A stretch of DNA of 64,000 nucleotides, taken from the IMG/VR virus record IMGVR_UViG_3300017991_000001, positions 62,001 through 126,000 of that record. One strand, written 5' to 3'. A model generated the notes under the pieces. That model did no database searches and was not told where the DNA came from. It saw only the letters and a list, made by a program, of their open reading frames with translations. Positions 1 through 64,000 of the stretch are shown piece after piece. Position numbers and translations under genes: made by a program. Numbering within the stretch: position 1 is the first letter of the stretch; the number at the start of each line of letters is the position of its first letter.

Positions 1-19
1 TCAACGTCTAGGAGAAACA

Positions 20-598
20 ATGATCGACAACTGGCTGATGATCTGCGTGCCCAGGACGGCGAGCACCTCGCTGTCCAAGATGCTGGGCCTGCGCGTGGAC
101 GGAGGGGCCGGCGAGTATGCCGAGAACCGCTACTTCGGGCACATGCCCGCGTCCATGCTGCGGCCCCGCTTCGGTGAGAAGTGGGACGAGATGTTCACGT
201 TCGGGTTTGTGCGCAACCCGTGGGACCGGCTGGTCAGCATCGCCGCGCGGGTCAACCCGCAGGCGCTGGCGAACAAGGACACGTTCTACGCGTGGATGAC
301 CACGGGCTGCCAGGGGCAGGGCGGCGATACGCCGTTCGCCACCGGCGGCACGCCGATCACGCGGCCGTGCAGCGAGTTCCTGCTGCCGTGCAAGTACGTG
401 GGGAAGTACGAGACGCTGGCCTATGACACGACGGTCATCTGCCGCGCGCTGGGGCTGGAGAAGGTGCCGCAGTGGCGCCACGACGAGCAGTGTGAGCATA
501 AGCCCTATGTGGATTACTACCACCAGGACGCCCGTGAATGGGTGAGGTGGTACTACCACGCGGACATCGTGAACTTCGGGTACCGGTACGGAGGCTGA
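20..598 (+). CDS. Sulfotransferase family 2 protein
   Basis: 5'-PSB-like ICVPRTASTS, GH motif, 3'-PB-like FGFVRNPWDRLVS, C-terminal YYxxD..FGY. Confidence 0.8.
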   Translation: MIDNWLMICVPRTASTSLSKMLGLRVDGGAGEYAENRYFGHMPASMLRPRFGEKWDEMFTFGFVRNPWDRLVSIAARVNPQALANKDTFYAWMTTGCQGQGGDTPFATGGTPITRPCSEFLLPCKYVGKYETLAYDTTVICRALGLEKVPQWRHDEQCEHKPYVDYYHQDAREWVRWYYHADIVNFGYRYGG

Positions 599-599
599 A

Positions 600-944
600 A
601 TGGGGAAGAAGATCGAGCAAGCGACCTGTTGCGGGAGAACCGTTGAGTTCCGGTTTTGTCCCGTGTGCGGCAAGCTGCACAAGGATCAAGACCCTTTGGT
701 GACACTGCACGCGCATTGCCTGAAGTCTTTGCGCGCTCTCGAGACCAGCAAAGAGACCAACCTTGAGACAATCGCGCGAATAGAGGCGCGCGAGAAGGAA
801 GGAAAAGCGTACCCCCAAGATGGTGAAGAGTTGAAGTGGAGGCGAGAACACACGAAGGGCAGTGACCCCATGATAGCCAAGTGGAAGGGATGGGTTGACG
901 CCCTTTCCGAGGTCATCGCGGTCCGTGAGAAGGAGAACGACTAA
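600..944 (+). CDS. Hypothetical protein with CxxC
   Basis: Intact ORF abutting neighbours; FCPVCG. Confidence 0.55.
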   Translation: MGKKIEQATCCGRTVEFRFCPVCGKLHKDQDPLVTLHAHCLKSLRALETSKETNLETIARIEAREKEGKAYPQDGEELKWRREHTKGSDPMIAKWKGWVDALSEVIAVREKEND

Positions 945-1504
945 TGGCGGGAGTCAAATACACGGTCACTGAGGAGTACGACATGCTCACCATCGAGGGT
1001 GAGCCATATTGCGGTAGGCGCAGGATCGTGGCCAACATCCACGAGCCGAACTCCGACAACCCCGTCGTCGAGCTGAAGCACGCGCTCGGGCTCGACGGGG
1101 TCAAGGAGATCCTCAAGCTCGCCCAGCAGCACAAGCACGGCGGCAAGTTCGAGACCCACATCCTGTGGGGCGACAAGATCAAGGGCGGCCCGAACAAGTA
1201 CGAGTTCAACACGCCCGAGGAGCGCGAGGCGTTCCTGGCGGCGATCTCCGAGGGGGACGGCTGGTTGTCCGGGGAGGAGGTCAACCCCGGCGACTACATC
1301 AACTGCGAGTGCGGCGAGGACAGCGAGCCCTTTCACCGTGAAGAGGGCCAGTGCGACCATTGCGGCCAGTTCTACTGCACGGAATGCGGCGCGAAGACGG
1401 AGATGGCCGGCGACGGCTGGGACGGACTGTGCGGCAACTGTGCGGACAGGGCCGATGACGAGGTGGCGGAGACGGACATATTGGAAGGGAGGGACGTGTC
1501 TTGA
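944..1504 (+). CDS. Hypothetical protein with C-terminal Zn-finger-like Cys cluster
   Basis: TAATG overlap; CECG...CDHCGQFYCTECG...CGNC. Confidence 0.65.
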   Translation: MAGVKYTVTEEYDMLTIEGEPYCGRRRIVANIHEPNSDNPVVELKHALGLDGVKEILKLAQQHKHGGKFETHILWGDKIKGGPNKYEFNTPEEREAFLAAISEGDGWLSGEEVNPGDYINCECGEDSEPFHREEGQCDHCGQFYCTECGAKTEMAGDGWDGLCGNCADRADDEVAETDILEGRDVS

Positions 1505-2163
1505 GCGAACCCAGAGCCGACCTGGACGAGTCCCAGCGCCAGATCACGCTGCTGGCGCTGGCCCGGCTGAAGCGTGAGCGCCCGGGCTGGGCTTACGCCA
1601 TCGGCGAGATCGAAGAGAAGCTGGGCGGCCAGCTGAAGTGGCCGCCCTACGAGCCTCACGGGCTCGACACGCAGTCGCAGGTGTTCTTCTACGAGCAGGA
1701 GTTCTACCCCCTGTCGAACTTCTCGGCCTTCTCGGTCAAGTGGCGGGGTGTCCGGTTCGACACTTCCGAGGCCGCGTATCACTACGAGAAGTTCTGCGGA
1801 CCCGGGATGGGGAAGGCGGAGGTTGCCTTGCAGATCGAGGCGGCGTGTTCGGCGCATGAGGCGCTCAAGATCGCGCAGCACTACAAAGCGCGACGCCGTT
1901 CTGACTGGGACGAGGTCAAGGTCGACAAGATGCGCGCGATCCTGCGGGCCAAGTTAGAGCAGCACGAATATGTCCGTCGCAAGCTGCTTGAGACGGGCGA
2001 CCGGGAATTGATCGAGAACTCCTGGCGCGATGACTTCTGGGGTTGGGGGCCCGACTGCGAGGGCCAGAACATGCTTGGCAAGTTGTGGATGGAGCTTCGT
2101 GCTGAGCTTAGGAAGGAGAAGTCCCTGAAAGACGAAGACCTCCCCGACGCCGGGGGGAGTTAG
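1501..2163 (+). CDS. NADAR (YbiA-like) family hydrolase with about 55-aa N-terminal extension
   Basis: LSNF, SEAAYHYEKF, RRSDWDEVK, AKLEQH, LLETGDRELIE, DDFWG, GQNMLGKLWMELR; TTG start overlapping the previous stop. Confidence 0.9.
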   Translation: MSEPRADLDESQRQITLLALARLKRERPGWAYAIGEIEEKLGGQLKWPPYEPHGLDTQSQVFFYEQEFYPLSNFSAFSVKWRGVRFDTSEAAYHYEKFCGPGMGKAEVALQIEAACSAHEALKIAQHYKARRRSDWDEVKVDKMRAILRAKLEQHEYVRRKLLETGDRELIENSWRDDFWGWGPDCEGQNMLGKLWMELRAELRKEKSLKDEDLPDAGGS

Positions 2164-2252
2164 CGCCGAGGAGGTCTGCGGGGCATGCCCCGGTACGACA
2201 TCGAGTGACAGAGCAACGCGTGTGCCACGCGGATTTACCGATTTCAAAGGAC

Positions 2253-2296
2253 TTGGGCGGGCCACGCTGCACAACCGTGTGCAGCTGCCTGCCCAA
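2253..2296 (+). other. Strong intergenic hairpin upstream of an RBS
   Basis: TTGGGCGGGC/GCCTGCCCAA outer stem plus GCTGCACA/TGTGCAGC inner stem, ACCG loop. Confidence 0.5.
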
Positions 2297-2317
2297 TCGT
2301 TGTGCAAGGAGAGGCGG

Positions 2318-2665
2318 ATGGTTCCAAAGACGGTTAAGGATCACGGGCTGGTGAATTGCGTGCAGGTGACGCTGTGCCCGGGCAACGGCACGCAGTACGA
2401 GCTGATCTTCTTCGGTCCGCTCATTGGGTCGTTTGACTTCGGCGCCCTCGGGGCGACCGGCGAGGACGACGCACAATGGTACATGGTCACCTGCAGCATC
2501 GGCAGGCGGACCATGCTGCTGAGAGGCAGGGGCGCGTTGGCGCTGGACTACGTGAAGGAAAAGCTGGGCCTGAAGCACGATGACGACGTCGTGCAGGTCA
2601 CCAAGGGTATCGGCGAGTTCCTGGATCGCCCCTACCAGAAACAGGACGGGACATGGTCGGAGTAG
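2318..2665 (+). CDS. Hypothetical protein
   Basis: AGGAGAGG RBS then ATG; overlaps next gene. Confidence 0.65.
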   Translation: MVPKTVKDHGLVNCVQVTLCPGNGTQYELIFFGPLIGSFDFGALGATGEDDAQWYMVTCSIGRRTMLLRGRGALALDYVKEKLGLKHDDDVVQVTKGIGEFLDRPYQKQDGTWSE

Positions 2666-3120
2666 TCAACTTCACCGGGGCGGACGTGGAGGTGTTCAAC
2701 CGCCACTTCAGGGACCACCGCCTCGGTTTCGAGAGGATGTACCGCCTGCTCAGCTGCTACAAGTGCGGCAGCCCGCTGGGGTATTTCCTGGGCACCAGGG
2801 AGGACAACGACAAGGCGCTCTTCCTGGAGCTGGACTGGTGCCGCACGTTCGGCGGCGCCCACACCCCCAAGAACGGCACCCGCATCAACATCGAGGAGTG
2901 CATGTTCTACGAGGTGGAGAAGTGCCTGTGCGAGGCCTACGGCTCGCGCCCGGCCTTTCGCATCGTGCCCACCCCGATGGCGGGCTTCGCCGCCTTGATG
3001 AACGGCTTCCCCATGACCAAGGCAGCGCTGCTGGAGTTCGACTTGGACGGGTGGGACCTGGGCGAGAAGCTGGATAACCTGAATACGAAAACCGATGCCG
3101 GCATCGAAAAGGAGACGTGA
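2653..3120 (+). CDS. Dispersed member of paralog family A (CxxC/CxC)
   Basis: HFRDH..RMYR..CYKC..PLGYF...CLC...ALLEFDLDGWDL matches the 16.7-21.6 kb array consensus. Confidence 0.7.
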   Translation: MVGVVNFTGADVEVFNRHFRDHRLGFERMYRLLSCYKCGSPLGYFLGTREDNDKALFLELDWCRTFGGAHTPKNGTRINIEECMFYEVEKCLCEAYGSRPAFRIVPTPMAGFAALMNGFPMTKAALLEFDLDGWDLGEKLDNLNTKTDAGIEKET

Positions 3121-3620
3121 TGATCTACGTGGAAGCACCCAAGTATCGCTTGACCGGGAAGCCCAGGACGATCTTCCTGGCCGGGGGCATCACCAACTGC
3201 CCCGACTGGCAGTCTGCCATGGTCGAATCATTGAATCATAAGCACTGCATGTCCGACGTGATCGTGTTCAACCCGCGCCGGGAGAACTTCCCCATCCACG
3301 ACCCCGAGGCGGCCAATGAGCAGATCAAGTGGGAGCACCACTACCTGTACGGCGTGGACGCCGTGGTGTTCTGGTTCGCGCGGGGCTCGCTCAACCCGAT
3401 CGTGCTCTTCGAGTACGGCAAGGAGTTGGGCCGGCGCGACGGCAAGCACCCCAAGCAGTGGAAGAAACTGTTCGTGGGCTGTGACCCCGAATACGAGCGC
3501 GTTGACGACGTGGTCATTCAGACGCGCCTCCACGAGAAGCAGATGGGCGTGGAGCCGATGCCGATATCGAACAGCCTGGACGGCGTCATCGACCGCATCG
3601 TCGACTGGTGCCAGGAATAG
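3120..3620 (+). CDS. Nucleoside 2-deoxyribosyltransferase-like protein
   Basis: IFLAGGITNCPDWQ, FNPRR, QIKWE, VVFWF, PIVLFEYG. Confidence 0.85.
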   Translation: MIYVEAPKYRLTGKPRTIFLAGGITNCPDWQSAMVESLNHKHCMSDVIVFNPRRENFPIHDPEAANEQIKWEHHYLYGVDAVVFWFARGSLNPIVLFEYGKELGRRDGKHPKQWKKLFVGCDPEYERVDDVVIQTRLHEKQMGVEPMPISNSLDGVIDRIVDWCQE

Positions 3621-3624
3621 GACG

Positions 3625-3709
3625 CTTCCCGCGCCGAGCTGCCGCTATACAGGTAAGCGGTGGGTAGGGCAAAATCCTGTGCCGGGTTCGACTCCCCCGG
3701 CGCGGGGAG
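3625..3709 (+). ncRNA. tRNA-like structured element (non-canonical)
   Basis: 12-bp closing stem (one G-U), GGGTTCGACTCCC T-arm-like motif, two internal hairpins; no valid anticodon arm or CCA. Confidence 0.3.
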
Positions 3710-3726
3710 CTTAGAGAGGAGGCGAG

Positions 3727-4008
3727 ATGGCCAAGTACAAAAAGAAACCGGTCGTGGTCGAAGCCGTGCAGCTGAGACACGACACGATCATGGAGGTGGT
3801 CAAGTTCGCGGGTGCCGGGAAGTTGACGGAGGGCAAGCCCGAGATCGCCGCCAACCCCGTGAGCGGGGAGGTGGGCATGCTCATCCCCACGCTCGAGGGC
3901 ACGATGACGGCCAACGAGGGTGACTGGATCATCAGGGGCGTGAAGGGGGAGCTTTACCCCTGCAAGCCCGACGTGTTCGACGCCACGTACGAGCCTGTCG
4001 AAGAGTAG
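3727..4008 (+). CDS. Conserved phage protein (KYxKKPVVVEA / PTLEG / GDWII type)
   Basis: KYKKKPVVVEAVQ...IPTLEGTMTANEGDWIIRGVKGELYPCKPDVF. Confidence 0.8.
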   Translation: MAKYKKKPVVVEAVQLRHDTIMEVVKFAGAGKLTEGKPEIAANPVSGEVGMLIPTLEGTMTANEGDWIIRGVKGELYPCKPDVFDATYEPVEE

Positions 4009-4010
4009 CG

Positions 4011-4475
4011 ATGGGCGACAAGACCCGCGGCACGATGACCGTGCACAGCACGAACGGTGACATCACGATCACCGAGGAGGGCATCCCCGTCAGCCTCTAC
4101 GAGACGTGGCAGATGATGCAGGTGAAGATCCTCTGCTTCGACTTGTGGGAGTACAAGCGCGTCTACGGCAAGCTGGAGGACGAATACGACGTGCTGGACC
4201 TCGGCTACTGGTGGACGACCAGCGACGGGACGCTGGAGTACGAGAAGCCGGACCCGAACTTCCGTGAGGACGTGGCGCCCCCTGGTGAGTGGCTGACGAT
4301 CAAGCAGTTCAACGATGCCTACCTGGGCGGCGACGGCGACGTGCTGTTTATCAGCAAGCTGCGGGGTTGCCTGGACAACAAGAGCATCGTCCAGGTGATC
4401 GACGCGCTCAACAGCGTGTGCCTGCGCTGCTTCAACGGACCCAAGGAGTGCGGGTGTGAAAAGCATGACCCTTAA
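4011..4475 (+). CDS. Hypothetical protein with KQFNDAYLGGD C-terminal domain
   Basis: Shares last about 55 aa with the next gene. Confidence 0.7.
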   Translation: MGDKTRGTMTVHSTNGDITITEEGIPVSLYETWQMMQVKILCFDLWEYKRVYGKLEDEYDVLDLGYWWTTSDGTLEYEKPDPNFREDVAPPGEWLTIKQFNDAYLGGDGDVLFISKLRGCLDNKSIVQVIDALNSVCLRCFNGPKECGCEKHDP

Positions 4476-4959
4476 GCAAGCGAAGAAGATCGTTAAGAAG
4501 TTCAACCCGGGCACGCGCCTGCCGCTGGTCCAGGGCGACTGGTACAGCGACGGCTCCTGCTGGCGGCAGATCATTGAACTGGGCGTGAATGGGCTGGTCT
4601 ACCGATTCAACCACTCCCCACTCGGGGAGCAGTTCGGGATCAAGAAGGAGAGCTTCCTGCGCTGGGCGACGGTGGGCCCGTGCACGCTGGACGAGAGTCG
4701 GTCCTTCGACCTCGCCAGGAAGACCATCGTCGAGGTGACCCAGCGGGAGTACAAGCGCGAGCGGAGAAACTACAGCCGCACGATAAAGCAGTTCAACGAC
4801 GCCTACCTGGGCGGCGACAGGGAGGTGCTGTTCCTGCGCAAGCTGCGGCAGAAGAACGTCGGCAGCGCGGCCATCGCCTGCATGATCGAGGTGATGAACG
4901 AGGTCTGCCTGCACTGCTTCGATAACGGCAAGAAGTGCAACTGCACGAGGGACGAGTGA
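4456..4959 (+). CDS. Hypothetical protein with KQFNDAYLGGD C-terminal domain
   Basis: Shares last about 55 aa with the previous gene. Confidence 0.7.
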   Translation: MKSMTLKQAKKIVKKFNPGTRLPLVQGDWYSDGSCWRQIIELGVNGLVYRFNHSPLGEQFGIKKESFLRWATVGPCTLDESRSFDLARKTIVEVTQREYKRERRNYSRTIKQFNDAYLGGDREVLFLRKLRQKNVGSAAIACMIEVMNEVCLHCFDNGKKCNCTRDE

Positions 4960-5147
4960 TGAAAGAGTTTCTGCGAGAGAACTGGGCGCTGCTTCTTGCG
5001 CCAACGGTGTTGGCTGCCATTTTTGCGTTCCTGCTGATCCAGCCATACTTCGAGATGCAGACGTACAACAAGTTCAAGTCTCCCGACAAACCGGAGGCGA
5101 CGTACTGGGACGCGATGTTCGCCGAGCTGAGGATACAGGACAAATGA
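4959..5147 (+). CDS. Small membrane protein
   Basis: TGATG overlap; hydrophobic WALLLAPTVLAAIFAFLLI. Confidence 0.6.
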   Translation: MKEFLRENWALLLAPTVLAAIFAFLLIQPYFEMQTYNKFKSPDKPEATYWDAMFAELRIQDK

Positions 5148-5485
5148 GAGTGATCACGAAGGCTGCGGAGTTCAGCATCTTCGAGCTATTCATCCACGGC
5201 TTCAGCGTGAACTGCCCGGTGGACGATTACGCGCTCGAGGACATTCTGGACGAGCGGTTGCGCGAGCTGGTCAAGGAGACGGATAGCGTCTTGGAGGTGA
5301 GGGTCGTCTCGCCCGCCGAGAGCGGGCTCAGGCGTTGGTCGGTGCGGTGGCGGGAGCCCGTGCACGAGAAGTGGCAGCGCTGCGAGCACCGCGTCTACAA
5401 GGTCTCCCAGTTCAAGAAGTGGGTGCCCAAGGAGATCGTGGAGGCGATGGAACAAATGGACGAAGAAACAATGGAGGTGCATTAG
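5144..5485 (+). CDS. Hypothetical protein
   Basis: Intact ORF overlapping both neighbours. Confidence 0.6.
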   Translation: MRVITKAAEFSIFELFIHGFSVNCPVDDYALEDILDERLRELVKETDSVLEVRVVSPAESGLRRWSVRWREPVHEKWQRCEHRVYKVSQFKKWVPKEIVEAMEQMDEETMEVH

Positions 5486-5907
5486 TGGTAGAGATTGGCA
5501 ACGCTTTCGATAAGGCAACGAACACGCCCTGCCCGGTCTGCTTGAAGCTGGCCAAGAAGGGCATGATACCGCCGCGCACGGTGATGCCGCTGCCGGAGTT
5601 CCCGGCAAGGCGGCGCGAGACTGACGAGCCATGCTGTGTCGACTGCCAGGCTGCCGACACGGTGATGGCTATTGGTGGACACCCGATGTTCGAGGGGGCG
5701 CGCGTGGCCACGGCCAGCGAGCGCCTTGAGGGGCTGTTGCTGCCGAAAGGCATGATGGAACGGTTTGGCTTGTGCCAGATGGGGCTGCTGAAGCCCTGTT
5801 CCGTGGAGGACCTGGCGAATCACCTGGTCTTCCTGGAACTCAACGAGCTTCCGAACGCGGCCTGCTGTCACCCCGAAGAGGAGTGGGATAACTTTGCCAA
5901 CGCTTGA
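5485..5907 (+). CDS. Hypothetical Cys-rich protein
   Basis: GTG overlapping previous TAG; CPVC and CCVDC. Confidence 0.6.
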   Translation: MVEIGNAFDKATNTPCPVCLKLAKKGMIPPRTVMPLPEFPARRRETDEPCCVDCQAADTVMAIGGHPMFEGARVATASERLEGLLLPKGMMERFGLCQMGLLKPCSVEDLANHLVFLELNELPNAACCHPEEEWDNFANA

Positions 5908-6220
5908 GGGTTTCACGATCAAGGAGTACCACGGCGGCGAGGTGATGGTCAAGAAGGGCGATGACTTCTTCGCCGCCACCAGCGAGGACGACGTGAAGCC
6001 GGGCGCCGAGATCTACGTGATGGGGCTGTTCGGTGAGCGGCGCAAGCTGACGGTCGACGACAGGGTGGGCGATACGGAGACGTGGGCGGCCTACGAGAAC
6101 GCGGAGGAGAAGTCCGGCCTGGGCGCCTTCCTGAAGTGGGCGCCCGACGACAGGGAGTGCTGGGTGGCCAGCTCCCTGTTCAGCGCGGACGGTATCAAGA
6201 GGTTGGAAATCGAGCCGTGA
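5894..6220 (+). CDS. Hypothetical protein
   Basis: TTG start after GAGGAG; intact ORF. Confidence 0.55.
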   Translation: MPTLEGFTIKEYHGGEVMVKKGDDFFAATSEDDVKPGAEIYVMGLFGERRKLTVDDRVGDTETWAAYENAEEKSGLGAFLKWAPDDRECWVASSLFSADGIKRLEIEP

Positions 6221-6999
6221 AGTACACGACCGACCTGCCCCGCGAAGTGCTGATGGACCGTGCCGAGCAGACGCGGCGCCACTACGGGCCGCAGTACACG
6301 GACATCTTCTTCAAGTTCACCTGTGAGAAGTGTGGTGAGCGTTGCACGCTGGAGACGGCCAACCAGCTCCCTGAGAAGGGCGTGTGCCACAAATGCGGTC
6401 ACCATACGGAGATCGTCGAAGGCGGGTTCCTGATCGCCAAGAAGGTGCCGCACGAGAAGGGCAAGCCGCTCGTGCGGCACGTCAACATGAACCACGTGCC
6501 GCGGGTGGTGGACATCCTGGCGGGCACCTGCCCGTTCAGGGCGATCGTGGAGCGCACGGACGCCTATGAGGCCATTTCAGCTTTTGTTGATTTGATGCCT
6601 AAACTGGCTGAAGACGAGAGAGCGGGGAAGCCGTTAAAAGGACACCCACGCACTCATGATGTCATGCGCGACATGCGAGTAAGAGTTTTGATTTTGCTTT
6701 CAGAAGGAAGAAGTAAATGGCTTGCCGCCCTTCTTGTTGCTTACGGCATCGTGTTTGACGAGAGATACGGTCCTACAAATAGGGCAGCTATGCTGGATAA
6801 CTTCAATAGCATCCTGCACTACTTCCCCGTCAAGCTGTTCAACGAGGCGGAGGCGCAGGCGCGCGAGATATACGGCGACCCGGCCCACCCGATCATCCGC
6901 TGCATCAAGCAGGAGCGGTACCGGCGGGCGGGTTTCATCAAGGACTGGGAGTTCCTGCTCGACGACCAGGGCAACCAGGTCATACACGTGGATGAGTGA
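6217..6999 (+). CDS. Hypothetical protein with N-terminal Zn ribbon
   Basis: GTGA overlap; CEKC...CHKC. Confidence 0.6.
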   Translation: MKYTTDLPREVLMDRAEQTRRHYGPQYTDIFFKFTCEKCGERCTLETANQLPEKGVCHKCGHHTEIVEGGFLIAKKVPHEKGKPLVRHVNMNHVPRVVDILAGTCPFRAIVERTDAYEAISAFVDLMPKLAEDERAGKPLKGHPRTHDVMRDMRVRVLILLSEGRSKWLAALLVAYGIVFDERYGPTNRAAMLDNFNSILHYFPVKLFNEAEAQAREIYGDPAHPIIRCIKQERYRRAGFIKDWEFLLDDQGNQVIHVDE

Positions 7000-7490
7000 T
7001 GGCTAAGACGAAGAAAAAGAAAAAGAAGACGGAGAGGCCGGACACCGTCTGGGACAAGCTCCTGGACGACGCCGTGCTGGACGTCGTGGCCGGCGCGAGG
7101 GGCAGGAAGTACAAGGAGGACGCGTACGAGAACATCAACACCGCCGTCATGGACGTGGAGACGGTCGTACGCGACATGTCGCGCAGGCTCAAGGAGCGCA
7201 GCGGGCTGGCGTTGCGGGTGCGCAGGGAGAACGCGTCCAGCACGGACGCGTCCATGCACCTGCTGATCATCGACCCGGAGACACAGGGCATCATCGAGCG
7301 CGCGGCCACCCTGGTGGTCACCGCGAGCGCCATGGGGCAGGTGGCCGTGTACCAGACCGGCGGCCGGTCCTGTGAGAGCATCGCCATCTCGGACATGGAG
7401 AACATCCTGGCCGAGATGCTTCTTTCAGTAGGTTCCCCATTGAGAGAGTTCGTGATATGGAAGCTCAACCAGCAACAGAAGAACGCGTGA
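6999..7490 (+). CDS. Hypothetical protein, paralog of next gene
   Basis: WDKLLDDAVLDVVAG...ILAEML...REFVIWKL. Confidence 0.65.
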   Translation: MAKTKKKKKKTERPDTVWDKLLDDAVLDVVAGARGRKYKEDAYENINTAVMDVETVVRDMSRRLKERSGLALRVRRENASSTDASMHLLIIDPETQGIIERAATLVVTASAMGQVAVYQTGGRSCESIAISDMENILAEMLLSVGSPLREFVIWKLNQQQKNA

Positions 7491-8017
7491 ACGATTACTG
7501 GGACAGGCCCTTCGCCGACCTGATGTTGAGCGTGGTGGCCGGGTTGAAGGGCAAGCGCCCGCGGGTCAAGAAGACCGAGAACTGGAGGTTCAAGGACGAC
7601 ACGCTCAAGCAGTGCGTGGGCGACATCTCCAACCGCCTGTTCAACGAGTGTCAGTGGAGCCTGCGGATGGAGGAGAACATCATGCGCAGGCGCGAGCCGC
7701 CGAACGGCGGCAGCGAGTTCATCGAGGACGGCGTGACGCGGTACAACCTGGTGCTCATCAACGAGTACCTGGCCATCATCAGCACGTTGCTGAGGGTGTC
7801 GTTCAGTGCGGGTGACAACCTGTTCTACATCACCCCGTTTTACTCCAAGCGCAAGACCGTCAAGGCGGAGCTGGGTGCGCTGCCGCAGGTGCTGGCGGAG
7901 ACGCTGATCGGCGAGCACGGTGTGATGAAGGAGTACCTCGTGTGGCGGCTGCAGCGCATGCAGCGCATCCAGAACAGGAAGGATAACCATGAAGATAAAG
8001 CCGGGCAAACTGGGTAA
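7487..8017 (+). CDS. Hypothetical protein, paralog of previous gene
   Basis: WDRPFADLMLSVVAG...VLAETL...KEYLVWRL. Confidence 0.65.
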   Translation: MNDYWDRPFADLMLSVVAGLKGKRPRVKKTENWRFKDDTLKQCVGDISNRLFNECQWSLRMEENIMRRREPPNGGSEFIEDGVTRYNLVLINEYLAIISTLLRVSFSAGDNLFYITPFYSKRKTVKAELGALPQVLAETLIGEHGVMKEYLVWRLQRMQRIQNRKDNHEDKAGQTG

Positions 8018-8261
8018 GACGAAGGCGATCTTCGAGCGCAGGCTTAAGATCCTGTGGCTGTTGACTTACGACGAGACGCGCTGGCGCGTGCCCATGGACG
8101 TGGGCGGCACCGACAGCAGTCATCACAGCAAGGACCTGACCCGGATGGTGAAATTGGGCCTGGTGGACCGCAAGCACTTCCAGGTCGGTTTCTCCGGCGG
8201 GCACTGGCGCTATCGCATCAACGGCGTCGGGCTGATGTTTCTGAGGGCACACAAGAAATGA
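7989..8261 (+). CDS. Small basic protein, possible winged helix
   Basis: Basic; L..MVKLGLVDR...WRYRIN.. G pattern. Confidence 0.45.
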   Translation: MKIKPGKLGKTKAIFERRLKILWLLTYDETRWRVPMDVGGTDSSHHSKDLTRMVKLGLVDRKHFQVGFSGGHWRYRINGVGLMFLRAHKK

Positions 8262-8809
8262 GTGATCGCGTTTGGGACAGTGCTGAAGAAGTGGATTTCA
8301 AGGTGGTGAGCTTCCCGTACAGCCACGCGGAGCCGTTGGGCGGCCCCGAGGAGCCCACTTCCGGCGGGGTGGCGTTCAGCGTGTTGTCGGACTACACGAT
8401 GCACGTGCAACCGGTTGACGTGTTCAACGGTTATCTTCTGAAGAGGTGCCTCGTGCTGCCCGGACACCCGGCCACGCTCAGGAAGCTCGCCAAGGTGTTG
8501 ACCGATCAGGCGCTCAAGATCGAGACGGACGAGCTGACCAGGGGCGCGCCGTTGAAGCGTTCCAACGTGTTCGGGAACGTCGATTTGGGCAAGACCCGGC
8601 TGGTCAGGATGCGGCGGTTCGACTTGCTGGCGCACCTGGCAAGAGGTTGGCGCCATATAGGCTCGGACCGGAAGCGGGACATGCGTTGCCTCAGCAAGCT
8701 GGGCTTCGTCGAGAGCAGGTCAGGTCGTGACGCCAACGGGCGTTATCAATGGCGAGCCTCGAAGAAGGGGCGTGCGTTTCTCAAGCGATGGGGTGTCGAT
8801 GCCGATTAG
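8258..8809 (+). CDS. Hypothetical fusion: family C-like domain plus possible winged helix
   Basis: Internal TLRKLAKVLTDQALKIETDELTRG resembles the EADQL motif; C-terminal LSKLGFVES...WRASKKG. Confidence 0.55.
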   Translation: MSDRVWDSAEEVDFKVVSFPYSHAEPLGGPEEPTSGGVAFSVLSDYTMHVQPVDVFNGYLLKRCLVLPGHPATLRKLAKVLTDQALKIETDELTRGAPLKRSNVFGNVDLGKTRLVRMRRFDLLAHLARGWRHIGSDRKRDMRCLSKLGFVESRSGRDANGRYQWRASKKGRAFLKRWGVDAD

Positions 8810-9017
8810 CGAAGAGGAAAAGAGACGCAGGGAGATCGTGGCGAAGTGGCTGGACGTACCGCTCCCGCCCGAGCCGACGGAGGAGGAGAAGAAGGCCTAC
8901 GAGCGCGAGTGGAAGCGTAGGCGCCGGAACCCGCTGGGACGCAGGAAGTACTGGGCGCGTTCCAGCGCGGGGGTGCACCTGAACAACACCTTCATCTACG
9001 GAGACGGGCGATGTTAG
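8799..9017 (+). CDS. Small basic hypothetical protein
   Basis: Overlaps both neighbours. Confidence 0.5.
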   Translation: MPISEEEKRRREIVAKWLDVPLPPEPTEEEKKAYEREWKRRRRNPLGRRKYWARSSAGVHLNNTFIYGDGRC

Positions 9018-9394
9018 CGATAATGGACGGGTTTTTGGGCAGCGGCGGATTTCAGGACGGCAAGCAGGGACACATCCAAATGCCGGACGCATTGATGGGG
9101 CTGTTCTCCGACACGGGCAAGGTGGCCGTGGGGGCGATGTCCAGAGAGACGTGGACCTCGATGCTGCATTCCAGGTTGAAACTCCATGGGCTGAAAAAGT
9201 TCATGGAGCTGCTGAGCGAACATACGGCCCCCGTTTTTGGTGACGAGATCCTGGCAATGTTCAGGGAGATGGGGACGCTCGCCAAGGAAGGGGACAGGGA
9301 GTCGTTGAATCGTTGCGCCGACCTCATCAAGGACATTTGGGAAATGACGGACATGTTCAACGAAAAGAACTTCACACGCATAGGGGAAGAGTGA
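9011..9394 (+). CDS. Hypothetical protein
   Basis: Intact ORF in operon. Confidence 0.55.
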   Translation: MLAIMDGFLGSGGFQDGKQGHIQMPDALMGLFSDTGKVAVGAMSRETWTSMLHSRLKLHGLKKFMELLSEHTAPVFGDEILAMFREMGTLAKEGDRESLNRCADLIKDIWEMTDMFNEKNFTRIGEE

Positions 9395-9636
9395 TGCCCG
9401 GACCCGTGTCCGACAGCTACGACCCCGAGTGGGGTACGTCATCGAACGCCGACGACATACGGTTGGCGCTGAAGCACATGCATAAGAGATTGGGCGAGGT
9501 GATCGGCGGCCCGCCACACTTCATCCTGGACGTGGTTCATCGGGAAGAGCCGGGTCCGCCGATCACCGAAACGTTCACCGAGCAGGAGTGGCGCATCCTG
9601 CGCTTCGCCTGCGAGCGTGCGAGTGAGAACTTGTGA
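9394..9636 (+). CDS. Hypothetical protein
   Basis: TGATG overlap. Confidence 0.55.
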   Translation: MPGPVSDSYDPEWGTSSNADDIRLALKHMHKRLGEVIGGPPHFILDVVHREEPGPPITETFTEQEWRILRFACERASENL

Positions 9637-9977
9637 TCGACCTGCGTAGGTACCCGGCGCTGTGGGGCAACTACCCCATACAGAAGGGGCCGTTCAAAGA
9701 TCCTGACTGGGACGTGTCGGCCAACACGGCGCTGTTCCTGTATCTGAGCGAGCTGCACACCTTCGATCCCGTGACGGACTTCATGTGCTTCGAGGACCTG
9801 CGGGAGATGCTGAAGCGGGAGCCGGGCGACGACTTCTTCCAATTGAGGTGGGTCGACAAGTTCGAGGGTGTGGCCAGCGAGATGGTGCGGGCCGAGCGCT
9901 TCAGGCGGGGCGTGCAGGCCGTGGATTGGGTGTTGAAGCTGGAGGACGGGCAGATACGCGTGGAGGTGACGACATGA
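9633..9977 (+). CDS. Hypothetical protein
   Basis: GTGA overlap. Confidence 0.55.
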   Translation: MIDLRRYPALWGNYPIQKGPFKDPDWDVSANTALFLYLSELHTFDPVTDFMCFEDLREMLKREPGDDFFQLRWVDKFEGVASEMVRAERFRRGVQAVDWVLKLEDGQIRVEVTT

Positions 9978-10291
9978 GCCTGAAGTTGAGCCATAGCAGC
10001 GACGCTTCGCACACCATCACGGCGAAGACGTGGACGGCCGACCACGTGATGTTGTTCTCGAAAGAGCTGTCGAGCAGTCACGGGATCGAGATCGACATGC
10101 GCGACTTCTGCGAGCTGGTGCTGTACGTGCTGACCAATACGGATCTCGACCCCATGGACCCGCGGGTCAGGCTGGTCAACCTCATCCGGGAGATGAAGAT
10201 CGTGGAGGGCCACAACGGCGAGGGTACGGGGAGGTTTGCCTGTGTTCAAGGCTGCGCTGTGGATGCAGAAGAAGGGCACGTCCGAGGCTGA
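9974..10291 (+). CDS. Hypothetical protein
   Basis: GGAGG RBS, ATGA overlap. Confidence 0.55.
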   Translation: MSLKLSHSSDASHTITAKTWTADHVMLFSKELSSSHGIEIDMRDFCELVLYVLTNTDLDPMDPRVRLVNLIREMKIVEGHNGEGTGRFACVQGCAVDAEEGHVRG

Positions 10292-10715
10292 CAAGCTGGC
10301 TGACGCCGTGGTGCTGGAGGTGGGCGAGCCCAATGACCCCGTGCTCATCAACGAGCGGTTCGGGTGGGACGACAAGTGGGCTGTGGTGCGCGTTATCCCT
10401 GGCTATGACGACAGGATTAGCCACATCGAGCAAAACTACTGGGGCGTTCCGTACAACGTGAACCACGACTGGCTGGCCGTGGACGCCTACCTGAAGGTTA
10501 GGAGAGCGAAGGATATGGAGGAGATGTTTCCGCGCCCGCAGTTCACGGGGACGTGGGTGTGGGGACCCGACGACCGATGTAGTGGCAAGCGGCTGTTGGT
10601 CTTCCGCGACCGATGGATCACGACCGTGGATTCCACCAATTTGTTCGACTTCAACGGCCGCGCGTACTTCATACCGGGGAGAAGCTCATGTTCAGATGTT
10701 CCCGAGTCACCCTGA
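10263..10715 (+). CDS. Hypothetical protein
   Basis: Intact ORF; start uncertain. Confidence 0.55.
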   Translation: MQKKGTSEADKLADAVVLEVGEPNDPVLINERFGWDDKWAVVRVIPGYDDRISHIEQNYWGVPYNVNHDWLAVDAYLKVRRAKDMEEMFPRPQFTGTWVWGPDDRCSGKRLLVFRDRWITTVDSTNLFDFNGRAYFIPGRSSCSDVPESP

Positions 10716-11242
10716 GCGAAGGCTACAAGGAGGTCGCGCGCACGGAGTGGCCCATGATCGTGCTGGAGGAGGGCGACCCGGACGACCCCGTGGTGCTGTA
10801 CGAGCTGTTCAAGTGGCACGAGGACAACATCCTCTACCGGCTGGTCGACATAGACAGGGTCTATGACCGGGCCGAGGTGCGCGTCGATGCGCCCATGGGC
10901 CGCCCGATTTCCATGCGCTGGCTGGCCGCGCGGCAGGACCGCAGGCTGGACGCCGACCTGGCGGACGGACACAAGCCGATGGTCAGTTTCGACGGACAGC
11001 TGCTGGTGCCGTCCGAGACCAGCTCGAACGGGGAGAAGGACACGTTCCCCGTGGAGGGCAACATCATGATCTATACGGCCTACTACGTTCAGCCGATGGA
11101 TGTTACGGGCACGTCGGGGTCGACGGGGTTGCAGCCGGGTTGGACGACGAATCGTCCGCCGAGGAAGTTAAACAAGCCGCCCAAGATGGGCATGGTCGAA
11201 CACCGTTACAAGAACTACAGGAGACTGCGTGGGAACCATTAG
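10688..11242 (+). CDS. Hypothetical protein
   Basis: Intact ORF with RBS. Confidence 0.55.
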   Translation: MFRCSRVTLSEGYKEVARTEWPMIVLEEGDPDDPVVLYELFKWHEDNILYRLVDIDRVYDRAEVRVDAPMGRPISMRWLAARQDRRLDADLADGHKPMVSFDGQLLVPSETSSNGEKDTFPVEGNIMIYTAYYVQPMDVTGTSGSTGLQPGWTTNRPPRKLNKPPKMGMVEHRYKNYRRLRGNH

Positions 11243-11423
11243 CATCTGGGGACGTTACCTGGACAACGAGCCGGAGAAGGTCGACTTCGCGCATAGCAAG
11301 AGCGGGGCCGAGTACCTGGCGGCGGAATACAAGCTGGCCTTCGGGCGGGACTGGAAGGTCTGGGCAGGCAGAAAGGACCAGGAGCCGAAAGATGAGCCGA
11401 AGTCCGATTACACTCGCGTCTGA
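11229..11423 (+). CDS. Small hypothetical phage protein
   Basis: WGRY...EKVD...AEYLAAEYKLAFG..W. Confidence 0.55.
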   Translation: MGTISIWGRYLDNEPEKVDFAHSKSGAEYLAAEYKLAFGRDWKVWAGRKDQEPKDEPKSDYTRV

Positions 11424-11697
11424 GGCGTACATGCTGTTGAAGAACCCGCAGATGGACGGGAGCCACGTGCCCAAGGCGCGTGAGCGGATACGCGAGCTGC
11501 AGGACGAGCTTCGCAAGCAGGATGATTTCTTCCTTACGGTCTACCGTGACAGCGGTGGCAACGTGCAGGTGCACGCCGCCCCGGAGGTGGAGTGGGAGGA
11601 GTTCAGGGAGGCGAGCCACCTCGACGAGGAGGACATCCTCTTCCAGTTCGAGATCGAGGGGCAGATCACCGGAGAGCCCAAGGTGACGAACTACTGA
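11392..11697 (+). CDS. Hypothetical acidic protein
   Basis: Intact ORF, TGATG overlap at 3' end. Confidence 0.55.
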   Translation: MSRSPITLASEAYMLLKNPQMDGSHVPKARERIRELQDELRKQDDFFLTVYRDSGGNVQVHAAPEVEWEEFREASHLDEEDILFQFEIEGQITGEPKVTNY

Positions 11698-12200
11698 TGA
11701 AAGATCGGACAGCTAGACACCGGACGAAGATATCGACACCCGTGGAGCGCTTGGTGGATGCGCGGCTTATTCTTCCAGCCGCTGACGGGTGGAACCCTCC
11801 CGACGTGATCTTGGATTACGGTTGCGGGTACGGGACCGACGCGTATTTCCTGCACGCAGATAGGTGGGACCCTTGCTACTTTCCCGATAGGGGGCCACTG
11901 AAAGACGAGCATTACAACGTAGTGTTGTGCACCTACGTCCTGAACATCCTACCTACGAAAGCAGAGCGACAAGCGGTACTCGATGACGTTTGCAGGTTGC
12001 TGCACCCTATTTTGGGCTGGGCGTACGTGACCGTGCGACGGGACGTAAAAGGTTGGCACCGCTCGTGGCGGGGCTGGCAGGGCAACGTCCAGATACCCGA
12101 GGGCGAGTGGACGGCCCGAAGTCTGTGGAAGACAGGCTGGTACGAAACGTACGAGATCACCAAGACTCCGGTGCCGGCATCGAAAAGGAGGAAGCGTTGA
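11697..12200 (+). CDS. Class I SAM-dependent methyltransferase (minimal)
   Basis: ILDYGCGYGTD, WDPCY, YNVVLCTYVLNIL...ER..VL. Confidence 0.75.
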   Translation: MKDRTARHRTKISTPVERLVDARLILPAADGWNPPDVILDYGCGYGTDAYFLHADRWDPCYFPDRGPLKDEHYNVVLCTYVLNILPTKAERQAVLDDVCRLLHPILGWAYVTVRRDVKGWHRSWRGWQGNVQIPEGEWTARSLWKTGWYETYEITKTPVPASKRRKR

Positions 12201-12445
12201 AGAATCAAGGCATATGTCTGGACTACCCGGTGACCCGGGACGAAGTCATCAAGGTGCGGCTGGTGGACGCCAAGCGCGTGTCCGTGTTCACGGACGCCGC
12301 CGTGCTGCGTATCTGCCCCGAGGCCCGCATCTCCGTGATGGGCCACAAGGGCGAGTGTCTGGCCAGCTTTCCCTGGCGGGAGGTGAAGGATGCCGGGGTG
12401 GTCATGATCCCGAAGGAAAAGGAAGGCGATGTCATACGAACCTGA
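12197..12445 (+). CDS. Hypothetical protein
   Basis: AGGAGG RBS, TTGA overlap. Confidence 0.55.
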   Translation: MKNQGICLDYPVTRDEVIKVRLVDAKRVSVFTDAAVLRICPEARISVMGHKGECLASFPWREVKDAGVVMIPKEKEGDVIRT

Positions 12446-13199
12446 GCCTCAGGAGTGGACGGAGAAGTTTCCGTTCTCGCAGGAGTTGCAGGTGATCGAC
12501 GCGCCCAGCTACAGGAAGTGGCTGGCCGAGGTGTGCCCGCAGATGAAGGGCGTCAAGCCGCTGCCGGGCCCGAAGATCTGTAAGGAAGGCATACCCATAG
12601 GCAAGTTCCGCTTCGGTGTGATGGAAATGAAGACACACCGCATGGGCAGCCCGTGGGAGGGGATGGGCATCCCGCTGCAGCTTTGTTCCGGCAAGCTGAG
12701 GAAGATGCGCAGCACGCTGTCGATCGCGCAGGGCCGAAAGCGCGGCGAGGTTGCGTTCACGGGGCCGGTGAAGATCCCCGTGCTGCACGACGAGTTCGGG
12801 AACGTGTGGATGTCCCTGACACCGATGGAGGTCATCACGCAGCGTGCCGGCGTGCGCAAGGCGAAGGGGCGCGTGCTGATGGGCGGACTGGGCATGGGCT
12901 GGCTGGCCCGCAAGGTCTGCGAGAAGAAGACGGTCAAGAGCCTGGTCGTGCACGAGAAGGACAAGGACGTGGCCAACTTCTTCGGGGAGCAGCTCGTCCG
13001 CGACTTTGGCAGGAAGATCAACATCTTCGTCAAGGACGTCTATGCCGGGATGAACGGCAACACGAGGAAGTTCGATACGGTCCTGATGGACATCTGGTCG
13101 GACTTCCACGGAGCGGAGTACGACCACAAGTTCACAGAGTTGGTCAAGACCCATCCCCGCGTTTGGGGCTGGGGCTATCACCCGGAGAGGAGCTGGTAA
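12429..13199 (+). CDS. SAM-dependent methyltransferase, spermidine synthase-like fold
   Basis: GRVLMGGLGMGW, VHEKDKDV, DVY, FDTVLMDIW. Confidence 0.7.
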   Translation: MSYEPEPQEWTEKFPFSQELQVIDAPSYRKWLAEVCPQMKGVKPLPGPKICKEGIPIGKFRFGVMEMKTHRMGSPWEGMGIPLQLCSGKLRKMRSTLSIAQGRKRGEVAFTGPVKIPVLHDEFGNVWMSLTPMEVITQRAGVRKAKGRVLMGGLGMGWLARKVCEKKTVKSLVVHEKDKDVANFFGEQLVRDFGRKINIFVKDVYAGMNGNTRKFDTVLMDIWSDFHGAEYDHKFTELVKTHPRVWGWGYHPERSW

Positions 13200-13660
13200 T
13201 GGGAGCTGATCTTTGCGGGTACCTCGTCGAGGGCCCTGTTTCTCTAGACCCACAGAAGGTACTCAACGCCATCAACCTGTTCACGCAGGTGCGGCAGAGG
13301 GCAGACGGCGTGCTGACGGATGGAGCGGACGCAAAAACCGTCTCCGAGATCCTTCGCGATCGAGGGGAGGGCGCGCGCTACTCCTCGTTGATATTCGGCG
13401 ATCCGACCGAAGCGCAGCTTGACCTGCTTGAGCAGGTGGTGGATGCGGGACCAGACTTCGTCAACGAGTTCGTGGGGCTGTGGGAAGGCAAGATCGTGCG
13501 GCGCGACTTCTCGTGCCGGCGCTCGGCGTCGGACGCGGACGTTCAGCTGGCCTTCGCGGGCGAGCGTTCAGGTGGAGATGGGCCAGAGCCCAGTTCGGCC
13601 TGGTGGATGTTCATGGTCGCCGACGTAACCGGCGTATTGGAAGCACTGGAGATCGCTTGA
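13199..13660 (+). CDS. Hypothetical protein
   Basis: TAATG overlap. Confidence 0.55.
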   Translation: MGADLCGYLVEGPVSLDPQKVLNAINLFTQVRQRADGVLTDGADAKTVSEILRDRGEGARYSSLIFGDPTEAQLDLLEQVVDAGPDFVNEFVGLWEGKIVRRDFSCRRSASDADVQLAFAGERSGGDGPEPSSAWWMFMVADVTGVLEALEIA

Positions 13661-13833
13661 TGGACTACGAAGCGCTCGCGAGAGCCGACGAGGCCCGGCG
13701 CATCGAGGAGGAGAGGGCCGCCAAGGCCAAGGCCGAGGCGTCCCGCTGTCCGTACTGCGGGGCGTGTCACGGCCACCACGTGGCCAACTGCGACGAGCTC
13801 AAGGCCATGGCCAGGAAGAGGTCGCGCACATGA
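13660..13833 (+). CDS. Small Cys/His-rich protein
   Basis: CPYCGACHGHH...C. Confidence 0.5.
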   Translation: MDYEALARADEARRIEEERAAKAKAEASRCPYCGACHGHHVANCDELKAMARKRSRT

Positions 13834-14402
13834 TCACGATCAAGCCGATGGAATGTGCACAGATCGCAGACCCGGACAAGTTCGCCAACATCGTGCTTCA
13901 CGACACCCCCAGCCTGCCCGGCAAGGGGTGGTGCCTGCTCGCCGTCCTGTGGGAGGAGCGGGTCGAGCGCGAGACGGGCGACGCGGTCGTGTACCTGCCG
14001 CCCTACCAGAAGGACGGCTGCAGCTACAGCGCGACGCTGGAGAAGGAAGCCAACGTGCAGCATGTCTACAAGGTCATGCGGCCCATGTTTCTGATGGGTC
14101 AGCTGACCGAGCCTGCCTTCGAGGAGCTACGGAACGAAGTCTCGGAGTCGAAGGACCGGATCAACGAAATGATGCGGGACCTGGACGACGCCAAAAGGGA
14201 CCTGAAGAAAGTGTCTGAGGAGCTCGAGAAGGTCAGCAAGCGTCGCGACGAGCTGAACGAACACGCGAACAAGAGCCTGGCGCTCCAGAAGCACGCGGAG
14301 AACGAGTGCAAGAACGTGAAGGTTAAGCTGGACATCCTGAAGCAGGAGATCGGGGCCGCGCGCTGGCGCGAGATATTCGGCGAGGAGGTGAAGGATGCCT
14401 GA
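13830..14402 (+). CDS. Hypothetical coiled-coil protein
   Basis: Heptad-rich C-terminal half. Confidence 0.6.
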   Translation: MITIKPMECAQIADPDKFANIVLHDTPSLPGKGWCLLAVLWEERVERETGDAVVYLPPYQKDGCSYSATLEKEANVQHVYKVMRPMFLMGQLTEPAFEELRNEVSESKDRINEMMRDLDDAKRDLKKVSEELEKVSKRRDELNEHANKSLALQKHAENECKNVKVKLDILKQEIGAARWREIFGEEVKDA

Positions 14403-14637
14403 CATTCCCGCGTTGAGGGAAGGCGACAAGAACAACTTCGCGATGCTGGAGAAGGCCGCCGAGCTGGGCGACCTGTCCCTGGTGTCGAGCATACGTAAAA
14501 GCGACGGTGCGCAGGTCGCTTTGGTGTGTGCCATGTCCGTGGAGGAAGAGGACGGCGAGCAGTTTTTCCGGCCGGTGCCGCTGGCCGTAATGATCGAGGG
14601 CAACCCCTACGAGGACTTCGAGGACCCAACCCAATGA
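14395..14637 (+). CDS. Conserved-looking small phage protein
   Basis: GDLSLVS...VALVCA...PLAVMIEGNPYE. Confidence 0.6.
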   Translation: MPDIPALREGDKNNFAMLEKAAELGDLSLVSSIRKSDGAQVALVCAMSVEEEDGEQFFRPVPLAVMIEGNPYEDFEDPTQ

Positions 14638-14837
14638 CCGTACTGGAGATGACCGAGAGGTTGAAGGAGCTGCCGCCGGACATGACGGTGTGCCTGGCGG
14701 ACTGGAACGAGGGCTACCTTGCACCCAGCGAACCGCAGGCCGAGATCGTCAAGGTCCAGCAGGGGCAGTACATGGTGAAGAAGAACGGAAAGCTGCAGAT
14801 TCTCTCCGGCGAGTTCGTGCAGATCGGTGAGGTATGA
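14634..14837 (+). CDS. Small hypothetical protein
   Basis: MTVLEMTERLKELPPDMTV, a common phage N-terminus. Confidence 0.55.
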   Translation: MTVLEMTERLKELPPDMTVCLADWNEGYLAPSEPQAEIVKVQQGQYMVKKNGKLQILSGEFVQIGEV

Positions 14838-15226
14838 TCAACAACCTTGATGGCTACATAGGCGGGGGCGGGGCGCTGCCCAACCCCCGCCTGGAGCTCG
14901 AGATCGACCTCGAGACCGGGCGCATGTCGCTGGAGAGTTCCAAGGAGGCGATCAAGTCGATCTCCAACCCGGCCTACGTCAAGTACGGGGTCATCACGCT
15001 GGCGGAGTGGCGCGCGACGGCGCTGGCGACCATGTCTCAGGTGGGCGACGGCGCCTTCTTCCAGGAGTTCATCGAGCACGCGAAGAACATGATGGAGGGG
15101 GAGGGGGCGAAGGCGGAGATGGACCGTCTTCTCGAGGACACGGCCCGGTTCAGGGCCGCCGGGCTGTCGCCCGAGCAGCTCCTGGACAACATAATCAAGA
15201 GCGACGTCGGAGGACTACTCTTTTGA
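14834..15226 (+). CDS. Hypothetical protein
   Basis: ATGA overlap with RBS. Confidence 0.55.
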   Translation: MINNLDGYIGGGGALPNPRLELEIDLETGRMSLESSKEAIKSISNPAYVKYGVITLAEWRATALATMSQVGDGAFFQEFIEHAKNMMEGEGAKAEMDRLLEDTARFRAAGLSPEQLLDNIIKSDVGGLLF

Positions 15227-15429
15227 TGGATGACGCGACGTACATGCAGGTGGTGTTGAACTTCACGCTGTTCGCGATCGGTATGATCGCGGGCATGCTC
15301 TTCGGCAAGCACATGTTCTACAGGCCGCCCCACAAACACAAGTTCTCGGAGTGGGCGCCGATAGAGCACCCCTCCGCGGAGCGGTTCTACTGGGACTGCG
15401 GCCACAGGGAAAGGAAGCGAATCGACTGA
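15226..15429 (+). CDS. Small membrane protein
   Basis: VVLNFTLFAIGMIAGMLFG hydrophobic segment. Confidence 0.55.
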   Translation: MDDATYMQVVLNFTLFAIGMIAGMLFGKHMFYRPPHKHKFSEWAPIEHPSAERFYWDCGHRERKRID

Positions 15430-15935
15430 TGGGTGCATACTTCACAATCAGCGGGGAGTTTATTACCCGCACGAAGGCGACCAAGCGCGGCACGCAGGAC
15501 GCCGTGGTCAACTGCTTCGACGAGGTCTGGCTCAGGTGCAATCTGGACCGGTACGTGTCTGTGGAGCGGCACGGCAAATACCGGCAGAAGGTCACGATCG
15601 AGATGGACTACGTGACCATCCGGCACTCCGATGCGGACGACATCATGAGGGGCTGGTTGAAGTGCTGTGAGATGATCATGGACCAGAAGGACATGGCCAA
15701 GGCCTCCGCCCGCTACTCGGGCGACGAGGGCGATACGGAGTACACGTTGCGGGCGGGCAAGCGGTACCTGGTGCTCAACTCCCGGATCGACGTGCTCAAC
15801 GGCAAGATCAAGGAGCTAGAGAAGGAGCGCGACAAGCTGGTCAAGGAACGGTCCGTCACGCACGTGGACGAGTTCCACGGTTCCATCGTGGACGACGAGG
15901 ACGAGACGGAGATGGAGATGACGGATGGCGAGTAA
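15429..15935 (+). CDS. Hypothetical protein
   Basis: TGATG overlap; short coiled coil. Confidence 0.6.
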   Translation: MGAYFTISGEFITRTKATKRGTQDAVVNCFDEVWLRCNLDRYVSVERHGKYRQKVTIEMDYVTIRHSDADDIMRGWLKCCEMIMDQKDMAKASARYSGDEGDTEYTLRAGKRYLVLNSRIDVLNGKIKELEKERDKLVKERSVTHVDEFHGSIVDDEDETEMEMTDGE

Positions 15936-16089
15936 ACGTTGGAAGGTACGCAGGAGCGTCTGGCCGTATCCCGACGGGTACGCGGTCTACGACGCGAAGG
16001 CGAAAGTGGTTCTCGATTCAGGGTTGTCTCACGAGGAGGCACAAACCTTGTGCGACCGGATGAACGAGGAAGAGCGCGATGGCGAGTAA
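15925..16089 (+). CDS. Small hypothetical protein (54 aa, not in ORF track)
   Basis: MASKRWKVRRSVWPYPDGYAVYD...CDRMNEEERDGE fills the gap and overlaps both neighbours. Confidence 0.55.
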   Translation: MASKRWKVRRSVWPYPDGYAVYDAKAKVVLDSGLSHEEAQTLCDRMNEEERDGE

Positions 16090-16414
16090 GGGTTTCAAGC
16101 TGCTGCCGCCCAAGCCCGGCGTCTGCCAGGAGTGCGCGGTGGACCACAAGCCGGGCGAGCCGCACAACCCGGGCAGCATGTACTACCAGTATAAGTTCCA
16201 CGGGGAGCACGGGCGCTGGCCCACCTGGAAGGACGCCATCGCCCACTGTGAGCCCGAGCTGCGCGAGGCGCTCAAGGAGGAGCTGATCCTCATGCAGGTC
16301 TGGGACCCCAAGTGGGACCAGCCCGAAGGCGAGGTGCCGGACGTGATGCCGGCCAACGACGGTTCGATCGGGACCGTGACAATCGTGTCGACGGAGGACA
16401 AAGAGGATGACTGA
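16079..16414 (+). CDS. Conserved-looking phage protein
   Basis: LLPPKPGVCQECAVDH...PHN..SMYYQYKF..EHGRWPTWKDAIAHC. Confidence 0.65.
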   Translation: MASKGFKLLPPKPGVCQECAVDHKPGEPHNPGSMYYQYKFHGEHGRWPTWKDAIAHCEPELREALKEELILMQVWDPKWDQPEGEVPDVMPANDGSIGTVTIVSTEDKEDD

Positions 16415-16694
16415 CGGCGACGGTACGCCGGCCAGCGCGCTGGCCGACGAGCTGGTTGCGAAGTTCGTGTTCGAGCCTGACGGCAAGGGCGACTTCCACT
16501 GCGAGACGGGGGAGCATTACCTGGCGGATAAAGTTGCCCGGCATATGGGGACCGACGCCGACCTTGTCGAGTCGTTCGCGAACATCTTCTTCAACCGCGT
16601 CATGGAGCGGTTCATGGAGCCACACTCCGAGCTGCACGCCAAGTGCCTGAAGCTGGTGGAGGAAATGAAGGAGAAGGAGGATGCCGACAATTAG
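16407..16694 (+). CDS. Hypothetical protein
   Basis: Intact ORF with RBS. Confidence 0.55.
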   Translation: MTDGDGTPASALADELVAKFVFEPDGKGDFHCETGEHYLADKVARHMGTDADLVESFANIFFNRVMERFMEPHSELHAKCLKLVEEMKEKEDADN

Positions 16695-17040
16695 CATGAG
16701 GGCTGCCGGGCCCGGTACGTTGCGGGAGCACCCCATCGTACAGCACTTCCTGAAGCATTACCGTTCGCCGCATTTCTATACGCTGAGGACGTGCACGCGC
16801 TGCGATTATCAGATCGGGTATTTCGTCGACGAGAACGATCGCCTGTTCTACGACAGCGGCTGTGAGTGCACCTACCACAACGGCCCGAACATCGAGCCGC
16901 GCAGTTGGGAGATGCTGGTGGAGTACTTCCGTGCGCACCAGCCGGAGATGGACCTGCTGCTGGCCCTGAACATCGACCGGGCCGGCAACGACAATCCGAT
17001 TGCGGAGGATGACGAACCCGAAGGGGAAGACGATGAATGA
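16681..17040 (+). CDS. Family A paralog 1 (CxxC/CxC)
   Basis: HFLKHY..FYTLRTCTRC..IGYF...CEC...W..L...DLLLALNID. Confidence 0.7.
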   Translation: MPTISMRAAGPGTLREHPIVQHFLKHYRSPHFYTLRTCTRCDYQIGYFVDENDRLFYDSGCECTYHNGPNIEPRSWEMLVEYFRAHQPEMDLLLALNIDRAGNDNPIAEDDEPEGEDDE

Positions 17041-17251
17041 CGACGTCTGCTGGCTGGTCACCGTGCTTCACGACGGGCGATTGCTCAAATGCGCCGTGAA
17101 GTTCAAGCGCGACAGCGTGCCCGGCGACATGGTCAGGTATCCTACGGAGTGGCGCACGGAGGTCGGAGAGAGGCTGTTGCCCGAGCACGTCAGGTCCGCG
17201 GGTCCGATCGTGGCCGTCGAGGAGATCTTCGAGGTGCACGTGCGTGGATGA
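17033..17251 (+). CDS. Hypothetical protein within array A
   Basis: No family motif; overlaps both neighbours. Confidence 0.5.
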   Translation: MNDDVCWLVTVLHDGRLLKCAVKFKRDSVPGDMVRYPTEWRTEVGERLLPEHVRSAGPIVAVEEIFEVHVRG

Positions 17252-17633
17252 CAAGATGAGGGCGGTCTTGAGCTACATTGAGGAGCGCGTCGCTTCCAGG
17301 AACCTGGAAGAGGAAGTGGAGTGGTTCAAGAGGCGCCAACGGGCGGCCGAGATGGTTCCGGCGCTGAAGGACTTGCTGGTCAGGGAGGAGGCGTGGCTGT
17401 ATCGCGTGACTGGCTGTACGGCCTGCTATAGCCACTGCAAGTTTCACATTCCCAGCCTCCGCAGGAAAGAGGAGCCTTCCCTGTTCGCGAGTTTGTGCAA
17501 CTGTCACCAGTCCAACCTCATTGTGCTGGGATGGGAGGAGGTGGCGATGTTCTTCCTGAACCACCCCGGGCTGCTGGACCTGTACACGGCGTTCCAGATG
17601 GACGCCGTGGACGTAGAGGAAGCGAATGTCTGA
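17244..17633 (+). CDS. Family A paralog 2
   Basis: LYR..CTAC...CNC...WEEV...DLYTAFQMDAVDVEE. Confidence 0.7.
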   Translation: MDDKMRAVLSYIEERVASRNLEEEVEWFKRRQRAAEMVPALKDLLVREEAWLYRVTGCTACYSHCKFHIPSLRRKEEPSLFASLCNCHQSNLIVLGWEEVAMFFLNHPGLLDLYTAFQMDAVDVEEANV

Positions 17634-18057
17634 CCACTTGAAGAGTTTGCCGTGGTGGGAAGTTGAGCGGCTTTCACGGAAGTTGAGCGTAATGGCGCGG
17701 CGCCACTTCTCGGCGCACCGCCAGGGACGGCTCTACGCGCTCGAGCGTTGCAAGGAGTGTGGGGTGGCCGGAAAGGGGTGGTACATTGCCCTGAACGGGG
17801 AGCCGGTTTACCAGGACCGGTGTTTCTGTACGTTGAAGGGGGAGCGCAAGGACGACGTACATCGGGCGATGTGGGCCCACGTGGGCGATTTCCTGCTCCG
17901 GCACCCGCACCTGGCGGACATGCTGTTCGCGTTCGACATGGACGCCGTGGAAGTGGAGGAAGCCGATGTTTGCTCCGAAGCACAGCGGGTCCCCGAGGCG
18001 GCGGGGGCGGCCCAAGTTCGAGAAGATCATCACGCCCAAGTTCACCAAGGACGTTGA
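17626..18057 (+). CDS. Family A paralog 3
   Basis: HF..H..RLY..RCKEC...CFC...W...DMLFAFDMDAVEVEE. Confidence 0.7.
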   Translation: MSDHLKSLPWWEVERLSRKLSVMARRHFSAHRQGRLYALERCKECGVAGKGWYIALNGEPVYQDRCFCTLKGERKDDVHRAMWAHVGDFLLRHPHLADMLFAFDMDAVEVEEADVCSEAQRVPEAAGAAQVREDHHAQVHQGR

Positions 18058-18418
18058 GGAGCTCAAGAAGTGGGACACGGACATACGGGATATCCTCACG
18101 GACGACTCGATCATCCGTCAGTTCAGGGCCGAGGACCTGGCTCCGAGACTGCGGGAGCATTTCGAGAAGCACCGCCTTAGGCGTCTTTACCGCACGCACC
18201 GGTGCCCGCGCTGCAACGTGGCCGTCGGGTTCTTCCTGCCGGCCAAGGGCGAGCAACTGCGGGCGTCGTTGCGTTGCCATTGCGTGCTGAAGGGGGCACG
18301 TGACAAGTCGGCGCCGACCACGTTCGCGAACCTGGCCGATTTGCTGTTGGATCACAAGCGCGAGCTGGATGCGCTGCTGGCTTTCGACATGGACCTGATT
18401 GATCTGGAGGAAGCGTGA
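17966..18418 (+). CDS. Family A paralog 4
   Basis: HFEKH..RLYRTHRCPRC..VGFF...CHC...ALLAFDMDLIDLEE. Confidence 0.75.
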   Translation: MFAPKHSGSPRRRGRPKFEKIITPKFTKDVEELKKWDTDIRDILTDDSIIRQFRAEDLAPRLREHFEKHRLRRLYRTHRCPRCNVAVGFFLPAKGEQLRASLRCHCVLKGARDKSAPTTFANLADLLLDHKRELDALLAFDMDLIDLEEA

Positions 18419-18762
18419 GCGTTCTGAAACGAATGCATGACAACGAGGGTGTGATAAACGCCCGGTGGGAGCTGGTCGACGCCCTGGTGAACCACTTCTA
18501 TCTTCATCGCGTGGACAACATGTACAGGACCGGCCGGTGCTCGTGCGGACAGCCCTACGGCTACGTGATGAATTCGCACGGACAGCTGAACTTCAAGGAG
18601 AGTTGCGTGTGCAACGAGAGCCCGATACGGGCCATGAAGAAGGTGCTCGCCCACACCTGGAGCGACCTGGCGGCCCTGCTCTACGGGAAGCAGCAAGAGC
18701 TGTCGATGCTGTTCGACTTTGACATGGACCTGCTTGATCTCAAGGAGGGCAACGGCGATTAG
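18415..18762 (+). CDS. Family A paralog 5
   Basis: HFYLH..NMYRTGRCSC..YGY...CVC...W...MLFDFDMDLLDLKE. Confidence 0.75.
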   Translation: MSVLKRMHDNEGVINARWELVDALVNHFYLHRVDNMYRTGRCSCGQPYGYVMNSHGQLNFKESCVCNESPIRAMKKVLAHTWSDLAALLYGKQQELSMLFDFDMDLLDLKEGNGD

Positions 18763-19072
18763 CCTGGTACGCGAGAAGTGGCGTGTGTCCCAGTTGTTGA
18801 AGGCGCATTTCGAGAAGCACCGGGTGAACAGGATGTACCGCGTGGGGCGGTGCGAGAAGTGCCGGAAGCCATACGGGTATCTGCTCACCACCCACGCGCT
18901 GTTGTTCCTGGAGCGGTGCAAATGCTGCCAGAACAAGCGCCGGGCCGCGAGGACGAAGTATGCGCACAGTTTCGTGTGGATGGCCGGGGAGATGATGAGC
19001 AAGAAACGGGAGCTGTCGATGTTGCTCGACTTCGACATGGACCTGCTTGATCTGGAGGACGAAGGGCGTTGA
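18758..19072 (+). CDS. Family A paralog 6 (possible ATT start)
   Basis: HFEKH..RMYRVGRCEKC..YGY...CKC...MLLDFDMDLLDLED; start inferred 9 nt after AAGGAGG. Confidence 0.7.
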   Translation: MSLVREKWRVSQLLKAHFEKHRVNRMYRVGRCEKCRKPYGYLLTTHALLFLERCKCCQNKRRAARTKYAHSFVWMAGEMMSKKRELSMLLDFDMDLLDLEDEGR

Positions 19073-19416
19073 GCAGCGTAAGCAAGGATGGTTGGGACCT
19101 GGCGTTCAAGCTGTTGAGGCACTTCCACGCTCACAGGATGAACAGGATGTACCGCACGGGCCGTTGCGACGCATGCAATTCTCCTTACGGGTATGTTCTG
19201 GAGGAGAAGAAGGAGAACGGCAAGCGGTGGAACTTGTTCTTCCGCGAGACTTGCGAGTGCTGGCGCGACGGGTTGCGCCTGGGCCGGAAGGGTATGGTGC
19301 ACAGCTGGTTCGACATCGCCAACGAGCTGCAGGACAGGGAACAGGAGCTTCACATGCTGTTCGACTACGACTTGGACCTGGTGGATCTGCAAGATGGCAC
19401 GCTTTCGCGAGCCTGA
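19069..19416 (+). CDS. Family A paralog 7
   Basis: HFHAH..RMYRTGRCDAC..YGY...CEC...MLFDYDLDLVDLQD. Confidence 0.75.
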   Translation: MSSVSKDGWDLAFKLLRHFHAHRMNRMYRTGRCDACNSPYGYVLEEKKENGKRWNLFFRETCECWRDGLRLGRKGMVHSWFDIANELQDREQELHMLFDYDLDLVDLQDGTLSRA

Positions 19417-19771
19417 CAAGTGGCAGGTGGGTGTACAGCTCTGCGCTCACAGCATGGAGCATTGTCTGAAGGGCCGTTTCTACCGATGGCGCCGGTGCGA
19501 GGACTGCGGGGAACCGATCGGGGTGTGGCTGCACTCCTGCTTCGACCCGAAGTACAGGGACGAGTGTACGTGTGATGTCGGGGCGGCCCGCCGCCTTACG
19601 ATCGGGAATAAGATGCTGTGGGGCGAGGTGGCGGAGGTGATCATGCGCACCCCGGCTGCGATCGACGCCTTCCTGGCGTATGACCTGGACATTCTGGACT
19701 TGGAGGAGGGCTGTGAAACAAACCGAGCTGACGCGCGGCTTGAACACGCTGCACAGCGACAAGACGTATAG
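19394..19771 (+). CDS. Family A paralog 8
   Basis: RFYRWRRCEDC..IGVW...CTC...W...AFLAYDLDILDLEE. Confidence 0.75.
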   Translation: MARFREPDKWQVGVQLCAHSMEHCLKGRFYRWRRCEDCGEPIGVWLHSCFDPKYRDECTCDVGAARRLTIGNKMLWGEVAEVIMRTPAAIDAFLAYDLDILDLEEGCETNRADARLEHAAQRQDV

Positions 19772-20171
19772 GCAGACCTCAACTTGGGAATTGAGGCCGG
19801 AAGGTACGGCTAAGCGCGCGACGCGGATTCTGCGTGTGCGGGATTACTTCATCCACAACTACACGCACCGTTCGCGGGTTTTCATGCGGGACGTCAAGGC
19901 CCGCTCGTTCAAGCGCCGTTGCGTCAACTGCGGCGCCATACTGTACGTCTTCGTCTACAGGGCGTTCCCGTACATGGTGGGTTGCTATCACGGCAATGCG
20001 AAGGAGTTCGACAAGATCCCGGGCATCAAGTATGGGCGCTTGTATCGTCTCTTTTGGGAGCAGGTGGGTCGCTGGCTTGAGGACGACAAGTTCTTCGATC
20101 TGTTGCTGCTGGCGGGTACCGATCCGGTGGACCTGGAAGACGATGGCGCTGAAACCACCGACGTCGTGTGA
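19713..20171 (+). CDS. Family A paralog 9
   Basis: YFIHNY...RRCVNC...GCYH...W...DLLLLAGTDPVDLED. Confidence 0.7.
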   Translation: MKQTELTRGLNTLHSDKTYRQTSTWELRPEGTAKRATRILRVRDYFIHNYTHRSRVFMRDVKARSFKRRCVNCGAILYVFVYRAFPYMVGCYHGNAKEFDKIPGIKYGRLYRLFWEQVGRWLEDDKFFDLLLLAGTDPVDLEDDGAETTDVV

Positions 20172-20478
20172 CGTCTTCACGATGCGCGTGCGGGATAGTT
20201 TCATGGCACGTCGCATGGATGGTCGCGTGTTCCGCACACGGCGCTGTCGGCGCTGCAAAGAGGCAGTGGGCTTCTTCGTGTACCCGGCCGAGCCCTTTGA
20301 GGTCGTGGCACCGCAGCTTCACTTTCGTCCTTGCCAGTGCGGAGGGGCGAAGCAGAACTGGCCTGTGTTATGGGAGGCGCTGTCCGCGTGGGCATCGAAG
20401 AACCCGAAGGCGTGGGACTTGTTTCTGGCGTTCGACATGGACATGCTGGATCTGGCGGATGCCGACGTCAAAGGCTGA
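20143..20478 (+). CDS. Family A paralog 10
   Basis: RVFRTRRCRRC..VGFF...CQC...W...DLFLAFDMDMLDL. Confidence 0.75.
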   Translation: MALKPPTSCDVFTMRVRDSFMARRMDGRVFRTRRCRRCKEAVGFFVYPAEPFEVVAPQLHFRPCQCGGAKQNWPVLWEALSAWASKNPKAWDLFLAFDMDMLDLADADVKG

Positions 20479-20896
20479 CATCACGCGCGAGCTGCGCAGG
20501 CTGATGCGGGACGCATCGAGGTATGGACGCTACTACATGGAGCACCACCTCTCGGAGAACGAGACCTTTCTCAAGGTGGCGCAGTACTTCTACAGCCACT
20601 TCGAGTTCAGCAGTTTGCATCGCAAGGTGATCCTGAGGGACGTGAAGCGCAGGTCCTACCGGACCGACCGCTGCGAGATCTGCGGTGAGCCGGCCTACTG
20701 GTTCATCTACGGCGGGGTGCTGTTCGCGTTCCGGTGCTACCACGGCGACCGCAAGCGCCACCCGTCCAAAGGGGGCGGGCACGTGTACAAGGAGCGGTGG
20801 CGGTGTATTTGGCGTTATCTGGAGGACGACAGGGTGCGGGACATGCTGTTGTCGTTCGGGATCGACCAGGCGGAGTTGGAAGATGGCGCTGACTAA
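20459..20896 (+). CDS. Family A paralog 11
   Basis: RSYRTDRCEIC...RCYH...W...DMLLSFGIDQAELED. Confidence 0.7.
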   Translation: MPTSKADITRELRRLMRDASRYGRYYMEHHLSENETFLKVAQYFYSHFEFSSLHRKVILRDVKRRSYRTDRCEICGEPAYWFIYGGVLFAFRCYHGDRKRHPSKGGGHVYKERWRCIWRYLEDDRVRDMLLSFGIDQAELEDGAD

Positions 20897-21314
20897 CGAA
20901 CCCTCGACGTGGGAGCTTGGCGAGGCAGACTGGTGGTTCGACAAGCGGGATCTGGAGAACGACCCGCTCCTGCGGTATTTCGTCGAACACTACGACATAT
21001 GGCACCCGGCGATGCCGCCCGCGGACCTGGTCGGGCGGTCGTACCGCATTCTCATCTGTACCCGGTGCGGCGAAGTTCATCGCTGGTTCGTCTTCCAGGA
21101 GAGGACGCTTTGGCGGTACGGGTGCAAGTGCAGCTCGCCGAATCAGGCGTTTCGGGCGTTTCGGGAGCGCCTGACGACGCTGAGGAACTACTTCGAGGCG
21201 AACCCGCGGCTGACGGACCTGCTGCTGGGTTTCGGGATCGATGCCGTGGAGGCGAACGGAGGGGAACGCGAGGATGTTCTCGGATCAGCAGATAGCAGGC
21301 AGCTCCTTCATTAG
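20883..21314 (+). CDS. Family A paralog 12
   Basis: YFVEHY..RSYR..CTRC...CKC...DLLLGFGIDAVE. Confidence 0.7.
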   Translation: MALTNEPSTWELGEADWWFDKRDLENDPLLRYFVEHYDIWHPAMPPADLVGRSYRILICTRCGEVHRWFVFQERTLWRYGCKCSSPNQAFRAFRERLTTLRNYFEANPRLTDLLLGFGIDAVEANGGEREDVLGSADSRQLLH

Positions 21315-21642
21315 GACCTACAAGGACAACCCCATCTTCCGACACTTCATGAAGCACTACATCTACGGCGGCAGAATCAGCCCGAAGAGGTCGTATCGGC
21401 TGGCGCGTTGTCCGGGGTGCAAATGTTGCAGGGGTTGGGTGGTCAACGTTCACGGGCACGCCTTCTACTACGCGTGCAGATGCTGGAACATAAAGAACGA
21501 ACTCGTGAACGAGTCCTGGGATTACATATTCAGGATCTTCGACCACAACCCGCCGCTCAAGGACTTTCTGTTGGCGTTCGGGATGGACGCCGTGGCCGTG
21601 GAGGAGATGCATGAAACTTCGGACACCGAGGTAAAGGGATAA
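21274..21642 (+). CDS. Family A paralog 13
   Basis: HFMKHY..RSYRLARCPGC...CRC...W...DFLLAFGMDAVAVEE. Confidence 0.7.
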   Translation: MFSDQQIAGSSFIRTYKDNPIFRHFMKHYIYGGRISPKRSYRLARCPGCKCCRGWVVNVHGHAFYYACRCWNIKNELVNESWDYIFRIFDHNPPLKDFLLAFGMDAVAVEEMHETSDTEVKG

Positions 21643-21983
21643 TGGGCAAGCACCGCTACAACCGACCCACGCGCCTCCCCGTACTGACCGGGGACGCGTT
21701 CTTGCGCAGGCGGCTCTCCATCGAGCCGCACTGCCATTGGTGCAGGAGGAAGGTCTTCAACCCGCGCAACAAGGCGCAGGTGGATGCGGCCCTCGTGGCC
21801 GCGGTGGACTACAAGGACCCCCGGGGCGACTCCGACGACGAGCGCAACTGCGTGCTCGTCTGTACGGAGTGTAAGGAGGCCCGGTCCAAGCTGGACCAGT
21901 CTGCCTTCGGGAAACGTATCCAGAGTCTGCGAGCAAACCATGCCGAAAAAGAAGAAGAAGGCAGCAGCAGCGCAGGAGAGTAA
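21642..21983 (+). CDS. HNH endonuclease-like protein, probably degenerate
   Basis: CHWC...VDYKDPRG...NCVLVCTEC (canonical DH and CN appear as DY and CK). Confidence 0.55.
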   Translation: MGKHRYNRPTRLPVLTGDAFLRRRLSIEPHCHWCRRKVFNPRNKAQVDAALVAAVDYKDPRGDSDDERNCVLVCTECKEARSKLDQSAFGKRIQSLRANHAEKEEEGSSSAGE

Positions 21984-22266
21984 GAACCCCAACGAGAACT
22001 GTCTCGAAGGCAGACGCTGTCCGAAGTGCGGCAGCTACGGCCCGTTCACGGTGCTCACCCAGCAGTGGGTGACGCTCACCGACGACGGGACCGACGATCC
22101 CCCCAAGGATCATGGCGACGTTGAATACGACGAGGACGCGCCCGCCAGCTGTCAGGGCTGGCCGGCCGCGAGCGAGGACGAGCCCGTCCAGTTCGCGGAG
22201 GAGTGCGACTTCGAGGGAAAGTGGGGCGATTTTCGCGACAAGGAGGTCAGTGATGCCTCCACGTGA
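21940..22266 (+). CDS. Hypothetical phage protein with CPKC
   Basis: NCLEGRRCPKCGS.GPF...C...CDFEG. Confidence 0.6.
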   Translation: MPKKKKKAAAAQESKNPNENCLEGRRCPKCGSYGPFTVLTQQWVTLTDDGTDDPPKDHGDVEYDEDAPASCQGWPAASEDEPVQFAEECDFEGKWGDFRDKEVSDAST

Positions 22267-23053
22267 GAACCCGTGCTACCTGAAGCTCTACGGGGGCAAC
22301 CCGCACCCCGACAAGACGGATGAGAACCACACGGTCCTGCTGGGCCCGATCACCGACCTGTCGGCCAACAGCCACAGCGTTGAAGTCCGCATGGGTAACA
22401 ACGGCCTGTGCGAGATCTGGTACGACCGCGGCAGGCTGTTCTACGACCGGCACTGGTACCTCGGGTTCGAGGTCATCAGCGAGCTGGCGGCGGCCAGGAG
22501 CACGCTGAGCGTGCAGCCACTGTCGCAGGAGATGGCGGCGCCGCCGAACGACCGCACCAAGCACCCGAATGACACGCACGCCGACAAGCGGCTGATCATG
22601 ATGGTGGGGCTGCCGTGTTCGGGTAAGAGCACGATAGCGAGCAACCTGTCCAAGCACTTCTTCGCCCCGATCGTGTGCCCGGACATCGTGCGCTGGTGCA
22701 TGCACGGGGAGCGAAGCAACAAGCGCATGGAGCCGATGGTATGGTCATGTGTGCATACCATGGTGGAGTCCCTGTTCAGGGTGGGGCACAACTATGTCAT
22801 TCTGGACGCCGTCAACACGATGCGTTGGCACCGTGACCAGTGGAAGGACGATCGCTGGAAGCGCGTCTACATGGTGATGCCGGTCAGCGCCGAGAGGTGC
22901 ATGCGGCGAGCCAAGACGTGTAACGACATCGTGATACAGCCCGTGATCGAGCGTATGGCGGCCACCATGGAGGCGTTGGAGGAAGACGAGAAGGACGATC
23001 CCGAGTTCCAGAGGACGCTGGACTCTTTTCTGGAGGCGGCCGAAAGGCTGTAG
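22253..23053 (+). CDS. P-loop kinase (polynucleotide kinase/AAA_33-like) with N-terminal unknown domain
   Basis: LIMMVGLPCSGKST Walker A; IVCPDIVR; VILDAVN...R. Confidence 0.8.
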   Translation: MPPRENPCYLKLYGGNPHPDKTDENHTVLLGPITDLSANSHSVEVRMGNNGLCEIWYDRGRLFYDRHWYLGFEVISELAAARSTLSVQPLSQEMAAPPNDRTKHPNDTHADKRLIMMVGLPCSGKSTIASNLSKHFFAPIVCPDIVRWCMHGERSNKRMEPMVWSCVHTMVESLFRVGHNYVILDAVNTMRWHRDQWKDDRWKRVYMVMPVSAERCMRRAKTCNDIVIQPVIERMAATMEALEEDEKDDPEFQRTLDSFLEAAERL

Positions 23054-23084
23054 TGGGCCGGTCAGGCGTCAAGCATGAAAACAT

Positions 23085-23546
23085 GTGCAAGGTCTTTACG
23101 GAAAACTTTTCCCACGGTACTCTTCGGCGGGGGATGGGGAGGTGTGCTTGGATTTGGCCACCTTTGCTTCCGCACTGCTGTTGGCACTTGGAGAGTTGGG
23201 CGCCATCCGCATTGACGGGTCCAGGGCTCTCGAACGCGGTTTGAATGCCGCTTTTCGTGAGGCTCGCCGTCGTCGCCTCAGGATCAGAATTTCCTCCCTT
23301 TCACAGATGAATGCCGCCGTGGTTGCCGACCTCTGGGAACGCAACAAGTTGGCGGAGTGGTGTAAGGTCAGCTACTGCTGGCGCTTGTGCAACATACGCC
23401 CGGAAAGCCGGCTGCGCGACATTCAGTTCTGTCATCTCATCAGGGACTCCGAGATCAGGGAAGACGTGAGAGCCACTGCAGTTGCGTTCCTGACCGAGGT
23501 CTACGCTCCGCAAGCGTCGGTGCTGGTAGGCAGTTTTCAGGATTGA
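23085..23546 (+). CDS. Hypothetical protein with atypical codon usage
   Basis: Intact ORF, more T/A-ending codons than flanks; start uncertain. Confidence 0.4.
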   Translation: MQGLYGKLFPRYSSAGDGEVCLDLATFASALLLALGELGAIRIDGSRALERGLNAAFREARRRRLRIRISSLSQMNAAVVADLWERNKLAEWCKVSYCWRLCNIRPESRLRDIQFCHLIRDSEIREDVRATAVAFLTEVYAPQASVLVGSFQD

Positions 23547-23629
23547 GTTCCCTTGTGTCTGATGTTAATATTAAAGTGTTCAATGTGCAGTAGAACAACT
23601 TTTGCGTCAGGCAGTGGGGGGAGCGCGTT

Positions 23630-23661
23630 CGGGGAGACCTCAACCCCTCCGAGGTCTCTCC
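23630..23661 (+). other. Intergenic hairpin
   Basis: GGGGAGACCTC / GAGGTCTCTCC inverted repeat (one G-U). Confidence 0.4.
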
Positions 23662-23756
23662 GGCGCGCGCCATACTACCTAAAAAACACGCCTACCTGCG
23701 GTACCATTTCCTAAGCTCGAGCCTGAAGCTCATAGCTCTCGCGAAAGGAGAGATCG

Positions 23757-23933
23757 ATGCCGCAAGACACAAGCGACAAGAAGTCATTGGGTTACCGCAT
23801 CGACGAGACGATCCACCGTTTCGTCATGTGGGCCACAAAGGACGATACGGTCCTGTTCGTGGTTTGGTCCGCGTTCGCGGCCGTCTGTGTCGTTCACAGA
23901 GCCTGTTACGGCTTTTGGCCGTGGCAATCCTGA
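23757..23933 (+). CDS. Small membrane protein (58 aa, not in ORF track)
   Basis: AAAGGAG RBS; MPQDTSDKK...VLFVVWSAFAAVCVVH...WPWQS. Confidence 0.55.
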   Translation: MPQDTSDKKSLGYRIDETIHRFVMWATKDDTVLFVVWSAFAAVCVVHRACYGFWPWQS

Positions 23934-23939
23934 CCTGTG

Positions 23940-24020
23940 CGGCGCCCCTGTGCGGGGCGCCGGTCGGAGGTAACACTCCGGTGCCCTGAGAAGGGCGCCG
24001 GGCATCACGCTTTTTCCTTT
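23940..24020. terminator. Triple-hairpin element plus T tract between convergent genes
   Basis: GGCGCCCC/GGGGCGCC, CGGAG/CTCCG and GGTGCCC/GGGCGCC, followed by TTTTTCCTTT. Confidence 0.45.
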
Positions 24021-24021
24021 G

Positions 24022-25368
24022 CTATTCGGTAAGTTCGCGCAGGGTGGCCAGGCCGCCGTAGCCCAGGCCGCCTGCCAGGCTCGAGCGTAGCGCGGCCAGT
24101 GGTATGGTGGTCTGCCCTTGGAGGTCGGAGACCATGCGGTGGCTGCGTACGGCCGAGATCGGGTCGAAGAGGCCGCCCAGCTGCGGGGACTGGTGGACCA
24201 GCCCGGAGAAGCCTTCGGGGTTGGTCTCAATGATGCGGGCCTTGCCCTTCGGCGTGATGGCCACGTCGAAGCTGAAGGCACGGTTCTTGACGTATTTCGG
24301 CTTGATGCCCTTGGCTTTGCCGAGGGCCTTCTCGACGGCGCGCTCCGCGGTGCGGAAGTAGCCGGGCCGCTGGCCGGCCAGGACGCTGAGCTCCGACAGG
24401 CCGCCGAAACGGTGAGCGGTGGAGCCCGGCAGGACCTTGTTGCCGATGGCGTGCACGCGCAGTTCCAGGTTGGCGGGCTGCCCCGTGGTGGCCATGATCG
24501 CCGCCTCGTCGACGGGGCCGAGCTTGCCGATGGGGAAGCGCTTCTGAATCATCAGGCCCCTGCGGCCTTTGCGCTTCATCATCTCTTTCATCATTTCGCG
24601 GGCGTGCAGGCCCGGGATGCGCTGCCGCAGGATCACCTGCTCGTCTTCGGGCAGCTTCAAGAGCCTTTTGTAGGTGATGTTCTCGGGGCGGCCAAGGAAC
24701 TTGTCCATGATGGTGCGTTGCACCTTCAGGCGGCTTTTCGGGTTGAGGGCCAGCGCCCCGGCCAGGATCTCCCGCAGGTCGTCCTTCTCGGTGATCAGCG
24801 TGCCGGCCGTTTGCGACTCGTCGGTGCCCTTCATGATCCACTTCTTGCCGAGCTTCTTGTCCAGGTGCTTCTGCAGTTCGGTGGCCCGGCGCATGGGGTC
24901 CTTGATCTTGAAGATGCGCCTGGGGAGTTCGTCGCCCAGGATGGTTTTGGGATACAGGTCCGGTACGGCCTTGCCGAAGATCTTGGACTCCATCCGCTTG
25001 GACTCGATGCCCGGGATCTCCTTACCGAAGCCGATGTTGCCTCCGCGCACCCGGCTCTTGGTGAACTGGGTCTCCGAGATCGGCGAGAAGAAGACTTCCT
25101 TGAGTTGCTTGGACTTGGCGGACGTGGGCATGCCGCGCGCCCTGGAGCCGTACTGTAGGTAGTTGAGCAGGTCCGAGTCGTAGGCTTCCCCCTTGGGCAC
25201 TTCGCGGGCCAGGCCCTTTTCCCTGATCTTACGAGCCAGGCGGTTGCCCATTGAACCGGCGCGTATGCGGCGTGCCAGCAGGAAGGTGATGATGGCCGGC
25301 AGACCGATGGCGCCCGCGGTCATCCACGGGCTTTCGATCAGTTCATCGTTCTCTCGAGGTTTAGCCAT
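24022..25368 (-). CDS. ATP-grasp fold ligase-like protein with hydrophobic termini
   Basis: WIMKG, LMIQKRF, ELRVHAIGNKV, FSFDVAI...IIETNP..SG; the only convincing minus-strand gene. Confidence 0.65.
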   Translation of the reverse strand: MAKPRENDELIESPWMTAGAIGLPAIITFLLARRIRAGSMGNRLARKIREKGLAREVPKGEAYDSDLLNYLQYGSRARGMPTSAKSKQLKEVFFSPISETQFTKSRVRGGNIGFGKEIPGIESKRMESKIFGKAVPDLYPKTILGDELPRRIFKIKDPMRRATELQKHLDKKLGKKWIMKGTDESQTAGTLITEKDDLREILAGALALNPKSRLKVQRTIMDKFLGRPENITYKRLLKLPEDEQVILRQRIPGLHAREMMKEMMKRKGRRGLMIQKRFPIGKLGPVDEAAIMATTGQPANLELRVHAIGNKVLPGSTAHRFGGLSELSVLAGQRPGYFRTAERAVEKALGKAKGIKPKYVKNRAFSFDVAITPKGKARIIETNPEGFSGLVHQSPQLGGLFDPISAVRSHRMVSDLQGQTTIPLAALRSSLAGGLGYGGLATLRELTE

Positions 25369-25912
25369 GGAAGATGTTAAAGTCCTCAACAAGCGCGTGC
25401 GCGCGCAGTTACGCAGGCTCGGAGTGAAGCTGCCGCGCGGTGAACCCGACGTTTCACGGGTCGCCCGCAAGTGGCACCCCCTCGACTATATTTGTTCCTG
25501 GTACGAGGGTCAAGACGGAGAGCACGCCATTAACGTCAAGGCGTTGGGCGGGATGTGGCTGATGCGCCACGAATACGGGCACTACCTGGTGGAGAAATAC
25601 GACCTGGCGAAGCAGAAGTCCTACAAGAACACCTTCAAGAACGGGCCGCTCTACGCGGAAGGTTTGGGCTACGATGTCGGCGTGGTCTTCCTGCGAGCGA
25701 CGGACGTTGTGCTGCGCAAGGGCGCCAAGATCAGCCCGCCGAAGGGCCACCCGACATTCTATGCGTTGCTTGGCGGCGAAGAGTGTTTCTGCGAGTGCGT
25801 GGCGCTGCTGCTATCCAACCGCTGCGATTACCGCAAGGCTGCCGACGGTGACATGTGGCTGGAGAACCGCCTGATCATCACGAGGCTGCTTCTTGAACAG
25901 CACTGTCGCTAA
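25367..25912 (+). CDS. HExxH zinc metallopeptidase-like protein
   Basis: RHEYGHY plus distal EECFCEC; GAGGT RBS. Confidence 0.55.
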   Translation: MEDVKVLNKRVRAQLRRLGVKLPRGEPDVSRVARKWHPLDYICSWYEGQDGEHAINVKALGGMWLMRHEYGHYLVEKYDLAKQKSYKNTFKNGPLYAEGLGYDVGVVFLRATDVVLRKGAKISPPKGHPTFYALLGGEECFCECVALLLSNRCDYRKAADGDMWLENRLIITRLLLEQHCR

Positions 25913-25968
25913 GTTGTGGATAGAATCGAGAAAGATGATATAAAGCGTGAACTACGAGGAGGGGTGCA

Positions 25969-26673
25969 ATGCAGGTTGATCTCGACGCAGCCGAAGACTT
26001 CAAACACCCAGACCGACTCCAGGCGTTCGTCAAGGGCATCCGCAGGACCGCGCTCTCCTTCAAGGCGTTCAAGGCCAAGATCGAGCCGCTGCTGTTCGAG
26101 GACGAGGATCTCATGTCCGATCACGAGTCGGACCTCCTCCCCGAGTACTACTACTGCAAGTACCTGATCGCCCACGTGCTGCATCCAAAGAAGATCGTGG
26201 AGATCGGCATCCGTGCGGGGCTCTCGGCCTGGACGTTCACGCTGGCCAGCGGGGCGATACAGTACACGGGCTACGATACCTACGCGGAGACGGCCGAGTG
26301 CCGTCCGCTGGCGGAGCGGCGCCTGTTGGCCTACAAGCGTTTCGACATCATCGTGGCCGACTCGCAGCGGCTGGTTAAGGTGCCCAAGGCCGACCTCTAC
26401 CACGTGGACGGCCTGCACACGCGTGCCGGCACCTATGGCGACCTGTGCCTGTGCTACGACCACGCGCCGGACGGGGCGGCGATCCTGGTGGACGATGTGA
26501 TGTGCGGCCCCCACGTGATCGCCGGCGTGTACGACTTCGTACGGGACCGGGGGTGTTACCCGATCTTCTTCAAGGATCTGAGGGGGGAGGCGCTCTTCTT
26601 CAAGCACGCGCCCCACCCCTCCAGGATGTTCATGCTGCAGAGCACGTTTCCGCAGCAGTACATAGGAGTATAG
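25969..26673 (+). CDS. Class I SAM methyltransferase (Methyltransf_24-like)
   Basis: IVEIGIRAGLS, GYDTY, LYHVDGLH, GAAILVDDV. Confidence 0.85.
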   Translation: MQVDLDAAEDFKHPDRLQAFVKGIRRTALSFKAFKAKIEPLLFEDEDLMSDHESDLLPEYYYCKYLIAHVLHPKKIVEIGIRAGLSAWTFTLASGAIQYTGYDTYAETAECRPLAERRLLAYKRFDIIVADSQRLVKVPKADLYHVDGLHTRAGTYGDLCLCYDHAPDGAAILVDDVMCGPHVIAGVYDFVRDRGCYPIFFKDLRGEALFFKHAPHPSRMFMLQSTFPQQYIGV

Positions 26674-26675
26674 CG

Positions 26676-27554
26676 ATGCTCAAGTTCCATGTGCCCGCAG
26701 GCATCGGCGACATTTCCTGGTGCTACTCGAAGGTGGAGGAACTGTCCAAGCAGCGGCAGGTCGGCTTCATCGTGTGCGGGGACCAGCCGCGGCGCAGCCA
26801 TCCCTACGTGAACATCCTGCCGCGGATCGTCAACCTGGGGTACAGCAAGCTTTCCTACGTGCCGCACATCGAGCCCAACCTGCTGCCGCCGAAGGACACC
26901 AATCTGGCCGAACTGAAGAACGGGACGTACTACCTGGGCCTGAACCCCTGGCTGGAGGCCGGGCATCCGCTGCACGAAGCCTTTCCGATGCAGGCAACGA
27001 ATTATCACTACGAGCTCCACCTCCCGCATCCCGACACGCTGCCGGCGGCGCGCATGCTGCGCAGCCTGCCCCAGAAGAAGATCGGGTTCTACTGCAGCTC
27101 CAACCGACACCGCCCGGACCTGGGCATGTGGACGGTGCAGCAGTGGGTGGCGTTCCTGGAGATGGTCAAGGCTTTCCACGAGAACTCGGTCTTCGTGGCC
27201 ATCGGCGCCCCGTACGACGACAAGACGGCGCAGGTGGCCGACGAGCTGGCCAAGAGGCACAGCGTCTACCGGTACCTCAACCAGCCGCCCTGTCAGAGCT
27301 TCCGCCTCATGGAAACGCTCAGCTACTTCTTTGCCTTTCCAAGCGGGCTGGGGATAATGGCGGACGTCCTGCGGGTTCCCTGCATGATGTGGTACTGGGC
27401 CAACCTGGCCGAGTGGGGGCACATGGGTGGCCTGTTCACCTCGTACGCCGACCCCGAGACATTGGCCAGCGGGCAGCATATCGTGGCGCCTTACGCGTCC
27501 GTGGATGAGTCGTTCAAGTTGTTCGCGGAGAAGGGAGCAAGGCATTTCAGATGA
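26676..27554 (+). CDS. GT9-like (heptosyltransferase-type) glycosyltransferase
   Basis: GIGD motif, Y.L.LP linker, W, FVAIG...D, F..PSGL..MA..L.VP. Confidence 0.65.
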   Translation: MLKFHVPAGIGDISWCYSKVEELSKQRQVGFIVCGDQPRRSHPYVNILPRIVNLGYSKLSYVPHIEPNLLPPKDTNLAELKNGTYYLGLNPWLEAGHPLHEAFPMQATNYHYELHLPHPDTLPAARMLRSLPQKKIGFYCSSNRHRPDLGMWTVQQWVAFLEMVKAFHENSVFVAIGAPYDDKTAQVADELAKRHSVYRYLNQPPCQSFRLMETLSYFFAFPSGLGIMADVLRVPCMMWYWANLAEWGHMGGLFTSYADPETLASGQHIVAPYASVDESFKLFAEKGARHFR

Positions 27555-28369
27555 AGACGCTGGTTGCCGGTCCTTGGGTGGGGGAGTTCGGCTGGGAGTT
27601 GATCTCCTGGCAGGCCTGGGTGCGCATACGCTCGCAGGGGTACAAGCAGGTTGTGGTCAGCGCGCCGGCAGGACACGAGGCCCTCTACGATACGGCTACC
27701 GTGTTCGTGCCCCACACCATGTCCGGCAAGAAGGATTGCTGGCGTCTGCTGACCCCGAACCCTTCCGAGCAGGCACGCGTCGAACAGGAACTCTCCAAGT
27801 ACAGGGGCGACCGCATGCGTCCCGGCGGCTACGTCAAGCCCGAGCACCAGCAGTTCGTGAAGCTGGGCGACAAGAAGCGCGTGAACGCCGAGGACCGCTA
27901 TGACGTGCTGATCCACATTCGCGGCCCGGTGGGCAAGCGCTCCTACCACGCCTGGAACCCGCATGACGCAGCCGCCGTGGTCAAGGGCCTGGCCGGCATG
28001 CGCGTCGGCTGCATCGGCACCGAGGCGCCCGCCGTGGACGGGGCCGACGACCTCCGCAACCTGCCGCTCAACCGACTCTGTGATCTCATCGCCGCGGCAC
28101 AACTGGTGATCTCGCCGGCCAGCGGGCCGGCTCTTCTTTCTGGACTGTGCGGCACGCCGTACCTGTGCTGGACCGATGGCGGCTACCGCAGTGCCGTCAG
28201 GGAGAACGACGACAAACGCACGCGCGGGTCCTGGAACCCGCTGGGCACCCCCTGCAAGGTGCTGATCAGGAAGGACTGGAAGCCCGACCCCAACCTGCTG
28301 GTCAAGCACGCGGAGGAGATGCTGATACGTAAGAGGAGAGAAAGTGATGCCGCAATGCCCCGTCTGTGA
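27551..28369 (+). CDS. GT9-like glycosyltransferase
   Basis: GEFGWE, DLRNLPL..LCDLIAAAQLVISPASGP..L..LCGTP. Confidence 0.7.
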   Translation: MKTLVAGPWVGEFGWELISWQAWVRIRSQGYKQVVVSAPAGHEALYDTATVFVPHTMSGKKDCWRLLTPNPSEQARVEQELSKYRGDRMRPGGYVKPEHQQFVKLGDKKRVNAEDRYDVLIHIRGPVGKRSYHAWNPHDAAAVVKGLAGMRVGCIGTEAPAVDGADDLRNLPLNRLCDLIAAAQLVISPASGPALLSGLCGTPYLCWTDGGYRSAVRENDDKRTRGSWNPLGTPCKVLIRKDWKPDPNLLVKHAEEMLIRKRRESDAAMPRL

Positions 28370-28991
28370 CGACACCGCCGGCGACTGCGGGAGCGAGCTG
28401 TTCCGCTGCCCCGCATGCGACCACATCTTCCAGTACCCCGCCGAGGTGGAGTGCATCTACGACAAGGAGTACGTGGCCACCCGCTACGACGTCTACGAGA
28501 CGACGCCGCTGATGAACCACCTGCGGCTGGGTTTCGTGAAGGGCTTCGTGAGTGGGGGCAGGCTCCTGGACGTGGGCTACGGTAACGGGTCTTTCCTGAA
28601 GCTGGCAGGCAAGAACGGCTTCGACATCTACGGCAAGGACGTGCACGGGGCCGACTACGGCATCCGTGAGGTGGAGCTGTCCGACTTCGCGTGGGAGCTG
28701 GTGACGTTCTTCGACTCGCTCGAGCACTTCCCCGATCTCACCCCGGCGCGCGAGATGCGTGCCAGGTACGTGATCGTGTCCATACCCTACAGACCCGATA
28801 CGTTCCCGGCCGACCTGGGCTGGAAGCACTACCGACCCGGGGAACACCTCCACTACTTCACGGTGGAGTCGCTGGCGGCCTTCTTTAGCCACATGGAGCT
28901 GATCAGGATATCGACGCTGGAGGACGCTGTGAGAGGCATGCGGGAAGGTTTGCCCAACATCGTCACCTGCGTCTTCAAACTAAAAGAATGA
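28347..28991 (+). CDS. SAM methyltransferase (Methyltransf_23-like) with N-terminal Zn ribbon
   Basis: CPVC...CPAC; LLDVGYGNGSF; FFDSLEH; EHLHYF. Confidence 0.85.
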   Translation: MPQCPVCDDTAGDCGSELFRCPACDHIFQYPAEVECIYDKEYVATRYDVYETTPLMNHLRLGFVKGFVSGGRLLDVGYGNGSFLKLAGKNGFDIYGKDVHGADYGIREVELSDFAWELVTFFDSLEHFPDLTPAREMRARYVIVSIPYRPDTFPADLGWKHYRPGEHLHYFTVESLAAFFSHMELIRISTLEDAVRGMREGLPNIVTCVFKLKE

Positions 28992-29881
28992 GGCTACACA
29001 TCCTTGGGCCGCGCCAAGACCGGCCCGCGTATTTCGACATGGCTTGCCGTTGCAAGCCGCACAAGGCCCGCTGGTACGGGGGCGGGTTCCGCATGGGCGA
29101 CCGGGCCGCGGCCTACGTCTACCTGTCGGAGTGGCGCCACCACAATCCCAACCGCAAGCTGATCGTGCTGGACAACGTCGGCTTGCCGGGCACGTTTCCC
29201 GAGATGAGCGCGGACTGGCTTTTTGCCGGCATCGCGGACGAGGCGTACGTCGCTTGCGGGCCGTCCAGCCCGATACCCGTTCCGCGCGGTGAGCGGCTCT
29301 ACACGCAGTCGCTGTGGCTGACGTGGCGGCAGCTAAGGATGAGGCATGACAAGCTGCCCAAGCCCGCGATCAGGCCCGACAGGGAGGCATTGCAGACTAC
29401 GTCCCGCTGGTCCGAAACGATCAATCTGCCCCCGTTCTACGTGACGTTGCAGCCGCTTTACGACGCCAAGTACGAGGGTTTCCGCAATCAGTCGATCGAG
29501 TGGTGGCAGGAGGTGTGCACGTCTCTCAACCGGCGTGGTATACCCGTGCTGGTGCTGGACTGCTTCACTTCGGCTTTTCCCATACCTGAAGGCTGCTACC
29601 CGCAACTGAAGTGGCCGGCCAAGACAACGATCATGTACAGCATGGCGCTCGTCTCCAACGCCTGCGTCCACGTGGGCGGACAGACGGGCCTGACGTTGTG
29701 GTCGGCGATCTTCGGCGTGCCCACCGTGGCCGCCTACAAGCACTGGGGCATCATGGACCACAGGGACGCCCGACCCATACCGTTTGGCGCTCCCGTCGAG
29801 CCTGCCGATCTGCGTGGACCGCCTGATGCGGTGGCTCAGAAAGTAGAGAAACTGTTCTATACCAAAGCGGTCCGGGCGTAG
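28988..29881 (+). CDS. GT9-like glycosyltransferase
   Basis: GDR, WWQEV, ALVSNACVHVGGQTGL..SAIFGVPTV. Confidence 0.65.
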   Translation: MRLHILGPRQDRPAYFDMACRCKPHKARWYGGGFRMGDRAAAYVYLSEWRHHNPNRKLIVLDNVGLPGTFPEMSADWLFAGIADEAYVACGPSSPIPVPRGERLYTQSLWLTWRQLRMRHDKLPKPAIRPDREALQTTSRWSETINLPPFYVTLQPLYDAKYEGFRNQSIEWWQEVCTSLNRRGIPVLVLDCFTSAFPIPEGCYPQLKWPAKTTIMYSMALVSNACVHVGGQTGLTLWSAIFGVPTVAAYKHWGIMDHRDARPIPFGAPVEPADLRGPPDAVAQKVEKLFYTKAVRA

Positions 29882-29882
29882 G

Positions 29883-29888
29883 TACAAT
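29883..29888 (+). promoter_or_regulatory. Putative sigma70-type -10 box (TACAAT)
   Basis: Intergenic, 19 nt before the metacaspase ATG, RBS in between; no clear -35. Confidence 0.3.
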
Positions 29889-29907
29889 CCGCGAGAGGAG
29901 ACGCATC

Positions 29908-30957
29908 ATGCTGGTCAAGATGTATCCGCAGGAGAAGGGCCTGACGTTTGGCCTGAACAAGTACCCGGGCGCCGAGCTGCGCGGCTGCGTCAACGATTCA
30001 GAGGACATGGCCAACGAGCAGGTCAGGGCCTACGACTGGGACCCCGGCAATATCCGGCTCTTGACCGACTTCCGCTGCACGCGTAAGGAGATGTTCAAGC
30101 GGCTGGAGTGGCTGGTGGACGTGAAGAAGGGTGATCGTGTCTTCTTCCACCAGAGCGGGCATGGCGTGCAGTTTCCCTCCCGCTCCTACAGCGGCGAGCC
30201 CGATGGCCTGCTCGAGGCGTTCTGCCCGATCGACTTCGCGTGGTGTCTGGACGGGATGGTGACCGACAAGGACTACGTGGAGTTCTTCAGCCGCATCCCC
30301 AGAGGGGTTGAGTTCACCTGGGTGAACGACTCCTGCCACTCGGGCGACCTGACCCGGGCGCAGCCCGGCAACCCGCACGGCCCAACGATCGTCCCGCGGT
30401 CCTATCCCGTCCCCGAGGACATCGCCTGGCGGCACAAGGGCCTGAAGACCCGCAACATCAAGAGCATGGAGCGGGCCATGGTCTGCGGGAAGATGGACGT
30501 GGGTTTCGTGAGTGCCTCACGCTCCGATCAAACAGCAGCCGACACCTTTGTCAACGGACGCCCCTGCGGGGCGCTCACGCATTACTTCCTCCAGACATTG
30601 CGAGGAAATCGCCAGCTCCCGCTCGAAACGGTGGTGAGCATGACGAGGGACACGTTGCGGGCGCAGGGTTATACCCAGGAGCCGCAGGCCGAAGGCCGGC
30701 GCGTGGACAAGCCGTTCATGATAAACAGGGCGGTTCCCGGTGCGCCCGGTGCTGTAGGTTGCATCAGCCAAACAGGGCCAACCGGTCCGGTCGAGGAGCA
30801 GGTGGGCGTTACCCACGCTTCCACCCCCGAGTCTCACTTAGATCCGGTCGGACCGGGCGGTGTGACCGGCGTTATGGGTCCGGCTGGGACCTACTTGCTG
30901 CCTTTCGACAAGGAAGGCGCGCAGAACGTCTGTCCGCACTGCGGGAAGACAAAATGA
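29908..30957 (+). CDS. Metacaspase / caspase-like peptidase C14
   Basis: GLNKY..AELRGCVND, FFHQSGHG, CPIDF, DSCHSG (His-Cys dyad intact). Confidence 0.9.
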   Translation: MLVKMYPQEKGLTFGLNKYPGAELRGCVNDSEDMANEQVRAYDWDPGNIRLLTDFRCTRKEMFKRLEWLVDVKKGDRVFFHQSGHGVQFPSRSYSGEPDGLLEAFCPIDFAWCLDGMVTDKDYVEFFSRIPRGVEFTWVNDSCHSGDLTRAQPGNPHGPTIVPRSYPVPEDIAWRHKGLKTRNIKSMERAMVCGKMDVGFVSASRSDQTAADTFVNGRPCGALTHYFLQTLRGNRQLPLETVVSMTRDTLRAQGYTQEPQAEGRRVDKPFMINRAVPGAPGAVGCISQTGPTGPVEEQVGVTHASTPESHLDPVGPGGVTGVMGPAGTYLLPFDKEGAQNVCPHCGKTK

Positions 30958-31073
30958 AGAACGGTTCCAAGAAGGCCCTCTATGCCCTGCTGGCCATAGG
31001 GCTCGTGCTGCTGATCTTCGGCGTGGTGCTCTTCGCCCACGTGGCGTTCCGGTTCATGCTTGAAACGAGGTGA
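30954..31073 (+). CDS. Small single-pass membrane protein
   Basis: KK followed by ALYALLAIGLVLLIFGVVLFAHVAF. Confidence 0.5.
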   Translation: MKNGSKKALYALLAIGLVLLIFGVVLFAHVAFRFMLETR

Positions 31074-31076
31074 GTC

Positions 31077-32003
31077 ATGGCTTGGATCATCAGTGCTGTC
31101 CTCTTCCTGTGTTGGGGCGCCTACATCGGCCGCCACGACGGGAGCGCCGACTCGGGCGGCCTCAAGCATCTCCTCTATCGCATCTGGCGTCGCCTGGCCT
31201 TCTGGGCCGGCGACGTCAGGTTCTGGTGGGAGTGGTACTTCGGGTTCATCCCGCTACCGCGGTTCTCTTGGGCGCACCATGAGTACGCCATCACCTACGA
31301 GACCCTGCTTGATGCCTGTAAGCGCTTGCAGCCAGGCGACATCATGCTGGCCACCAAGAAGGGCTACATCTTCTCCAACTCGGCAATCCCGGGGTGTTTC
31401 AAGCACGCCGGCATCATCGTGCAAGGCCCCGACTCCGCGAGGGTGCAACCGGTAGACCCCCCTGACAGGCCGTTTTCGACCCCCGACCTCGCGAGGGTGC
31501 AACTCGTTGAGGCGATCTCCGAGGGCGTGGTCAGGCGCCACCCCCTGTGGGCCCGGGGCGACCTGATGATCTTCCTCAGGCCCAAGCACGCGCAGGACAA
31601 GGACCGGGAGAAGGCCGTTGAGATCGCCCACGCCATCGTCGGCTGCAAGTACGACGCCTCCTTCAAGTTCAACATGGAGGAGGAGCTGAAGCTGCTGGCC
31701 GAGCAGGAGGAGAGCCCGCTGGTCGAGAACGTGGAGGAGCTGCACCGTTCCATGCGGAACCTCCGCTCCGAGTACGATATGTCCTTCAGCTGCACGGAGG
31801 TTGTGGCGACGGCCTGGTGGCATATGCGCAAGCGGTTGGGGATCGCCCGCAAGAAGGTCAGGGGCAGGTTGTGCATCACGGCCGACCAATTTTTAAACAG
31901 GGACTTCAAGGTCGTGTGGACAAATGTTACAGTGGGGCAGGCTGAGAAGGCCGGCCTTGGTGAAGAGGGGGTTCGGGAGCTGAAAGCGTACTGGAACGAA
32001 TAA
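31077..32003 (+). CDS. Permuted papain-like amidase (YiiX/YaeF, NlpC/P60 superfamily)
   Basis: LQPGDIML, FKHAGII, LVEA...GV, KYD, FSCTEVV; hydrophobic N-terminus. Confidence 0.8.
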   Translation: MAWIISAVLFLCWGAYIGRHDGSADSGGLKHLLYRIWRRLAFWAGDVRFWWEWYFGFIPLPRFSWAHHEYAITYETLLDACKRLQPGDIMLATKKGYIFSNSAIPGCFKHAGIIVQGPDSARVQPVDPPDRPFSTPDLARVQLVEAISEGVVRRHPLWARGDLMIFLRPKHAQDKDREKAVEIAHAIVGCKYDASFKFNMEEELKLLAEQEESPLVENVEELHRSMRNLRSEYDMSFSCTEVVATAWWHMRKRLGIARKKVRGRLCITADQFLNRDFKVVWTNVTVGQAEKAGLGEEGVRELKAYWNE

Positions 32004-32449
32004 TGGGCTTCAGAAACATCCACCCAGTCAAGATTGAGAAGAAGTGGGGCCACGAGCTTTGCGTGGTCACCAAGCACCCCGTGGACGGACCGGCCGGCTA
32101 CTCGGGTAAGATCCTCACACTCGACTACGGCTGGCAGTGCTCGATCCACTATCACGTGCACAAGACGGAGACGTTCTTCGTGCTGGAGGGGAAGCTGGTC
32201 CTTGAGCTTTACGACCTGAAGGCGTCCTTCGTCAAGACGGCGCCCCCCAGGAACCCCTCCATGGACGATGTCCGGTTGGCGATCTCGACGGTGCTGGAAC
32301 CGGGACAAGGCATGACGCTGGACCCGCTGACGCCGCACCGCTTCTGGACCGTGACGCTGGACGGATGCAAGTTCGTGGAGTTTTCCACGCCCGACGACCC
32401 GTCGGACAGTTACCGCATCACGACATCGGGACCGAAAGATGCAAAGTAA
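32003..32449 (+). CDS. Cupin (sugar isomerase-like) protein
   Basis: KKWGHE, YSGKIL, SIHYHVHKTETF, PHRF, EFSTP..SDSYR. Confidence 0.85.
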   Translation: MGFRNIHPVKIEKKWGHELCVVTKHPVDGPAGYSGKILTLDYGWQCSIHYHVHKTETFFVLEGKLVLELYDLKASFVKTAPPRNPSMDDVRLAISTVLEPGQGMTLDPLTPHRFWTVTLDGCKFVEFSTPDDPSDSYRITTSGPKDAK

Positions 32450-32450
32450 G

Positions 32451-32660
32451 ATGCCGTACATCCTGAAGTTCCACTCACCCCGCGACGGTGTGCTGTCCAC
32501 CACGCACATCGACGCGGAGGACGACCCGGACGCCATGGACCAGGCGCTGGAGCGTATCAACAGACGTACCGCGGAAGGCCTGGAGGGGGATCACGTACTG
32601 ATCGGACCAGGGGGCCGCAAACTCAAACTCGATCTTGTCGGCTGCGCGCCGGCGGACTGA
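32451..32660 (+). CDS. Small hypothetical protein
   Basis: Intact ORF. Confidence 0.5.
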   Translation: MPYILKFHSPRDGVLSTTHIDAEDDPDAMDQALERINRRTAEGLEGDHVLIGPGGRKLKLDLVGCAPAD

Positions 32661-32679
32661 CCACCACGGAAAATCGAAT

Positions 32680-33279
32680 ATGTCTCGCGACGAGTTTCAG
32701 ATCCTGTTTAACCAGGAGCCAACCGCCCGCGATTACTTTCCAGAGGGGCTCGACGAGAACCCGCTGGACCTGTTCGTCAAGGCGTTGGCGAGCGGGAACT
32801 ACGCGGAGACCGGGTTGTCGGGGCTTCGCCGCAAGGGCACGATTTCGGACCTACCGGCGCACGCCAACGCGACCCAGATTGTAGACTACCAGGACAAGCA
32901 CGGACGGCTGCCCCGCCGCATTTCCAAGACACTGCGCACGGCTGAGGGAGGAAACGTCTTTATTCATGGCTTGTGGTTCTACTCGGCGACGGGCGTGCTG
33001 TGCGACACGTTTTTCCACGCTGCAGGTGAGAAGCACTGGGACGCCAGCTGGGACGAGGAAAGCTTCTTTTGCACGCGTGCTCCAAGGGCGCCTGGCAGAC
33101 ACACGCCGTTCCTGCACTCGGAAGAACATAACACGGAGCGTCCTCCGTTTGCTGTCGCGTGGTGGTGGGAGCGGCTGACGAAGCTGCCGTTGCCGCCGAT
33201 GATGAATTATATGGTGAACAAGGAGCTGACCTTCTCGCAACTGGCCGACTTGCTGACGGTGGGCGCGCCATGGACATAA
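32680..33279 (+). CDS. Family B paralog 1 (GVLC...GAPW)
   Basis: YSATGVLCD...WWW..LPL...FSQLADLLTVGAPW. Confidence 0.75.
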   Translation: MSRDEFQILFNQEPTARDYFPEGLDENPLDLFVKALASGNYAETGLSGLRRKGTISDLPAHANATQIVDYQDKHGRLPRRISKTLRTAEGGNVFIHGLWFYSATGVLCDTFFHAAGEKHWDASWDEESFFCTRAPRAPGRHTPFLHSEEHNTERPPFAVAWWWERLTKLPLPPMMNYMVNKELTFSQLADLLTVGAPWT

Positions 33280-33713
33280 AGAAGGACTCGCCCCTGATGG
33301 CGTGGATCAAGGCGCTGGGTGACGACAGCTACATCACGCAGTGGAAGGATTACGGCTACCACCCGCCCCAGCTGCGGACCGTGATCTACGAGCCGTCGGG
33401 GACGGGCAAGGAGGCGACACACATCCTCTGGTCGCCGATGGGCGTCCTGGCCGACGCGTTCGTGCAGCGGCACTGCAAGGCGCCGCTGTACTCGATGTGG
33501 GTCGACCGTTGGATGCGGGTCAGCCCCGTGGGCGGCCCGCACCTGTCCTTTGACGAGGCGTGGCCGCTGCCCTGGCCCATCGAGACGTGGTGGAAGAACT
33601 GGCATGCCGACCTTCCTTTCAAGAAAGTAGGGGACTACATGTTTGAACCGCAAGCGAACTTCCGGCAGTTGGCCGACCTGTTGGCTGTGGGGGCACCGTG
33701 GGTGAGCCACTAG
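33270..33713 (+). CDS. Family B paralog 2
   Basis: WSPMGVLAD...WW...DLPF...FRQLADLLAVGAPW. Confidence 0.75.
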   Translation: MDIKKDSPLMAWIKALGDDSYITQWKDYGYHPPQLRTVIYEPSGTGKEATHILWSPMGVLADAFVQRHCKAPLYSMWVDRWMRVSPVGGPHLSFDEAWPLPWPIETWWKNWHADLPFKKVGDYMFEPQANFRQLADLLAVGAPWVSH

Positions 33714-34219
33714 AGTCGTGGATACTCAGCCTGTCGACCAAGGAGTACGAGCAGGAGATGGATTCCCCCATGCTGCGGCGCATCTACAGGGAGGCTGTCG
33801 CCACGAGCGACAACGTGTGCTACCGGGGCCAGCTGCTGAAGAAGGGCGAGAAGATTGTGATCCCGGACAACATTGATCGGGTCGGCGACTCGGCTTTCTG
33901 GGATATGCAGAGGCATCTGGTGACGCTCGGCAAGGTCATCAAGTTCACGGCTTCCGGCGTGCTGTGCCAGCAGTGCCTGAAGTACGCGCCGATGCCGACG
34001 CGCGGCGGCATGTGGGACGGGCTCGAGTTCAGCTGTAAGGGACTCTTCTGTCAGGAGTCGCCGCATCTGCATATGTGGCCGCTGCCATGTGTGGTGCGGG
34101 CCTGGTGGAGCGACTACGAGGATCTGCCGCTGGAGCCGCTGAAACCGTACCTGGAGAACATCAAGATGTCGTTTGACGAGCTGGCTACGCTGTTAGCGGT
34201 GGGCGCGCCATGGGCATGA
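33698..34219 (+). CDS. Family B paralog 3
   Basis: FTASGVLC...WW..DLPL...FDELATLLAVGAPW. Confidence 0.75.
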   Translation: MGEPLESWILSLSTKEYEQEMDSPMLRRIYREAVATSDNVCYRGQLLKKGEKIVIPDNIDRVGDSAFWDMQRHLVTLGKVIKFTASGVLCQQCLKYAPMPTRGGMWDGLEFSCKGLFCQESPHLHMWPLPCVVRAWWSDYEDLPLEPLKPYLENIKMSFDELATLLAVGAPWA

Positions 34220-34647
34220 CGTATTGGGACTACCAGCCGCTGGGACTCTGGATCGAAGGGCTGCGTAACGTCTACAAGGAGATCGATTACGGTGACGACG
34301 CGCCGCCCGATCGCGTGCCGTTGTACACCGGCCACCCGGCGGAGCACGCTTTGAGCTTGAGGAGGTTTTCACCTGCCGGCGTGTTGTGTGCCCTTCTAAC
34401 CCTAAAGGGGCCGTCGGTGGGCGCGCATATGAGCAACGGGGAATTCAAATGGGTGGAAGGTTGCGCCGACCGGCCCGTCTACCGTACAGCGAAGTGGGCG
34501 GACGAAATGCCGGAGCCCGTCATTGCGTGGTGGCACAAGTCTCACGACGACCTGCCGTTCGAGAAGCTGATGCCGTTCCTGACCGACCCGCACTTGCGGT
34601 TCAAGCCGTTCGCTGACCTTTTGGAGATGCACGCGCCATGGGCGTGA
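34210..34647 (+). CDS. Family B paralog 4
   Basis: FSPAGVLC...WW..HDDLPF...FKPFADLLEMHAPW. Confidence 0.75.
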   Translation: MGMTYWDYQPLGLWIEGLRNVYKEIDYGDDAPPDRVPLYTGHPAEHALSLRRFSPAGVLCALLTLKGPSVGAHMSNGEFKWVEGCADRPVYRTAKWADEMPEPVIAWWHKSHDDLPFEKLMPFLTDPHLRFKPFADLLEMHAPWA

Positions 34648-35288
34648 GAGACGAGATCCTGGAGAAGGTGTTCAAGGGCAGCTCCGAGCAGCACGCGATG
34701 CGCTTGAAGCTGGTGACGCCCATGGAGGTGTGGGTGCAGTCGCTGCGCGGACGGCTTGATAACGAACACCGGACGGTATACGAACAGGCCCACACCACGC
34801 AGCTGCGCACGCGTGGCAGTTTCACCAGAGGCGCGGCCAGCGCGATAGCAGACTTCACGAGGGTCAAGATGAAGGAAGAGGGTTTCTGGCGGAAGATCAT
34901 GCCGCCCACGCCTATCGGCAAGTCCACAACGATGGCGCAGACTACAGTGAAGCAGGCGTACAGGAGCACGCCGAACGTGAACGGTGACGTCTTCGGTTTG
35001 GACATATGGGACTACTCGGCGCTGGGCGTGCTGTGCGACCTGTATCTGCGTTTCGAGCGCCAGCACAGGGGCGACGCCTCGTGGCGGGGTAACGAGTTCC
35101 AGTGGTTGGTCAAGGGCAAGTTGAGGAGATCGAATTCATGCAAGAAGGTTCCCACGCCGGTAAGAATGTGGTGGGAACGGCATCACGGGGAACTTCCGTT
35201 CAGGAACCTGAAGGCCTACCTGCGCAACCCGTATCTGAAGTTCGAACAGTTCGCGGACCTGCTGGAGATGCACGGGCCATGGACCTGA
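34638..35288 (+). CDS. Family B paralog 5
   Basis: YSALGVLCD...WW..HGELPF...FEQFADLLEMHGPW. Confidence 0.75.
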   Translation: MGVRDEILEKVFKGSSEQHAMRLKLVTPMEVWVQSLRGRLDNEHRTVYEQAHTTQLRTRGSFTRGAASAIADFTRVKMKEEGFWRKIMPPTPIGKSTTMAQTTVKQAYRSTPNVNGDVFGLDIWDYSALGVLCDLYLRFERQHRGDASWRGNEFQWLVKGKLRRSNSCKKVPTPVRMWWERHHGELPFRNLKAYLRNPYLKFEQFADLLEMHGPWT

Positions 35289-35890
35289 AAGGTTACAAGC
35301 CGCTGCCGCCACTGACGCTGTGGGTGGATGCGCTGCGCAGCAAGGGATATAACCCTACGGACGCGAAGGCGCTCCGCAAGAAACGCAGGATTACGATCGA
35401 CGGCGTCGAGCTCGTCTCGGGCGATAATGTGATGGCCCACGACTCGGGCAAGACGATGTACATACAAGACTGGGCATACTCGCCGATGGGGGTGCTGTGC
35501 GATCTCTACCTGAACTACGTGCCGCTTTCCTACCGGTCCAAATGGCGCTGCGCGTGGAAGGGGCAGTACTTTCGTTGGATGGTCCGTGGCAAGTGGAGCA
35601 GGCAAAAGTCCAGGCATCAGATGCCCACGCCCATCTACGAGTGGTGGAGCAAGCACCACCGCAAGCTGAAGATCGAGCCGCTGAGGCCGTTCCTGAAGGA
35701 CAAGGACCTCAGGTTTGACATGTTTGCGGACCTGCTGGAATTGCACGCGCCGTGGTCGATGGACCCGGCGCTGCTGGGCTACGAAGCTGACCGGCCCAAG
35801 CCTTTGCCTTTTTCCACGTTGCCTCTTGACAGGCATATCCGCGGACCTCGCTTCCGCTGTTTAGAGAAACCCGAGGGAGTAGAGGAGTGA
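35279..35890 (+). CDS. Family B paralog 6
   Basis: YSPMGVLCD...WW..H...FDMFADLLELHAPW plus a tail. Confidence 0.75.
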   Translation: MDLKGYKPLPPLTLWVDALRSKGYNPTDAKALRKKRRITIDGVELVSGDNVMAHDSGKTMYIQDWAYSPMGVLCDLYLNYVPLSYRSKWRCAWKGQYFRWMVRGKWSRQKSRHQMPTPIYEWWSKHHRKLKIEPLRPFLKDKDLRFDMFADLLELHAPWSMDPALLGYEADRPKPLPFSTLPLDRHIRGPRFRCLEKPEGVEE

Positions 35891-36351
35891 TCGGGATCGA
35901 TCACCAGGGGCCGTTGCAGTGGTGGTTGAAGGAGATGAAGAAAGGGTACAAGGACCACACCCGACACGGGTACTACAGTCGCCCGCCGCTATGCCGGACT
36001 GTTGAAACCTTTCGGACGTATTCCCCCGGCGGTGTTTTGTGCCAGGCGTACAGCGGCGTTATGGGCACGCATGGGTTCAGCTACGCCTACGAGGGGCATG
36101 GTCGCCTCTACCCGGAATGTGTACCGTTCGTGTGGCGGACCCGGTGCGGCCGTACGTGTGGCAGCATCTTCAGCGTGCCCAAACCGGTGCGCGAGTGGTG
36201 GGCGAGCCACTACTACAGCGAGCTGCCGTTCAGCGCGTTGATCCCCTATCTCGAAGACAAGAACCTTACGATCGACGCCTTCTCGGTGCTCCTGATGACG
36301 GGGGCGCCGTGGCTGGGTTGTGAGGACAAACCGTTGAAAGGATCGAAATGA
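35887..36351 (+). CDS. Family B paralog 7
   Basis: YSPGGVLC...WW...ELPF...FSVLLMTGAPW. Confidence 0.75.
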   Translation: MIGIDHQGPLQWWLKEMKKGYKDHTRHGYYSRPPLCRTVETFRTYSPGGVLCQAYSGVMGTHGFSYAYEGHGRLYPECVPFVWRTRCGRTCGSIFSVPKPVREWWASHYYSELPFSALIPYLEDKNLTIDAFSVLLMTGAPWLGCEDKPLKGSK

Positions 36352-36524
36352 GCGAAGCGGCCAAACGGGCCAGAAGGTTGCGGCAGCAGGGGTTTGACAA
36401 GGCGTTCGTGGACCGGTCGACCGGCGCGGTCTGCGTGCGTTGCAGCCAGTGTGAGGCGCTGGTGATATGCGGGGTGCCCTGCCACGAGAAGGGCTGCCCG
36501 AACGAGGTGAGGGATGACGACTGA
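36348..36524 (+). CDS. Small Cys-rich phage protein (58 aa, not in ORF track)
   Basis: VRCSQCEALVICGVPCHEKGCPN; ATGA overlap. Confidence 0.65.
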   Translation: MSEAAKRARRLRQQGFDKAFVDRSTGAVCVRCSQCEALVICGVPCHEKGCPNEVRDDD

Positions 36525-36792
36525 GGAAGACCTGAAAGAGGCGCTGGCCGGCATGTGCTACCAGTTCGCCTACCGCGGCAAGACGAAAGAGGGCCGCCTG
36601 ACCATCTGGACGGGCGGCCTTTCTGCACTGGAGCTGGCGTTTCAGGAGCTGGGGTGGGAGGACCCTCACCCTTACCCGGAAGGGGAATGCCAGAACGAGG
36701 GCTGCTACAACGAGGCGACCTGCGGGAAGCCTACACCCGAGGGTTACAAGTTCCTGTGTGGGAGCTGCGATGCCAAAAAACACTCTCCGTAG
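36514..36792 (+). CDS. Hypothetical Cys-rich protein
   Basis: GGLSALE..F..LGW; C...C...C...CGSC. Confidence 0.6.
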   Translation: MTTEEDLKEALAGMCYQFAYRGKTKEGRLTIWTGGLSALELAFQELGWEDPHPYPEGECQNEGCYNEATCGKPTPEGYKFLCGSCDAKKHSP

Positions 36793-37060
36793 CGTCAAAA
36801 TCACGTTCGACCGGAAGGATCGCTGCATCGACGAATACGGTGTTTGGGTGTGGTGGTACCGGACTTCTAGCCGCTTTGCTATCCAGCAGGCCGATAGTGA
36901 CAACCACGTCGACCCGGACAGAATGATCGGTATCCCACGTAACCTCCGGGTCCTGAAGGCCCTGATCAAGGAGCTGCAGTGGCACGTGACGGACCTGGAG
37001 GCGGACCAGCTGACAAAGGGGACGCTCGATGGAGATACCACCGATGCCGGCGGCACGTAA
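36770..37060 (+). CDS. Family C paralog 1 (EADQL)
   Basis: IGIPRN..VLK...TDLEADQLTKGTLD. Confidence 0.7.
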   Translation: MPKNTLRSVKITFDRKDRCIDEYGVWVWWYRTSSRFAIQQADSDNHVDPDRMIGIPRNLRVLKALIKELQWHVTDLEADQLTKGTLDGDTTDAGGT

Positions 37061-37370
37061 GCGCAAGCGCGTGAACTTCGACGTCAAGATCCCCGTAACA
37101 GACAATCATACGGAGGGGGTGATCGGGGGCTTGCGGCTCACCGACTTCCTTGCCGACGAGCACACACCCGTAGGGAAGGTGTGGTTTACGCCCATAGTCA
37201 GGTGGACGTACCCGAGAAGCGGCAAGAAGAGCGAGACGCGCGGAAACATACTGTCGATCCCGCGCGACCCGAAGGCCCTGCGCAAGATCGCGGCGTTTCT
37301 GCTGGACGTGGCCGACGACGCGGAGGCCGATCAACTGACGAAAGGAACACTCGATGCCGAACCAGATTGA
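37029..37370 (+). CDS. Family C paralog 2
   Basis: LSIPRD..ALR...DDAEADQLTKGTLD. Confidence 0.7.
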   Translation: MEIPPMPAARKRKRVNFDVKIPVTDNHTEGVIGGLRLTDFLADEHTPVGKVWFTPIVRWTYPRSGKKSETRGNILSIPRDPKALRKIAAFLLDVADDAEADQLTKGTLDAEPD

Positions 37371-37629
37371 GCGGGTGATGTTGCCGCTGACGAGGGACGG
37401 TGAGCCGTTCATGCTCGAAGTGCTGGACGACGAGGCGCGCGAACGGGTGTCTTTCCGTCCGGTCATAATGGACAAGAACACGTACGCGAACTACGACCTC
37501 GAGCGGTACGGCGAGATGGTAACCGTACCGCGGGTTGCGCGCGTGTTGCGCGAGATCGGACAGATCCTGCTGGACAGGGCGACGGACATCGAAGCCGATC
37601 AACTGGCGAAAGGGACACTGGATGACTGA
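37354..37629 (+). CDS. Family C paralog 3
   Basis: VTVPRV..VLR...TDIEADQLAKGTLD. Confidence 0.7.
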   Translation: MPNQIERVMLPLTRDGEPFMLEVLDDEARERVSFRPVIMDKNTYANYDLERYGEMVTVPRVARVLREIGQILLDRATDIEADQLAKGTLDD

Positions 37630-37975
37630 GAGCATACCGTATCCGTACGAGTACAACATAACGGTGGGTGGCATGCTGGTGGACACGTGTCACCGGATGG
37701 TTGGTCTGCCCGGACACTTCGAGGTTCGGATCACGCCGTTTTACAGGGGCGGATCGTACGTTGACCGGGGAAACAACGCGTCGCCGATCACCATCCCTCG
37801 AAAGAAGGAGGTGCTGGAGCGGTTCATCAAGGTGTTCCAGGCGGCGATAACGGACATAGAGGCCGAGGCGCTGGCAAGGGGGTTGGAGGAGATCAGGTTC
37901 GAGCACACCGAGACGGGAATCTGCCGGAAGCGTGACCCCGAGACCGGACAGGAGCTGAGAAGGGAGAGCGGATGA
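37622..37975 (+). CDS. Family C paralog 4
   Basis: ITIPRK..VLE...TDIEAEALARG. Confidence 0.7.
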   Translation: MTESIPYPYEYNITVGGMLVDTCHRMVGLPGHFEVRITPFYRGGSYVDRGNNASPITIPRKKEVLERFIKVFQAAITDIEAEALARGLEEIRFEHTETGICRKRDPETGQELRRESG

Positions 37976-38280
37976 CGGATCACGAAAAGAAGGTGCAGGA
38001 CCTGGTTATCGAGTTTCCGCCGAGCTTTGCCGGGTGGTTCAACGCTCGTTCGTGCGGGGTTTGCATCTCTTTCAGGCAAAGAGGCACGAGTCTTCACGAC
38101 ATGACGAGGGAAGACAACGCCGCACCTATGAGGTGTACGAACCCAACCATCGTGTTCCCCAATAATGTCCAGTTCCTGCGCACGCTGAGCGAGGCGCTGG
38201 GGATCGTGGCCGATGACCTGGAAGCCGACAACCTGACCCGGGGCATCGAGGAGGAGAAGGTGAGGGTTTACGCATGGTGA
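37972..38280 (+). CDS. Family C paralog 5
   Basis: IVFPNN..FLR...DDLEADNLTRG. Confidence 0.7.
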   Translation: MTDHEKKVQDLVIEFPPSFAGWFNARSCGVCISFRQRGTSLHDMTREDNAAPMRCTNPTIVFPNNVQFLRTLSEALGIVADDLEADNLTRGIEEEKVRVYAW

Positions 38281-38579
38281 TCGTACCCAAGAGCTATGCC
38301 AAGCATTACTGGGGCAACCTGTGTGAGATCACGCGCTGCCCGAGGGAGGGCTGCGACGGCGACCTGCGTTTCTCCGTAGGTGGCGACGAGAACACGGACT
38401 GGAAGCAGGGGTGCGGCGGCTACGAGGACGCGCCCACGGCCAAGTTTCGGTGTCAGAAGTGCAACCTGGGTATCGTTATCTCGAACCCCAGGTCGTTTCT
38501 GACCAAGAACTGTTTCGATAAGGACGGAAAGCTGAGGAAGCGAGATGATTCACGGACTGGAGATGATAAAGGAGCATAA
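38274..38579 (+). CDS. Zn-ribbon hypothetical protein
   Basis: CPREGC...CQKC. Confidence 0.55.
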   Translation: MVIVPKSYAKHYWGNLCEITRCPREGCDGDLRFSVGGDENTDWKQGCGGYEDAPTAKFRCQKCNLGIVISNPRSFLTKNCFDKDGKLRKRDDSRTGDDKGA

Positions 38580-39087
38580 GTGGTTCAAGGACCACCAGGT
38601 CACGAGCCACAGCATCGACCGCATCGTCTGGCAGAAGCCAGGCTCGTCGGTCTACCGGGCGGATTACATCCTGCACGGGCCGTTCCTGGCCGTCGTGGGC
38701 GACATGGGCGAGGCCGTCTACCAGTGGTCGGAGAACCTGACGTGGGCGTTCCTGAACGGGCTGAACTTCGGCTACTTCCACAGCAAGTGCCGGGCGAGCC
38801 CCAAGGGGTTCCCCTGGTACGACTGGGACGAGCAGGTGGCCAGGAAACAGGTGGACGAGCTGTTCGACGGCAGCGATTACCTGGACAAGAGCAATCGCGA
38901 CGAGTGCCTGTCCGCCTGCAGCAGCGAGTCGGACTGGCAGATGTTCACGATGGAGAAGGGCTACGAGATGTTGGGCAGCGACTGGTGGGAGCTGAACATC
39001 GGCAAGGTGCCGGCATTGCAGTGCGTGGGGCACTGGTACGGCCTCAAGCTGGCAACAAACTTCACATTGGGGAAAACGGATGGCTAA
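38545..39087 (+). CDS. Conserved-looking phage protein
   Basis: FKDH...WQKPGSSVY...LAVVGDMGEAVYQW...GYFHSK. Confidence 0.65.
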   Translation: MIHGLEMIKEHKWFKDHQVTSHSIDRIVWQKPGSSVYRADYILHGPFLAVVGDMGEAVYQWSENLTWAFLNGLNFGYFHSKCRASPKGFPWYDWDEQVARKQVDELFDGSDYLDKSNRDECLSACSSESDWQMFTMEKGYEMLGSDWWELNIGKVPALQCVGHWYGLKLATNFTLGKTDG

Positions 39088-39415
39088 GAGAAGGAAGATC
39101 TGGGTCGTGGAGAGCTGCTGTCACGACGAGGACCAGAAGTTCGCGGATGTCATCGCGGCCGGCTCCAGCGAGGAGGCGGTGCGCGAGGCGAAGCTGTTGC
39201 GCGAGCGTTATGCGGAGGGCTTCGAGGCCTGCACGCTGGCCGAGCACATCAAGTGGCTGAAGCGCGGCCTGAAGGTCTACGAGAAATACGTCGGCAAGCC
39301 GGAGAAGGCGCAGAAGGAGTGGGACGAGTTCCTGAAGCAGGAGGACCCCGAGCTGGTCCGCGACGAGAACGGACGCCTGACACACAAGGAAGACCTGGAG
39401 GACGAGGACGAGTGA
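39080..39415 (+). CDS. Hypothetical protein
   Basis: Intact ORF overlapping neighbours. Confidence 0.55.
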   Translation: MAKRRKIWVVESCCHDEDQKFADVIAAGSSEEAVREAKLLRERYAEGFEACTLAEHIKWLKRGLKVYEKYVGKPEKAQKEWDEFLKQEDPELVRDENGRLTHKEDLEDEDE

Positions 39416-39750
39416 CGTACCTCTACCACTTGACCTGGGACATCCGCGTGCCGTCGATCTTGAAGAAGGGACTTATCCCCAACTACCGCCCCAACAAATG
39501 GTCGATGCCAAGGGCGCTCAAGCGTAGCAAGGGGCGGACGTTCCTATGTAAGCACAGTCGCAGGGGGTACTGGTCGTCGGTGTTCGGGGGCGGCTGGGCG
39601 GGGCGTGTCAAGAACGCCACGCTGGTCTGGTTGAAGGTTAACGTCAAGGGCCTGAGGTTAAGGAAGGACAAGGGGACCCTGGAAGGCGATTTCTCGATTA
39701 CAAAGGTGATTCCACCAGAGAGGATCAAACTGGATGCGAGGAGGTCCTAA
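39412..39750 (+). CDS. Possible ADP-ribosyltransferase-fold (Tpt1/KptA-like) protein
   Basis: YLYHLT...SILKKGL.P...TFL...WLKVNVKGL. Confidence 0.4.
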   Translation: MTYLYHLTWDIRVPSILKKGLIPNYRPNKWSMPRALKRSKGRTFLCKHSRRGYWSSVFGGGWAGRVKNATLVWLKVNVKGLRLRKDKGTLEGDFSITKVIPPERIKLDARRS

Positions 39751-40984
39751 ACCACACTGGCTGTCGTTCATACAGGACGCGCTGCCACTGCTGAAGAAGA
39801 TGACGTCCCTGGACTGGCCCCAGACCTACTGGGAGTCGCTGGAGCACTACGAGGAGCTGGATTACTACTACTTCCAGCGCCTGCCGTTCGTGGGAGGCAT
39901 GGACATGCTCAAGGCCCGGCTGGCCACGCTGGGCATGGCCGAGCGGGACATCGCCGCGCAGGTCCACGTGCTGCAGGAGGAGGCCTACGGGGTCATGTCC
40001 TTCCACAAGCATGAGTGCCGGGTGATCAGGCCCACCGCCGACGCGGTGAGCGCGCTGTGCCGGACCGAGGTGAACGTGCCGCTGGTGGACATCGTGGCGC
40101 CGTACCCGCACGTGTACATCGCCCTGCCCAAGGAGCAGAAGTTGAAGGTCAGGCACTTCCGCGACCCGGACAAGATGGTTGACCTGCAGGGCATGTACGT
40201 CACCTGGGCCCCCACGGGTCAGGCGACGAAGGACGCGCTCGCCGCCAGCGACGAGGTCGTCTTCAAGCGAAACAAGTGGGGCCTGATCGTGCCGGAGCAC
40301 CAGGCCGCCGCCGATGATGAAGTCGTGAAGCCTTCCCCGGAGATGTTCGGGGACTGGGCGTGCCGCGTGCAGGCGGTGGCCTGGGCCGGCCCGGACCAGA
40401 AGCACAACTACACGACCACCTTCTTCAACATGCGGTGGCTGGAAGACACCAAGGAGGAAGCGGAGGGCGCCTACAAGCGCTTCACCGAGCACTGGATGCC
40501 GTCCTACGAGAAGTGTCCGGGCGGGCAGCTGGGCAGCTTCGAGCTCAACGAGCAGCTCTTCCACCTGGTCGCGAACCTGTACCTCTACATGTCGCAGAAG
40601 GGCGACGACGAGGACGTGGTCTGGATGCCGGACGAGGACCGGGAGCGGTACCGCCAGCGCAAGCAGCGCCGCATGGGGTCCAAGCAGCGCCGCAAGCTCA
40701 AGCAGCGCCTGCTCGAGGAGATGCCCACGGATGAGTGGATCGTGGGCCAGAAGTTGAAAGTTGACAAAAGTATCGAAGAGTCCGATACTGGCGAACAACT
40801 TGGGACAGGCAAGAAACACGCGTCTCCGAAGACGCACTGGCGGCGGGCGCACTGGCACGGGTACTGGACCGGACCGAGGCAGGGGCCCCGCAAGAAGGTG
40901 TACAGGCGGGTCGAGCGCGTCCTGATCGTGGGGCGCGGCAAGAAGCCCGACTACACCTTGATCTCGGTGGAGAAGAAGAAATGA
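39734..40984 (+). CDS. Large hypothetical protein with C-terminal SPxxHWRRxHW motif
   Basis: SPKTHWRRAHWHGYWTG. Confidence 0.65.
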   Translation: MRGGPKPHWLSFIQDALPLLKKMTSLDWPQTYWESLEHYEELDYYYFQRLPFVGGMDMLKARLATLGMAERDIAAQVHVLQEEAYGVMSFHKHECRVIRPTADAVSALCRTEVNVPLVDIVAPYPHVYIALPKEQKLKVRHFRDPDKMVDLQGMYVTWAPTGQATKDALAASDEVVFKRNKWGLIVPEHQAAADDEVVKPSPEMFGDWACRVQAVAWAGPDQKHNYTTTFFNMRWLEDTKEEAEGAYKRFTEHWMPSYEKCPGGQLGSFELNEQLFHLVANLYLYMSQKGDDEDVVWMPDEDRERYRQRKQRRMGSKQRRKLKQRLLEEMPTDEWIVGQKLKVDKSIEESDTGEQLGTGKKHASPKTHWRRAHWHGYWTGPRQGPRKKVYRRVERVLIVGRGKKPDYTLISVEKKK

Positions 40985-41292
40985 AAATCTGTGAATTCGT
41001 CGCAGAGCTGATGAGTAACAAGGACGTCCTGCTGAACGGCCACAACGTGCTGGACGAGTCGGTTACCCATACGTGCAACCTGGACGAGAAGGTGTTTGCC
41101 AAGCTCCACCCGGATCAGCAGTGGATGCTGCTCTGCGAGCTTCGGAAGCTCCTGTCCAAGTGCGACCATGCCTACGACGCGGGCCGCGTGGCGCGGGGCG
41201 AGTTGACGGAAGGCGATGTCAACCGCCTCCGCAGCGGCATGGGCGGCGTTGAGGGGAGCGACTTGAGGACGCTTAGGGGACTCGGCGGATGA
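40981..41292 (+). CDS. Hypothetical protein
   Basis: ATGA overlap. Confidence 0.5.
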   Translation: MKICEFVAELMSNKDVLLNGHNVLDESVTHTCNLDEKVFAKLHPDQQWMLLCELRKLLSKCDHAYDAGRVARGELTEGDVNRLRSGMGGVEGSDLRTLRGLGG

Positions 41293-42035
41293 AATCCGAA
41301 GAAATCAGGATCTACGCGTTGCTGTACGGTCCCCACGAGGACCTGCACCGGCGCTTGCTGGACAGCATCGCCAGGAATGTCCCTGAGGACGTGGGGCTCG
41401 ACCTGTGGCTGAACGTCGTGGGCGACGCCACCAAGTACATGGTCAGCGAGTTGGGCGGCGGCCCGCGCAGCGTGCACGTCAACACGAGCGATACAAACGT
41501 GCCGAAGTACGAGGCCATGCGCGAGATGTTCGGGCGGTTGAAGGCGGGCGCGCACCCGGAGGTCAAGTGGCTCGTCTGGTTCGACGACGACGCTCACATC
41601 GAGGGAGAGTACGGTCACTGGTGGATTCACACGACAGGGTGGATCAAGGAGCGCGAGCCCAAGAACGTCTGCTACACGGGCCAGTGCTGGTTCATTGACT
41701 GGAAGGCGGGGCAGGAGCAGTTCATCCGGGAGGCACCCTGGTACAAGGGGCTGCCGGCCAAGATGGTGGGCAACAAGCGCAAGCGGCCGGGCATCGAGTT
41801 CGCGCAGGGGTCGTACTGGTGGCTGAGGCGCGACGTCATGCAGCAGTTGGATTGGCCGGACCCGCGGCTCAAGCACAACGGCGGCGACACCATGCTCGGC
41901 GAAGCGGTTCGCCAACAGGGGTTGCCGTTCCACAAGCTGCCGTGGGACTGTTTCGGCGTGAAGACCAACGACGCACCCCGGCGCGGGCACCACGAGGCGC
42001 CGGCCGGGTGCATCGACAAGAATGCGAGGGCCTGA
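41289..42035 (+). CDS. GT-A fold (GT2-like) glycosyltransferase
   Basis: WLVWFDDDAHI (DxD), FAQGSYWWLRRD, GGDTMLG. Confidence 0.65.
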   Translation: MKSEEIRIYALLYGPHEDLHRRLLDSIARNVPEDVGLDLWLNVVGDATKYMVSELGGGPRSVHVNTSDTNVPKYEAMREMFGRLKAGAHPEVKWLVWFDDDAHIEGEYGHWWIHTTGWIKEREPKNVCYTGQCWFIDWKAGQEQFIREAPWYKGLPAKMVGNKRKRPGIEFAQGSYWWLRRDVMQQLDWPDPRLKHNGGDTMLGEAVRQQGLPFHKLPWDCFGVKTNDAPRRGHHEAPAGCIDKNARA

Positions 42036-42421
42036 TGTTAGTGGAGATGAGACTGACGGTCGAAGTGGAAAGTGCCGGTAAGAAGAAGGGCGACACGGAG
42101 GATTACATACAGCTGCACAGGCAGCTGGAGATGGAGGTCATACCTTCAAGAGGTGACATCCTTTATTCGGAGCATGATTTGGTACTCCGGGTCAAGGAGG
42201 TGCGCCACTACATAGACAGATCTCCCCCCTTGATTGAGTTGGATCTGGAGGAGGACGAAGCGCCTGTTCAACCAGATCGTCTTGATTTGGAGGCACTTCG
42301 GCAAGGGTGGATGTCTTTCATGTGGAAGCACGGGTGGGTGGTGGACCTGGACGACTCGCTTTTACCTAGAAGAGGCGACATGTGGTTACTGCTAGAGCCC
42401 TTTAAGAGAAAAGAGAGATAA
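42035..42421 (+). CDS. Hypothetical protein (AT-richer codons)
   Basis: TGATG overlap; ends 5 nt before the tmRNA. Confidence 0.45.
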   Translation: MLVEMRLTVEVESAGKKKGDTEDYIQLHRQLEMEVIPSRGDILYSEHDLVLRVKEVRHYIDRSPPLIELDLEEDEAPVQPDRLDLEALRQGWMSFMWKHGWVVDLDDSLLPRRGDMWLLLEPFKRKER

Positions 42422-42425
42422 CGCT

Positions 42426-42790
42426 GGGCCCGATTTAGATTCGACGGCGGGTACGGAGGATGTGGCAGCACGCCGCGGTTGATCGGTTGGCCGCGTTATC
42501 AAGCCGATCACACAATCAAATGCCAAGACGAAAGTCGTGGCCGGCGACTTCGGCGCAAGCCGGGTCGCCCTCGCTGCTTAACCGACAGCGGGTGAAGGTG
42601 CCCGTACTCCTGGTCCCCAGGTAAGAACGGGAAGGTCCAAAGGGGGATGGCAGCGGGGAAGACTGCTGACGGCAACCAAAGGCTGCTGACGGGGCCGCCG
42701 GGTCCTGGGAAAGACCGAACCCGGATAAGCGTGTAGAGACCCCTTCCGAAGTTCCGGCGGACTTGGGTGCAAATCCCAACGGGTCCACCA
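42426..42790 (+). ncRNA. ssrA: tmRNA (one-piece); tag ORF 42522-42581 = AKTKVVAGDFGASRVALAA*
   Basis: Acceptor GGGCCCG/CGGGTCC with G3-U70, ACCA 3' end, GATTCGAC D-loop motif, GAC plus T-arm TTGGG-TGCAAAT-CCCAA, tag ending ALAA-TAA, 365 nt. Confidence 0.95.
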
Positions 42791-42809
42791 TTTATAGGAG
42801 TGGATTTTA

Positions 42810-43262
42810 ATGCATGCAGGTGAAGCGTTGTGGACGCTGTACGCTGCGCTGGCGGCCGTTGGCCAGCGCACCCTGAAGGACCCCGGGGCGAACGCCCTGT
42901 TGACGAAGGCGGAGGAGTGCTGCGCCGTACTCGGGCAGCACATCAAGGTCGAGCCGCCCCCGATCGACCAGAAGATGCTCAGGGCGGCGGACCTGGTTGA
43001 GCGGCTGGTGCAGGCGGACGAGGCCGAAAGTAAGGCCAGTACGATTACGGATGGCGCGGCCCGCGAGGCCTTCGACCTGGCGGTCGGCATCCTGGAGGAC
43101 CTGGACGAGCTGCCCGACCGGGCGGAGGAGTTCACGGAGTCCGTGCGGGAGAAGGTTACCAGCATGCGCGACAGCATTGAGAAGTACGACAACGTGACGG
43201 CGCCGATGATGAAGGCGCTGCAGAACATGCGTGGGGGCGTCGACAGGTGGCTGAAGCGATAG
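42810..43262 (+). CDS. Hypothetical helical acidic protein
   Basis: AGGAG RBS. Confidence 0.6.
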   Translation: MHAGEALWTLYAALAAVGQRTLKDPGANALLTKAEECCAVLGQHIKVEPPPIDQKMLRAADLVERLVQADEAESKASTITDGAAREAFDLAVGILEDLDELPDRAEEFTESVREKVTSMRDSIEKYDNVTAPMMKALQNMRGGVDRWLKR

Positions 43263-43270
43263 GAGAGAAC

Positions 43271-43957
43271 ATGTCGGGTGAAGACAAGGTCCCTTCGGTC
43301 AAGGAACGCATACAGCAGAAGGCTTCGGGCGCGCACAAGACGCCCGAGGAGTTGAAGGCGGAGACGACGCAACGCATCGCCAAGGAGGTGTTCAACGTCG
43401 AATCGCCGATTACGGAGGAACGGCGGATCGCGGCGAACCTGGAACGCGACAAGCTCAAGGCCAAGCAGGCCGGCAAGCTGCAGCTGCTCAACATGAGCGG
43501 CGGCCACCTGGCCAACCTGATCGTCGGGATCTGGACGTTGATGTCGGTCACGGCGGCGGTGGTGGCCATGGTGACGTACTACTTCCTGTTGATTCACATC
43601 GAGGAGGCGCGCAAGGCTGCGCCTGTGCCGGCGAAGCAGGAGCCGGTCGTGGTCAATGTGCCTCCCATGCCGGAAACCAAACCCCCACAACTGTTCGTCT
43701 TCCTGCCTGGTAAAGAGGGCACGAAGACCATCAGGGTGGAGGGCATCAACCCGGCCACCTGGCCGGACGAGGTGCGCATCCGGCTTTCCGACATGGAGGC
43801 GCTGAAGTCGATTTTGAAGGAGCTGAAGCCCCCGGACCCTCCAAAGGCCGCCCCGCCAAAGAAGAAGGCGCGGGCGGCAAAAAGCACACAAGTCCAGAAG
43901 GGTAAGGACGGTAGCGAGTGGCTACCGCCTCCGAGGGACGTGGTTCCGCGGCAGTAG
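43271..43957 (+). CDS. Membrane protein with Pro-rich C-terminus
   Basis: AGGAG RBS; long hydrophobic segment LIVGIWTLMSVTAAVVAMVTYYFLLI. Confidence 0.6.
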   Translation: MSGEDKVPSVKERIQQKASGAHKTPEELKAETTQRIAKEVFNVESPITEERRIAANLERDKLKAKQAGKLQLLNMSGGHLANLIVGIWTLMSVTAAVVAMVTYYFLLIHIEEARKAAPVPAKQEPVVVNVPPMPETKPPQLFVFLPGKEGTKTIRVEGINPATWPDEVRIRLSDMEALKSILKELKPPDPPKAAPPKKKARAAKSTQVQKGKDGSEWLPPPRDVVPRQ

Positions 43958-43995
43958 GCTTCACATAACCCACAACATGCAGTACACTTCGGGAC

Positions 43996-44244
43996 ATGGA
44001 CATCGAGATACAGTACTGCGAGTTGTGAGGGGGTCGAGAACACGCCGACCGTGTTGTCGGTGAGATCCGCCGGTACCTGTCGCTGCCCACGAGCATCCTT
44101 GACGTGGGCAAGGGCAAGTTCGAGGTGCTGGTCAATGGCAAGACCATCTTTTCAAAGCAGAAGGCAGGACGGTTTCCGCGTCCCGGCGAGATCGCCAAGA
44201 TCTGTCGGGACACGTTCCGAAATCCGATGCAGGCATCGAAATGA
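43996..44244 (+). CDS. Rdx/SelW-SelT-SelH family selenoprotein (CxxU), 82 aa, UGA at 44026-44028 read as Sec
   Basis: MDIEIQYCELUGGREH...GKFEVLVNGKTIFSKQKAGRFPRPGEI; family motifs on both sides of the in-frame TGA; true stop overlaps the next ATG (ATGA). Confidence 0.85.
44041..44064 (+). promoter_or_regulatory. Bacterial SECIS-like hairpin
   Basis: GCCGAC-CGTGTT-GTCGGT; loop starts 21 nt after UGA with G-U at loop positions 2-3. Confidence 0.6.
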
Positions 44245-44582
44245 GCATGTCGAAGCCCAACTGGAGCGACCTGAAGCGCCGCCGGCGCATGGGTCGCGCG
44301 CAGCGCTGGAAGTCCGCCGTGAAGCACGTACCGCGGCTGACCGCCTTCTGCGCCGAGCACGGCGTGGAAATGAGATCCGTGGATGGGGGGTATCAGTTCC
44401 GGTTCATGGAGTACGTGATCATCTGGTTCCCGGCGACCAACAAGGTGCTGGTCCAATACCAGTTGCCGGGGCATGAGACCGTTCGATTTGAAGAGAACGG
44501 ACAACACAACAAGCCACGTGTACTAGTGGCACTGGAGGAGATGGTTGACCTCACGAGGCCTAAATGCGTATCGCACGGTTAG
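44241..44582 (+). CDS. Hypothetical protein
   Basis: ATGA overlap with the selenoprotein stop. Confidence 0.6.
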   Translation: MSMSKPNWSDLKRRRRMGRAQRWKSAVKHVPRLTAFCAEHGVEMRSVDGGYQFRFMEYVIIWFPATNKVLVQYQLPGHETVRFEENGQHNKPRVLVALEEMVDLTRPKCVSHG

Positions 44583-44928
44583 TCTGTGCGTGACCGACAG
44601 CGTCTCGTCAGAGTGTCGGTTGTGCCAGTGCCGATCCCGACGAGACGAGCAGCTTGTGGCCCTGGAGCTGTACCCCGGGCCGAGGCTTGAGATCTACTGC
44701 TGTGAGTGTTACGAACACCTCTGGGTGGAAGCGTCTCCACACATGCCGGAGCTGCCTCCGCTGATTCAGTTGGAGACGGAAACTTCGCAGCTACAGGTAC
44801 CGGAGTACCTGGTCAAGGACAACAGCCTGTTCCAGTTGTTCTTTCCGAGCGACCCCATCAACCTGGGCGTCCTCAGGCAGCAGCGCCGCCGCGAACGCGG
44901 CCAGCTCGAAAAGGAGGGTAAGAGGTGA
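44545..44928 (+). CDS. Hypothetical Cys-rich protein
   Basis: CRLC...CCEC; start uncertain. Confidence 0.45.
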   Translation: MTSRGLNAYRTVSLCVTDSVSSECRLCQCRSRRDEQLVALELYPGPRLEIYCCECYEHLWVEASPHMPELPPLIQLETETSQLQVPEYLVKDNSLFQLFFPSDPINLGVLRQQRRRERGQLEKEGKR

Positions 44929-45416
44929 TAAGGAACCCGCAGTTTCATCTCGGGGCGTTGTTCATGGTTTTGCTGATGGCCCCGCCCGTACTGACAGGGT
45001 GTTGGGGCAACGGCACCCCGGTCGACACGCCCCAGAAGAGGGCGGAGTTGGCGAAGGACGCCGGAGAGCTGGCGGCGCTGGGCTACCTGGCGATCGACAA
45101 GCCCTCCAACGAGGACGCCGCGAAGATCAAGGAGATCATCGACAAGGTCCGCGGCAGCCTTACGGAGTGGAAGGAGGGCGGCTTCATCACGGCGCTGCCC
45201 GAGCTGGAGGAACTGGCCGACAAGCTCTTCGAGGGGGAGGACAAGAAGGCTCTTCGCATCGGCGCCAAAAAGCTGACGAAGATGCTGCTCGAGGAGCTGG
45301 ACAACCTCTTTGAAAAGAACCCTTCGTGGAAGGACAAGGGCGACGAGGTGGCCACGCTGATCGGGAAGTTTATGGATGGGGCCTCGGACTCGTTCAAGAC
45401 GTACATTGAGTCCTAG
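44925..45416 (+). CDS. Putative lipoprotein
   Basis: Basic N-terminus, hydrophobic core, lipobox LTG-C. Confidence 0.65.
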   Translation: MIRNPQFHLGALFMVLLMAPPVLTGCWGNGTPVDTPQKRAELAKDAGELAALGYLAIDKPSNEDAAKIKEIIDKVRGSLTEWKEGGFITALPELEELADKLFEGEDKKALRIGAKKLTKMLLEELDNLFEKNPSWKDKGDEVATLIGKFMDGASDSFKTYIES

Positions 45417-45482
45417 GTGCACCGCGTTATCGTCATCGTGATCACGGCGACGCCTGTTACTTTGGAAAACCTGAGAATAGAT

Positions 45483-45516
45483 GAGAGGGTGGTCTGGTGA
45501 CCACCCTCTCTTCGTT
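45483..45516 (+). terminator. Probable intrinsic terminator
   Basis: Perfect 12-bp stem GAGAGGGTGGTC/GACCACCCTCTC, 4-nt loop, weak T tail. Confidence 0.5.
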
Positions 45517-45528
45517 GGAGGAGACATC

Positions 45529-45759
45529 ATGAACAAATTGCCGCGAGACCGGAACAGGCCTTCCCGCAACCGCACGAAGAGGGTTCACCTGCTTCATGAG
45601 GGGCGCGGGGCGTGCGGCCTCAAACTCAAGGGTCGCCGCAAGGCCATCGCGATCGTGGAAGCGGGCGACATCGAGAAGATCACCTGCCGGAAGTGCCTCG
45701 ATGCCGAGGTGCCGCCCAAGGAGCTTGTGCCCGTCGCGGAGTCACAGCCGGGTCTCTGA
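45529..45759 (+). CDS. Small basic Cys-containing protein
   Basis: GGAGGAG RBS; VHL...ACG...ITCRKC. Confidence 0.55.
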   Translation: MNKLPRDRNRPSRNRTKRVHLLHEGRGACGLKLKGRRKAIAIVEAGDIEKITCRKCLDAEVPPKELVPVAESQPGL

Positions 45760-45818
45760 TCTTTGGGCTTGTCAATCGAAGTTCTCGATATACACTTCGG
45801 GGAACTTCGGGGGATCTC

Positions 45819-46736
45819 ATGGAACTCTGGGTGATGTACTCGCCGTCGAACCTGGGCGGCCACCAGCTGGTCGGGCAGTTGTCCTCCGCGTTCATGGAGC
45901 GGGAGGAGATCGACAACGTTCTATCCATCCCGGACAACACGCTGCATGAGCACAGGGAGTGGGAGACCCTGCCGGACATGCTGTTGCTGGTCGATGCCAT
46001 CGAGTCCTACATGTCCTGGCGCTTCGCCGTGCCGGGGCGGCCGTGGATCTGCGCGGCCTCGTTCTCCTACGCCGACCTCTACACGCTGTACCGCGGCGGC
46101 GTGCGCCTGAACGAAACGGGCATCAATTACGTTCTGACCAACTGTGCTTCCTACGTGGAGCGCTCCACGGCGACCATGCCGGCCAAGCTGTGCTACCGCC
46201 CCATGACGGAGAAAGGCGGACGGCACGCGGGTCTGCCGACTGTAGGGGCGGTGCTGCCGAACGTGAAGGACCGGGACTTCAGCCTGCTGTTGTGGGTGCG
46301 CGAGAAGCTCATACAGCGAGGCATGCAGTCCCGGTTCAAGGTCTTCCTGCACGCGGATGCCGAGGGGCGGCTGCCCGGGAAGCTGCAGTTCGAGACCTAC
46401 ACGGACGAGCGCAGGCCTTACGGCGACATCGACGTGTATGTTCCGGTGCCGCGCATCACGGATTACCGGTCCGGCGTCATCCCGGCCGAGTTCATCCAGG
46501 CCTGGCACGCGGGCTGCCGCCCGCTCGCCGTTTTTCATCCGAACCTGGAGCCGTTGGGGATTCCGCTTTACGGCTCCCTGTTGGAGATCGAGCAGGACCT
46601 GGACAAGCTGGCGGAGGGCGAGGACCTGACGCCGTACGGCCCGCCCAGCGAGGAGTTCTGCCCGAGTATGGAAACATTTGTCACGGAGGTCATGCAGGGA
46701 CGTGAACGATGGGAACGAGACCGAGTCGCCCATTAA
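45819..46736 (+). CDS. GT-B fold glycosyltransferase-like protein
   Basis: S..GGH N-terminus; IDVYVPVP...SG.IPAE..QAWHAGCRPL resembles a GT-B donor-binding motif. Confidence 0.45.
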   Translation: MELWVMYSPSNLGGHQLVGQLSSAFMEREEIDNVLSIPDNTLHEHREWETLPDMLLLVDAIESYMSWRFAVPGRPWICAASFSYADLYTLYRGGVRLNETGINYVLTNCASYVERSTATMPAKLCYRPMTEKGGRHAGLPTVGAVLPNVKDRDFSLLLWVREKLIQRGMQSRFKVFLHADAEGRLPGKLQFETYTDERRPYGDIDVYVPVPRITDYRSGVIPAEFIQAWHAGCRPLAVFHPNLEPLGIPLYGSLLEIEQDLDKLAEGEDLTPYGPPSEEFCPSMETFVTEVMQGRERWERDRVAH

Positions 46737-47565
46737 GGGTGCGGTATTCAGGCTGACGGATGTCGTGGCGAGGTTCGAGAGGCTGTTGACCCTCTCGGCG
46801 GGTTTCAAGGGGGAGCGGCTGCAGGGTGCCATACTGGCCGACTTCGCCAAGATCGTGTGCAGGGGACTCAGGCTGTACGACGAGGCAAGGGAACGGGCCC
46901 ACGCGGCACTGACCCTGTACAGCGGCCGGGTCCTCGATTGGGCGTTTTACATCGACTTGTGCTGGCTAATGGCGGCCGGGTACCCCCGGTTCAAGAAAGG
47001 GCTGGAGATACGCAACAAGTTTTCGGACGCCGGCAGCCGGTGGGTCGGCATCCAGGTCACGGACGTGCGGCCGGCCCCGCGCAGCAAGCACGGCACGAAC
47101 AGGGCGGAGGTCCACTTCCGCATACTGACGGGAATCTTCTGCGGGCTGAAGTTCACCCAGTGGATGCCGCACGACTACGTGACGAAGATCATGGCGAAGA
47201 CGATGGGCACGCTGCGGTATGCGGGGGCGCAGCCCAAGGAAGTGGTCGGCATGCTGGGCGTGGTGCTGATCGAGCTGAACAGGCGCGGACCGCAGGTCAG
47301 GGACCTGCGCGTGCCAGGCGGCGCCCTGACCTACAACAAGAAGCTGCGCAACAAGCGGGCGGAGCCGTGCATATGGAAGTACCAGTGGCCCTGTCACCTG
47401 TGTCCCATCGGGAACAGCGCCGAAAGCCAGCGATGCAGCAGGGGGACGCACCCCTTCACGTACGAGTACCGGGAGTGCCCGAGCTGCAAGCACAGGACGT
47501 GGTTCGACACGCACAGCAAGTCGGGCGTATGCGTCTCGTGCGGTGAGAAGCGGTCCAAGCGATAG
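46702..47565 (+). CDS. Hypothetical protein with multiple C-terminal CxxC motifs
   Basis: CHLC, CPSC, CVSC. Confidence 0.6.
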   Translation: MNDGNETESPIKGAVFRLTDVVARFERLLTLSAGFKGERLQGAILADFAKIVCRGLRLYDEARERAHAALTLYSGRVLDWAFYIDLCWLMAAGYPRFKKGLEIRNKFSDAGSRWVGIQVTDVRPAPRSKHGTNRAEVHFRILTGIFCGLKFTQWMPHDYVTKIMAKTMGTLRYAGAQPKEVVGMLGVVLIELNRRGPQVRDLRVPGGALTYNKKLRNKRAEPCIWKYQWPCHLCPIGNSAESQRCSRGTHPFTYEYRECPSCKHRTWFDTHSKSGVCVSCGEKRSKR

Positions 47566-47574
47566 GAGCAGGTC

Positions 47575-48120
47575 ATGCAGATGCGTCCACCAGGCGGCGG
47601 CGACCAGCGCTGGTACAGCCCCGAGAGGGACCTGGCCTACGCGCTGCCGCGTTACTTCCGGCAGGCCATCTTCGTGCGCTTCGGCGGCGAGGATGCCCGC
47701 ACGAAGCGGGACTACGGTCCCTACAACTTCGACCTGGAGGGCGTGACGGAGGAGCAGTTCGGCGAGGCGTGTGTCAAGGTGAGGGAGCTGTTCCTGGCGA
47801 TGCGCGACTGCCAGTTCCCGGACATGGAGGTCTTCCGGGAGCGCCTCAACGAACTGGATGAGAAGGTGCTGGGTCCGCTGTTGTGGCCCATGTTCCTGAT
47901 CATGCTGACGGAGTACCGGGAGTGGTGCGCGCTGGTCTCACCGAAGGACGAGACCGACACCGCGATCGACATGAAACGCATGGAAAGGGTTGTCAACGAT
48001 TTCGTACGCACGATCACCAAGAGGAAGAACCCGCTCTACAGGTTCATCCAGGACCTTGCCTGGATGGCCAGGCGAGCCCTCTCGAGGGGAAAGAAAGACA
48101 ATGAAGCAACTTTTGACTGA
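47575..48120 (+). CDS. Hypothetical protein
   Basis: AGGAG RBS; intact ORF. Confidence 0.6.
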   Translation: MQMRPPGGGDQRWYSPERDLAYALPRYFRQAIFVRFGGEDARTKRDYGPYNFDLEGVTEEQFGEACVKVRELFLAMRDCQFPDMEVFRERLNELDEKVLGPLLWPMFLIMLTEYREWCALVSPKDETDTAIDMKRMERVVNDFVRTITKRKNPLYRFIQDLAWMARRALSRGKKDNEATFD

Positions 48121-48802
48121 GATCGCCTCCAGATGCCCGGGCGGGAAACTGCCCGAGTCCTACCTGGTCTTCGACACCGAGACCAGCGGGGTGAATCCGA
48201 CGAAGGACAAGATCCTTCAATACGGGTTCGGCGTCGTCAAGGAGGGCCAGCTGGTGGACCACTTCTCCATACTGGTCAACCGGCCGGGCTTGAAGATCGC
48301 GCCGGGCGCCGTGGCCGTGCACGGCATCAGCGAGGAAAAGATGGCCGCGGAGGGCATGGACGCCGAGGCGGCCTTCAACGAGGTGCTGTCGACCTTCCAG
48401 GCCTATCGCTGCGCCGAGCAGATGTTCGTCGGGCACAACATGATCGCGTTCGACGCGGAGCTGTTCGAGAACGAGTCCCGCCATTGGGGCAAGGAGTTCC
48501 GCTTCGGGGAGAACGAGATCTTCGACACGGGCATGGTGGTGAAGGCCGCCCAGTTGGGGATGTACTTCGACCAGCGCGACTCGATCCGCTCCTGGGCCCG
48601 CAAGGTCAGCGAGGTCAGGGCGCGGGGCGTGTACTGGTCGCTGGACCGGCACTGCTTCTCGGCGTTCAAGCTGTCGAAGTTCGGGCTCGACAAGGAAGCG
48701 GCCCACGACGCCGGTGAGGACTGCCAGCTGACCCACTTCCTCGTGAAGCGCTTCAAGGAGAAGCTGGAGGAGCTCATCCCCGAAGAGGAGATCCCGTTTT
48801 GA
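48101..48802 (+). CDS. DEDDh 3'-5' exonuclease (Pol III epsilon-like)
   Basis: VFDTETSG, VGHN..FD, AHDAGEDC. Confidence 0.9.
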   Translation: MKQLLTEIASRCPGGKLPESYLVFDTETSGVNPTKDKILQYGFGVVKEGQLVDHFSILVNRPGLKIAPGAVAVHGISEEKMAAEGMDAEAAFNEVLSTFQAYRCAEQMFVGHNMIAFDAELFENESRHWGKEFRFGENEIFDTGMVVKAAQLGMYFDQRDSIRSWARKVSEVRARGVYWSLDRHCFSAFKLSKFGLDKEAAHDAGEDCQLTHFLVKRFKEKLEELIPEEEIPF

Positions 48803-49413
48803 GCAAACCGATCAGGGCCATAGGGGTCGACGCGGGTTTTCGCAAGACGGGCGTGGCCCTGTTCGACCTGCGCCCCAAGGGCGATGTGCTTGTCGCGGCG
48901 GACACGCTCGTCACCTCGAAGGAGACGGCGTCCGACCGGTTGAACGACGACGTGGATGCGTGTTGGAACCTCTACACCAACATCGAGACGTTCATGATCA
49001 AGTACGAGCCGAGCGCCGCTTTCATTGAGATGCCTCACGGCGGCGCGCAGGGTGCGCGGGCGAACCGCTGCATGGGCATGGCGACGGCCGTGATGGCGTC
49101 CCTGTTCAACGCGGTCGGCATGCCCTACGAGATGTTTGCGCCGACGGAGGTGGAGAAGGCGCTGGGCGTCTTCCTGACGAACAAGCAGGCACGCGAGATG
49201 GGCATCCCCAAGGGGAAGACGGGCAAGCACAAGAAGGACCGCCTGAAGAGCATCGTGCTGGCCGAGTTCCCCGACTTCGACGGTTGGCCCAAGGCGGTCA
49301 CACGGGCGGAGGACGCCTACGACGCGGCGGCCGTCTTCCACGCCGCGCGCTTCCGCGGCAGCGAACTATACCTGAAACTAAGGAGGAAAGTCAGTGGCGG
49401 ACAAGCCGGTTGA
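48799..49413 (+). CDS. RuvC-like Holliday junction resolvase
   Basis: IGVDAGFRKTGVA, FIE, P..V.KAL, DAYDAAAV. Confidence 0.75.
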   Translation: MSKPIRAIGVDAGFRKTGVALFDLRPKGDVLVAADTLVTSKETASDRLNDDVDACWNLYTNIETFMIKYEPSAAFIEMPHGGAQGARANRCMGMATAVMASLFNAVGMPYEMFAPTEVEKALGVFLTNKQAREMGIPKGKTGKHKKDRLKSIVLAEFPDFDGWPKAVTRAEDAYDAAAVFHAARFRGSELYLKLRRKVSGGQAG

Positions 49414-50560
49414 TCCCAAGAAGCAGTTCCTGCAGGCCGAGCACGACGCGATGCTGGAGAAGATCCGGCAGTCGAAGGGGCAGGAGTCCTCGCCCCTGCT
49501 CGGGCCCGACGGCCAGCCCATTGTCAAGGACAAGGACGGCAAGCCCAAACCCGAAGGGATCGTGACGCCCGGTGAGATGGGCGCGCCGGCCAGCCAGGAG
49601 GAGTTCGACGAGCTGCTCGCCAAGCAGCGCCAGCAGGAGCGTGAGAAACGCGATGCGCTGGGCAAGCAGCTGCAGAAGGCGTTCGAGGACAACAAGGAGT
49701 TCGGGCTGGTGGCCGGGCATCTCCTGACGGCGTACCGGCTGCTGTTCTGGCTGATGAGCGAGGCGATGACCCACGAGGGCGTCACCAAGGACATGATCAA
49801 CCACCTCAGCGACTCCTGCCGGGCGAGCGCCATGAACCAGGGGTACAGCCTGCAGGAGCTGATCGGCACGATCCGCGGCAACCTGGTGCCCATGCTGAAC
49901 GGCCGCATGCAGTACTACAGCCGCAAGCAAAAGGCCCGCCAGGCCAAGATCAAGCAGATCGAGAAGCGCATCGGCGCCAAAGGCGTGGCGCTGCCGTGCC
50001 TTTCCATGGAGCGGATGTTCAAGGACAAGGACGGCAACCTGTCCGGTTTCCGCCCCGGGAGCATCATGCTCGTTCACGGCTCGCCCCTGGCAATCACCTA
50101 CGCGTTGGCGGCGTGTGCGAAGTCGCATAAGGAGAAGAACAACGGCGAGTCGTGGTTCCTGCAGCGCGTCAACGAGAAGGACGAGCACGACTACATCACG
50201 TTCATGCCGTGCAAGTGGTGGAAGCACAAGGCTCAGAGCTACAAGGAGCTGGAGGAGACACTCGAGCCGATCCGCAAGAGCGGAGCGGTGCTGGTGTTGA
50301 TCGACCAGCTTGATCTGCTGCACCCGCACGACGGGACGCTGCAGAGTCAGTCCAGGGCAGGGGCCAAGGCGCTGGGGAACCTTTACCAGTGGGCCACGGA
50401 GAATTGTGTGTGCTTCATCATCGGTGACGTGGTCGGCGACGACGTCACCGTGCCGCCCGAGGCGTACAGCCCGCTACCGCATCTGCCGGTGGCCCTCCGT
50501 AACGTGGAGGGGGAGCAGAAGCTCGTGATCGGTAACGACGTAATGGACATCGACCTATGA
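49394..50560 (+). CDS. Hypothetical protein, C-terminal half possibly a degenerate RecA/DnaB-like fold
   Basis: GFRPGSIMLVHG and VLVLIDQLDL, but no GKT/S. Confidence 0.5.
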   Translation: MADKPVDPKKQFLQAEHDAMLEKIRQSKGQESSPLLGPDGQPIVKDKDGKPKPEGIVTPGEMGAPASQEEFDELLAKQRQQEREKRDALGKQLQKAFEDNKEFGLVAGHLLTAYRLLFWLMSEAMTHEGVTKDMINHLSDSCRASAMNQGYSLQELIGTIRGNLVPMLNGRMQYYSRKQKARQAKIKQIEKRIGAKGVALPCLSMERMFKDKDGNLSGFRPGSIMLVHGSPLAITYALAACAKSHKEKNNGESWFLQRVNEKDEHDYITFMPCKWWKHKAQSYKELEETLEPIRKSGAVLVLIDQLDLLHPHDGTLQSQSRAGAKALGNLYQWATENCVCFIIGDVVGDDVTVPPEAYSPLPHLPVALRNVEGEQKLVIGNDVMDIDL

Positions 50561-51138
50561 AGATCAAGTTGGGATGTGTCGGCTACACCACCCAGATCAG
50601 GGAGGACTGGGAGCAGTTCGCTCCCGAGATCACGCCCCCGTCCAACTACAAGGACAAGGCGAAGATCGCGAAGTACGTTGAAGACGCCAGGATGAAGCAG
50701 CTGAACACGGCGGATACGACGCCGCTGTTGTGTGAGTTCCGCGAAGTCTGCGCGGTTAACGAGAAGGGGGAATGCGTGGAGCTGATGACGGGGACCCGTA
50801 TGGCCTATCTGGGTCAGTTCACGCACATTGCCGTGATAGGGGCGTCGTTGATGCGGCACCTGCTCATGCGCGAGCAAATCGAGCACGGCAGGAAATTGGA
50901 CGCGGGGCAACTGTGGAACATCATGAGCCTGCGTACAGGCTATCCGTTTCTGGCGGGCGGTAGTACGGGGAAGGACATTTTCGACCCCGTGCACGCACTC
51001 ACCTGCACGAGCACGCTGGACGATCATCTGGACAGCGTGGCAAAGGCGTACGGATACAAGCACGGCACCCTTACGGCGACGGATCGGGCGGTATTCGCGT
51101 ACCATCTTTGCAAGCTCATGGGGATTGCCGATGGATGA
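50557..51138 (+). CDS. Hypothetical protein
   Basis: ATGA overlap. Confidence 0.55.
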   Translation: MKIKLGCVGYTTQIREDWEQFAPEITPPSNYKDKAKIAKYVEDARMKQLNTADTTPLLCEFREVCAVNEKGECVELMTGTRMAYLGQFTHIAVIGASLMRHLLMREQIEHGRKLDAGQLWNIMSLRTGYPFLAGGSTGKDIFDPVHALTCTSTLDDHLDSVAKAYGYKHGTLTATDRAVFAYHLCKLMGIADG

Positions 51139-51766
51139 TCGACTCGTCAGGCCTGCGCCTGACTTCCAATTCGCGGAGTCGTTCAAGGACCTGGAGCGTC
51201 AGGGGTTCGTCCCCTGCGCTCTGGGTCCGGTCTACGTCTACGCGGAAGTGAAGGAGAGCATCCCGGACCGCTTTGCCATGGAGGACATACCTGGCAAGCC
51301 GTCCGAGATGCGGGGCATGGAGCTGCGCCTGGAGCGGCCCATCCTGTCCCACTGCATGGACTGGAACTACATGCTCAACATCATCGACGGTGACAGCTTC
51401 CCGTACTTCAAGCAGTGGCTGCTGTCGCAGCAGTTCGTCAACCGCGAGAAACGCTGCTTCTACGTGGTCCGGCACTTCAAGGTGCCGGTAAAGGACCCTA
51501 TTGCTTTAGCTCTCGGCAAGTCCGTGGACACGGCGCTGGACGTCTTCACGCTGAGCGGTTTTTCGGGGTTGCTCAAGCCGGTGATCTCCACCCTGCCGGC
51601 GACCTACACGGGCACCAAGGACCCCAAGGAGCTGTCCCCGCGGGACGAGGTGGCCAAGCGGGTGGACGCGGTCGTGCCAGACTTCGTGGTGCTCAAGGTC
51701 GCCTCGCCCGAGGACGAGGTGATCGACCTGGGCAAGGCCGCGCTGGAGATCGTGGACAATGCGTAG
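51131..51766 (+). CDS. Hypothetical protein
   Basis: Intact ORF overlapping neighbours. Confidence 0.55.
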   Translation: MDDRLVRPAPDFQFAESFKDLERQGFVPCALGPVYVYAEVKESIPDRFAMEDIPGKPSEMRGMELRLERPILSHCMDWNYMLNIIDGDSFPYFKQWLLSQQFVNREKRCFYVVRHFKVPVKDPIALALGKSVDTALDVFTLSGFSGLLKPVISTLPATYTGTKDPKELSPRDEVAKRVDAVVPDFVVLKVASPEDEVIDLGKAALEIVDNA

Positions 51767-51992
51767 GCTGAAGATTATTTCGGACGGCACACCCGAAGGT
51801 ACGCGCCTGGTCGACAGTGTGACGTCGGAGGATTTGAAGTTGCCCATTAAGAGCATTGTGTGGCGGTTTGACGTGGAGAGTTTCCCAACCGCGGAAGTGA
51901 CGCTGTTGTGTCCTCTGGCTACGTTGGTGGCGGATACCGTCATAGGAGGCCCGGATGGACCGGTCGAAAACAAAGGTGGCAGTGATCGGTGA
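51759..51992 (+). CDS. Small hypothetical protein
   Basis: LKIISDGT..GTRLVD. Confidence 0.55.
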   Translation: MRRLKIISDGTPEGTRLVDSVTSEDLKLPIKSIVWRFDVESFPTAEVTLLCPLATLVADTVIGGPDGPVENKGGSDR

Positions 51993-52938
51993 CGTGATGC
52001 TGGACGTGCACATCCACTGTGACGTGACGGGCATCTCCCCCGAAGACGACATCGCCCCCAAGCTGCGCATCCGCGAGGAGACCTTGCGGCCCGGCGGAGC
52101 CGGCAACGTGGCCCTCAACCTGAAGAGCCTGGGCCTGATCGACGAGGTCTACCTCTTCGGGTTGGTCGGTGCCGACGAGGAGGGCGACATGCTCAAGGGC
52201 GCCGTTGACGGCGCCTGCATCAATTTCATGGAGCTCGTCGACACCCGGCCCACCACCGTCAAGACCCGCTACCTGACCCAGCGCGGGCGGCACCTGTGCC
52301 GGGTGGACCGCGAGTCCGTTTTTCCCGTGACGGGCCACGAGCGCAACGCGTTGGAGAAGGCCATCATGAGCCACGGCCCGTACGACATGTTCGTGATCTC
52401 AGACTACGGCAAGGGCGTGGTCACGGACGGACTGATGGAGGGGTTGCGGGAGCGCAGCGGGGAGTCCCTGCCCATCGTGGTCGACCCCAAGGGGGACGAC
52501 TTCACCAAGTACGGCGAGGTGTACGCGGTCACCCCCAATATCAAGGAGTTCCTGGGCATCATGCGGAACCGCGCCGCGGACGTCTGGAACCTGAAGTGCG
52601 CGGCCCAGAACATCGTCATCACCCGCGGCGAGGAGGGCTGCCAGCTTCTGCGCACGGACGACAGGCAGCTCTTTCAGGGCGCATACACGGGTGACCCCGT
52701 CAAGAACACCTTCCCCTCCCGGGCCCGCGAGGTGGGTGACCCCACCGGCTGCGGGGACTCCTTCGTGGCGGGGCTGGTCAGCTCGCTGGTGGTGCATACG
52801 CAGCATCCCAAGCACGAGAGGCTGCAGCAGGCCTGCCGCTTCGCCAACGCGGTGGGGGCCTGCGCCTACGACCACCAGGGGGCCCGGTCGGTCACGCTGG
52901 ATGAGGTGCAGAAAGAGTTCGAGACGTTCAACTACTAG
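51955..52938 (+). CDS. Heptose-7-phosphate kinase (HldE/RfaE domain I, PfkB family)
   Basis: VIGDVMLD, RISP-like GISPE, PGGAGNVALN, TTVKTR, RVDRE, SDYGKG, VDPKG, TPN.KE, TRGEEG, DPTGCGDSFVA. Confidence 0.9.
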   Translation: MDRSKTKVAVIGDVMLDVHIHCDVTGISPEDDIAPKLRIREETLRPGGAGNVALNLKSLGLIDEVYLFGLVGADEEGDMLKGAVDGACINFMELVDTRPTTVKTRYLTQRGRHLCRVDRESVFPVTGHERNALEKAIMSHGPYDMFVISDYGKGVVTDGLMEGLRERSGESLPIVVDPKGDDFTKYGEVYAVTPNIKEFLGIMRNRAADVWNLKCAAQNIVITRGEEGCQLLRTDDRQLFQGAYTGDPVKNTFPSRAREVGDPTGCGDSFVAGLVSSLVVHTQHPKHERLQQACRFANAVGACAYDHQGARSVTLDEVQKEFETFNY

Positions 52939-52946
52939 GAGGTTCC

Positions 52947-53207
52947 ATGAAGCTCAAGATCAAGCTGCCGTCCTCGCTGGACGCCACGGACATTTCGTTC
53001 GACGACCAGTCCAACGAGATCTCGATGAACCTGGTTTTCTACGGGGACGGGAAGGAAAGCGTGGGCGGCGTGGTCCGCACCACCGATGAGGCCGACGAGA
53101 CGCTCTTTCGGGGCATCGTCAAGATCAGCGGCCAAACGGCCAAAGTGTCCGTCGTGGACCGCACGAAGCAGGTGAAGCCGCTCATTGAGAGGAAAAAGAA
53201 AGGCTAA
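52947..53207 (+). CDS. Hypothetical protein
   Basis: AGGAGG RBS. Confidence 0.6.
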   Translation: MKLKIKLPSSLDATDISFDDQSNEISMNLVFYGDGKESVGGVVRTTDEADETLFRGIVKISGQTAKVSVVDRTKQVKPLIERKKKG

Positions 53208-53251
53208 AATACGCCCGCGGGCGCGTTACAATACCCTGTCTGGACATTGCC

Positions 53252-53686
53252 ATGCCCTCACAGATTTTGATCAAGACATTCATCGACACCAAGCCGGCCG
53301 AGCTCGACCGGAAGGTGAACGCATGGGTGCTCGACGCGAGCGTACGCCTGCTCGAGGTCAAGGTCACTCCCATCTTATGGGAGTCTCAGCATCAGTTCGC
53401 CTTCACCGCACTCTACGAGTCGCGTGATGAGCGAAAGGCGCAGCCTCCGCCCGAGGGGTCCTCCGCGCCCACCGTGCCGGCCTTCGTGAACCTAGAAGGT
53501 CAGGAGCGGTCTGCTGAATGCATGGCGGGTATCTTCGGCGTGCCCGAGGGTTGGAAGCTGTCCCCGACGGACGGGGAGGCGGCACCGGTGGTCTGTCTGA
53601 GTCCGGACTGTGACCTGGCGCCGTATAGCGAACTCTTTGGAAACGTAGAGGAGCATACCTATGAGCGAGGAGAAAGCTCCCGCTGA
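53252..53686 (+). CDS. Hypothetical protein
   Basis: Intact ORF after TACAAT. Confidence 0.5.
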   Translation: MPSQILIKTFIDTKPAELDRKVNAWVLDASVRLLEVKVTPILWESQHQFAFTALYESRDERKAQPPPEGSSAPTVPAFVNLEGQERSAECMAGIFGVPEGWKLSPTDGEAAPVVCLSPDCDLAPYSELFGNVEEHTYERGESSR

Positions 53687-54029
53687 AACCCCTCCGGCGT
53701 CGTCGGAGGACACGCCTCCGCCCCCGGCGGACGGCAAGTTCCACTTCCTGGTCGTGCCCGAGAAGGGCGAGGACCAGACACCAAAGTGGGAAACGTCTTC
53801 CACCCTGGAGGACATGCTTTCCCGCTTGCACACCACGCTGGTGACGTGTGAAGTGGGCTGGGTCTACGTCATCATTGATGGCAAACGGGCCCTCCTTTCA
53901 GCACCTAGGCAGGTGTTTGACCTCCAGCTGCCCGACAAAAACGTCGTGCGGGTGGAACCGAAGGATCAGGCGACATTTCTACAGGACGGCCGCTTCGTCG
54001 CTCTGGTGTCGCCTACGCAGCGTGAATAA
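53661..54029 (+). CDS. Hypothetical protein
   Basis: Intact ORF with RBS. Confidence 0.55.
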   Translation: MSEEKAPAETPPASSEDTPPPPADGKFHFLVVPEKGEDQTPKWETSSTLEDMLSRLHTTLVTCEVGWVYVIIDGKRALLSAPRQVFDLQLPDKNVVRVEPKDQATFLQDGRFVALVSPTQRE

Positions 54030-54074
54030 TGCTGCGTGCGAACGTGGAGAAGTGTGTTTGGAGGAAACAGCACC

Positions 54075-55679
54075 ATGAACAAACGTGGAAAACGAGTCGG
54101 CGGCCGACCGCGGTTCAAACGCGAGGTCAGTGAGTTGCAGGCACGCATCAGATCCCTTCCAAGTGATGAGGCCATTTTCTCTATCATCGGTCCCAAGAAC
54201 GAGGACATCGTTCCTCTTTCCAGGGCGAAAGCCCTTGTCATCTCCCGCGGGGATTACCCCCGCACCTACGTGCCGCTGCAGCTGCGCGGCATGCTCCCCT
54301 GTGTTGTGTCCCTCTTGCCCGTCGTTTGGGAAGCCATCCAGCGAACGAAGGAAGACGGCAGCATCGAAACCTCCTACAAGGCCCACATCGGCGGGCCCGG
54401 CTGGTACGAGTACCGCAAGGGCAAGCACCACAGCCTGTACGCCCGCGAGCACATTCGCGGCTATCAGCCTTGCGGCACCGAAATCGACCTCTTCGAGACC
54501 GATCCCCGCGAGCCCCGCTGTCCGCGTTGGGGCTTGAAGGACGAGCGCATTTTCCTTCGCTCCAACAAGGTGAAGATCGACCGTGTGGAGCAGCGCGTGC
54601 ACAAGAAGATGGTGCAGCACGCCGGGAGGATGCTGGACCCTATTAAGCTGGAGGACATGCCGGGTTACGACGTGAACGGCTTTGGCGAGCTGCGCATGCC
54701 GGACCTGCTGTTCGTGCCCAGCAAACAGCCCCTTCGCCTTAACTATGACACCATCGATGACGTCGTGCTCACGGCGGTGAACATGGGGTTGTGGGGCGTG
54801 CGCGACCACGACGTCTTCCTTAGGGGTTTGCAGGCGCCACAGCGCGGTGTGGTGACGCGCGAGCAGGGGTCCAACGACTACACGTTCCGCCCGGACGAGG
54901 ACCCCGATGACGATGAGGAAGTGATCTACTATCACCGCCACATCTGCTCGGACGTCGAGCTTCGCTGCCGACAGCTGTTCCACCTTCCGGTCCGCGCGGA
55001 GCTGCGCCCGACCCTCCCGCCTGGTGAGCATCGCGTGGCGCGCGGCCACGTGCTGTACGCGCCGCAGATGCCGGCCGACACGTTCAAGGATGTTGACGCC
55101 CTCAAGAAGTCGGTGGGACAGGGCGTCCTGAACATGTATCGGTTCATTGCCGCACTGACCCGCGCCCGCATGGTGAACAACCTGCCGGCGCTGGACTCGG
55201 ACGTGGCGGTGGGCGGCGGCGAGCCATACCTGGACCTGGACTCCATGATCCCCCGGGTGCAGAAGTTGGTGGGTTCGCCCATCAGCCTGGTGTACCGGCA
55301 GGGCTTCTGGAATGTCAATCTTTCCGACTTCCAGGGCAGGCGCTCCAACCGCTTGCTGTCCGAGGAGCTTCGCGAGGAACGGGCCGTGCGTCGCAAGGCC
55401 CGGGAATCCAAGCTCAAGGAGAAGCCTCTTCCCGAACCGGCGAAGAAGCTCGCCGCGGCGCGTGAGGAGGTCCAGAAGGCAGCGGCCAAGGAGAAGAAGG
55501 CCAAGGAGAAGGCCTACAGTTACACGACCTTCTCGGCGGCAGGGCTGCCCATAGACCAGGGTACGGTGATGGCGTCGGACAAGAAGGAAGCCCGCAAGAA
55601 GGTGCGCGAGCTTCTGCAGGTCGACAAGTTGCCGAAAGGCACTGTCGTGGAGAAGGCCAAGGAAGCAGCGGTTTCCTGA
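54075..55679 (+). CDS. Large hypothetical protein
   Basis: GAGGA RBS; followed by terminator. Confidence 0.65.
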   Translation: MNKRGKRVGGRPRFKREVSELQARIRSLPSDEAIFSIIGPKNEDIVPLSRAKALVISRGDYPRTYVPLQLRGMLPCVVSLLPVVWEAIQRTKEDGSIETSYKAHIGGPGWYEYRKGKHHSLYAREHIRGYQPCGTEIDLFETDPREPRCPRWGLKDERIFLRSNKVKIDRVEQRVHKKMVQHAGRMLDPIKLEDMPGYDVNGFGELRMPDLLFVPSKQPLRLNYDTIDDVVLTAVNMGLWGVRDHDVFLRGLQAPQRGVVTREQGSNDYTFRPDEDPDDDEEVIYYHRHICSDVELRCRQLFHLPVRAELRPTLPPGEHRVARGHVLYAPQMPADTFKDVDALKKSVGQGVLNMYRFIAALTRARMVNNLPALDSDVAVGGGEPYLDLDSMIPRVQKLVGSPISLVYRQGFWNVNLSDFQGRRSNRLLSEELREERAVRRKARESKLKEKPLPEPAKKLAAAREEVQKAAAKEKKAKEKAYSYTTFSAAGLPIDQGTVMASDKKEARKKVRELLQVDKLPKGTVVEKAKEAAVS

Positions 55680-55696
55680 CGGTGAGGTCGGGAAGC

Positions 55697-55738
55697 GGGG
55701 GTTGCGGGCGCTTCGGCGCCCGTGGCCCCTTTCTCTTT
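55697..55738 (+). terminator. Rho-independent terminator
   Basis: GC-rich stem with C-TTCG-G tetraloop followed by TTTCTCTTT. Confidence 0.75.
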
Positions 55739-55773
55739 AGCTATCAGCCAGTATGATACCCACGGGAGGAACC

Positions 55774-56874
55774 ATGGCTGGCGAAGAAGAAGTGAACGAC
55801 GAATACCGTGACGGCAGACAGAGTCACGGCATGAAGGGCACTGTGGTCCCCAGCGCCCGCAAGGGCGACCGCGAGGACAGCGGCGTGCGCTTCGACCCGC
55901 ACAACCCGCGCTTCGACCACAACATCGTGGTGGTGCGCGAGGACGGAGGGGAAAGCAAGGTCGGCATTTCCGCCGAGACGCAGGAGAAGTTGAAGAATGG
56001 CCTGCGCAAAGGACAGAGGGTGGATTACGACCAGCTCATGGAGAAAGGAAACGCCCCCGTGGAACGCTCCGAGATTCCTCTTACCCGCGAAGCGCCGTCC
56101 GCCGCCATCGACGACAGCGTGCCCGACACCGAGGAGACGCTGAGCATGCCCAGCGTGATCAGGAGTCCCGCACCCGCGCCGGAGCCCGTGCGGCAGGAGG
56201 AACCGGACCCGGAACCCGTACCGGTGGCGGAGCCGGCGCCTGAACCGGAACCGGAGCCACAGAAGCCCGCCGAGCCCATGGAGGCCAACAGGCCCGTCAG
56301 CAAGACTCCGGCGGACCTGGACCTCGAACCGGACCCGTCTCCGGGCCCCGAGCAGCTGTCCAGCTACACGGTCGAGAAGGACGAGGCGTCCGGCAAGTCC
56401 AGGCCCCTGTTGAAGCCCGCGGAGTCACCGGGCGGCGCGGAGTTCGACGACGCGTCCCTCGAGCGCGACGAGGGTTCCGACTTGGGTGAGATGCCGGACA
56501 TTTCGATGCAGGCACCGGAATCCAAGGGCGTGCCGATCAAGAGCCCCAACGTGAACCTGGACAGCGCACCCATGCGGGTGCAGCGCGTCAAAGTCAGGTT
56601 CATAAGCAAGTTGGGGAAGTTGGCGATTCCATACAACCTGGTTTTCCGGTATGGTATGAACCTGGTGTTGATCCAGTACAGCGAGGAGGGCATCTTCTAC
56701 GACCCCCCGCAGGCGACGGACCTGGAGATCGAGGTGTGGTGGCACGGGAGCGTGTTCATCTGTTTCCCGGGCGTCTACTTCGAGTTCCCGGACGGACAAA
56801 CCTCGCAGACCATCTTTTTCATCGACGAGGACAAGACACGTGCCAAGCGAAAAGAGCTCCGAGAAGCCCAGTGA
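55774..56874 (+). CDS. Hypothetical protein with long Pro/Glu-rich linker
   Basis: GGGAGGA RBS; PEPEP-type low complexity. Confidence 0.65.
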   Translation: MAGEEEVNDEYRDGRQSHGMKGTVVPSARKGDREDSGVRFDPHNPRFDHNIVVVREDGGESKVGISAETQEKLKNGLRKGQRVDYDQLMEKGNAPVERSEIPLTREAPSAAIDDSVPDTEETLSMPSVIRSPAPAPEPVRQEEPDPEPVPVAEPAPEPEPEPQKPAEPMEANRPVSKTPADLDLEPDPSPGPEQLSSYTVEKDEASGKSRPLLKPAESPGGAEFDDASLERDEGSDLGEMPDISMQAPESKGVPIKSPNVNLDSAPMRVQRVKVRFISKLGKLAIPYNLVFRYGMNLVLIQYSEEGIFYDPPQATDLEIEVWWHGSVFICFPGVYFEFPDGQTSQTIFFIDEDKTRAKRKELREAQ

Positions 56875-56878
56875 AGGC

Positions 56879-57064
56879 ATGGTGAAGAACGGCAACCTGA
56901 AGTCGCCGACCACCCGTTGTGATTTGTGTGGCGCGCCATCTGCCGTTATTCTTCCGAGCGGTAAAGCGCGCTGCCCGGCACACGTCGTCGCGGACAAGAT
57001 GGCCAGTGACGACGAGCCGTTGAAGGGTGCGGGCGAGCGCCTCTCCGGCCAACATGACGCCTGA
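56879..57064 (+). CDS. Small Zn-finger-like protein
   Basis: CDLC...CPAH. Confidence 0.55.
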   Translation: MVKNGNLKSPTTRCDLCGAPSAVILPSGKARCPAHVVADKMASDDEPLKGAGERLSGQHDA

Positions 57065-57075
57065 AGGAGGTCGCC

Positions 57076-58938
57076 GTGCCGATCGACAACACAGCCGTCT
57101 TCTCGTCCTTTCCCAATGAGCCGTCCGGCTCCAACCAGGCCAACCGCTCCAACCGCTTCAGCGGGGCGTTCCCGGACCCCTACCTGGACTATGCCTCCAC
57201 GCAGATGCCGCGCAGCATGTACGACGTGCTGCGCTGGTGCGAGTACGTGTGGATCACCTACGGCACGTACCGCATGGCCTGCCAGCGCGTGGTCCGGTAC
57301 TTCCTGACCCGCATCGAGCTGACCGACGCCTCGGACGACGAGAAGGAGAAGTTCGAGGACTTCCTCGGCCCCGAGCACCTCAACCTGATGCACGAGTTGG
57401 CCAGCTCCGGCGATAACCGGATGGCTTACGGCAACGACTTCATCTCCATGCACGTGCCGTTCCGCCGGCACCTGAAGTGCCCCAACTGCAAGGCGGAGAG
57501 CCCGTTGAAGGGCATGGCCTACCGTTGGATCGGGTGGCGCTTCGAGTCCAAGTGCAAGAAGTGTAAGTACGAGGGCCGCTTCGAGCGCGTGGACCGCCGG
57601 TCCATCGAGCAGGACAAGCTCAGGATCATCCACTGGCCGGCCCACGAGATCCGCATCCTGCACCACCCCATCACCAACGAGTCGATGTACTTCTGGGAGA
57701 TCCCGCCCACGGTCAGGAGCTTGATCGAGCGGGGCAACGAGTTCTACCTGGAGAAGACGCCTTGGGAGATCATCGAGGCTTGCCGGCAGCGCAAGCTTTT
57801 CCGCTTCAACAAGGACGTGATGTTCCACTTGCGCGACGAGCCCATCTCGGGTGTGCGGGACTATGGCTGGGGCATTCCCCTCATCATGGGGAACTTCAAG
57901 CAGGCCTGGCTCATACAGGTCCTGAAGCGCTACAACGAGGCCATTGCGCTGGACTACATCATCCCGTTCCGAGCGGTGACGCCCAAGCCGGGCACCTCGC
58001 GTGAAGCCGACCCGTTGCTGCACATGAACCTGGGCAACTTCCAGAACAAGGTCCTGGGCATGTTCAGGCAGCACCGCCGCGACCCGACCATGATCCACGC
58101 GCTGCCGTTCCCGGTGGAGATGCAGATGTTGGGCGCGGAGGGCAAGCAGCTCGCGCCTTCGGAGCTGCTGGACGCGGCCACCGACGAGTTTCTCAATGCA
58201 CAGGGGATACCCGCCGAGCTTTACAAGGGCACGCTGCAACTGCAGGCCATGCCCACGGCGCTGCGCTTGTTCGAGCGCACATGGGTGTCACTCATAGATG
58301 GCTTTAACGCGATGATCAATTGGATATTCAGGCGCGTATCCGATTTAATGAACTGGGAGAACTTGAAGGGAAGACTGCAACCGGTCACCATGGCCGACGA
58401 TCTGGAACGGAAGGCCGTCATGCTGCAGCTGGCCGCCGGTCAACAGATCTCCCGCCAAACGGCCCTGGCGCCCTTCGGCATCGATCTGCGCGAGGAAATC
58501 AAGCGCATGTTCGAGGAAGAGGAATACACCCAGGAGCAGATGGCGCGTTTCCAGGAGGAAATGGCGCAGAAGCAGGAACTCCAGCAGACCATGCAAATGG
58601 GTGCTGCCGGCATGCTGCCGCCAGGTGGCGCGGCCATGCCTCCAGGCGCCGCACCAATGCCAGGGGCGCCGCCTCCGGCCATGGGCGCTCCCGCCGCTCC
58701 CGCCGCCGCCGGCCAGCAGGGCGTCTCCATCGACGACCTGTCCATGCAGGCCGAGCAGGAGGCCCACCGTCTCATCTCCATGCCGTATGAGATGAGGAAG
58801 TCCGAGCTGTTGCAGATCAAGCGATCCAACGAGACGCTGCATGCCCTGATCATCTCCAAAATGGACACACTGAGGAATCAGGCCAAGACGCAGGGGGGTC
58901 AAATGTTGCTTCAACAGTCCGCGGGTGCCGCGGCGTGA
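57076..58938 (+). CDS. Putative portal / head morphogenesis protein with CxxC insertion
   Basis: 620 aa; YGN.F and WGIP elements, acidic Gln/Pro/Ala-rich tail, position at start of structural-like block; no search run. Confidence 0.4.
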   Translation: MPIDNTAVFSSFPNEPSGSNQANRSNRFSGAFPDPYLDYASTQMPRSMYDVLRWCEYVWITYGTYRMACQRVVRYFLTRIELTDASDDEKEKFEDFLGPEHLNLMHELASSGDNRMAYGNDFISMHVPFRRHLKCPNCKAESPLKGMAYRWIGWRFESKCKKCKYEGRFERVDRRSIEQDKLRIIHWPAHEIRILHHPITNESMYFWEIPPTVRSLIERGNEFYLEKTPWEIIEACRQRKLFRFNKDVMFHLRDEPISGVRDYGWGIPLIMGNFKQAWLIQVLKRYNEAIALDYIIPFRAVTPKPGTSREADPLLHMNLGNFQNKVLGMFRQHRRDPTMIHALPFPVEMQMLGAEGKQLAPSELLDAATDEFLNAQGIPAELYKGTLQLQAMPTALRLFERTWVSLIDGFNAMINWIFRRVSDLMNWENLKGRLQPVTMADDLERKAVMLQLAAGQQISRQTALAPFGIDLREEIKRMFEEEEYTQEQMARFQEEMAQKQELQQTMQMGAAGMLPPGGAAMPPGAAPMPGAPPPAMGAPAAPAAAGQQGVSIDDLSMQAEQEAHRLISMPYEMRKSELLQIKRSNETLHALIISKMDTLRNQAKTQGGQMLLQQSAGAAA

Positions 58939-58950
58939 GGGGAGTTGACA

Positions 58951-59310
58951 ATGGATCAGCAGGTGGACCTTTCCACGGTGCTTTGGATCATCGGTATCTT
59001 CATGACCATCGTCGTGAGCTTGACCGGGGCGGTCTGGGCGCTACTCCTGAAGAATATCGAGCGCGTACGGAATAATGTGGCCGACGCGTTCAATGGTATC
59101 AAGGAGGAGCGCAACCATTGCGACAAGAAGATTGACGAGGTGACCGCGAAGGTGGACGCCGAGCGCAAGGAGCGCACGGACAAGCATGACGCGGCCATGG
59201 AGCGCGTTTTCGGAGAGATCGAGAAGACGAAGGACAAGACGGCGGATCTGGAGGTGACAGTGGCGGGGTTCGGTTCCGTTTACGTGACACGAGCGGAACA
59301 ACAACCATAA
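58951..59310 (+). CDS. Membrane-anchored coiled-coil protein
   Basis: N-terminal hydrophobic helix followed by heptads. Confidence 0.6.
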   Translation: MDQQVDLSTVLWIIGIFMTIVVSLTGAVWALLLKNIERVRNNVADAFNGIKEERNHCDKKIDEVTAKVDAERKERTDKHDAAMERVFGEIEKTKDKTADLEVTVAGFGSVYVTRAEQQP

Positions 59311-59321
59311 GGAGTGGGACC

Positions 59322-59687
59322 ATGCGCATACTGGTTGTCGACTCAAACCGGGTGTTCGCGAGGAAGGTGGGCGACTTCCTGGAACAGCACCTGAAGAAGG
59401 TCGAGGTCGACTATGCCACAAACGTGCCGATCCTGCGACGCAGGTTGAGGGTCAACGACTACGACTACATCATCGCCGACATCTTCACGGCTTTCGACGC
59501 CAAGGCCATGCAGGAGGTGCTGAGCGACGTTGACACGCCGATGCTGGTGTGGTCGATCCTCAAGTCGCCGGACCGCATCACGAACGTCTTCAGGGATCAG
59601 CTCGCCAAACGCGTGCTGCCGAAGCCCGACGACGACGCGGGCATCGAAGCGGCCGTGACGTCTGTCATGCTTCAAACTGTTGAATGA
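59322..59687 (+). CDS. Stand-alone response regulator receiver (CheY-like) domain
   Basis: MRILVVD, YDYIIAD, PMLVWS, LPKP. Confidence 0.7.
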   Translation: MRILVVDSNRVFARKVGDFLEQHLKKVEVDYATNVPILRRRLRVNDYDYIIADIFTAFDAKAMQEVLSDVDTPMLVWSILKSPDRITNVFRDQLAKRVLPKPDDDAGIEAAVTSVMLQTVE

Positions 59688-60298
59688 TGGAAGCGACCTA
59701 CGACCACAACCTGGCCGTCTTCGGCCGCTGGATCGGATTCTGGCGCGACCGTTGGCACAGCAAGGGCGAAGCCTACAGCGGCGGCGTCGAGCAGACCCGC
59801 ACCATCGAAGGCATCATCCGAGGCCTTTTCTCCCCCAAGCACTACTACCCGGACGCCATGGACTTCGGCGCTGGCCACGGCCGCTTCTGCGAGCTGATGA
59901 GCCTGTACTGCGGCCACATCTGGGCGGCGGACATCGTGGACGACATGCTGGACTGCTACGGTTCCAAGGCGCCCACGGTCACGCCCATGAAGCTGGAGTG
60001 GCCGGTCAAGCTGCCCCTGCGGGACGACAAGCTGGACCTGCTGTGGGCCTTCTTCACCTTCCAGCACATCGTCGACCCCACCATCTTCCAGCTCACCACC
60101 CAGGAGCTGCGCCGGGTCCTCAAGTCCGGTTCTCGCATCCTGATCATTGACAACGCCGTCGATACGGCCAATCATGTACGTTCCCGCGGCCCCGAGGCAC
60201 TGGGGAAAGCACTGGGCATGAAGCCCGGCTTCACGCAAGTGCGCGTGACCATAGGGAATCCGCATGACCATTGGCTGATCGACGGGGTCAAGGCTTAA
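59684..60298 (+). CDS. Class I SAM methyltransferase (Methyltransf_11-like)
   Basis: MDFGAGHGR, AADIV, LPL.D..DL, FQHI, LRRVLKSG. Confidence 0.85.
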   Translation: MMEATYDHNLAVFGRWIGFWRDRWHSKGEAYSGGVEQTRTIEGIIRGLFSPKHYYPDAMDFGAGHGRFCELMSLYCGHIWAADIVDDMLDCYGSKAPTVTPMKLEWPVKLPLRDDKLDLLWAFFTFQHIVDPTIFQLTTQELRRVLKSGSRILIIDNAVDTANHVRSRGPEALGKALGMKPGFTQVRVTIGNPHDHWLIDGVKA

Positions 60299-61815
60299 TG
60301 CCCAAGGAAGACTTCGCCCCAGGACTACCCGACCCCTCCCGCTTCGGTGAGATACACAAGCTCATCACGGGGAAGGAGCTCCCCTTTGTCATACAGCGGC
60401 ACCTGGCAGAGCGAGCCGGCCCACACTACGACGTCCGATTCGGTACACGTCCAGACGCCCAGGCTCCGCTGGTCTCGTTCGCCACGAAGAAGGACTGGCC
60501 GGGGCCCGGCGGCAAGACGATGCTCTTCCAGCAGCCGCTCCACAGCGGACAGTACGCCGACTTCGAGGGCGAGATCACGCACGGCTACGGCAAGGGCACG
60601 GTCAAGACCCATGAGAAGGGGAAGCTGATCGTCACTCAGGCTGACAAGGACAAGATCAAGTTCGTCCTGGCCCACAAGAAGTTCCCCGAGACCTACACCC
60701 TGATCCGCAAGAGCGGTCCTCCCAGGCCCAAGACCGAGCGCCAGCGTGCCACGCAGGGCGGCTCGTGGCTGTTGATCAACACCACGCCCATGGACGCCGC
60801 GAAGATGCTGGGCGGCGAGCCTGAAGCTGTCGGCCTCAACAAGATGCGTTACACAAAGATCCCGTCCGAGCAGGTGGACAAGGTCTTCAGCAAGGACTAC
60901 CTGGTGCAGGAGAAGGTTGACGGGGCCAGCGCTTTATATCACCTGCTGGCCGACCGGATCGAGGTGTTGTCCTACCGCACGGCCCAGGACGACCGCCCCA
61001 TCATCCACACCTACAGGACCATGGGGCCGGGCGGCGAGAAGGCCGGGGTCAAACTCCCCAAGCGCCTGATCGGGACCATCCTCCGCGGCGAGATCTACGG
61101 CGAGCGGGAGGGCCAGGCCATACCGCCGCAGGAGCTGGGCGGCATCCTCAACGCTTCGACCGTGCGGTCCCTGGAGAAGCAACGCGAGCAGAAGGTCAGG
61201 ATGAAGCACATGCTGTTCGACGTGGTCCGGTTGGGCAAGGACTACGTGCCGCCCGTCTCCGTGGGCGCCGAGGACCGCATGCGGATGCTCAGCGACGTGT
61301 CCAAGTACCTGCCACCGTCTTTCAGCATGCCGGAGACGGCCACCGACCCTGCTGCACAGCGTGACTTATACAAACGTATTACGGGCGGCGAGCACCCGCG
61401 CACGCGTGAGGGGATCATCGCCTGGCCCAAGGAGCCCGGGAAGAAGCCGATCAAGGTCAAGGCCACCCCAGAGGCCGACGTGTGGGTGCAGAAGGTCTTC
61501 CCCGGAGAGAAGAGATTGAAGGGTGTCGGAGCCGGTGGTTTCGAGTATAGTCTGTCACCGGAAGGCCCCGTAACGGGCCGTGTCGGTACAGGGTTTACAG
61601 AAGCCACGCGCAAGGAGATGCTGGAAGATCCAGAGGGGTGGAAGGGCCGCCTGGCCCGCATTCGCTCCCAGGGCCGCTTCCCAAGCGGCGCACACCGTGC
61701 CCCGGCTTTCATTTCGCTGCACGAGGACTATCCTTTGCGCAAGGCGTCCTCGGCGGACCTGGACGCGATACAGGAACTTCTGGACGCCGCGACACGCGCT
61801 TTCATGACGAGGTAG
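60298..61815 (+). CDS. LigD-type 3'-phosphoesterase domain fused to ATP-dependent DNA ligase
   Basis: FVIQRHLA.RAGPHYDVR...FEGEI..GYGKG.V; QEKVDG, LRGEI, LFDVV, EGII, KVK, GRVGTGF, P.F. Confidence 0.8.
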   Translation: MPKEDFAPGLPDPSRFGEIHKLITGKELPFVIQRHLAERAGPHYDVRFGTRPDAQAPLVSFATKKDWPGPGGKTMLFQQPLHSGQYADFEGEITHGYGKGTVKTHEKGKLIVTQADKDKIKFVLAHKKFPETYTLIRKSGPPRPKTERQRATQGGSWLLINTTPMDAAKMLGGEPEAVGLNKMRYTKIPSEQVDKVFSKDYLVQEKVDGASALYHLLADRIEVLSYRTAQDDRPIIHTYRTMGPGGEKAGVKLPKRLIGTILRGEIYGEREGQAIPPQELGGILNASTVRSLEKQREQKVRMKHMLFDVVRLGKDYVPPVSVGAEDRMRMLSDVSKYLPPSFSMPETATDPAAQRDLYKRITGGEHPRTREGIIAWPKEPGKKPIKVKATPEADVWVQKVFPGEKRLKGVGAGGFEYSLSPEGPVTGRVGTGFTEATRKEMLEDPEGWKGRLARIRSQGRFPSGAHRAPAFISLHEDYPLRKASSADLDAIQELLDAATRAFMTR

Positions 61816-61819
61816 AGCC

Positions 61820-62533
61820 ATGGCCGAAGCAGATCGCGTACGCACCCTGGTCAAGAACCTGACCGACCGCCGGCGGGTCAGCTGGATGCCGCCCAACGGC
61901 CGCGAGATGGGCGACCAGGAGCAGGTCAGTGTGGACGGCGTGCTCGAGAACATCGTCGTGATGGGCATGGACGCTGCGGTCTTCGACCAGTACGTCTACG
62001 ACCTGGCCAACGACCGTGTCGAGATCACCAAGCTGGGCTACGCAGGCGGCGGCGAGGAGGAGACCGAGTCCTTCACCACGGTGGTGGGCGACGGCTCCGA
62101 GACGGTCTTCGACATCGACGCGGGCTTCAACACGGCCAACGCCAGGGTCTTCGTTTACGACACCATCAGCGGCTCCCAGATCACGGCCTACCAGTTCCAG
62201 CTGCAGACGCCCACGACCACCAGCGTGCGGCTGACCTTCAACCCCGCGCCGGCCGCGGGGCAGATCCGGGTCTTCATCTTCAGCCCGAGCACGGCGGAGG
62301 GCGAGACCTACGATTCCGGCGACATCGGCAACGGCGCCGACACTGAATTCGTGCTCGATTTGGGCTTCCCGGCGGCCCTGGCGGACATCTACGTTTTCGA
62401 TGCGCTTGGCGGAGGACCGATCTTCGGATACTCCTTGCAGCGCGCCACGCCCACCCTGAACAGCATCACGGTGGGGTTTTCCCCTGCTCCGGCTTCGGGG
62501 CAGATTCGGCTGTTCGCGTTTGAGCGGTCTTGA
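61820..62533 (+). CDS. Putative virion protein with two about 65-aa beta repeats
   Basis: G[DN]G..T.F....GF...V.D...TPT..S....F.PAPA.GQIR twice. Confidence 0.6.
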   Translation: MAEADRVRTLVKNLTDRRRVSWMPPNGREMGDQEQVSVDGVLENIVVMGMDAAVFDQYVYDLANDRVEITKLGYAGGGEEETESFTTVVGDGSETVFDIDAGFNTANARVFVYDTISGSQITAYQFQLQTPTTTSVRLTFNPAPAAGQIRVFIFSPSTAEGETYDSGDIGNGADTEFVLDLGFPAALADIYVFDALGGGPIFGYSLQRATPTLNSITVGFSPAPASGQIRLFAFERS

Positions 62534-62581
62534 CCGTAAAGATGCGGGCGCCTATCATGAGGCCGGTACGGAGAAGGGCCC

Positions 62582-62833
62582 ATGGCAAAATCTCAAGGTA
62601 CGTTTGGGAACGGCGCCGACACGCAATTCGACGTCAACGCGGGCTTCAGCACCGCCGTCGTTTGCGTGCGGCTCTTCGACCTTAACCGGGACGGACTTGA
62701 GATCCCGGCTTTCCAGCTGCAAAAGCAGACGCCCACGGCCAACAGTGTAAGGTTCATCTTGACCCCGGCACCGGCGTCAAACTCGATCCAGTACGTGATT
62801 ACGGACGGTACGGAACCGCCAGATCCGGCGTGA
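62582..62833 (+). CDS. Single-domain paralog of the preceding repeat
   Basis: GNGADTQFDVNAGF...TPTANSVRF..TPAPASNSI. Confidence 0.6.
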   Translation: MAKSQGTFGNGADTQFDVNAGFSTAVVCVRLFDLNRDGLEIPAFQLQKQTPTANSVRFILTPAPASNSIQYVITDGTEPPDPA

Positions 62834-62844
62834 GGAGGTAGGTG

Positions 62845-63774
62845 ATGGCTGACACTCCGATGTTCAACCCGATTGACATGCAAAACAATCGGATCAAGAA
62901 CCTGCCCGCTCCCGTCGACGATGACGATCCGTTGCGCAAGGTCGACCAGTCTTCCGGCCCAACCGGGGTTACGGGGGCCACCGGCGCCTCGGGCGCGGCC
63001 GGTACGGACGGCGTGACAGGCGTGACGGGTGCCACCGGCGCGGCCGGTGTTACGGGCGTGACCGGGGTCTCGGGCGCGGCCGGTACGGACGGTGTCACGG
63101 GTGTGACCGGAGCCACAGGCTCCGCAGGGGCTCAGGGTGTGACCGGCGTGACTGGTGCTACAGGTTCCGCCGGGTCAGCGGGAGCGCAAGGCGTGACCGG
63201 CGTGACCGGTGCCACGGGCTCGGCGGGTGCTGCCGGCGCCACGGGTGTGACCGGTGCGCAAGGCGTGACCGGCGTGACCGGTGCGACCGGTCTTGGCGTG
63301 ACCGGCGTGACCGGGGCCACGGGCTCAGCGGGTTCCGTTGGCGCGACAGGCGCCACCGGGGCCACCGGTGCCACAGGACCGGCCATCAACGCCACGGAGT
63401 CCGCAATCGGTTCGGTTGAGCTGGCTACTGAGGCCGAAGCTAAGGCTGGTGCTACAGGCGCTGGTAGTGTGGGTCCGCTGGCCGTACGCCCCATTCATCT
63501 GATGGTATACCGCGACCCGAACTATGGTACGCTTATCGCCCGCGCAAACCTGACACCGCCGGCCTCAACTCCGTATGCCCGAGGCTCCTACGCTGTCGAA
63601 CTTCAGTCTGAGATCAACGCCGACGATCAGGTGGCCTATGGGGCCTATGATGTAGTGGTTGGCAGTCGGAATAAGAGTACCCTCGGCAGTTACGCCAACG
63701 TCGTTCATGGGCGAGCCAATTCCTGCGAGGGCGGTGACAACTTCGTTTTCGGCACGTCAAACAGCATCGGCTAG
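62845..63774 (+). CDS. Collagen-like (Gly-X-Thr) fibre protein
   Basis: [15 protein letters not shown]-terminus, 47 G-X-Y triplets, GxxN-rich C-terminus. Confidence 0.8.
62956..63384 (+). repeat. Collagen triplet repeat region
   Basis: 47 triplets with one G-L interruption; mostly GVT/GAT. Confidence 0.9.
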
Positions 63775-63799
63775 GTCGGGGTTCACTAGGAGATAGATC

Positions 63800-64000
63800 A
63801 TGGTCATCATTTTCGGTTCCGACATGAACACGATTACGGGACGGTCCAACCAAATCCCGGCGGCCGTGAATCGAAACGCAATCTTGAGCTGTTACAACGT
63901 GTACGCAGCCGGCTCGTACAACTTTCTGGCCAACGTATACGGCTATGTCAAGGTCTCCGGGTCCAACAACGTCATTGCCGCGAGCTACACGTCGAACTCG
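63800..64000 (+). CDS. 5' part of probable fibre/structural protein (runs off window)
   Basis: AGGAG RBS; G/S/N-rich, open to the window end. Confidence 0.45.
   Translation, partial: MVIIFGSDMNTITGRSNQIPAAVNRNAILSCYNVYAAGSYNFLANVYGYVKVSGSNNVIAASYTSNS

What the first reader, a model, noticed from the sequence alone, without database searches (positions are those of the whole stretch)
32680..36351. Second array: 7 tandem 'GVLC...GAPW' paralogs (family B)
Seen: seven genes share [YWF][ST]xxGVL[CA] and a C-terminal WW...LP[FL]..L..[YF]L.....F...ADLL..[GH][AG]PW, but their N-terminal regions are unrelated and of different lengths. Like family A, they end in a 'D-L-L' helix after a Trp. Inferred: a conserved C-terminal module with swappable N-termini.
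Basis: partly seen in the sequence, partly recalled or inferred. Interest (0 to 1): 0.65.

Follow-up and report, generated by a model that had tools for sequence, protein, structure and literature searches.

The report
Jumbo-phage tandem family of small proteins
Seven neighbouring genes of an uncultivated 211-kb phage encode diverged copies of one small, tryptophan-rich protein with no known relatives or fold, and two copies carry short pieces that copy the phage's own capsid protein.

Summary
Window 32680-36351 (+) carries seven real paralogous genes (145-216 aa). Leaving any one out of the profile still recovers it at E 1e-17 to 1e-32, and nothing else in the 211-kb genome matches.

The N-termini are not unrelated: all seven share an N-terminal helix (P-[LM]-x-x-[WF]). 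The length differences come from an insert of variable length between that helix and the GVLC helix. This is one domain with a variable loop, not a C-terminal module with swappable heads.

In five of six internal junctions the next gene's start codon lies inside the P-W codons of the conserved APW end, and a Shine-Dalgarno-like motif lies in the LL-x-x codons. This fits translational coupling.

The family matches nothing in Pfam, PHROGs, NCBIfam, PDB, BFVD or the ESM Atlas. Only about 12 relatives turned up among 1.84 billion representative proteins. It is absent from the five nearest relatives of this phage and is not homologous to family A.

Orthologues evolve faster than flanking genes but under purifying selection (omega 0.27-0.61).

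Unexpectedly, the B5 insert and the B6 tail, and also one family-A member, contain segments homologous to the phage's major capsid protein.

Function is inferred only. The most likely role is a non-enzymatic binding scaffold used as an accessory protein.

The parts
32680..33279 (+). B1, 199 aa, acidic (pI 5.9). Insert of about 60 residues, residues 42-96, between the helix-1 segment (residues 28-41) and the core that begins 8 residues before GVLC (residue 105).
   Evidence: Orthologues are P0011 (L009) and P0023; the clade has 100/99 support.
33270..33713 (+). B2, 147 aa, GVLA instead of GVLC, 11 Trp. It sits on a long branch, has no orthologue in any other contig found, and is absent from L009.
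33698..34219 (+). B3, 173 aa, GTG start. The conserved helix begins at residue 4, so the GTG start is needed to include it.
   Evidence: Orthologues are P0014 (L009) and P0013 (L011), 99/98 support. The database gene call P0009 uses the same start.
34210..34647 (+). B4, 145 aa, the most compact member and the one that was folded: five helices plus a three-stranded sheet.
   Evidence: Orthologues are P0024 and P0025.
34638..35288 (+). B5, 216 aa, basic (pI 9.9), with the longest insert.
   Evidence: A partial orthologue is in L009.
34791..34925 (+). Segment inside the B5 insert that is homologous to the N-terminal arm region of the phage's major capsid protein (about residues 6-51 of P0026; the best core is 34833-34916 = residues 21-48).
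   Evidence: MCP-family HMM against all six-frame ORFs of the genome gives E 1e-8, with noise starting at E 4.8. tblastn gives 57% identity over 28 aa. The segment is also present in the L009 orthologue, E 1.9e-5. Codon positions 1 and 2 are more conserved than position 3.
35279..35890 (+). B6, 203 aa, basic (pI 9.6). It reads 43 residues past the APW end, so the usual overlapping start is lost here.
   Evidence: The first part of the tail ([SA]-M-D-x-x-L-L-G-Y) is shared with P0016 and P0017.
35804..35863 (+). Segment in the B6 tail that is homologous to capsid protein residues 78-97.
   Evidence: 60% identity over 20 aa, 33.9 bits against a noise ceiling of 24.3 bits. HMM E 2.7e-3. Absent from the shorter tails of P0016 and P0017.
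35887..36351 (+). B7, 154 aa, GTG start overlapping the B6 stop (GTGA), with 12 residues after APW.
   Evidence: It groups weakly with P0012 (L011) and P0015.
33245..33279 (+). Example of the dual-use junction. The last codons of B1 hold a GGTGG Shine-Dalgarno-like motif and, inside the P-W codons, the ATG of B2, giving a 10-nt overlap. The same design occurs at B2/B3 (GTG start, 16 nt), B3/B4, B4/B5 and B5/B6 (10 nt each).

Best explanation
Shown: the window is part of a 211,084-bp virus record with direct terminal repeats, that is, an uncultivated jumbo phage. Region 32680-36351 holds seven same-strand, overlapping genes of one lineage-restricted protein family. Each protein is a single Trp-rich alpha+beta domain. 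It consists of an N-terminal helix, an insert of variable length, the GVLC helix, a small three-stranded sheet and three C-terminal helices ending in APW. The duplications are old, because orthologues of individual paralogues sit in other phage contigs. Copy number varies from 3 in L011 to at least 4 in the truncated L009 contig (which lacks B2) to 7 here. The proteins evolve two to three times faster than flanking genes but under purifying selection. The starts of five members lie inside the previous member's conserved last codons. Inferred: the genes form one transcription unit and are translationally coupled. The residues conserved across the family are G, L, P, W, C and F, with no conserved acidic, basic or His residues, so the domain is most likely a non-enzymatic scaffold. 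Its variable insert, and in B6 its tail, would give each paralogue a different binding partner. I take the array to be a set of accessory proteins that bind host or phage partners, in the manner of other virus multigene families. In B5 and B6 the displayed piece copies conserved motifs of the phage's own capsid protein. These two therefore probably engage whatever normally binds those capsid segments, either an assembly partner or a host factor that recognises capsid protein.
For: Genome identity and copy count. Family reality. Coding frames. Fold of B4: pLDDT 82.6, pTM 0.77. Invariant columns across 18 family members are G, L, P, W, and the near-invariant ones are L, C, F, W, L. Junction design. 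Orthology groups and array sizes in L009 and L011. Rates against L009: dN 0.26-0.56 and omega 0.27-0.61 for B1, B3, B4 and B5, against dN 0.13-0.28 and omega 0.19-0.29 for three flanking genes. The insert evolves faster than the core (dN 0.47 against 0.34), and both have omega below 0.5. Narrow distribution: 19 hits in 1.84e9 representatives including the seven themselves, and none in the five nearest relatives by capsid protein. Capsid protein identity of P0026. Capsid-like segments.
Against: The function rests on absence of catalytic signatures and on analogy. The complex prediction of B5 with the capsid protein gave no answer. Pairwise dN/dS gives no sign of positive selection. Isoelectric points are mixed (5.2-9.9), so some members could bind nucleic acid instead. 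The capsid-like pieces could be inherited relics of a decayed capsid-gene duplicate: relatives G005, G008 and G024 carry such pieces, at least one of them in a 38-codon open frame that looks like debris.
Confidence: 0.4

Rival explanations
1. The family proteins are virion or procapsid cargo (internal or ejected proteins). The conserved domain or the capsid-like segments would direct them into the head, as the targeting sequence does for the tandemly encoded T4 internal proteins.
For: Two members carry capsid-protein-like segments that keep the capsid family's invariant residues. The genes form a tandem, fast-evolving array of small proteins. B5 to B7 are basic.
Against: Only two of seven members have such segments. 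The array lies about 57-60 kb from the capsid gene, among enzyme-like accessory genes rather than in a structural module. No protease-site or proteome evidence exists. The complex prediction gave no answer.
Confidence: 0.15
2. The capsid-like pieces have no function of their own. They are leftovers of a partial capsid-gene duplicate that were absorbed into neighbouring fast-evolving ORFs. The family is an accessory family whose role has nothing to do with the capsid.
For: All three pieces in this genome come from the first 137 residues of the capsid protein. Relatives carry similar scattered pieces, one in a 38-codon frame and one in a frame with a stop. The two G005 ORFs look like a rearranged mini capsid gene. 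The B5 segment is less conserved between the window and L009 than the B5 core.
Against: Codon positions 1 and 2 are more conserved than position 3 in the pooled three pieces (about 0.70 against 0.54 over 93 codons), clearly so in the family-A and B5 pieces; in the 20-codon B6 piece position 1 (0.50) is below position 3 (0.60). The pieces keep many of the residues that are invariant across 25 capsid orthologues, though several are substituted. The B5 piece has survived a divergence of dS about 1. No fragment of any other gene was found in the arrays.
Confidence: 0.25
3. The proteins are nucleic-acid-binding regulators, for example temporal transcription or translation factors, diversified to recognise different sites.
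For: B5, B6 and B7 have pI 8.9-9.9, with Lys/Arg-rich stretches in the sheet region. The domain is a small alpha+beta one with helices.
Confidence: 0.1
4. The domain is an enzyme or toxin-immunity-type protein of a known superfamily that is too diverged for the searches used here.
For: The Cys of GVLC is nearly invariant. The best ESM Atlas shape match was a NADAR-domain cluster (TM 0.45 by the query). Tandem arrays of small alpha+beta proteins are typical of immunity-protein loci (own knowledge).
Against: B2 replaces the Cys by Ala. There are no other conserved polar residues. A TM of 0.45 on 108 residues with 0.20 by the target is within noise. There are no Pfam, NCBIfam, PHROGs or PDB sequence hits.
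Confidence: 0.07

Closest known systems
Tandem internal-protein genes (IPI, IPII, IPIII) of T4-like phages (own knowledge, not tested here)
   Same: They are small, fast-evolving proteins encoded side by side. They share one conserved piece while the rest differs, and copy number and content vary between related phages.
   Different: The shared piece in T4 is a short N-terminal capsid-targeting sequence that the head protease removes. Here the shared part is a whole domain of about 110 residues, and the variable part is an internal insert. There is no sequence or fold relation, and packaging is not shown.
Multigene families and gene 'accordions' of large DNA viruses, such as the ASFV MGF families and poxvirus K3L amplification (own knowledge)
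   Same: They are lineage-specific tandem paralogue arrays with variable copy number and elevated protein divergence, generally acting on host functions.
   Different: Those are in eukaryotic viruses and their families have partly known targets. Here the paralogues are old (23-43% identical over the aligned stretches), not recent amplifications, and the host is unknown.
Family A array of the same phage (window about 16681-21642)
   Same: It is also a same-strand tandem array of small paralogues, and one member also carries a capsid-protein-like segment.
   Different: Family A has a CxxC...CxC zinc-ribbon-like core and an acidic FDMDxxDLE-type end. The profile-profile comparison with family B gives probability 0.1%. 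The two are not homologous.
HK97-fold major capsid protein family of this phage clade (P0026; phrog_2522; PDB 6wkk gp27)
   Same: The B5 insert and the B6 tail match profile positions 15-60 and 87-106 of the capsid family and keep several of its invariant residues.
   Different: Only 20-45 residues match. The family-B domain itself has no similarity to the capsid protein, so these are embedded fragments, not capsid paralogues.

Membership tests
Any Pfam-A, PHROGs or NCBIfam family | A profile match at or near the curated threshold | tested here: not met
   Pfam on the seven proteins, and on all 18 members of A2, gives nothing below E 0.05 and nothing recurrent. The best PHROGs hit is E 0.81. 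NCBIfam gives none.
Any solved or predicted fold (PDB, BFVD, ESM Atlas) | A structural match to the B4 model clearly above background | tested here: not met
   hhalign of A2 against A3 gives probability 0.12% and E 0.49 over 17 columns.
HK97-type major capsid protein | Homology over the capsid fold (N-arm, E-loop, P and A domains) | tested here: not met
   Only short segments match, in B5 (45 profile positions) and in the B6 tail (20 positions). B1-B4 and B7 have no match.
Translationally coupled operon | Start codon overlapping or abutting the upstream stop, with a ribosome-binding motif inside the upstream gene | tested here: met
   All six internal junctions overlap by 4-16 nt and have GGTGG or GGAG-type motifs 4-15 nt upstream. 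Coupling itself is inferred and not measured.
Anti-defence or defence proteins catalogued in PADLOC | A match to a catalogued model | not tested
   The PADLOC library holds defence rather than counter-defence proteins and was not run. No anti-defence library was on hand.

The most novel reading that the evidence does not exclude
The family-B scaffold, and independently a family-A member, is used by this phage to display peptides copied from its own major capsid protein (N-arm motif, E-loop strand, spine-helix region). The peptides would act as molecular mimics. They could be decoys that occupy host immune sensors of capsid protein without triggering them, or competitors that time or restrict capsid assembly. 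That would make these arrays a phage-encoded library of self-mimicking peptides.
Probability: 0.15. Interest if true: 0.85.

Novelty: new variant of a known kind. Interest (0 to 1): 0.5.

Why it matters
Large phages carry many tandem families of small proteins of unknown function, and these are prime candidates for host-takeover and counter-defence factors.

This family is well defined. It has seven members here, clear orthology groups in two other phage contigs, a confident model without a known fold, and a variable loop on a fixed scaffold.

It offers a concrete handle that such families usually lack. Two members embed conserved motifs of the capsid protein, a protein that several bacterial immune systems are known to sense (PMC9712102; bioRxiv 10.1101/2024.07.29.605636).

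If the mimicry reading is right, it would be a new way for a phage to manage capsid sensing or capsid assembly. If it is wrong, the locus still documents how gene fragments are recruited into fast-evolving phage genes, and how a conserved protein end can double as the ribosome-binding site and start codon of the next paralogue.

Tried and rejected
- **Word-index protein search.** B6 found only itself. The family alignment added only three close orthologues.
- **Locus search with A1.** The search for related loci on alignment A1 failed because no conserved stretch was long enough. With B1 it found only another contig of the same phage (L010, 100% identical).
- **Cultured phage genomes.** blastn (distant mode) with the whole array found nothing. 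tblastn with the distant relative P0019 found nothing.
- **ESM Atlas feature search.** Scores of 0.76 or lower, uninformative.
- **Complex prediction of the capsid protein with B5.** Score 0.00, verdict 'no answer'. This is neither support nor evidence against.
- **AlphaFold of the capsid protein from 25 close orthologues.** pLDDT was 52, too poor to map the fragments onto structural elements with confidence. Naming the pieces as N-arm, E-loop or spine helix therefore rests on position along the HK97-type sequence and on my own knowledge of the fold.
- **Sequencing runs.** I did not try another route, so there is no expression evidence.
- **Promoter and terminator scan.** Nothing above shuffled expectation.
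- **PHROGs on ten neighbours of the capsid gene.** One unnamed hit only.
- **Contig L008.** It first looked like a natural recombinant. It is 100% identical to L009 up to about position 2038 and 100% identical to the window after that. That pattern is what an assembly chimera in a mixed sample would give, so I did not use it as evidence of recombination.
- **Literature search on paralogue arrays in jumbo phages.** It returned only plant and animal gene-family papers.
- **Rejected ideas.** An antisense or non-coding origin is ruled out by GC3 and dN/dS. Recent amplification is ruled out because paralogues are 23-43% identical over the aligned stretches and have separate orthologues.
Full report
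**Where the window lies.** The window is bases 62001-126000 of a 211,084-bp IMG/VR virus record with direct terminal repeats, estimated complete. GC is about 62% with a steady positive GC skew, and nearly all credible genes are on the + strand. This is an uncultivated jumbo phage.

Its capsid protein (P0026, genome 154924-155832, outside the window) was identified by two independent matches:
- phrog_2522 'major head protein' at E 4e-5, over most of the profile;
- the solved capsid protein gp27 of PDB 6wkk at E 1.2e-5, over residues 64-299.

P0026 has more than 1750 homologues, many on contigs of 150-235 kb. The phage therefore belongs to a widespread clade.

**The observation.** Seven overlapping + strand genes fill 32680-36351. 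Coordinates are in the parts list.
- All seven carry the [YWF][ST]xxGVL[CA] motif, a P-x-P-[VI]-x-x-W-W motif, and a C-terminal helix ending in LL-x-x-[GH]-[AG]-P-W.
- Pairwise BLASTP E-values run from 1e-5 to 1e-28.
- A profile built from any six members finds the seventh at E 1e-17 to 1e-32, and nothing else among the 3667 six-frame ORFs of the genome.
- Third-position GC is 0.78-0.89 in the proposed frames.
- Orthologue comparisons give dN/dS of 0.27-0.61, so these are real, selected genes.

The N-terminal parts are not unrelated.
- All seven members, and every relative found elsewhere, begin their conserved part with a helix carrying P-[LM]-x-x-[WF]-[IVL]-x-x-[LM]. The Pro is invariant in the seven.
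- Several pairwise alignments span nearly the whole proteins, for example B2-B4 over 144 aa, B4-B6 over 154 aa and B1-B6 over 178 aa.
- The length differences lie in a leader before that helix and, above all, in an insert of very different length between it and the GVLC helix.
- In the AlphaFold model of B4 (18-sequence alignment, pLDDT 82.6, pTM 0.77) the N-terminal helix and everything from the GVLC helix onward are confident, and the insert is not. The order of elements is helix, insert, helix, three short strands, three helices.

The better description is one domain with a hypervariable loop. The suggested kinship with family A fails: hhalign probability is 0.1%.

**Junctions.** In five of the six internal junctions the next gene starts inside the P-W codons of the preceding APW end (CC-ATG-G, or CC-GTG-G at B2/B3). 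Overlaps are 10-16 nt. A GGTGG or GGAG motif lies 11-15 nt upstream, inside the codons for LL-x-V-G or LL-E-M. The last eight codons of each gene therefore also serve as the ribosome-binding site and start of the next, which is the classic design for translational coupling. Coupling itself is inferred.

This dual use may add to the conservation of the protein end, but it does not explain it. B7, whose successor is unrelated, and B6, which reads on for 43 codons, both keep APW. The C-terminal block also has the highest model confidence.

**Relatives.** An exhaustive HMMER search of 1.84 billion representative proteins found 19 proteins at E of 0.001 or better, seven of them the window's own. 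Context look-ups gave the following.
- **L009.** A 4.2-kb contig, about 70% identical in DNA to the window, with the same flanking genes. It carries orthologues of B1, B3, B4 and B5 but no B2.
- **L011.** A 10-kb contig of a more distant phage. The array follows the same cupin and 70-aa genes, with an unrelated 217-aa gene between them and the array. The array has three members: one B7-like, one B3-like and one B6-like.
- **Tree.** The B1, B3, B4 and B5 orthology groups have 99-100% support. The duplications therefore predate the split of these phages, and copy number ranges from 3 (L011) to at least 4 (truncated L009) to 7.
- **Distant relatives (P0018-P0022).** These lack the APW end. One sits singly in a bacterial contig and one in a phage-like contig.
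- **Nearest clade members.** None of the five nearest clade members by capsid identity (68-82%; three of them at least 90% complete) has the family. The same tool found all seven copies in the phage's own genome.

**Rates.** Against L009, B1, B3, B4 and B5 have dN of 0.26-0.56. The three flanking genes have dN of 0.13-0.28 at similar dS. The inserts change faster than the cores (dN 0.47 against 0.34), but both are under purifying selection.

**Known families.** There is no match in any of the following:
- Pfam, PHROGs or NCBIfam;
- PDB by sequence;
- Foldseek against PDB and BFVD;
- the ESM Atlas;
- 50,697 cultured-phage records.

The residues conserved across the whole family are Gly, Leu, Pro, Trp, Cys and Phe. 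No acidic, basic or His residue is conserved, and B2 replaces the Cys. I read this as a structural scaffold rather than an enzyme.

**An unexpected link to the capsid protein.** An all-against-all comparison of the genome's ORFs joined families A and B through one outside protein, which is the capsid protein.
- tblastn of the capsid protein against the genome gives three hits of 52.8, 41.6 and 33.9 bits. The noise ceiling is 24.3 bits.
- A profile of 25 capsid orthologues gives E 2.6e-11, 1e-8 and 2.7e-3, and the next hit is at E 4.8.

The three hits are:
1. the N-terminal extension of the family-A member at 17966-18418 (capsid residues 93-137);
2. the insert of B5 (about capsid residues 6-51);
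3. the tail of B6 beyond APW (capsid residues 78-97).

Further properties of these pieces:
- They keep many of the residues that are invariant among the capsid orthologues, though several are substituted.
- DNA identity is only 62-68%. Pooled over the three pieces, first and second codon positions are better conserved than third (about 0.70 against 0.54 over 93 codons). This holds clearly for the family-A and B5 pieces. In the 20-codon B6 piece the first position (0.50) is below the third (0.60). The captures are therefore old, and at least the two longer peptides appear to have been maintained since.
- The L009 orthologue of B5 still matches the capsid profile (E 1.9e-5).
- No fragment of any other gene was detected in B1-B7.

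**Similar pieces in relatives.** Relative G005 has two adjacent small ORFs carrying capsid positions 95-138 and 288-311. G008 and G024 also have pieces, one in a 38-codon frame and one in a frame containing a stop. Scattered capsid-gene fragments are thus a recurrent feature of the clade. At least some of them look like debris, which keeps a neutral 'relic' reading alive. A structure-based test of B5 binding to the capsid protein returned no answer.

**Most likely mechanism.** I commit to the following. The array is one translationally coupled unit, and it makes seven versions of a non-enzymatic scaffold. The variable loop, and in B6 the tail, gives each version its own partner. These are accessory proteins acting on host or phage components, and they are maintained and diversified in a narrow phage lineage.

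B5 and B6 probably engage whatever binds the capsid protein's N-arm and E-loop motifs. Host immune proteins that are triggered by capsid proteins are known (PMC9712102; bioRxiv 10.1101/2024.07.29.605636). A decoy or assembly-modulating role is therefore conceivable, but it is untested.

Shown here: family, architecture, junction design, distribution, rates and capsid-like segments. Inferred: coupling, the non-enzymatic nature, partner diversity, and any role of the capsid-like pieces. The rivals are virion cargo, neutral relics, nucleic-acid binding and a hidden enzyme family. They are listed with their tests in the rival explanations.

**Limits.** Only one member was modelled. The alignments are shallow. 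The host is unknown; one capsid homologue is labelled as coming from a Phycisphaerae metagenome bin. L008 was set aside as a probable assembly chimera.

Noticed in passing
window 16681-21642, plus 2653-3120: Family A is a tandem array of about 13 small paralogues, plus one outlying copy. It has an invariant CxxC...C pattern (zinc-ribbon-like) and an acidic FDMDxxDLE-type end. It is not homologous to family B.
   Followed up: partly
window 17966-18418 (segment 18002-18136): This family-A member has a unique N-terminal extension that is 56% identical over 45 aa to capsid protein residues 93-137. Its E-value against the capsid-family profile is 2.6e-11.
   Followed up: yes
window 36758-38280: A third tandem array directly downstream has at least four small paralogues, each ending in a D-x-E-A-D-Q-L-x-K-G-T-L-D-like motif. 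They have no Pfam match.
   Followed up: no
window 42426-42790: The phage encodes a full-length tmRNA gene (Rfam RF00023, 93.6 bits; ARAGORN predicts a 19-residue tag peptide ending in ALAA).
   Followed up: no
window 29908-32449: Directly upstream of the array lie a caspase-like C14 peptidase (E 2e-19), a C92 permuted-papain amidase-like protein, and a cupin / D-lyxose-isomerase-like protein. The last two are syntenic with the arrays in L009 and L011.
   Followed up: partly
L008 about 2038 (corresponds to window about 34690): Logan contig L008 is 100% identical to L009 on the left of this point and 100% identical to the window on the right. This is probably an assembly chimera of two co-occurring strains, though a very recent recombinant cannot be excluded.
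   Followed up: yes
L100 3102-3570, minus strand (relative G005, 216 kb): Two adjacent small ORFs carry capsid-protein positions 95-138 and 288-311, followed by a shared short domain that itself resembles a capsid A-domain helix. They look like a rearranged remnant of a capsid-gene duplicate. G008 and G024 also hold stray capsid pieces.
   Followed up: partly
window 35756-35803 (start of the B6 tail): The first part of the B6 tail ([SA]-M-D-x-x-L-L-G-Y) is conserved in the B6-like proteins P0016 and P0017 of other contigs. It loosely resembles the N-terminus of B6 itself, so it may be a fossil of the start of a lost downstream paralogue fused in frame.
   Followed up: no
window 51955-52938 and 60271-61815: These encode a PfkB-family carbohydrate kinase (E 3e-30) and a protein with a LigD 3'-phosphoesterase domain (E 2e-10), both unusual auxiliary genes for a phage.
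   Followed up: no
genome 123820-126951 and 206727-210262 (partly outside the window): A further seven-member paralogue family is split between two distant genome regions (all-against-all BLASTP).
   Followed up: no

What the first reader, a model, noticed from the sequence alone, without database searches (positions are those of the whole stretch)
42426..42790. Complete phage-encoded tmRNA with a long 19-codon tag and atypical T-loop
Seen: G3-U70 acceptor stem, encoded CCA, a resume context ATCAAAT-GCC, tag AKTKVVAGDFGASRVALAA*, and T-loop TGCAAAT instead of TTCRANT. Known: tmRNA rescues stalled ribosomes, and C-terminal ALAA is the ClpXP/ClpAP degron; some phages carry ssrA. Inferred: the phage supplies its own ribosome rescue, perhaps replacing host tmRNA cut by defence nucleases. 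It lies 1.2 kb from the UGA-recoded gene. No smpB was seen in the window. The tag may help identify the host.
Basis: partly seen in the sequence, partly recalled or inferred. Interest (0 to 1): 0.6.

Follow-up and report, generated by a model that had tools for sequence, protein, structure and literature searches.

The report
Jumbo phage carries its own tmRNA
A 211-kb sediment phage carries a complete, apparently functional copy of the bacterial ribosome-rescue RNA (tmRNA) but not its protein partner SmpB; this is a real but already familiar kind of phage accessory gene, and its odd-looking T-loop is a normal, compensated variant.

Summary
ARAGORN and Rfam RF00023 (93.6 bits against a cut-off of 47, whole model) both place a one-piece tmRNA at window 42426-42790 (+), with the tag AKTKVVAGDFGASRVALAA.

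The window lies in a complete 211,084-bp phage genome. It has a large terminase, baseplate J, DNA polymerase A and a fused giant RNA polymerase. It has no integrase and no SmpB.

The "atypical" T-loop (G in place of U55) is not a defect:
- Among tmRNAs collected with G55, the D-loop partner dinucleotide is AG in 115 of 138.
- Among those collected with U55, it is GG in 56 of 61.
- The phage has AG plus G55, the class already reported for the Caulobacter tmRNA.

The gene sits in a 2.2-kb variable island that a collinear sister phage lacks. The island also holds an Rdx/SelW-like gene with a Cys-x-x-UGA motif. Apart from the tmRNA, the genome's only tRNA-type gene (ARAGORN and Rfam) is an amber-suppressor tRNA(CUA).

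Identical sequence recurs in independent assemblies. One divergent contig shows a compensatory A-U to G-C change in a hairpin.

Best reading: an acquired, functional tmRNA that works with the host's SmpB, AlaRS and EF-Tu. Host, expression and benefit remain untested. It is a new member of a known kind, of modest interest.

The parts
42426..42790 (+). One-piece tmRNA (ssrA) gene, 365 nt, with encoded CCA
   Evidence: ARAGORN; Rfam RF00023 at 93.6 bits, model 1-374
42426..42432 (+). 5' strand of the acceptor stem. It pairs with 42780-42786, and G3 pairs with U (the G3-U70 equivalent). Discriminator A is at 42787 and CCA at 42788-42790.
   Evidence: Seven pairs verified
42433..42445 (+). D-loop analogue AUUUAGAUUCGAC. 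The usual GG is AG, with A at 42437 as the G18 equivalent.
   Evidence: Rfam alignment; covariation counts
42474..42510 (+). Pseudoknot PK1: stem 1 is 42474-42478/42491-42495 and stem 2 is 42480-42486/42504-42510
   Evidence: All 12 pairs are Watson-Crick. The two SNPs seen in run X5 (42497, 42513) fall in unpaired positions.
42522..42581 (+). Tag reading frame: resume codon GCC at 42522-42524, 19 codons (AKTKVVAGDFGASRVALAA), stop UAA at 42579-42581
   Evidence: ARAGORN; the stop lies in the loop of helix 5 (42572-42576/42586-42590); the mRNA-like region folds with z = -4.2
42599..42725 (+). Pseudoknot domain (PK2-PK4 region), including hairpins 42651-42656/42663-42668 and 42670-42674/42684-42688
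   Evidence: Poorly aligned to the Rfam model, but the hairpins are verified. A divergent contig in run X7 changes A-U to G-C at 42674/42684 and creates an extra A-U pair at 42675/42683.
42763..42779 (+). T-arm: stem UUGGG/CCCAA and loop UGCAAAU (42768-42774), with G at 42769 in place of U55
   Evidence: the same letters occur in the independent contig L010
42047..42421 (+). ORFan of 124 aa ending 4 nt before the tmRNA. Its GC3 is 0.62, against about 0.85-0.9 in neighbouring genes.
   Evidence: No Pfam or PHROG hit. No homologue other than itself among 5.8 billion proteins. The AlphaFold2 model was unusable, pLDDT 38.9.
42810..43262 (+). 150-aa ORF of unknown function. It starts 19 nt after the CCA and is preceded by GGAG.
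   Evidence: no significant family hit
43996..44244 (+). Rdx/SelW-like ORF with an in-frame TGA at 44026-44028 in a Cys-Glu-Leu-TGA motif (candidate selenocysteine codon). It lies in the same variable island.
   Evidence: Pfam PF10262: 44 bits read with TGA=U, and 29.4 bits for the part after the TGA without any recoding. Sequence. Absent from the sister phage.
42036..44240 (+). Variable island of 2.2 kb that holds the tmRNA. It lies between genes conserved in the sister phage G001, where the same gap is about 1.09 kb and has no tmRNA.
   Evidence: tblastn synteny: 41289-42035 matches G001 180447-179737 at 47% identity; 44241-44582 matches G001 178647-178414 at 38% identity. No tmRNA in G001.

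Best explanation
This is a functional tmRNA that a virulent jumbo phage acquired by horizontal transfer and now carries as an accessory gene.

Inferred mechanism, by analogy with bacterial trans-translation:
1. The RNA is transcribed with its co-oriented neighbours and trimmed by host RNase P and host 3' nucleases.
2. Host SmpB binds it; the phage has no smpB of its own.
3. Host AlaRS charges it with alanine through the G3-U pair and the discriminator A. EF-Tu delivers it to ribosomes stalled at the 3' ends of broken messages.
4. Translation resumes on its GCC codon and adds AKTKVVAGDFGASRVALAA. The ...ALAA end directs the product to the host's ClpXP-type proteases.

The likely benefit is to keep ribosomes free during infection, when host mRNA is being degraded and non-stop messages accumulate.

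What is shown: the gene's presence, its completeness, its structure, its phage context, and its absence from the sister phage. What is inferred: expression, charging, dependence on host SmpB, tagging and the benefit.
For: - Family match: RF00023 at 93.6 bits against a cut-off of 47, over the whole model; ARAGORN agrees.
- All canonical elements are intact: acceptor stem with G3-U, A73, CCA, T-arm, PK1, resume codon, and stop codon in the helix 5 loop.
- The one departure from consensus, G at U55, is matched by A at the G18 equivalent. This is the pairing rule seen across collected tmRNAs: AG in 115 of 138 with G55, GG in 56 of 61 with U55. It is reported for the Caulobacter tmRNA (PMC1168896).
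- Phage context: large terminase, DNA polymerase A, baseplate J and RNA polymerase; terminal repeats and 100% estimated completeness; no integrase.
- The same gene with the same flanks occurs in an independent IMG/VR contig and in Logan contigs of several runs.
- Variation respects the structure. Two SNPs fall in unpaired positions. A divergent contig has a compensatory A-U to G-C change and a mismatch-to-pair change in one hairpin.
- Phage tmRNAs are an established class: about 2.3% of 18,146 phage genomes (PMC9004378), and huge phages (PMC7162821).
Against: - There is no expression evidence. No RNA run holds the sequence, and no sigma-70-type promoter or intrinsic terminator lies nearby.
- There is no SmpB in the phage, so function depends on compatibility with an unknown host.
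- The collinear sister phage lacks the gene, so it is dispensable for this phage lineage.
- The near-identity across samples reflects one phage population and says little about selection.
- The compensatory change rests on a single 111-nt contig of low depth (2.6).
- PK2-PK4 align poorly to the family model.
Confidence: 0.7

Rival explanations
1. The gene is a recently captured passenger. It arrived with the variable island and is neutral or not used by the phage, either because it is not expressed or because it is incompatible with the host's SmpB.
For: - It is absent from the collinear sister phage and lies in a 2.2-kb island with ORFan genes, one of them of atypical composition (GC3 0.62).
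- There is no smpB, no recognisable promoter and no RNA data.
Against: - Every functional element is intact, and the D-loop/T-loop pair is of the compensated type.
- The few variants seen avoid or preserve pairs.
- A 365-nt RNA gene with four pseudoknot regions would decay quickly if unused.
Confidence: 0.15
2. The tmRNA exists to cope with the phage's own manipulation of stop codons. The amber-suppressor tRNA(CUA), and perhaps the UGA-containing Rdx gene, cause read-through or stalling. Ribosomes then run to message ends and need extra rescue capacity.
For: - The tmRNA and the tRNA(CUA) (genome 35107-35179, Rfam 61.1 bits) are the only tRNA-type genes found by ARAGORN on the whole genome and by Rfam on 97% of it; Rfam did not cover genome 59001-62000 and 199001-211084.
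- Suppressor tRNAs are reported to raise the load on trans-translation (Ueda et al. 2002, as cited in PMC3985003).
- The Rdx Cys-x-x-UGA gene lies 1.2 kb away in the same island.
Against: - The sister phage also has a tRNA(CUA) but no tmRNA.
- Among 239 viral loci taken around tmRNA-type 3' ends, only 1 of 196 nearby tRNAs is a suppressor.
- There is no sign of genome-wide TAG recoding.
- The tRNA lies 69 kb from the tmRNA.
Confidence: 0.1
3. The gene is an attachment site, or a remnant of one: a copy of host ssrA kept because the phage integrates into the host tmRNA gene, or picked up by imprecise excision.
For: tmRNA genes are common integration sites, and fragments of ssrA are known in prophages (discussed in PMC9004378).
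Against: - The whole gene is present, not just a 3' piece.
- There is no tyrosine or serine recombinase in the genome.
- The genome has terminal repeats and is complete.
- A degenerate 32-nt pattern of its 3' end matched only three unrelated genomes among 185,579 species.
- The gene lies mid-genome between co-oriented phage genes.
Confidence: 0.03

Closest known systems
Bacterial one-piece tmRNA (SsrA, Rfam RF00023), e.g. Escherichia coli
   Same: It has the same architecture: a tRNA-like domain with G3-U70, A73 and CCA; PK1; a resume codon for alanine; a short ORF ending in ALAA; a stop codon in the helix 5 loop; a pseudoknot domain; and a length of about 365 nt.
   Different: - It is carried by a phage, with no adjacent or genomic smpB.
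- The tag starts with AK rather than the common AN (6 against 192 of 249 in my sample) and has 19 residues against a median of 10.
- The D-loop has AG and the T-loop has G55, instead of GG and U55.
Phage-encoded tmRNAs: Melnitz and pelagimyophages (PMC9004378), Sphingobium phage Lacusarx (PMC5648845), Sinorhizobium jumbo phage AP-J-162 (PMC11242549), huge phages (PMC7162821)
   Same: A complete ssrA carried by a lytic or large phage as an accessory translation gene, commonly without proof of function.
   Different: - There is no sequence similarity to any tmRNA in 50,697 deposited phage genomes.
- It is one-piece, unlike the marine two-piece ones.
- Some huge phages also carry SmpB (PMC7162821); this one does not.
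- There is no accompanying tRNA array, only a suppressor tRNA.
tmRNAs with G at the U342/U55-equivalent position, as reported for Caulobacter crescentus (PMC1168896) and seen here mostly in two-piece tmRNAs
   Same: G55 in the T-loop together with AG in the D-loop analogue.
   Different: - Of 163 such tmRNAs collected, 144 are permuted two-piece genes and only 19 are one-piece. The phage gene is one-piece.
- It shares only the 3' 32 nt or so with them by blastn.
tmRNAs of two other viral contigs (L317 and L433) with the tag AKKVVHGHFGAHAMAA
   Same: The tag core is similar (AK-KVV-G-FGA...AA) and the coding letters are similar. The resume codon is likewise sequestered in a hairpin with the Val-Val codons. 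All are about 60% G+C with a phage context.
   Different: - Overall identity is only 61%, no better than to unrelated tmRNAs.
- Those two have the canonical GG/U55 pair.
- The phages themselves are not related.

Membership tests
tmRNA (SsrA; Rfam RF00023) | Covariance-model score above the curated threshold over the full model | tested here: met
   93.6 bits against 47, model 1-374 of 374, not truncated
tmRNA (SsrA; Rfam RF00023) | tRNA-like domain: 7-bp acceptor stem with the G3-U70 alanine identity pair, discriminator A, 3' CCA | tested here: met
   Pairs verified; G3-U359, A362 and CCA 363-365 are all encoded
tmRNA (SsrA; Rfam RF00023) | T-arm with a conserved T-loop that contacts the stem-less D-loop | tested here: met
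   The loop is UGCAAAU (G for U55) and the D-loop has AG for GG. This combination is the rule among G55 tmRNAs (115 of 138) and was absent from the U55 controls (0 of 61). It is a variant of the feature, not a failure of it.
tmRNA (SsrA; Rfam RF00023) | Pseudoknot PK1 just upstream of the resume codon | tested here: met
   Two interleaved perfect stems of 5 and 7 bp, ending 11 nt before GCC
tmRNA (SsrA; Rfam RF00023) | Short ORF that starts at an alanine resume codon and ends in a hydrophobic degron (…LAA), with the stop codon in the helix 5 loop | tested here: met
   GCC, 19 codons...VALAA, UAA in the loop of 147-151/161-165. 176 of 249 sampled tags end in LAA.
tmRNA (SsrA; Rfam RF00023) | Works with SmpB | not testable with these tools
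   No SmpB (PF01668) in any frame of the phage genome at E <= 1. The host is unknown, so binding cannot be assessed.
tmRNA (SsrA; Rfam RF00023) | Is expressed, charged with alanine, and tags stalled peptides | not testable with these tools
   No RNA run holds the sequence. Only contigs of DNA runs could be laid on it.
Prophage att site / ssrA fragment | A partial 3' ssrA copy identical to the host gene, with a site-specific recombinase | tested here: not met
   The gene is full-length, there is no integrase or resolvase, and there is no matching host 3' end

The most novel reading that the evidence does not exclude
The tmRNA is one part of a deliberate package for altering stop-codon decoding. 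The phage suppresses UAG with its own tRNA(CUA). It decodes a UGA in its Rdx/SelW-like gene, which lies in the same 2.2-kb island as the tmRNA. It supplies extra tmRNA to clear the ribosomes that read through or stall as a result. A phage-specific tag may keep this traffic separate from host quality control.
Probability: 0.1. Interest if true: 0.55.

Novelty: new member of a known kind. Interest (0 to 1): 0.3.

Why it matters
Phage-borne tmRNAs are known from sequence, but none of the papers read here reports a test of one's function, so what they do for a phage remains open. This example is a clean case for testing that question:
- It comes from a complete jumbo-phage genome with its own RNA polymerase and no SmpB.
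- It has a collinear sister phage that naturally lacks the gene.
- Its only translation-RNA companion is an amber suppressor.

The AG/G55 pairing rule measured here also gives annotators a simple check, so that such T-loops are not flagged as defective. It hints that the host's SmpB and tmRNA are of the same type. None of this changes what is known about trans-translation.

Tried and rejected
- **blastn of the tmRNA against 50,697 deposited phages:** no match.
- **Exact T-arm pattern in IMG/VR:** 41 loci, but only the identical contig is a tmRNA.
- **Degenerate 3'-end pattern in 185,579 species genomes:** three unrelated hits, an alphaproteobacterial MAG and two Christensenella MAGs, so no host clue.
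- **Pattern search in 401 genomes of one phylum:** 11 had the G55 T-arm, but no names are given, so no taxonomy was gained.
- **Large terminase and DNA polymerase against cultured phages:** identity of 28% or less, so no host inference.
- **Flanking ORFs:**
  - No Pfam or PHROG family.
  - The upstream 124-aa ORF has no homologue.
  - Its single-sequence AlphaFold2 model was unusable, pLDDT 38.9. I therefore could not test whether it is an SmpB-like fold, and no fold search was run.
- **Promoter and terminator scan:** nothing found.
- **RNA evidence:** no RNA runs.
- **Genome-wide TAG recoding:** no enrichment of coding-like extensions after TAG.
- **Local co-occurrence of suppressor tRNAs with viral tmRNAs:** 1 of 196 tRNAs.
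- **Reading ORF 43247-43957 through its stop codon:**
  - The stop is TAG, and the downstream frame is not coding-like.
  - The real UGA gene is the Rdx ORF in another frame.
- **Tag-alike tmRNAs (L317, L433):** overall identity no better than background, so common ancestry is unproven.

Full report

Yes. ARAGORN finds one tmRNA in the window, at 42426-42790 on the + strand, with the tag AKTKVVAGDFGASRVALAA*. Rfam's tmRNA model RF00023 matches the same coordinates end to end (model 1-374 of 374) at 93.6 bits against a gathering score of 47, E 3.7e-35.

I checked the key helices on the sequence:
- The acceptor stem has seven pairs, with G3 paired to U. It is followed by discriminator A and an encoded CCA.
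- The T-stem is UUGGG/CCCAA with loop UGCAAAU.
- PK1 has two interleaved perfect stems (49-53/66-70 and 55-61/79-85).
- The resume codon GCC is at gene positions 97-99.
- The stop codon UAA lies in the loop of helix 5.

PK2 to PK4 align poorly to the model, but they contain verifiable hairpins.

**2. Where is it?**

The window is bases 62001-126000 of a 211,084-bp IMG/VR virus record. That record has direct terminal repeats, 62.7% G+C and an estimated completeness of 100%.

The genome encodes:
- a gpA-type large terminase;
- a DNA polymerase A fused to a uracil-DNA-glycosylase-like domain;
- an SbcCD-like pair;
- a baseplate J protein;
- a 2,358-residue fused RNA polymerase beta/beta' with an intein.

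It has no close cultured relative; the large terminase is at most 28% identical to any. It has no tyrosine or serine recombinase and no SmpB in any frame.

Apart from the tmRNA, the only tRNA-type gene found is a tRNA with anticodon CUA at genome 35107-35179, which is outside the window (Rfam tRNA at 61.1 bits). ARAGORN covered the whole genome. Rfam covered the window and loci L002-L008, leaving genome 59001-62000 and 199001-211084 unscanned. All three stop codons are used, and there is no sign of genome-wide TAG recoding.

**3. Is it an artefact or a host fragment?**

No.
- An independently listed contig (IMGVR_UViG_3300017960_000018) carries the identical 601 bases.
- The stretch is held by nine sequencing runs from eight studies of sediment, seawater and wetland.
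- Logan contigs from four of these runs join the tmRNA to both flanks.
- The gene is whole, not a 3' piece.
- A degenerate pattern of its 3' end found only three unrelated genomes among 185,579 species.

**4. The "atypical" T-loop.**

The loop has G where tRNAs and most tmRNAs have U55. The Rfam alignment also shows that the D-loop analogue reads AG where the consensus reads GG. The first G is the equivalent of G18, which contacts position 55 in tRNA-like elbows. That contact is established tRNA knowledge, and D-loop/T-loop contact in tmRNA is cited in PMC3968760.

I collected tmRNA 3' ends carrying G55 from metagenome and viral contigs.
- ARAGORN called 163 tmRNAs among them. The D-loop dinucleotide is AG in 115 of 138 that could be parsed, and GG in 5.
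- In a control set with U55, it is GG in 56 of 61 and never AG.

These sequences are related to one another, so the counts are not independent events, but the rule is clear. The phage has AG plus G55. The same G has been reported for the Caulobacter tmRNA (PMC1168896). The T-loop is therefore a compensated natural variant, not a warning sign.

Most G55 tmRNAs collected are two-piece (144 of 163). The phage's is one of the rarer one-piece kind.

**5. Origin.**

A collinear sister jumbo phage (IMGVR_UViG_3300017987_000001) is 207,857 bp long. Its large terminase is 48% identical and its RNA polymerase 60% identical to those of this phage. It carries 38 tRNAs, including a tRNA(CUA), but no tmRNA.

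The genes on either side are conserved: window 41289-42035 at 47% identity and 44241-44582 at 38% identity. The 2.2 kb between them is replaced by about 1.09 kb in the sister phage. That island holds:
- a 124-residue ORFan of atypical composition, ending 4 nt before the tmRNA;
- the tmRNA;
- two ORFs of unknown function;
- an Rdx/SelW-like gene with a Cys-Glu-Leu-TGA motif.

Pfam PF10262 scores 29.4 bits for the part after the TGA with no recoding, and 44 bits for the whole ORF with TGA read as selenocysteine.

The tmRNA is thus a lineage-specific acquisition. No close relative of it was found. blastn shows only the 3' 32 nt or so shared with other tmRNAs.

Two other viral contigs have a strikingly similar tag (AKKVVHGHFGAHAMAA) and a similar hairpin around the resume codon. 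Their overall identity of 61% is no better than background, and the phages are unrelated.

**6. Evidence bearing on function.**

All parts needed for processing, alanylation and tagging are intact.

Variation is sparse, because the samples hold essentially one phage population. What variation exists respects the structure:
- Two SNPs in run X5 fall in a PK1 loop and in the single-stranded stretch before the resume codon.
- A 111-nt divergent contig in run X7 turns an A-U pair into G-C (gene positions 249/259). It converts an A/C mismatch into A-U (250/258), and turns one G-C into G-U, all in the hairpin 245-263. That contig has low depth, so this is modest support.

No RNA run holds the sequence. 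No sigma-70 promoter or intrinsic terminator was found. That absence is not surprising for a phage with its own RNA polymerase. The next gene begins 19 nt after the CCA, so the tmRNA is probably cut out of a longer transcript.

**7. Mechanism and rivals.**

The best-supported reading is a working tmRNA that relies on host SmpB, AlaRS and EF-Tu, keeping ribosomes available during infection (confidence 0.7).

The rivals are:
- A neutral passenger (0.15).
- A link to the phage's amber suppressor, for which suppressor-induced read-through is a reported load on trans-translation (Ueda et al. 2002, via PMC3985003). This is weakened because the sister phage has the suppressor without the tmRNA, and because only 1 of 196 tRNAs near viral tmRNAs is a suppressor (0.1).
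- An att-site remnant (0.03).

**8. Novelty.**

Phage tmRNAs are documented in about 2.3% of phage genomes (PMC9004378), in huge phages (PMC7162821), and in phages of alphaproteobacteria (PMC5648845, PMC11242549). This is a new, sequence-divergent member of that known kind. The host was not identified.

Noticed in passing
window 43996-44244 (+), TGA at 44026-44028: An Rdx/SelW-like ORF with a Cys-Glu-Leu-TGA motif, a candidate phage-encoded selenoprotein. Pfam PF10262 scores 44 bits with TGA=U, and 29.4 bits for the C-terminal part alone. It is absent from the sister phage. No tRNA-Sec gene was called by ARAGORN; other selenocysteine-machinery genes were not searched for. A hairpin-prone stretch follows the TGA, but no SECIS was tested.
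   Followed up: partly
genome 35107-35179 (+), outside the window (L003:15107-15179): An amber-suppressor tRNA (anticodon CUA; Rfam tRNA at 61.1 bits). It is the only tRNA found, in a phage that ends about a quarter of its genes with TAG. The sister phage also has a tRNA(CUA), about 65% identical, plus 37 ordinary tRNAs.
   Followed up: partly
genome 131428-138504 (+), outside the window (L005:6428-13504): A single 2,358-residue ORF joins SET-like, LNS2-like and 2H-phosphoesterase domains to RNA polymerase beta (interrupted by an intein with a LAGLIDADG domain) and to beta' domains. It is 60% identical over 860 residues in the sister phage.
   Followed up: no
window 42047-42421 (+): A 124-residue ORFan that ends 4 nt before the tmRNA. 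Its GC3 is 0.62, against 0.85-0.9 for its neighbours. It has no homologue among 5.8 billion proteins, and its AlphaFold2 model is of low confidence.
   Followed up: yes
L072:870-956 and L073 about 6725-6809; G005:C8:24877-24956: Christensenella MAGs carry a gene of about 80 nt that is only the tRNA-like domain of a tmRNA: acceptor stem, D-loop analogue, short helix, T-arm and CCA. It scores 69.4 bits with RF00023 and sits inside a tRNA cluster. The same genome also has a normal full-length tmRNA elsewhere (105.9 bits).
   Followed up: no
L317:2723-3006 and L433:181-547 (-): Two unrelated viral contigs of about 60% G+C carry tmRNAs with the tag AKKVVHGHFGAHAMAA, similar to this phage's tag. L317's copy has an internal deletion of about 83 nt in the pseudoknot domain relative to L433's.
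   Followed up: partly
L074-L313 (metagenome and viral loci): tmRNAs with G at the U55 position almost always have AG instead of GG in the D-loop analogue (115 of 138, against 0 of 61 in the U55 controls). Most are two-piece genes.
   Followed up: yes

Follow-up and report, generated by a model that had tools for sequence, protein, structure and literature searches.

The window analysed here is a 64,000-nt stretch, positions 62,001 to 126,000, of the 211,084-bp IMG/VR contig IMGVR_UViG_3300017991_000001. Its genes run almost entirely on the plus strand at a uniform GC of 0.60-0.64, and few of their products match Pfam or PHROGs. At 43996-44244, between two genes of unknown function, an ATG opens a frame of ten sense codons that is interrupted by a TGA, continues for 71 sense codons and ends at a TGA overlapping the start codon of the next gene (ATGA). 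No other in-frame start codon exists between the upstream stop and this ATG, and the frame fills a 283-nt stretch in which gene callers annotate only a short GTG ORF. The features of the locus and its context are as follows.

42426-42790 (+), tmRNA gene with tag AKTKVVAGDFGASRVALAA (ARAGORN; Rfam RF00023, 93.6 bits), the only tRNA-like gene in the window, and not tRNA-Sec
43247-43957 (+), upstream 236-aa gene of unknown function in conserved synteny, without a Pfam hit
43960-43988 (+), promoter-like site TTCACA-17 nt-TACACT, the -10 hexamer ending 7 nt before the ATG
43996-44244 (+), Rdx/SelW-like probable selenoprotein gene, 82 sense positions, one of them the UGA
44017-44028 (+), proposed redox motif Cys-Glu-Leu-Sec (TGC GAG TTG TGA), the putative Sec codon being 44026-44028
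44043-44062 (+), SECIS-like hairpin: 5' arm 44043-44049, loop CGUGUU 44050-44055, 3' arm 44056-44062
44104-44244 (+), the truncated 46-aa GTG ORF (P0001) reported by automatic gene calling in place of the full gene
44241-44582 (+), downstream 113-aa gene of unknown function, a conserved partner without a Pfam hit
57076-58938 (+), 620-aa portal protein homologue

The window belongs to a large phage genome. The portal homologue matches the annotated portal of Salmonella phage Arash (tblastn, 27% identity, E 9e-64) and the 187-kb Vibrio phages D69/D148/D181 (about 30% identity, E 3e-75 to 9e-75), with an additional weak hit to phrog_64. Other recognisable phage genes, at 29908-30957, 51955-52938, 62842-63774, 60271-61815, 22112-23053 and 31077-32003, encode a caspase-domain protein (PF00656, E 2e-19), a PfkB-family sugar kinase (E 3e-30), a collagen-repeat protein, a LigD 3'-phosphoesterase domain fused to an ATP-dependent ligase, an AAA_33/polynucleotide-kinase-like protein and a weak C92 amidase-like protein. 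A 482-aa ORF at 24022-25470 (-) with GC3 0.87 and no Pfam match, located where the AT skew turns negative, is probably one of the few minus-strand genes.

The TGA is not an assembly error, as the sequence is identical over 321 bp in loci from five separate JGI metagenomes, and the same locus was recovered from two IMG/VR contigs of two further datasets with an identical translation, including the in-frame stop. Elsewhere TGA is an ordinary stop codon and the commonest one in the window, ending 34 of 54 crude plus-strand ORFs, many of them long high-GC3 genes followed at once by the next start. Genome-wide reassignment of TGA was therefore rejected, and any recoding must be site-specific. A scan of the window for further Cys-adjacent in-frame TGAs with coding signal on both sides gave only weak candidates, most of them on the non-coding strand, although the filter also missed the gene described here and is thus insensitive.

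The 71-aa piece after the TGA alone passes the cut-off of the Pfam Rdx (SelW/SelT/SelH) family PF10262, with 29.4 bits against 22.6 (E 9e-7, profile positions 41-74). Its best database relative, the 80-aa protein P0002 from the syntenic locus L001, is 66% identical and carries C-L-M-C where the window has C-E-L-TGA. P0002 and the further syntenic Cys homologues P0003 and P0004 match the whole Rdx profile at 47-57 bits, P0002 itself at 47 bits. By sequence, P0002 matches MIEN1 (2LJK), including its CxxC, and the SelW-related proteins 2FA8 and 2P0G. The fold was predicted only for P0002 as a proxy; its AlphaFold model (pLDDT 91.2, pTM 0.82) has the beta-alpha-beta-beta-beta-alpha order, with the CxxC between strand 7-11 and helix 17-32, and its best PDB matches are SelW-related proteins.

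Searches of IMG/VR, JGI metagenomes and assembly collections gave eleven distinct lineages with the signature C-x-x-(U/C)-G-G ... DVGxGxFxV ... FSK..GRFP (loci are designated by L numbers). Eight of them have TGA at this codon (the window, L092, L011, L094, L172, L173, L175 and L178) and three have TGC or TGT (TGC in L001, TGT in L179 and L181). In all eleven the ATG lies exactly ten codons before the U/C codon, and the frame is open and conserved on both sides, with I-x-Y/F-C upstream and G-G downstream and without other stops or frameshifts. In the parts outside the called ORF pN/pS is below 1, at 0.2-0.75 in the closer comparisons, albeit on small counts with saturated synonymous sites. All loci that are long enough share the window's neighbours, i.e., the 113-aa downstream gene and the 150-aa and 236-aa upstream genes; homologues of the 113-aa gene lie directly downstream of the Rdx gene in L001, L092, L011, L094, L172, L176, L177 and L178, and homologues of the 236-aa gene lie upstream in L092 and L174. 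The tmRNA gene is conserved in L092 (1906-2288) with one tag substitution (D to N). The promoter-like site is the only sigma-70-like match in 1 kb, against 0.2 expected, and by eye similar -10-like hexamers (TACAAT, TAAACT, TACACT, GATAAT) sit 6-7 nt before the ATG in L092, L094, L172, L173 and L178. This suggests a leaderless or very short-leader transcript; the window has only a weak Shine-Dalgarno-like GGGA. Interestingly, the conserved 163-aa gene two genes downstream (44925-45416 (+); L011 3939-4430) starts with a hydrophobic segment followed by L-T-G-C (M-T-G-C in L011), by eye a lipoprotein signal, and the upstream 236-aa protein has a hydrophobic segment and a Pro/Lys-rich tail; the gene may sit in a module of envelope-associated proteins.

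In a tree built from the post-codon pieces, the phage sequences, together with six Cys forms of unchecked context, form one clade with support 100/98 on a long branch (length 1.11), within which Cys forms arise at least three times. The nearest cellular group, with weak support (94/70), consists of Gaiellaceae-like Actinomycetota SelW-like genes (loci L039, L059, L068, L080, L082) with U-G-G or U-D-G motifs, which is a faint hint about the source of the gene or the host.

The hairpin pointed out in the earlier note extends to 7 bp, starts after 14 nt and opens its loop 21 nt after the UGA. Taken alone it is thermodynamically unremarkable: its energy is -10.7 kcal/mol with z about -0.9, 16% of 33-nt segments of the window fold as well, a 60-nt fold has z = -0.01, and a window-specific alternative fold competes within 0.8-1.7 kcal/mol, so that the pair probability ranges from 0.09 to 0.49 with context. 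No Rfam SECIS model matched, either at gathering score in the window or at E up to 10 in 43900-44300, which weighs little since bacterial SECIS elements are probably too variable for one general model to be expected to hit. The support is comparative. All eight TGA forms have a 5-7 bp hairpin at this site, centred about 27 nt from the U of UGA, with differing stem sequences and the loops CGUGU(U), CGGGU(U), GGU or GUG. Between the window and L092 a C-G pair becomes U-A at the cost of two amino-acid changes (Ala to Val, Gly to Asp). On the five sequences sharing one register, 93% of cells pair and two of six pairs change on both sides; the covariation score is 0.433 against 0.108 in shuffles (5 of 500 reach it), and slid controls are 0.10 or less. 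Moreover, 116 distinct cellular SelW-like TGA genes carry their hairpin at the same place, with the loop starting 21-22 nt after the UGA in 94, G among the first two loop bases in 110 and GU in the loop in 98, and the G-U falls at the same coordinates as in the window. Across the family, TGA forms fold better in this segment than Cys forms (z -1.30 against -0.08, Mann-Whitney p = 5e-8). Within the phage clade, however, the hairpin is not a clean discriminator of the two forms, as it is lost in L181, weakened by an A-C mismatch in L001 and retained in L179. L179 is sister to the TGA form L011, and its hairpin looks like a fossil element, or part of the pairing may come from the conserved Ala...Val-Ala/Gly codons.

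We therefore consider it likely, with good though not complete confidence, that 43996-44244 is an intact gene for an 82-residue predicted thioredoxin-fold oxidoreductase of the Rdx/SelW-like family with the active-site motif Cys8-x-x-Sec11. By inference from the established bacterial pathway, SelB-GTP-Sec-tRNA(Sec) of the host would bind the hairpin and deliver selenocysteine to UGA 44026, translation would continue to the stop at 44242, and, by inference from the family, the product would cycle between selenol/thiol and selenenylsulfide as a phage-supplied redox protein during infection. The earlier note had proposed a phage-encoded Rdx/SelW selenoprotein with a SECIS-like hairpin and TGA otherwise an ordinary stop, and each checkable element held, with the qualification that the hairpin of this one sequence is not statistically unusual. 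Its further claims, that the phage borrows SelA/SelB/SelC/SelD from the host and that this restricts the host, remain inferences. No tRNA-Sec was found in the 64-kb window or in neighbouring loci, and none of the 20 window ORFs scanned, which include 16 ORFs of 300 aa or more, matched SelA, SelB or SelD. The three Cys-form lineages show that Sec is dispensable for the protein.

Among the alternatives, read-through by a near-cognate tRNA (Trp/Cys/Arg) or a phage suppressor tRNA, with the hairpin as a generic stimulator or incidental, survives best but is unlikely. It would agree with the fact that no Sec machinery was seen in the window, with the ordinary stability of the hairpin and with the tRNAs that large phages often carry. 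However, the position is the redox-active residue, Cys or Sec throughout the family (146 TGA and 26 TGY among 172 loci retrieved with the family probe, phage-clade loci and duplicates included), the hairpin has the distance and G-U loop positions of cellular SelW-like SECIS, and a Trp or Arg here would destroy the CxxC/U centre, which does not fit conservation of the gene in eight lineages. It is improbable that the gene is a Sec gene by descent that is silent in its present host, because the host lacks the Sec trait or because SelB and the SECIS are mismatched. The repeated Sec-to-Cys replacements suggest that Sec decoding is sometimes unavailable, but the hairpin and the TGA are intact and identical in seven assemblies, and the compensatory double change in L092 implies ongoing selection. 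A true stop in a decaying pseudogene, or in two unrelated tiny ORFs (a 10-aa peptide plus the 46-aa GTG ORF), is comparably doubtful; gene callers do report only the 46-aa ORF, but eight lineages diverged down to about 50% amino-acid identity keep the TGA, the ATG and an open frame without indels, pN/pS is below 1 in the supposedly non-coding parts, and the Cys forms are uninterrupted full-length Rdx proteins. A sequencing or assembly error can be all but dismissed given the identical assemblies and the TGA in seven other diverged relatives.

It is somewhat more likely than not that a whole clade of large (160-211 kb) phages makes a true selenoprotein, which would be the first selenoprotein family of prokaryotic viruses. 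The Sec-to-Cys switches would then track whether the host of each phage can decode Sec, making the codon a readable marker of host range. A bolder possibility is that the unsearched two-thirds of the genome carries part of the Sec machinery, such as a tRNA-Sec. ARAGORN calls tRNA-SeC (anticodon TCA) on four unrelated IMG/VR viral contigs (L191 7505-7599, L195 2275-2371, L216 7260-7354, L235 2555-2651), which could be prophage ends next to a host selC or genuinely phage-borne. A conserved phage selenoprotein would show that phages can depend on a specialised host recoding system, which adds a new constraint on host range, and it would represent a new kind of phage-carried redox gene. Sec and Cys forms in otherwise syntenic genomes offer a natural comparison of what Sec buys over Cys. 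Every pipeline call of this gene seen here is truncated (46-59 aa), so such genes are systematically hidden in viral databases. Database Rdx proteins with C-x-x-W-N-Y where relatives have C-x-x-U-N-Y (P0015, P0016, P0024, P0044) are probably Sec UGA codons translated as Trp under genetic code 4, an artefact that hides selenoproteins in a different way.

Selenoproteins are known in bacteria, archaea, eukaryotes and two poxviruses, whereas our full-text literature searches found no described phage selenoprotein, and tblastn of P0002 against 50,697 deposited phage genomes found no Rdx homologue. A marine survey noted few or no viral sequences in selenoprotein families (PMC9402790). The protein family and the mechanism are thus known, and what is new is the carrier, a clade of large phages forming its own subfamily.

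Among the closest known systems are the bacterial SelW-like selenoproteins (PMC1088965, PMC1794560, PMC2398784), which share the small thioredoxin fold with CxxU just after strand 1, the C-terminal GxFEV...FSK...GRFP signature, and the SECIS loop starting 21-22 nt after the UGA with G-U in the loop. In that family the Sec form predominates and Cys forms are rare, as reported (PMC1794560) and as seen in our loci. The phage gene differs in its carrier, in its separate long-branch clade, in the motif U-G-G instead of the usual U-N-Y or U-G-Y, and in its loops, which replace GUC, GUU or GGUCU. The glutathione peroxidases of molluscum contagiosum virus (MC066L) and fowlpox virus (GPX4) are likewise virus-encoded and must use the Sec machinery of the host (PMC6769590, PMC1802603); in fowlpox the SECIS lies inside the coding region, and the Cys-form canarypox relative has a fossil SECIS, paralleled here by L179. 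These are, however, eukaryotic viruses with a eukaryotic-type SECIS and another protein family, and according to a 2019 review they were the only two proven viral selenoproteins (PMC6769590). Of the solved SelW-related/Rdx structures, the P0002 model superposes on the bacterial entries 2FA8 (A. tumefaciens), 2P0G (V. cholerae) and 2OBK at TM 0.84-0.87 and rmsd 1.2-1.3 A, and it also matches mouse SelW (2NPB); the bacterial entries whose alignment was seen carry CxxC at the site, identity to the model is only 20-30%, and none is viral. Compared with SECIS/SelB recoding of the E. coli fdhF type, which likewise appears to use a hairpin immediately 3' of the UGA with G and U exposed in the apical loop, the spacing is within the 16-37 nt range of the bSECISearch model given in the earlier note, but the stem is short (7 bp) and neither a lower stem nor a bulged U is evident. 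Finally, in phages with genome-wide stop-codon reassignment, e.g., code 15 crAss-like phages (PMC9523058), a stop codon is also read as sense, while here the recoding is site-specific and TGA remains the main stop codon of the genome.
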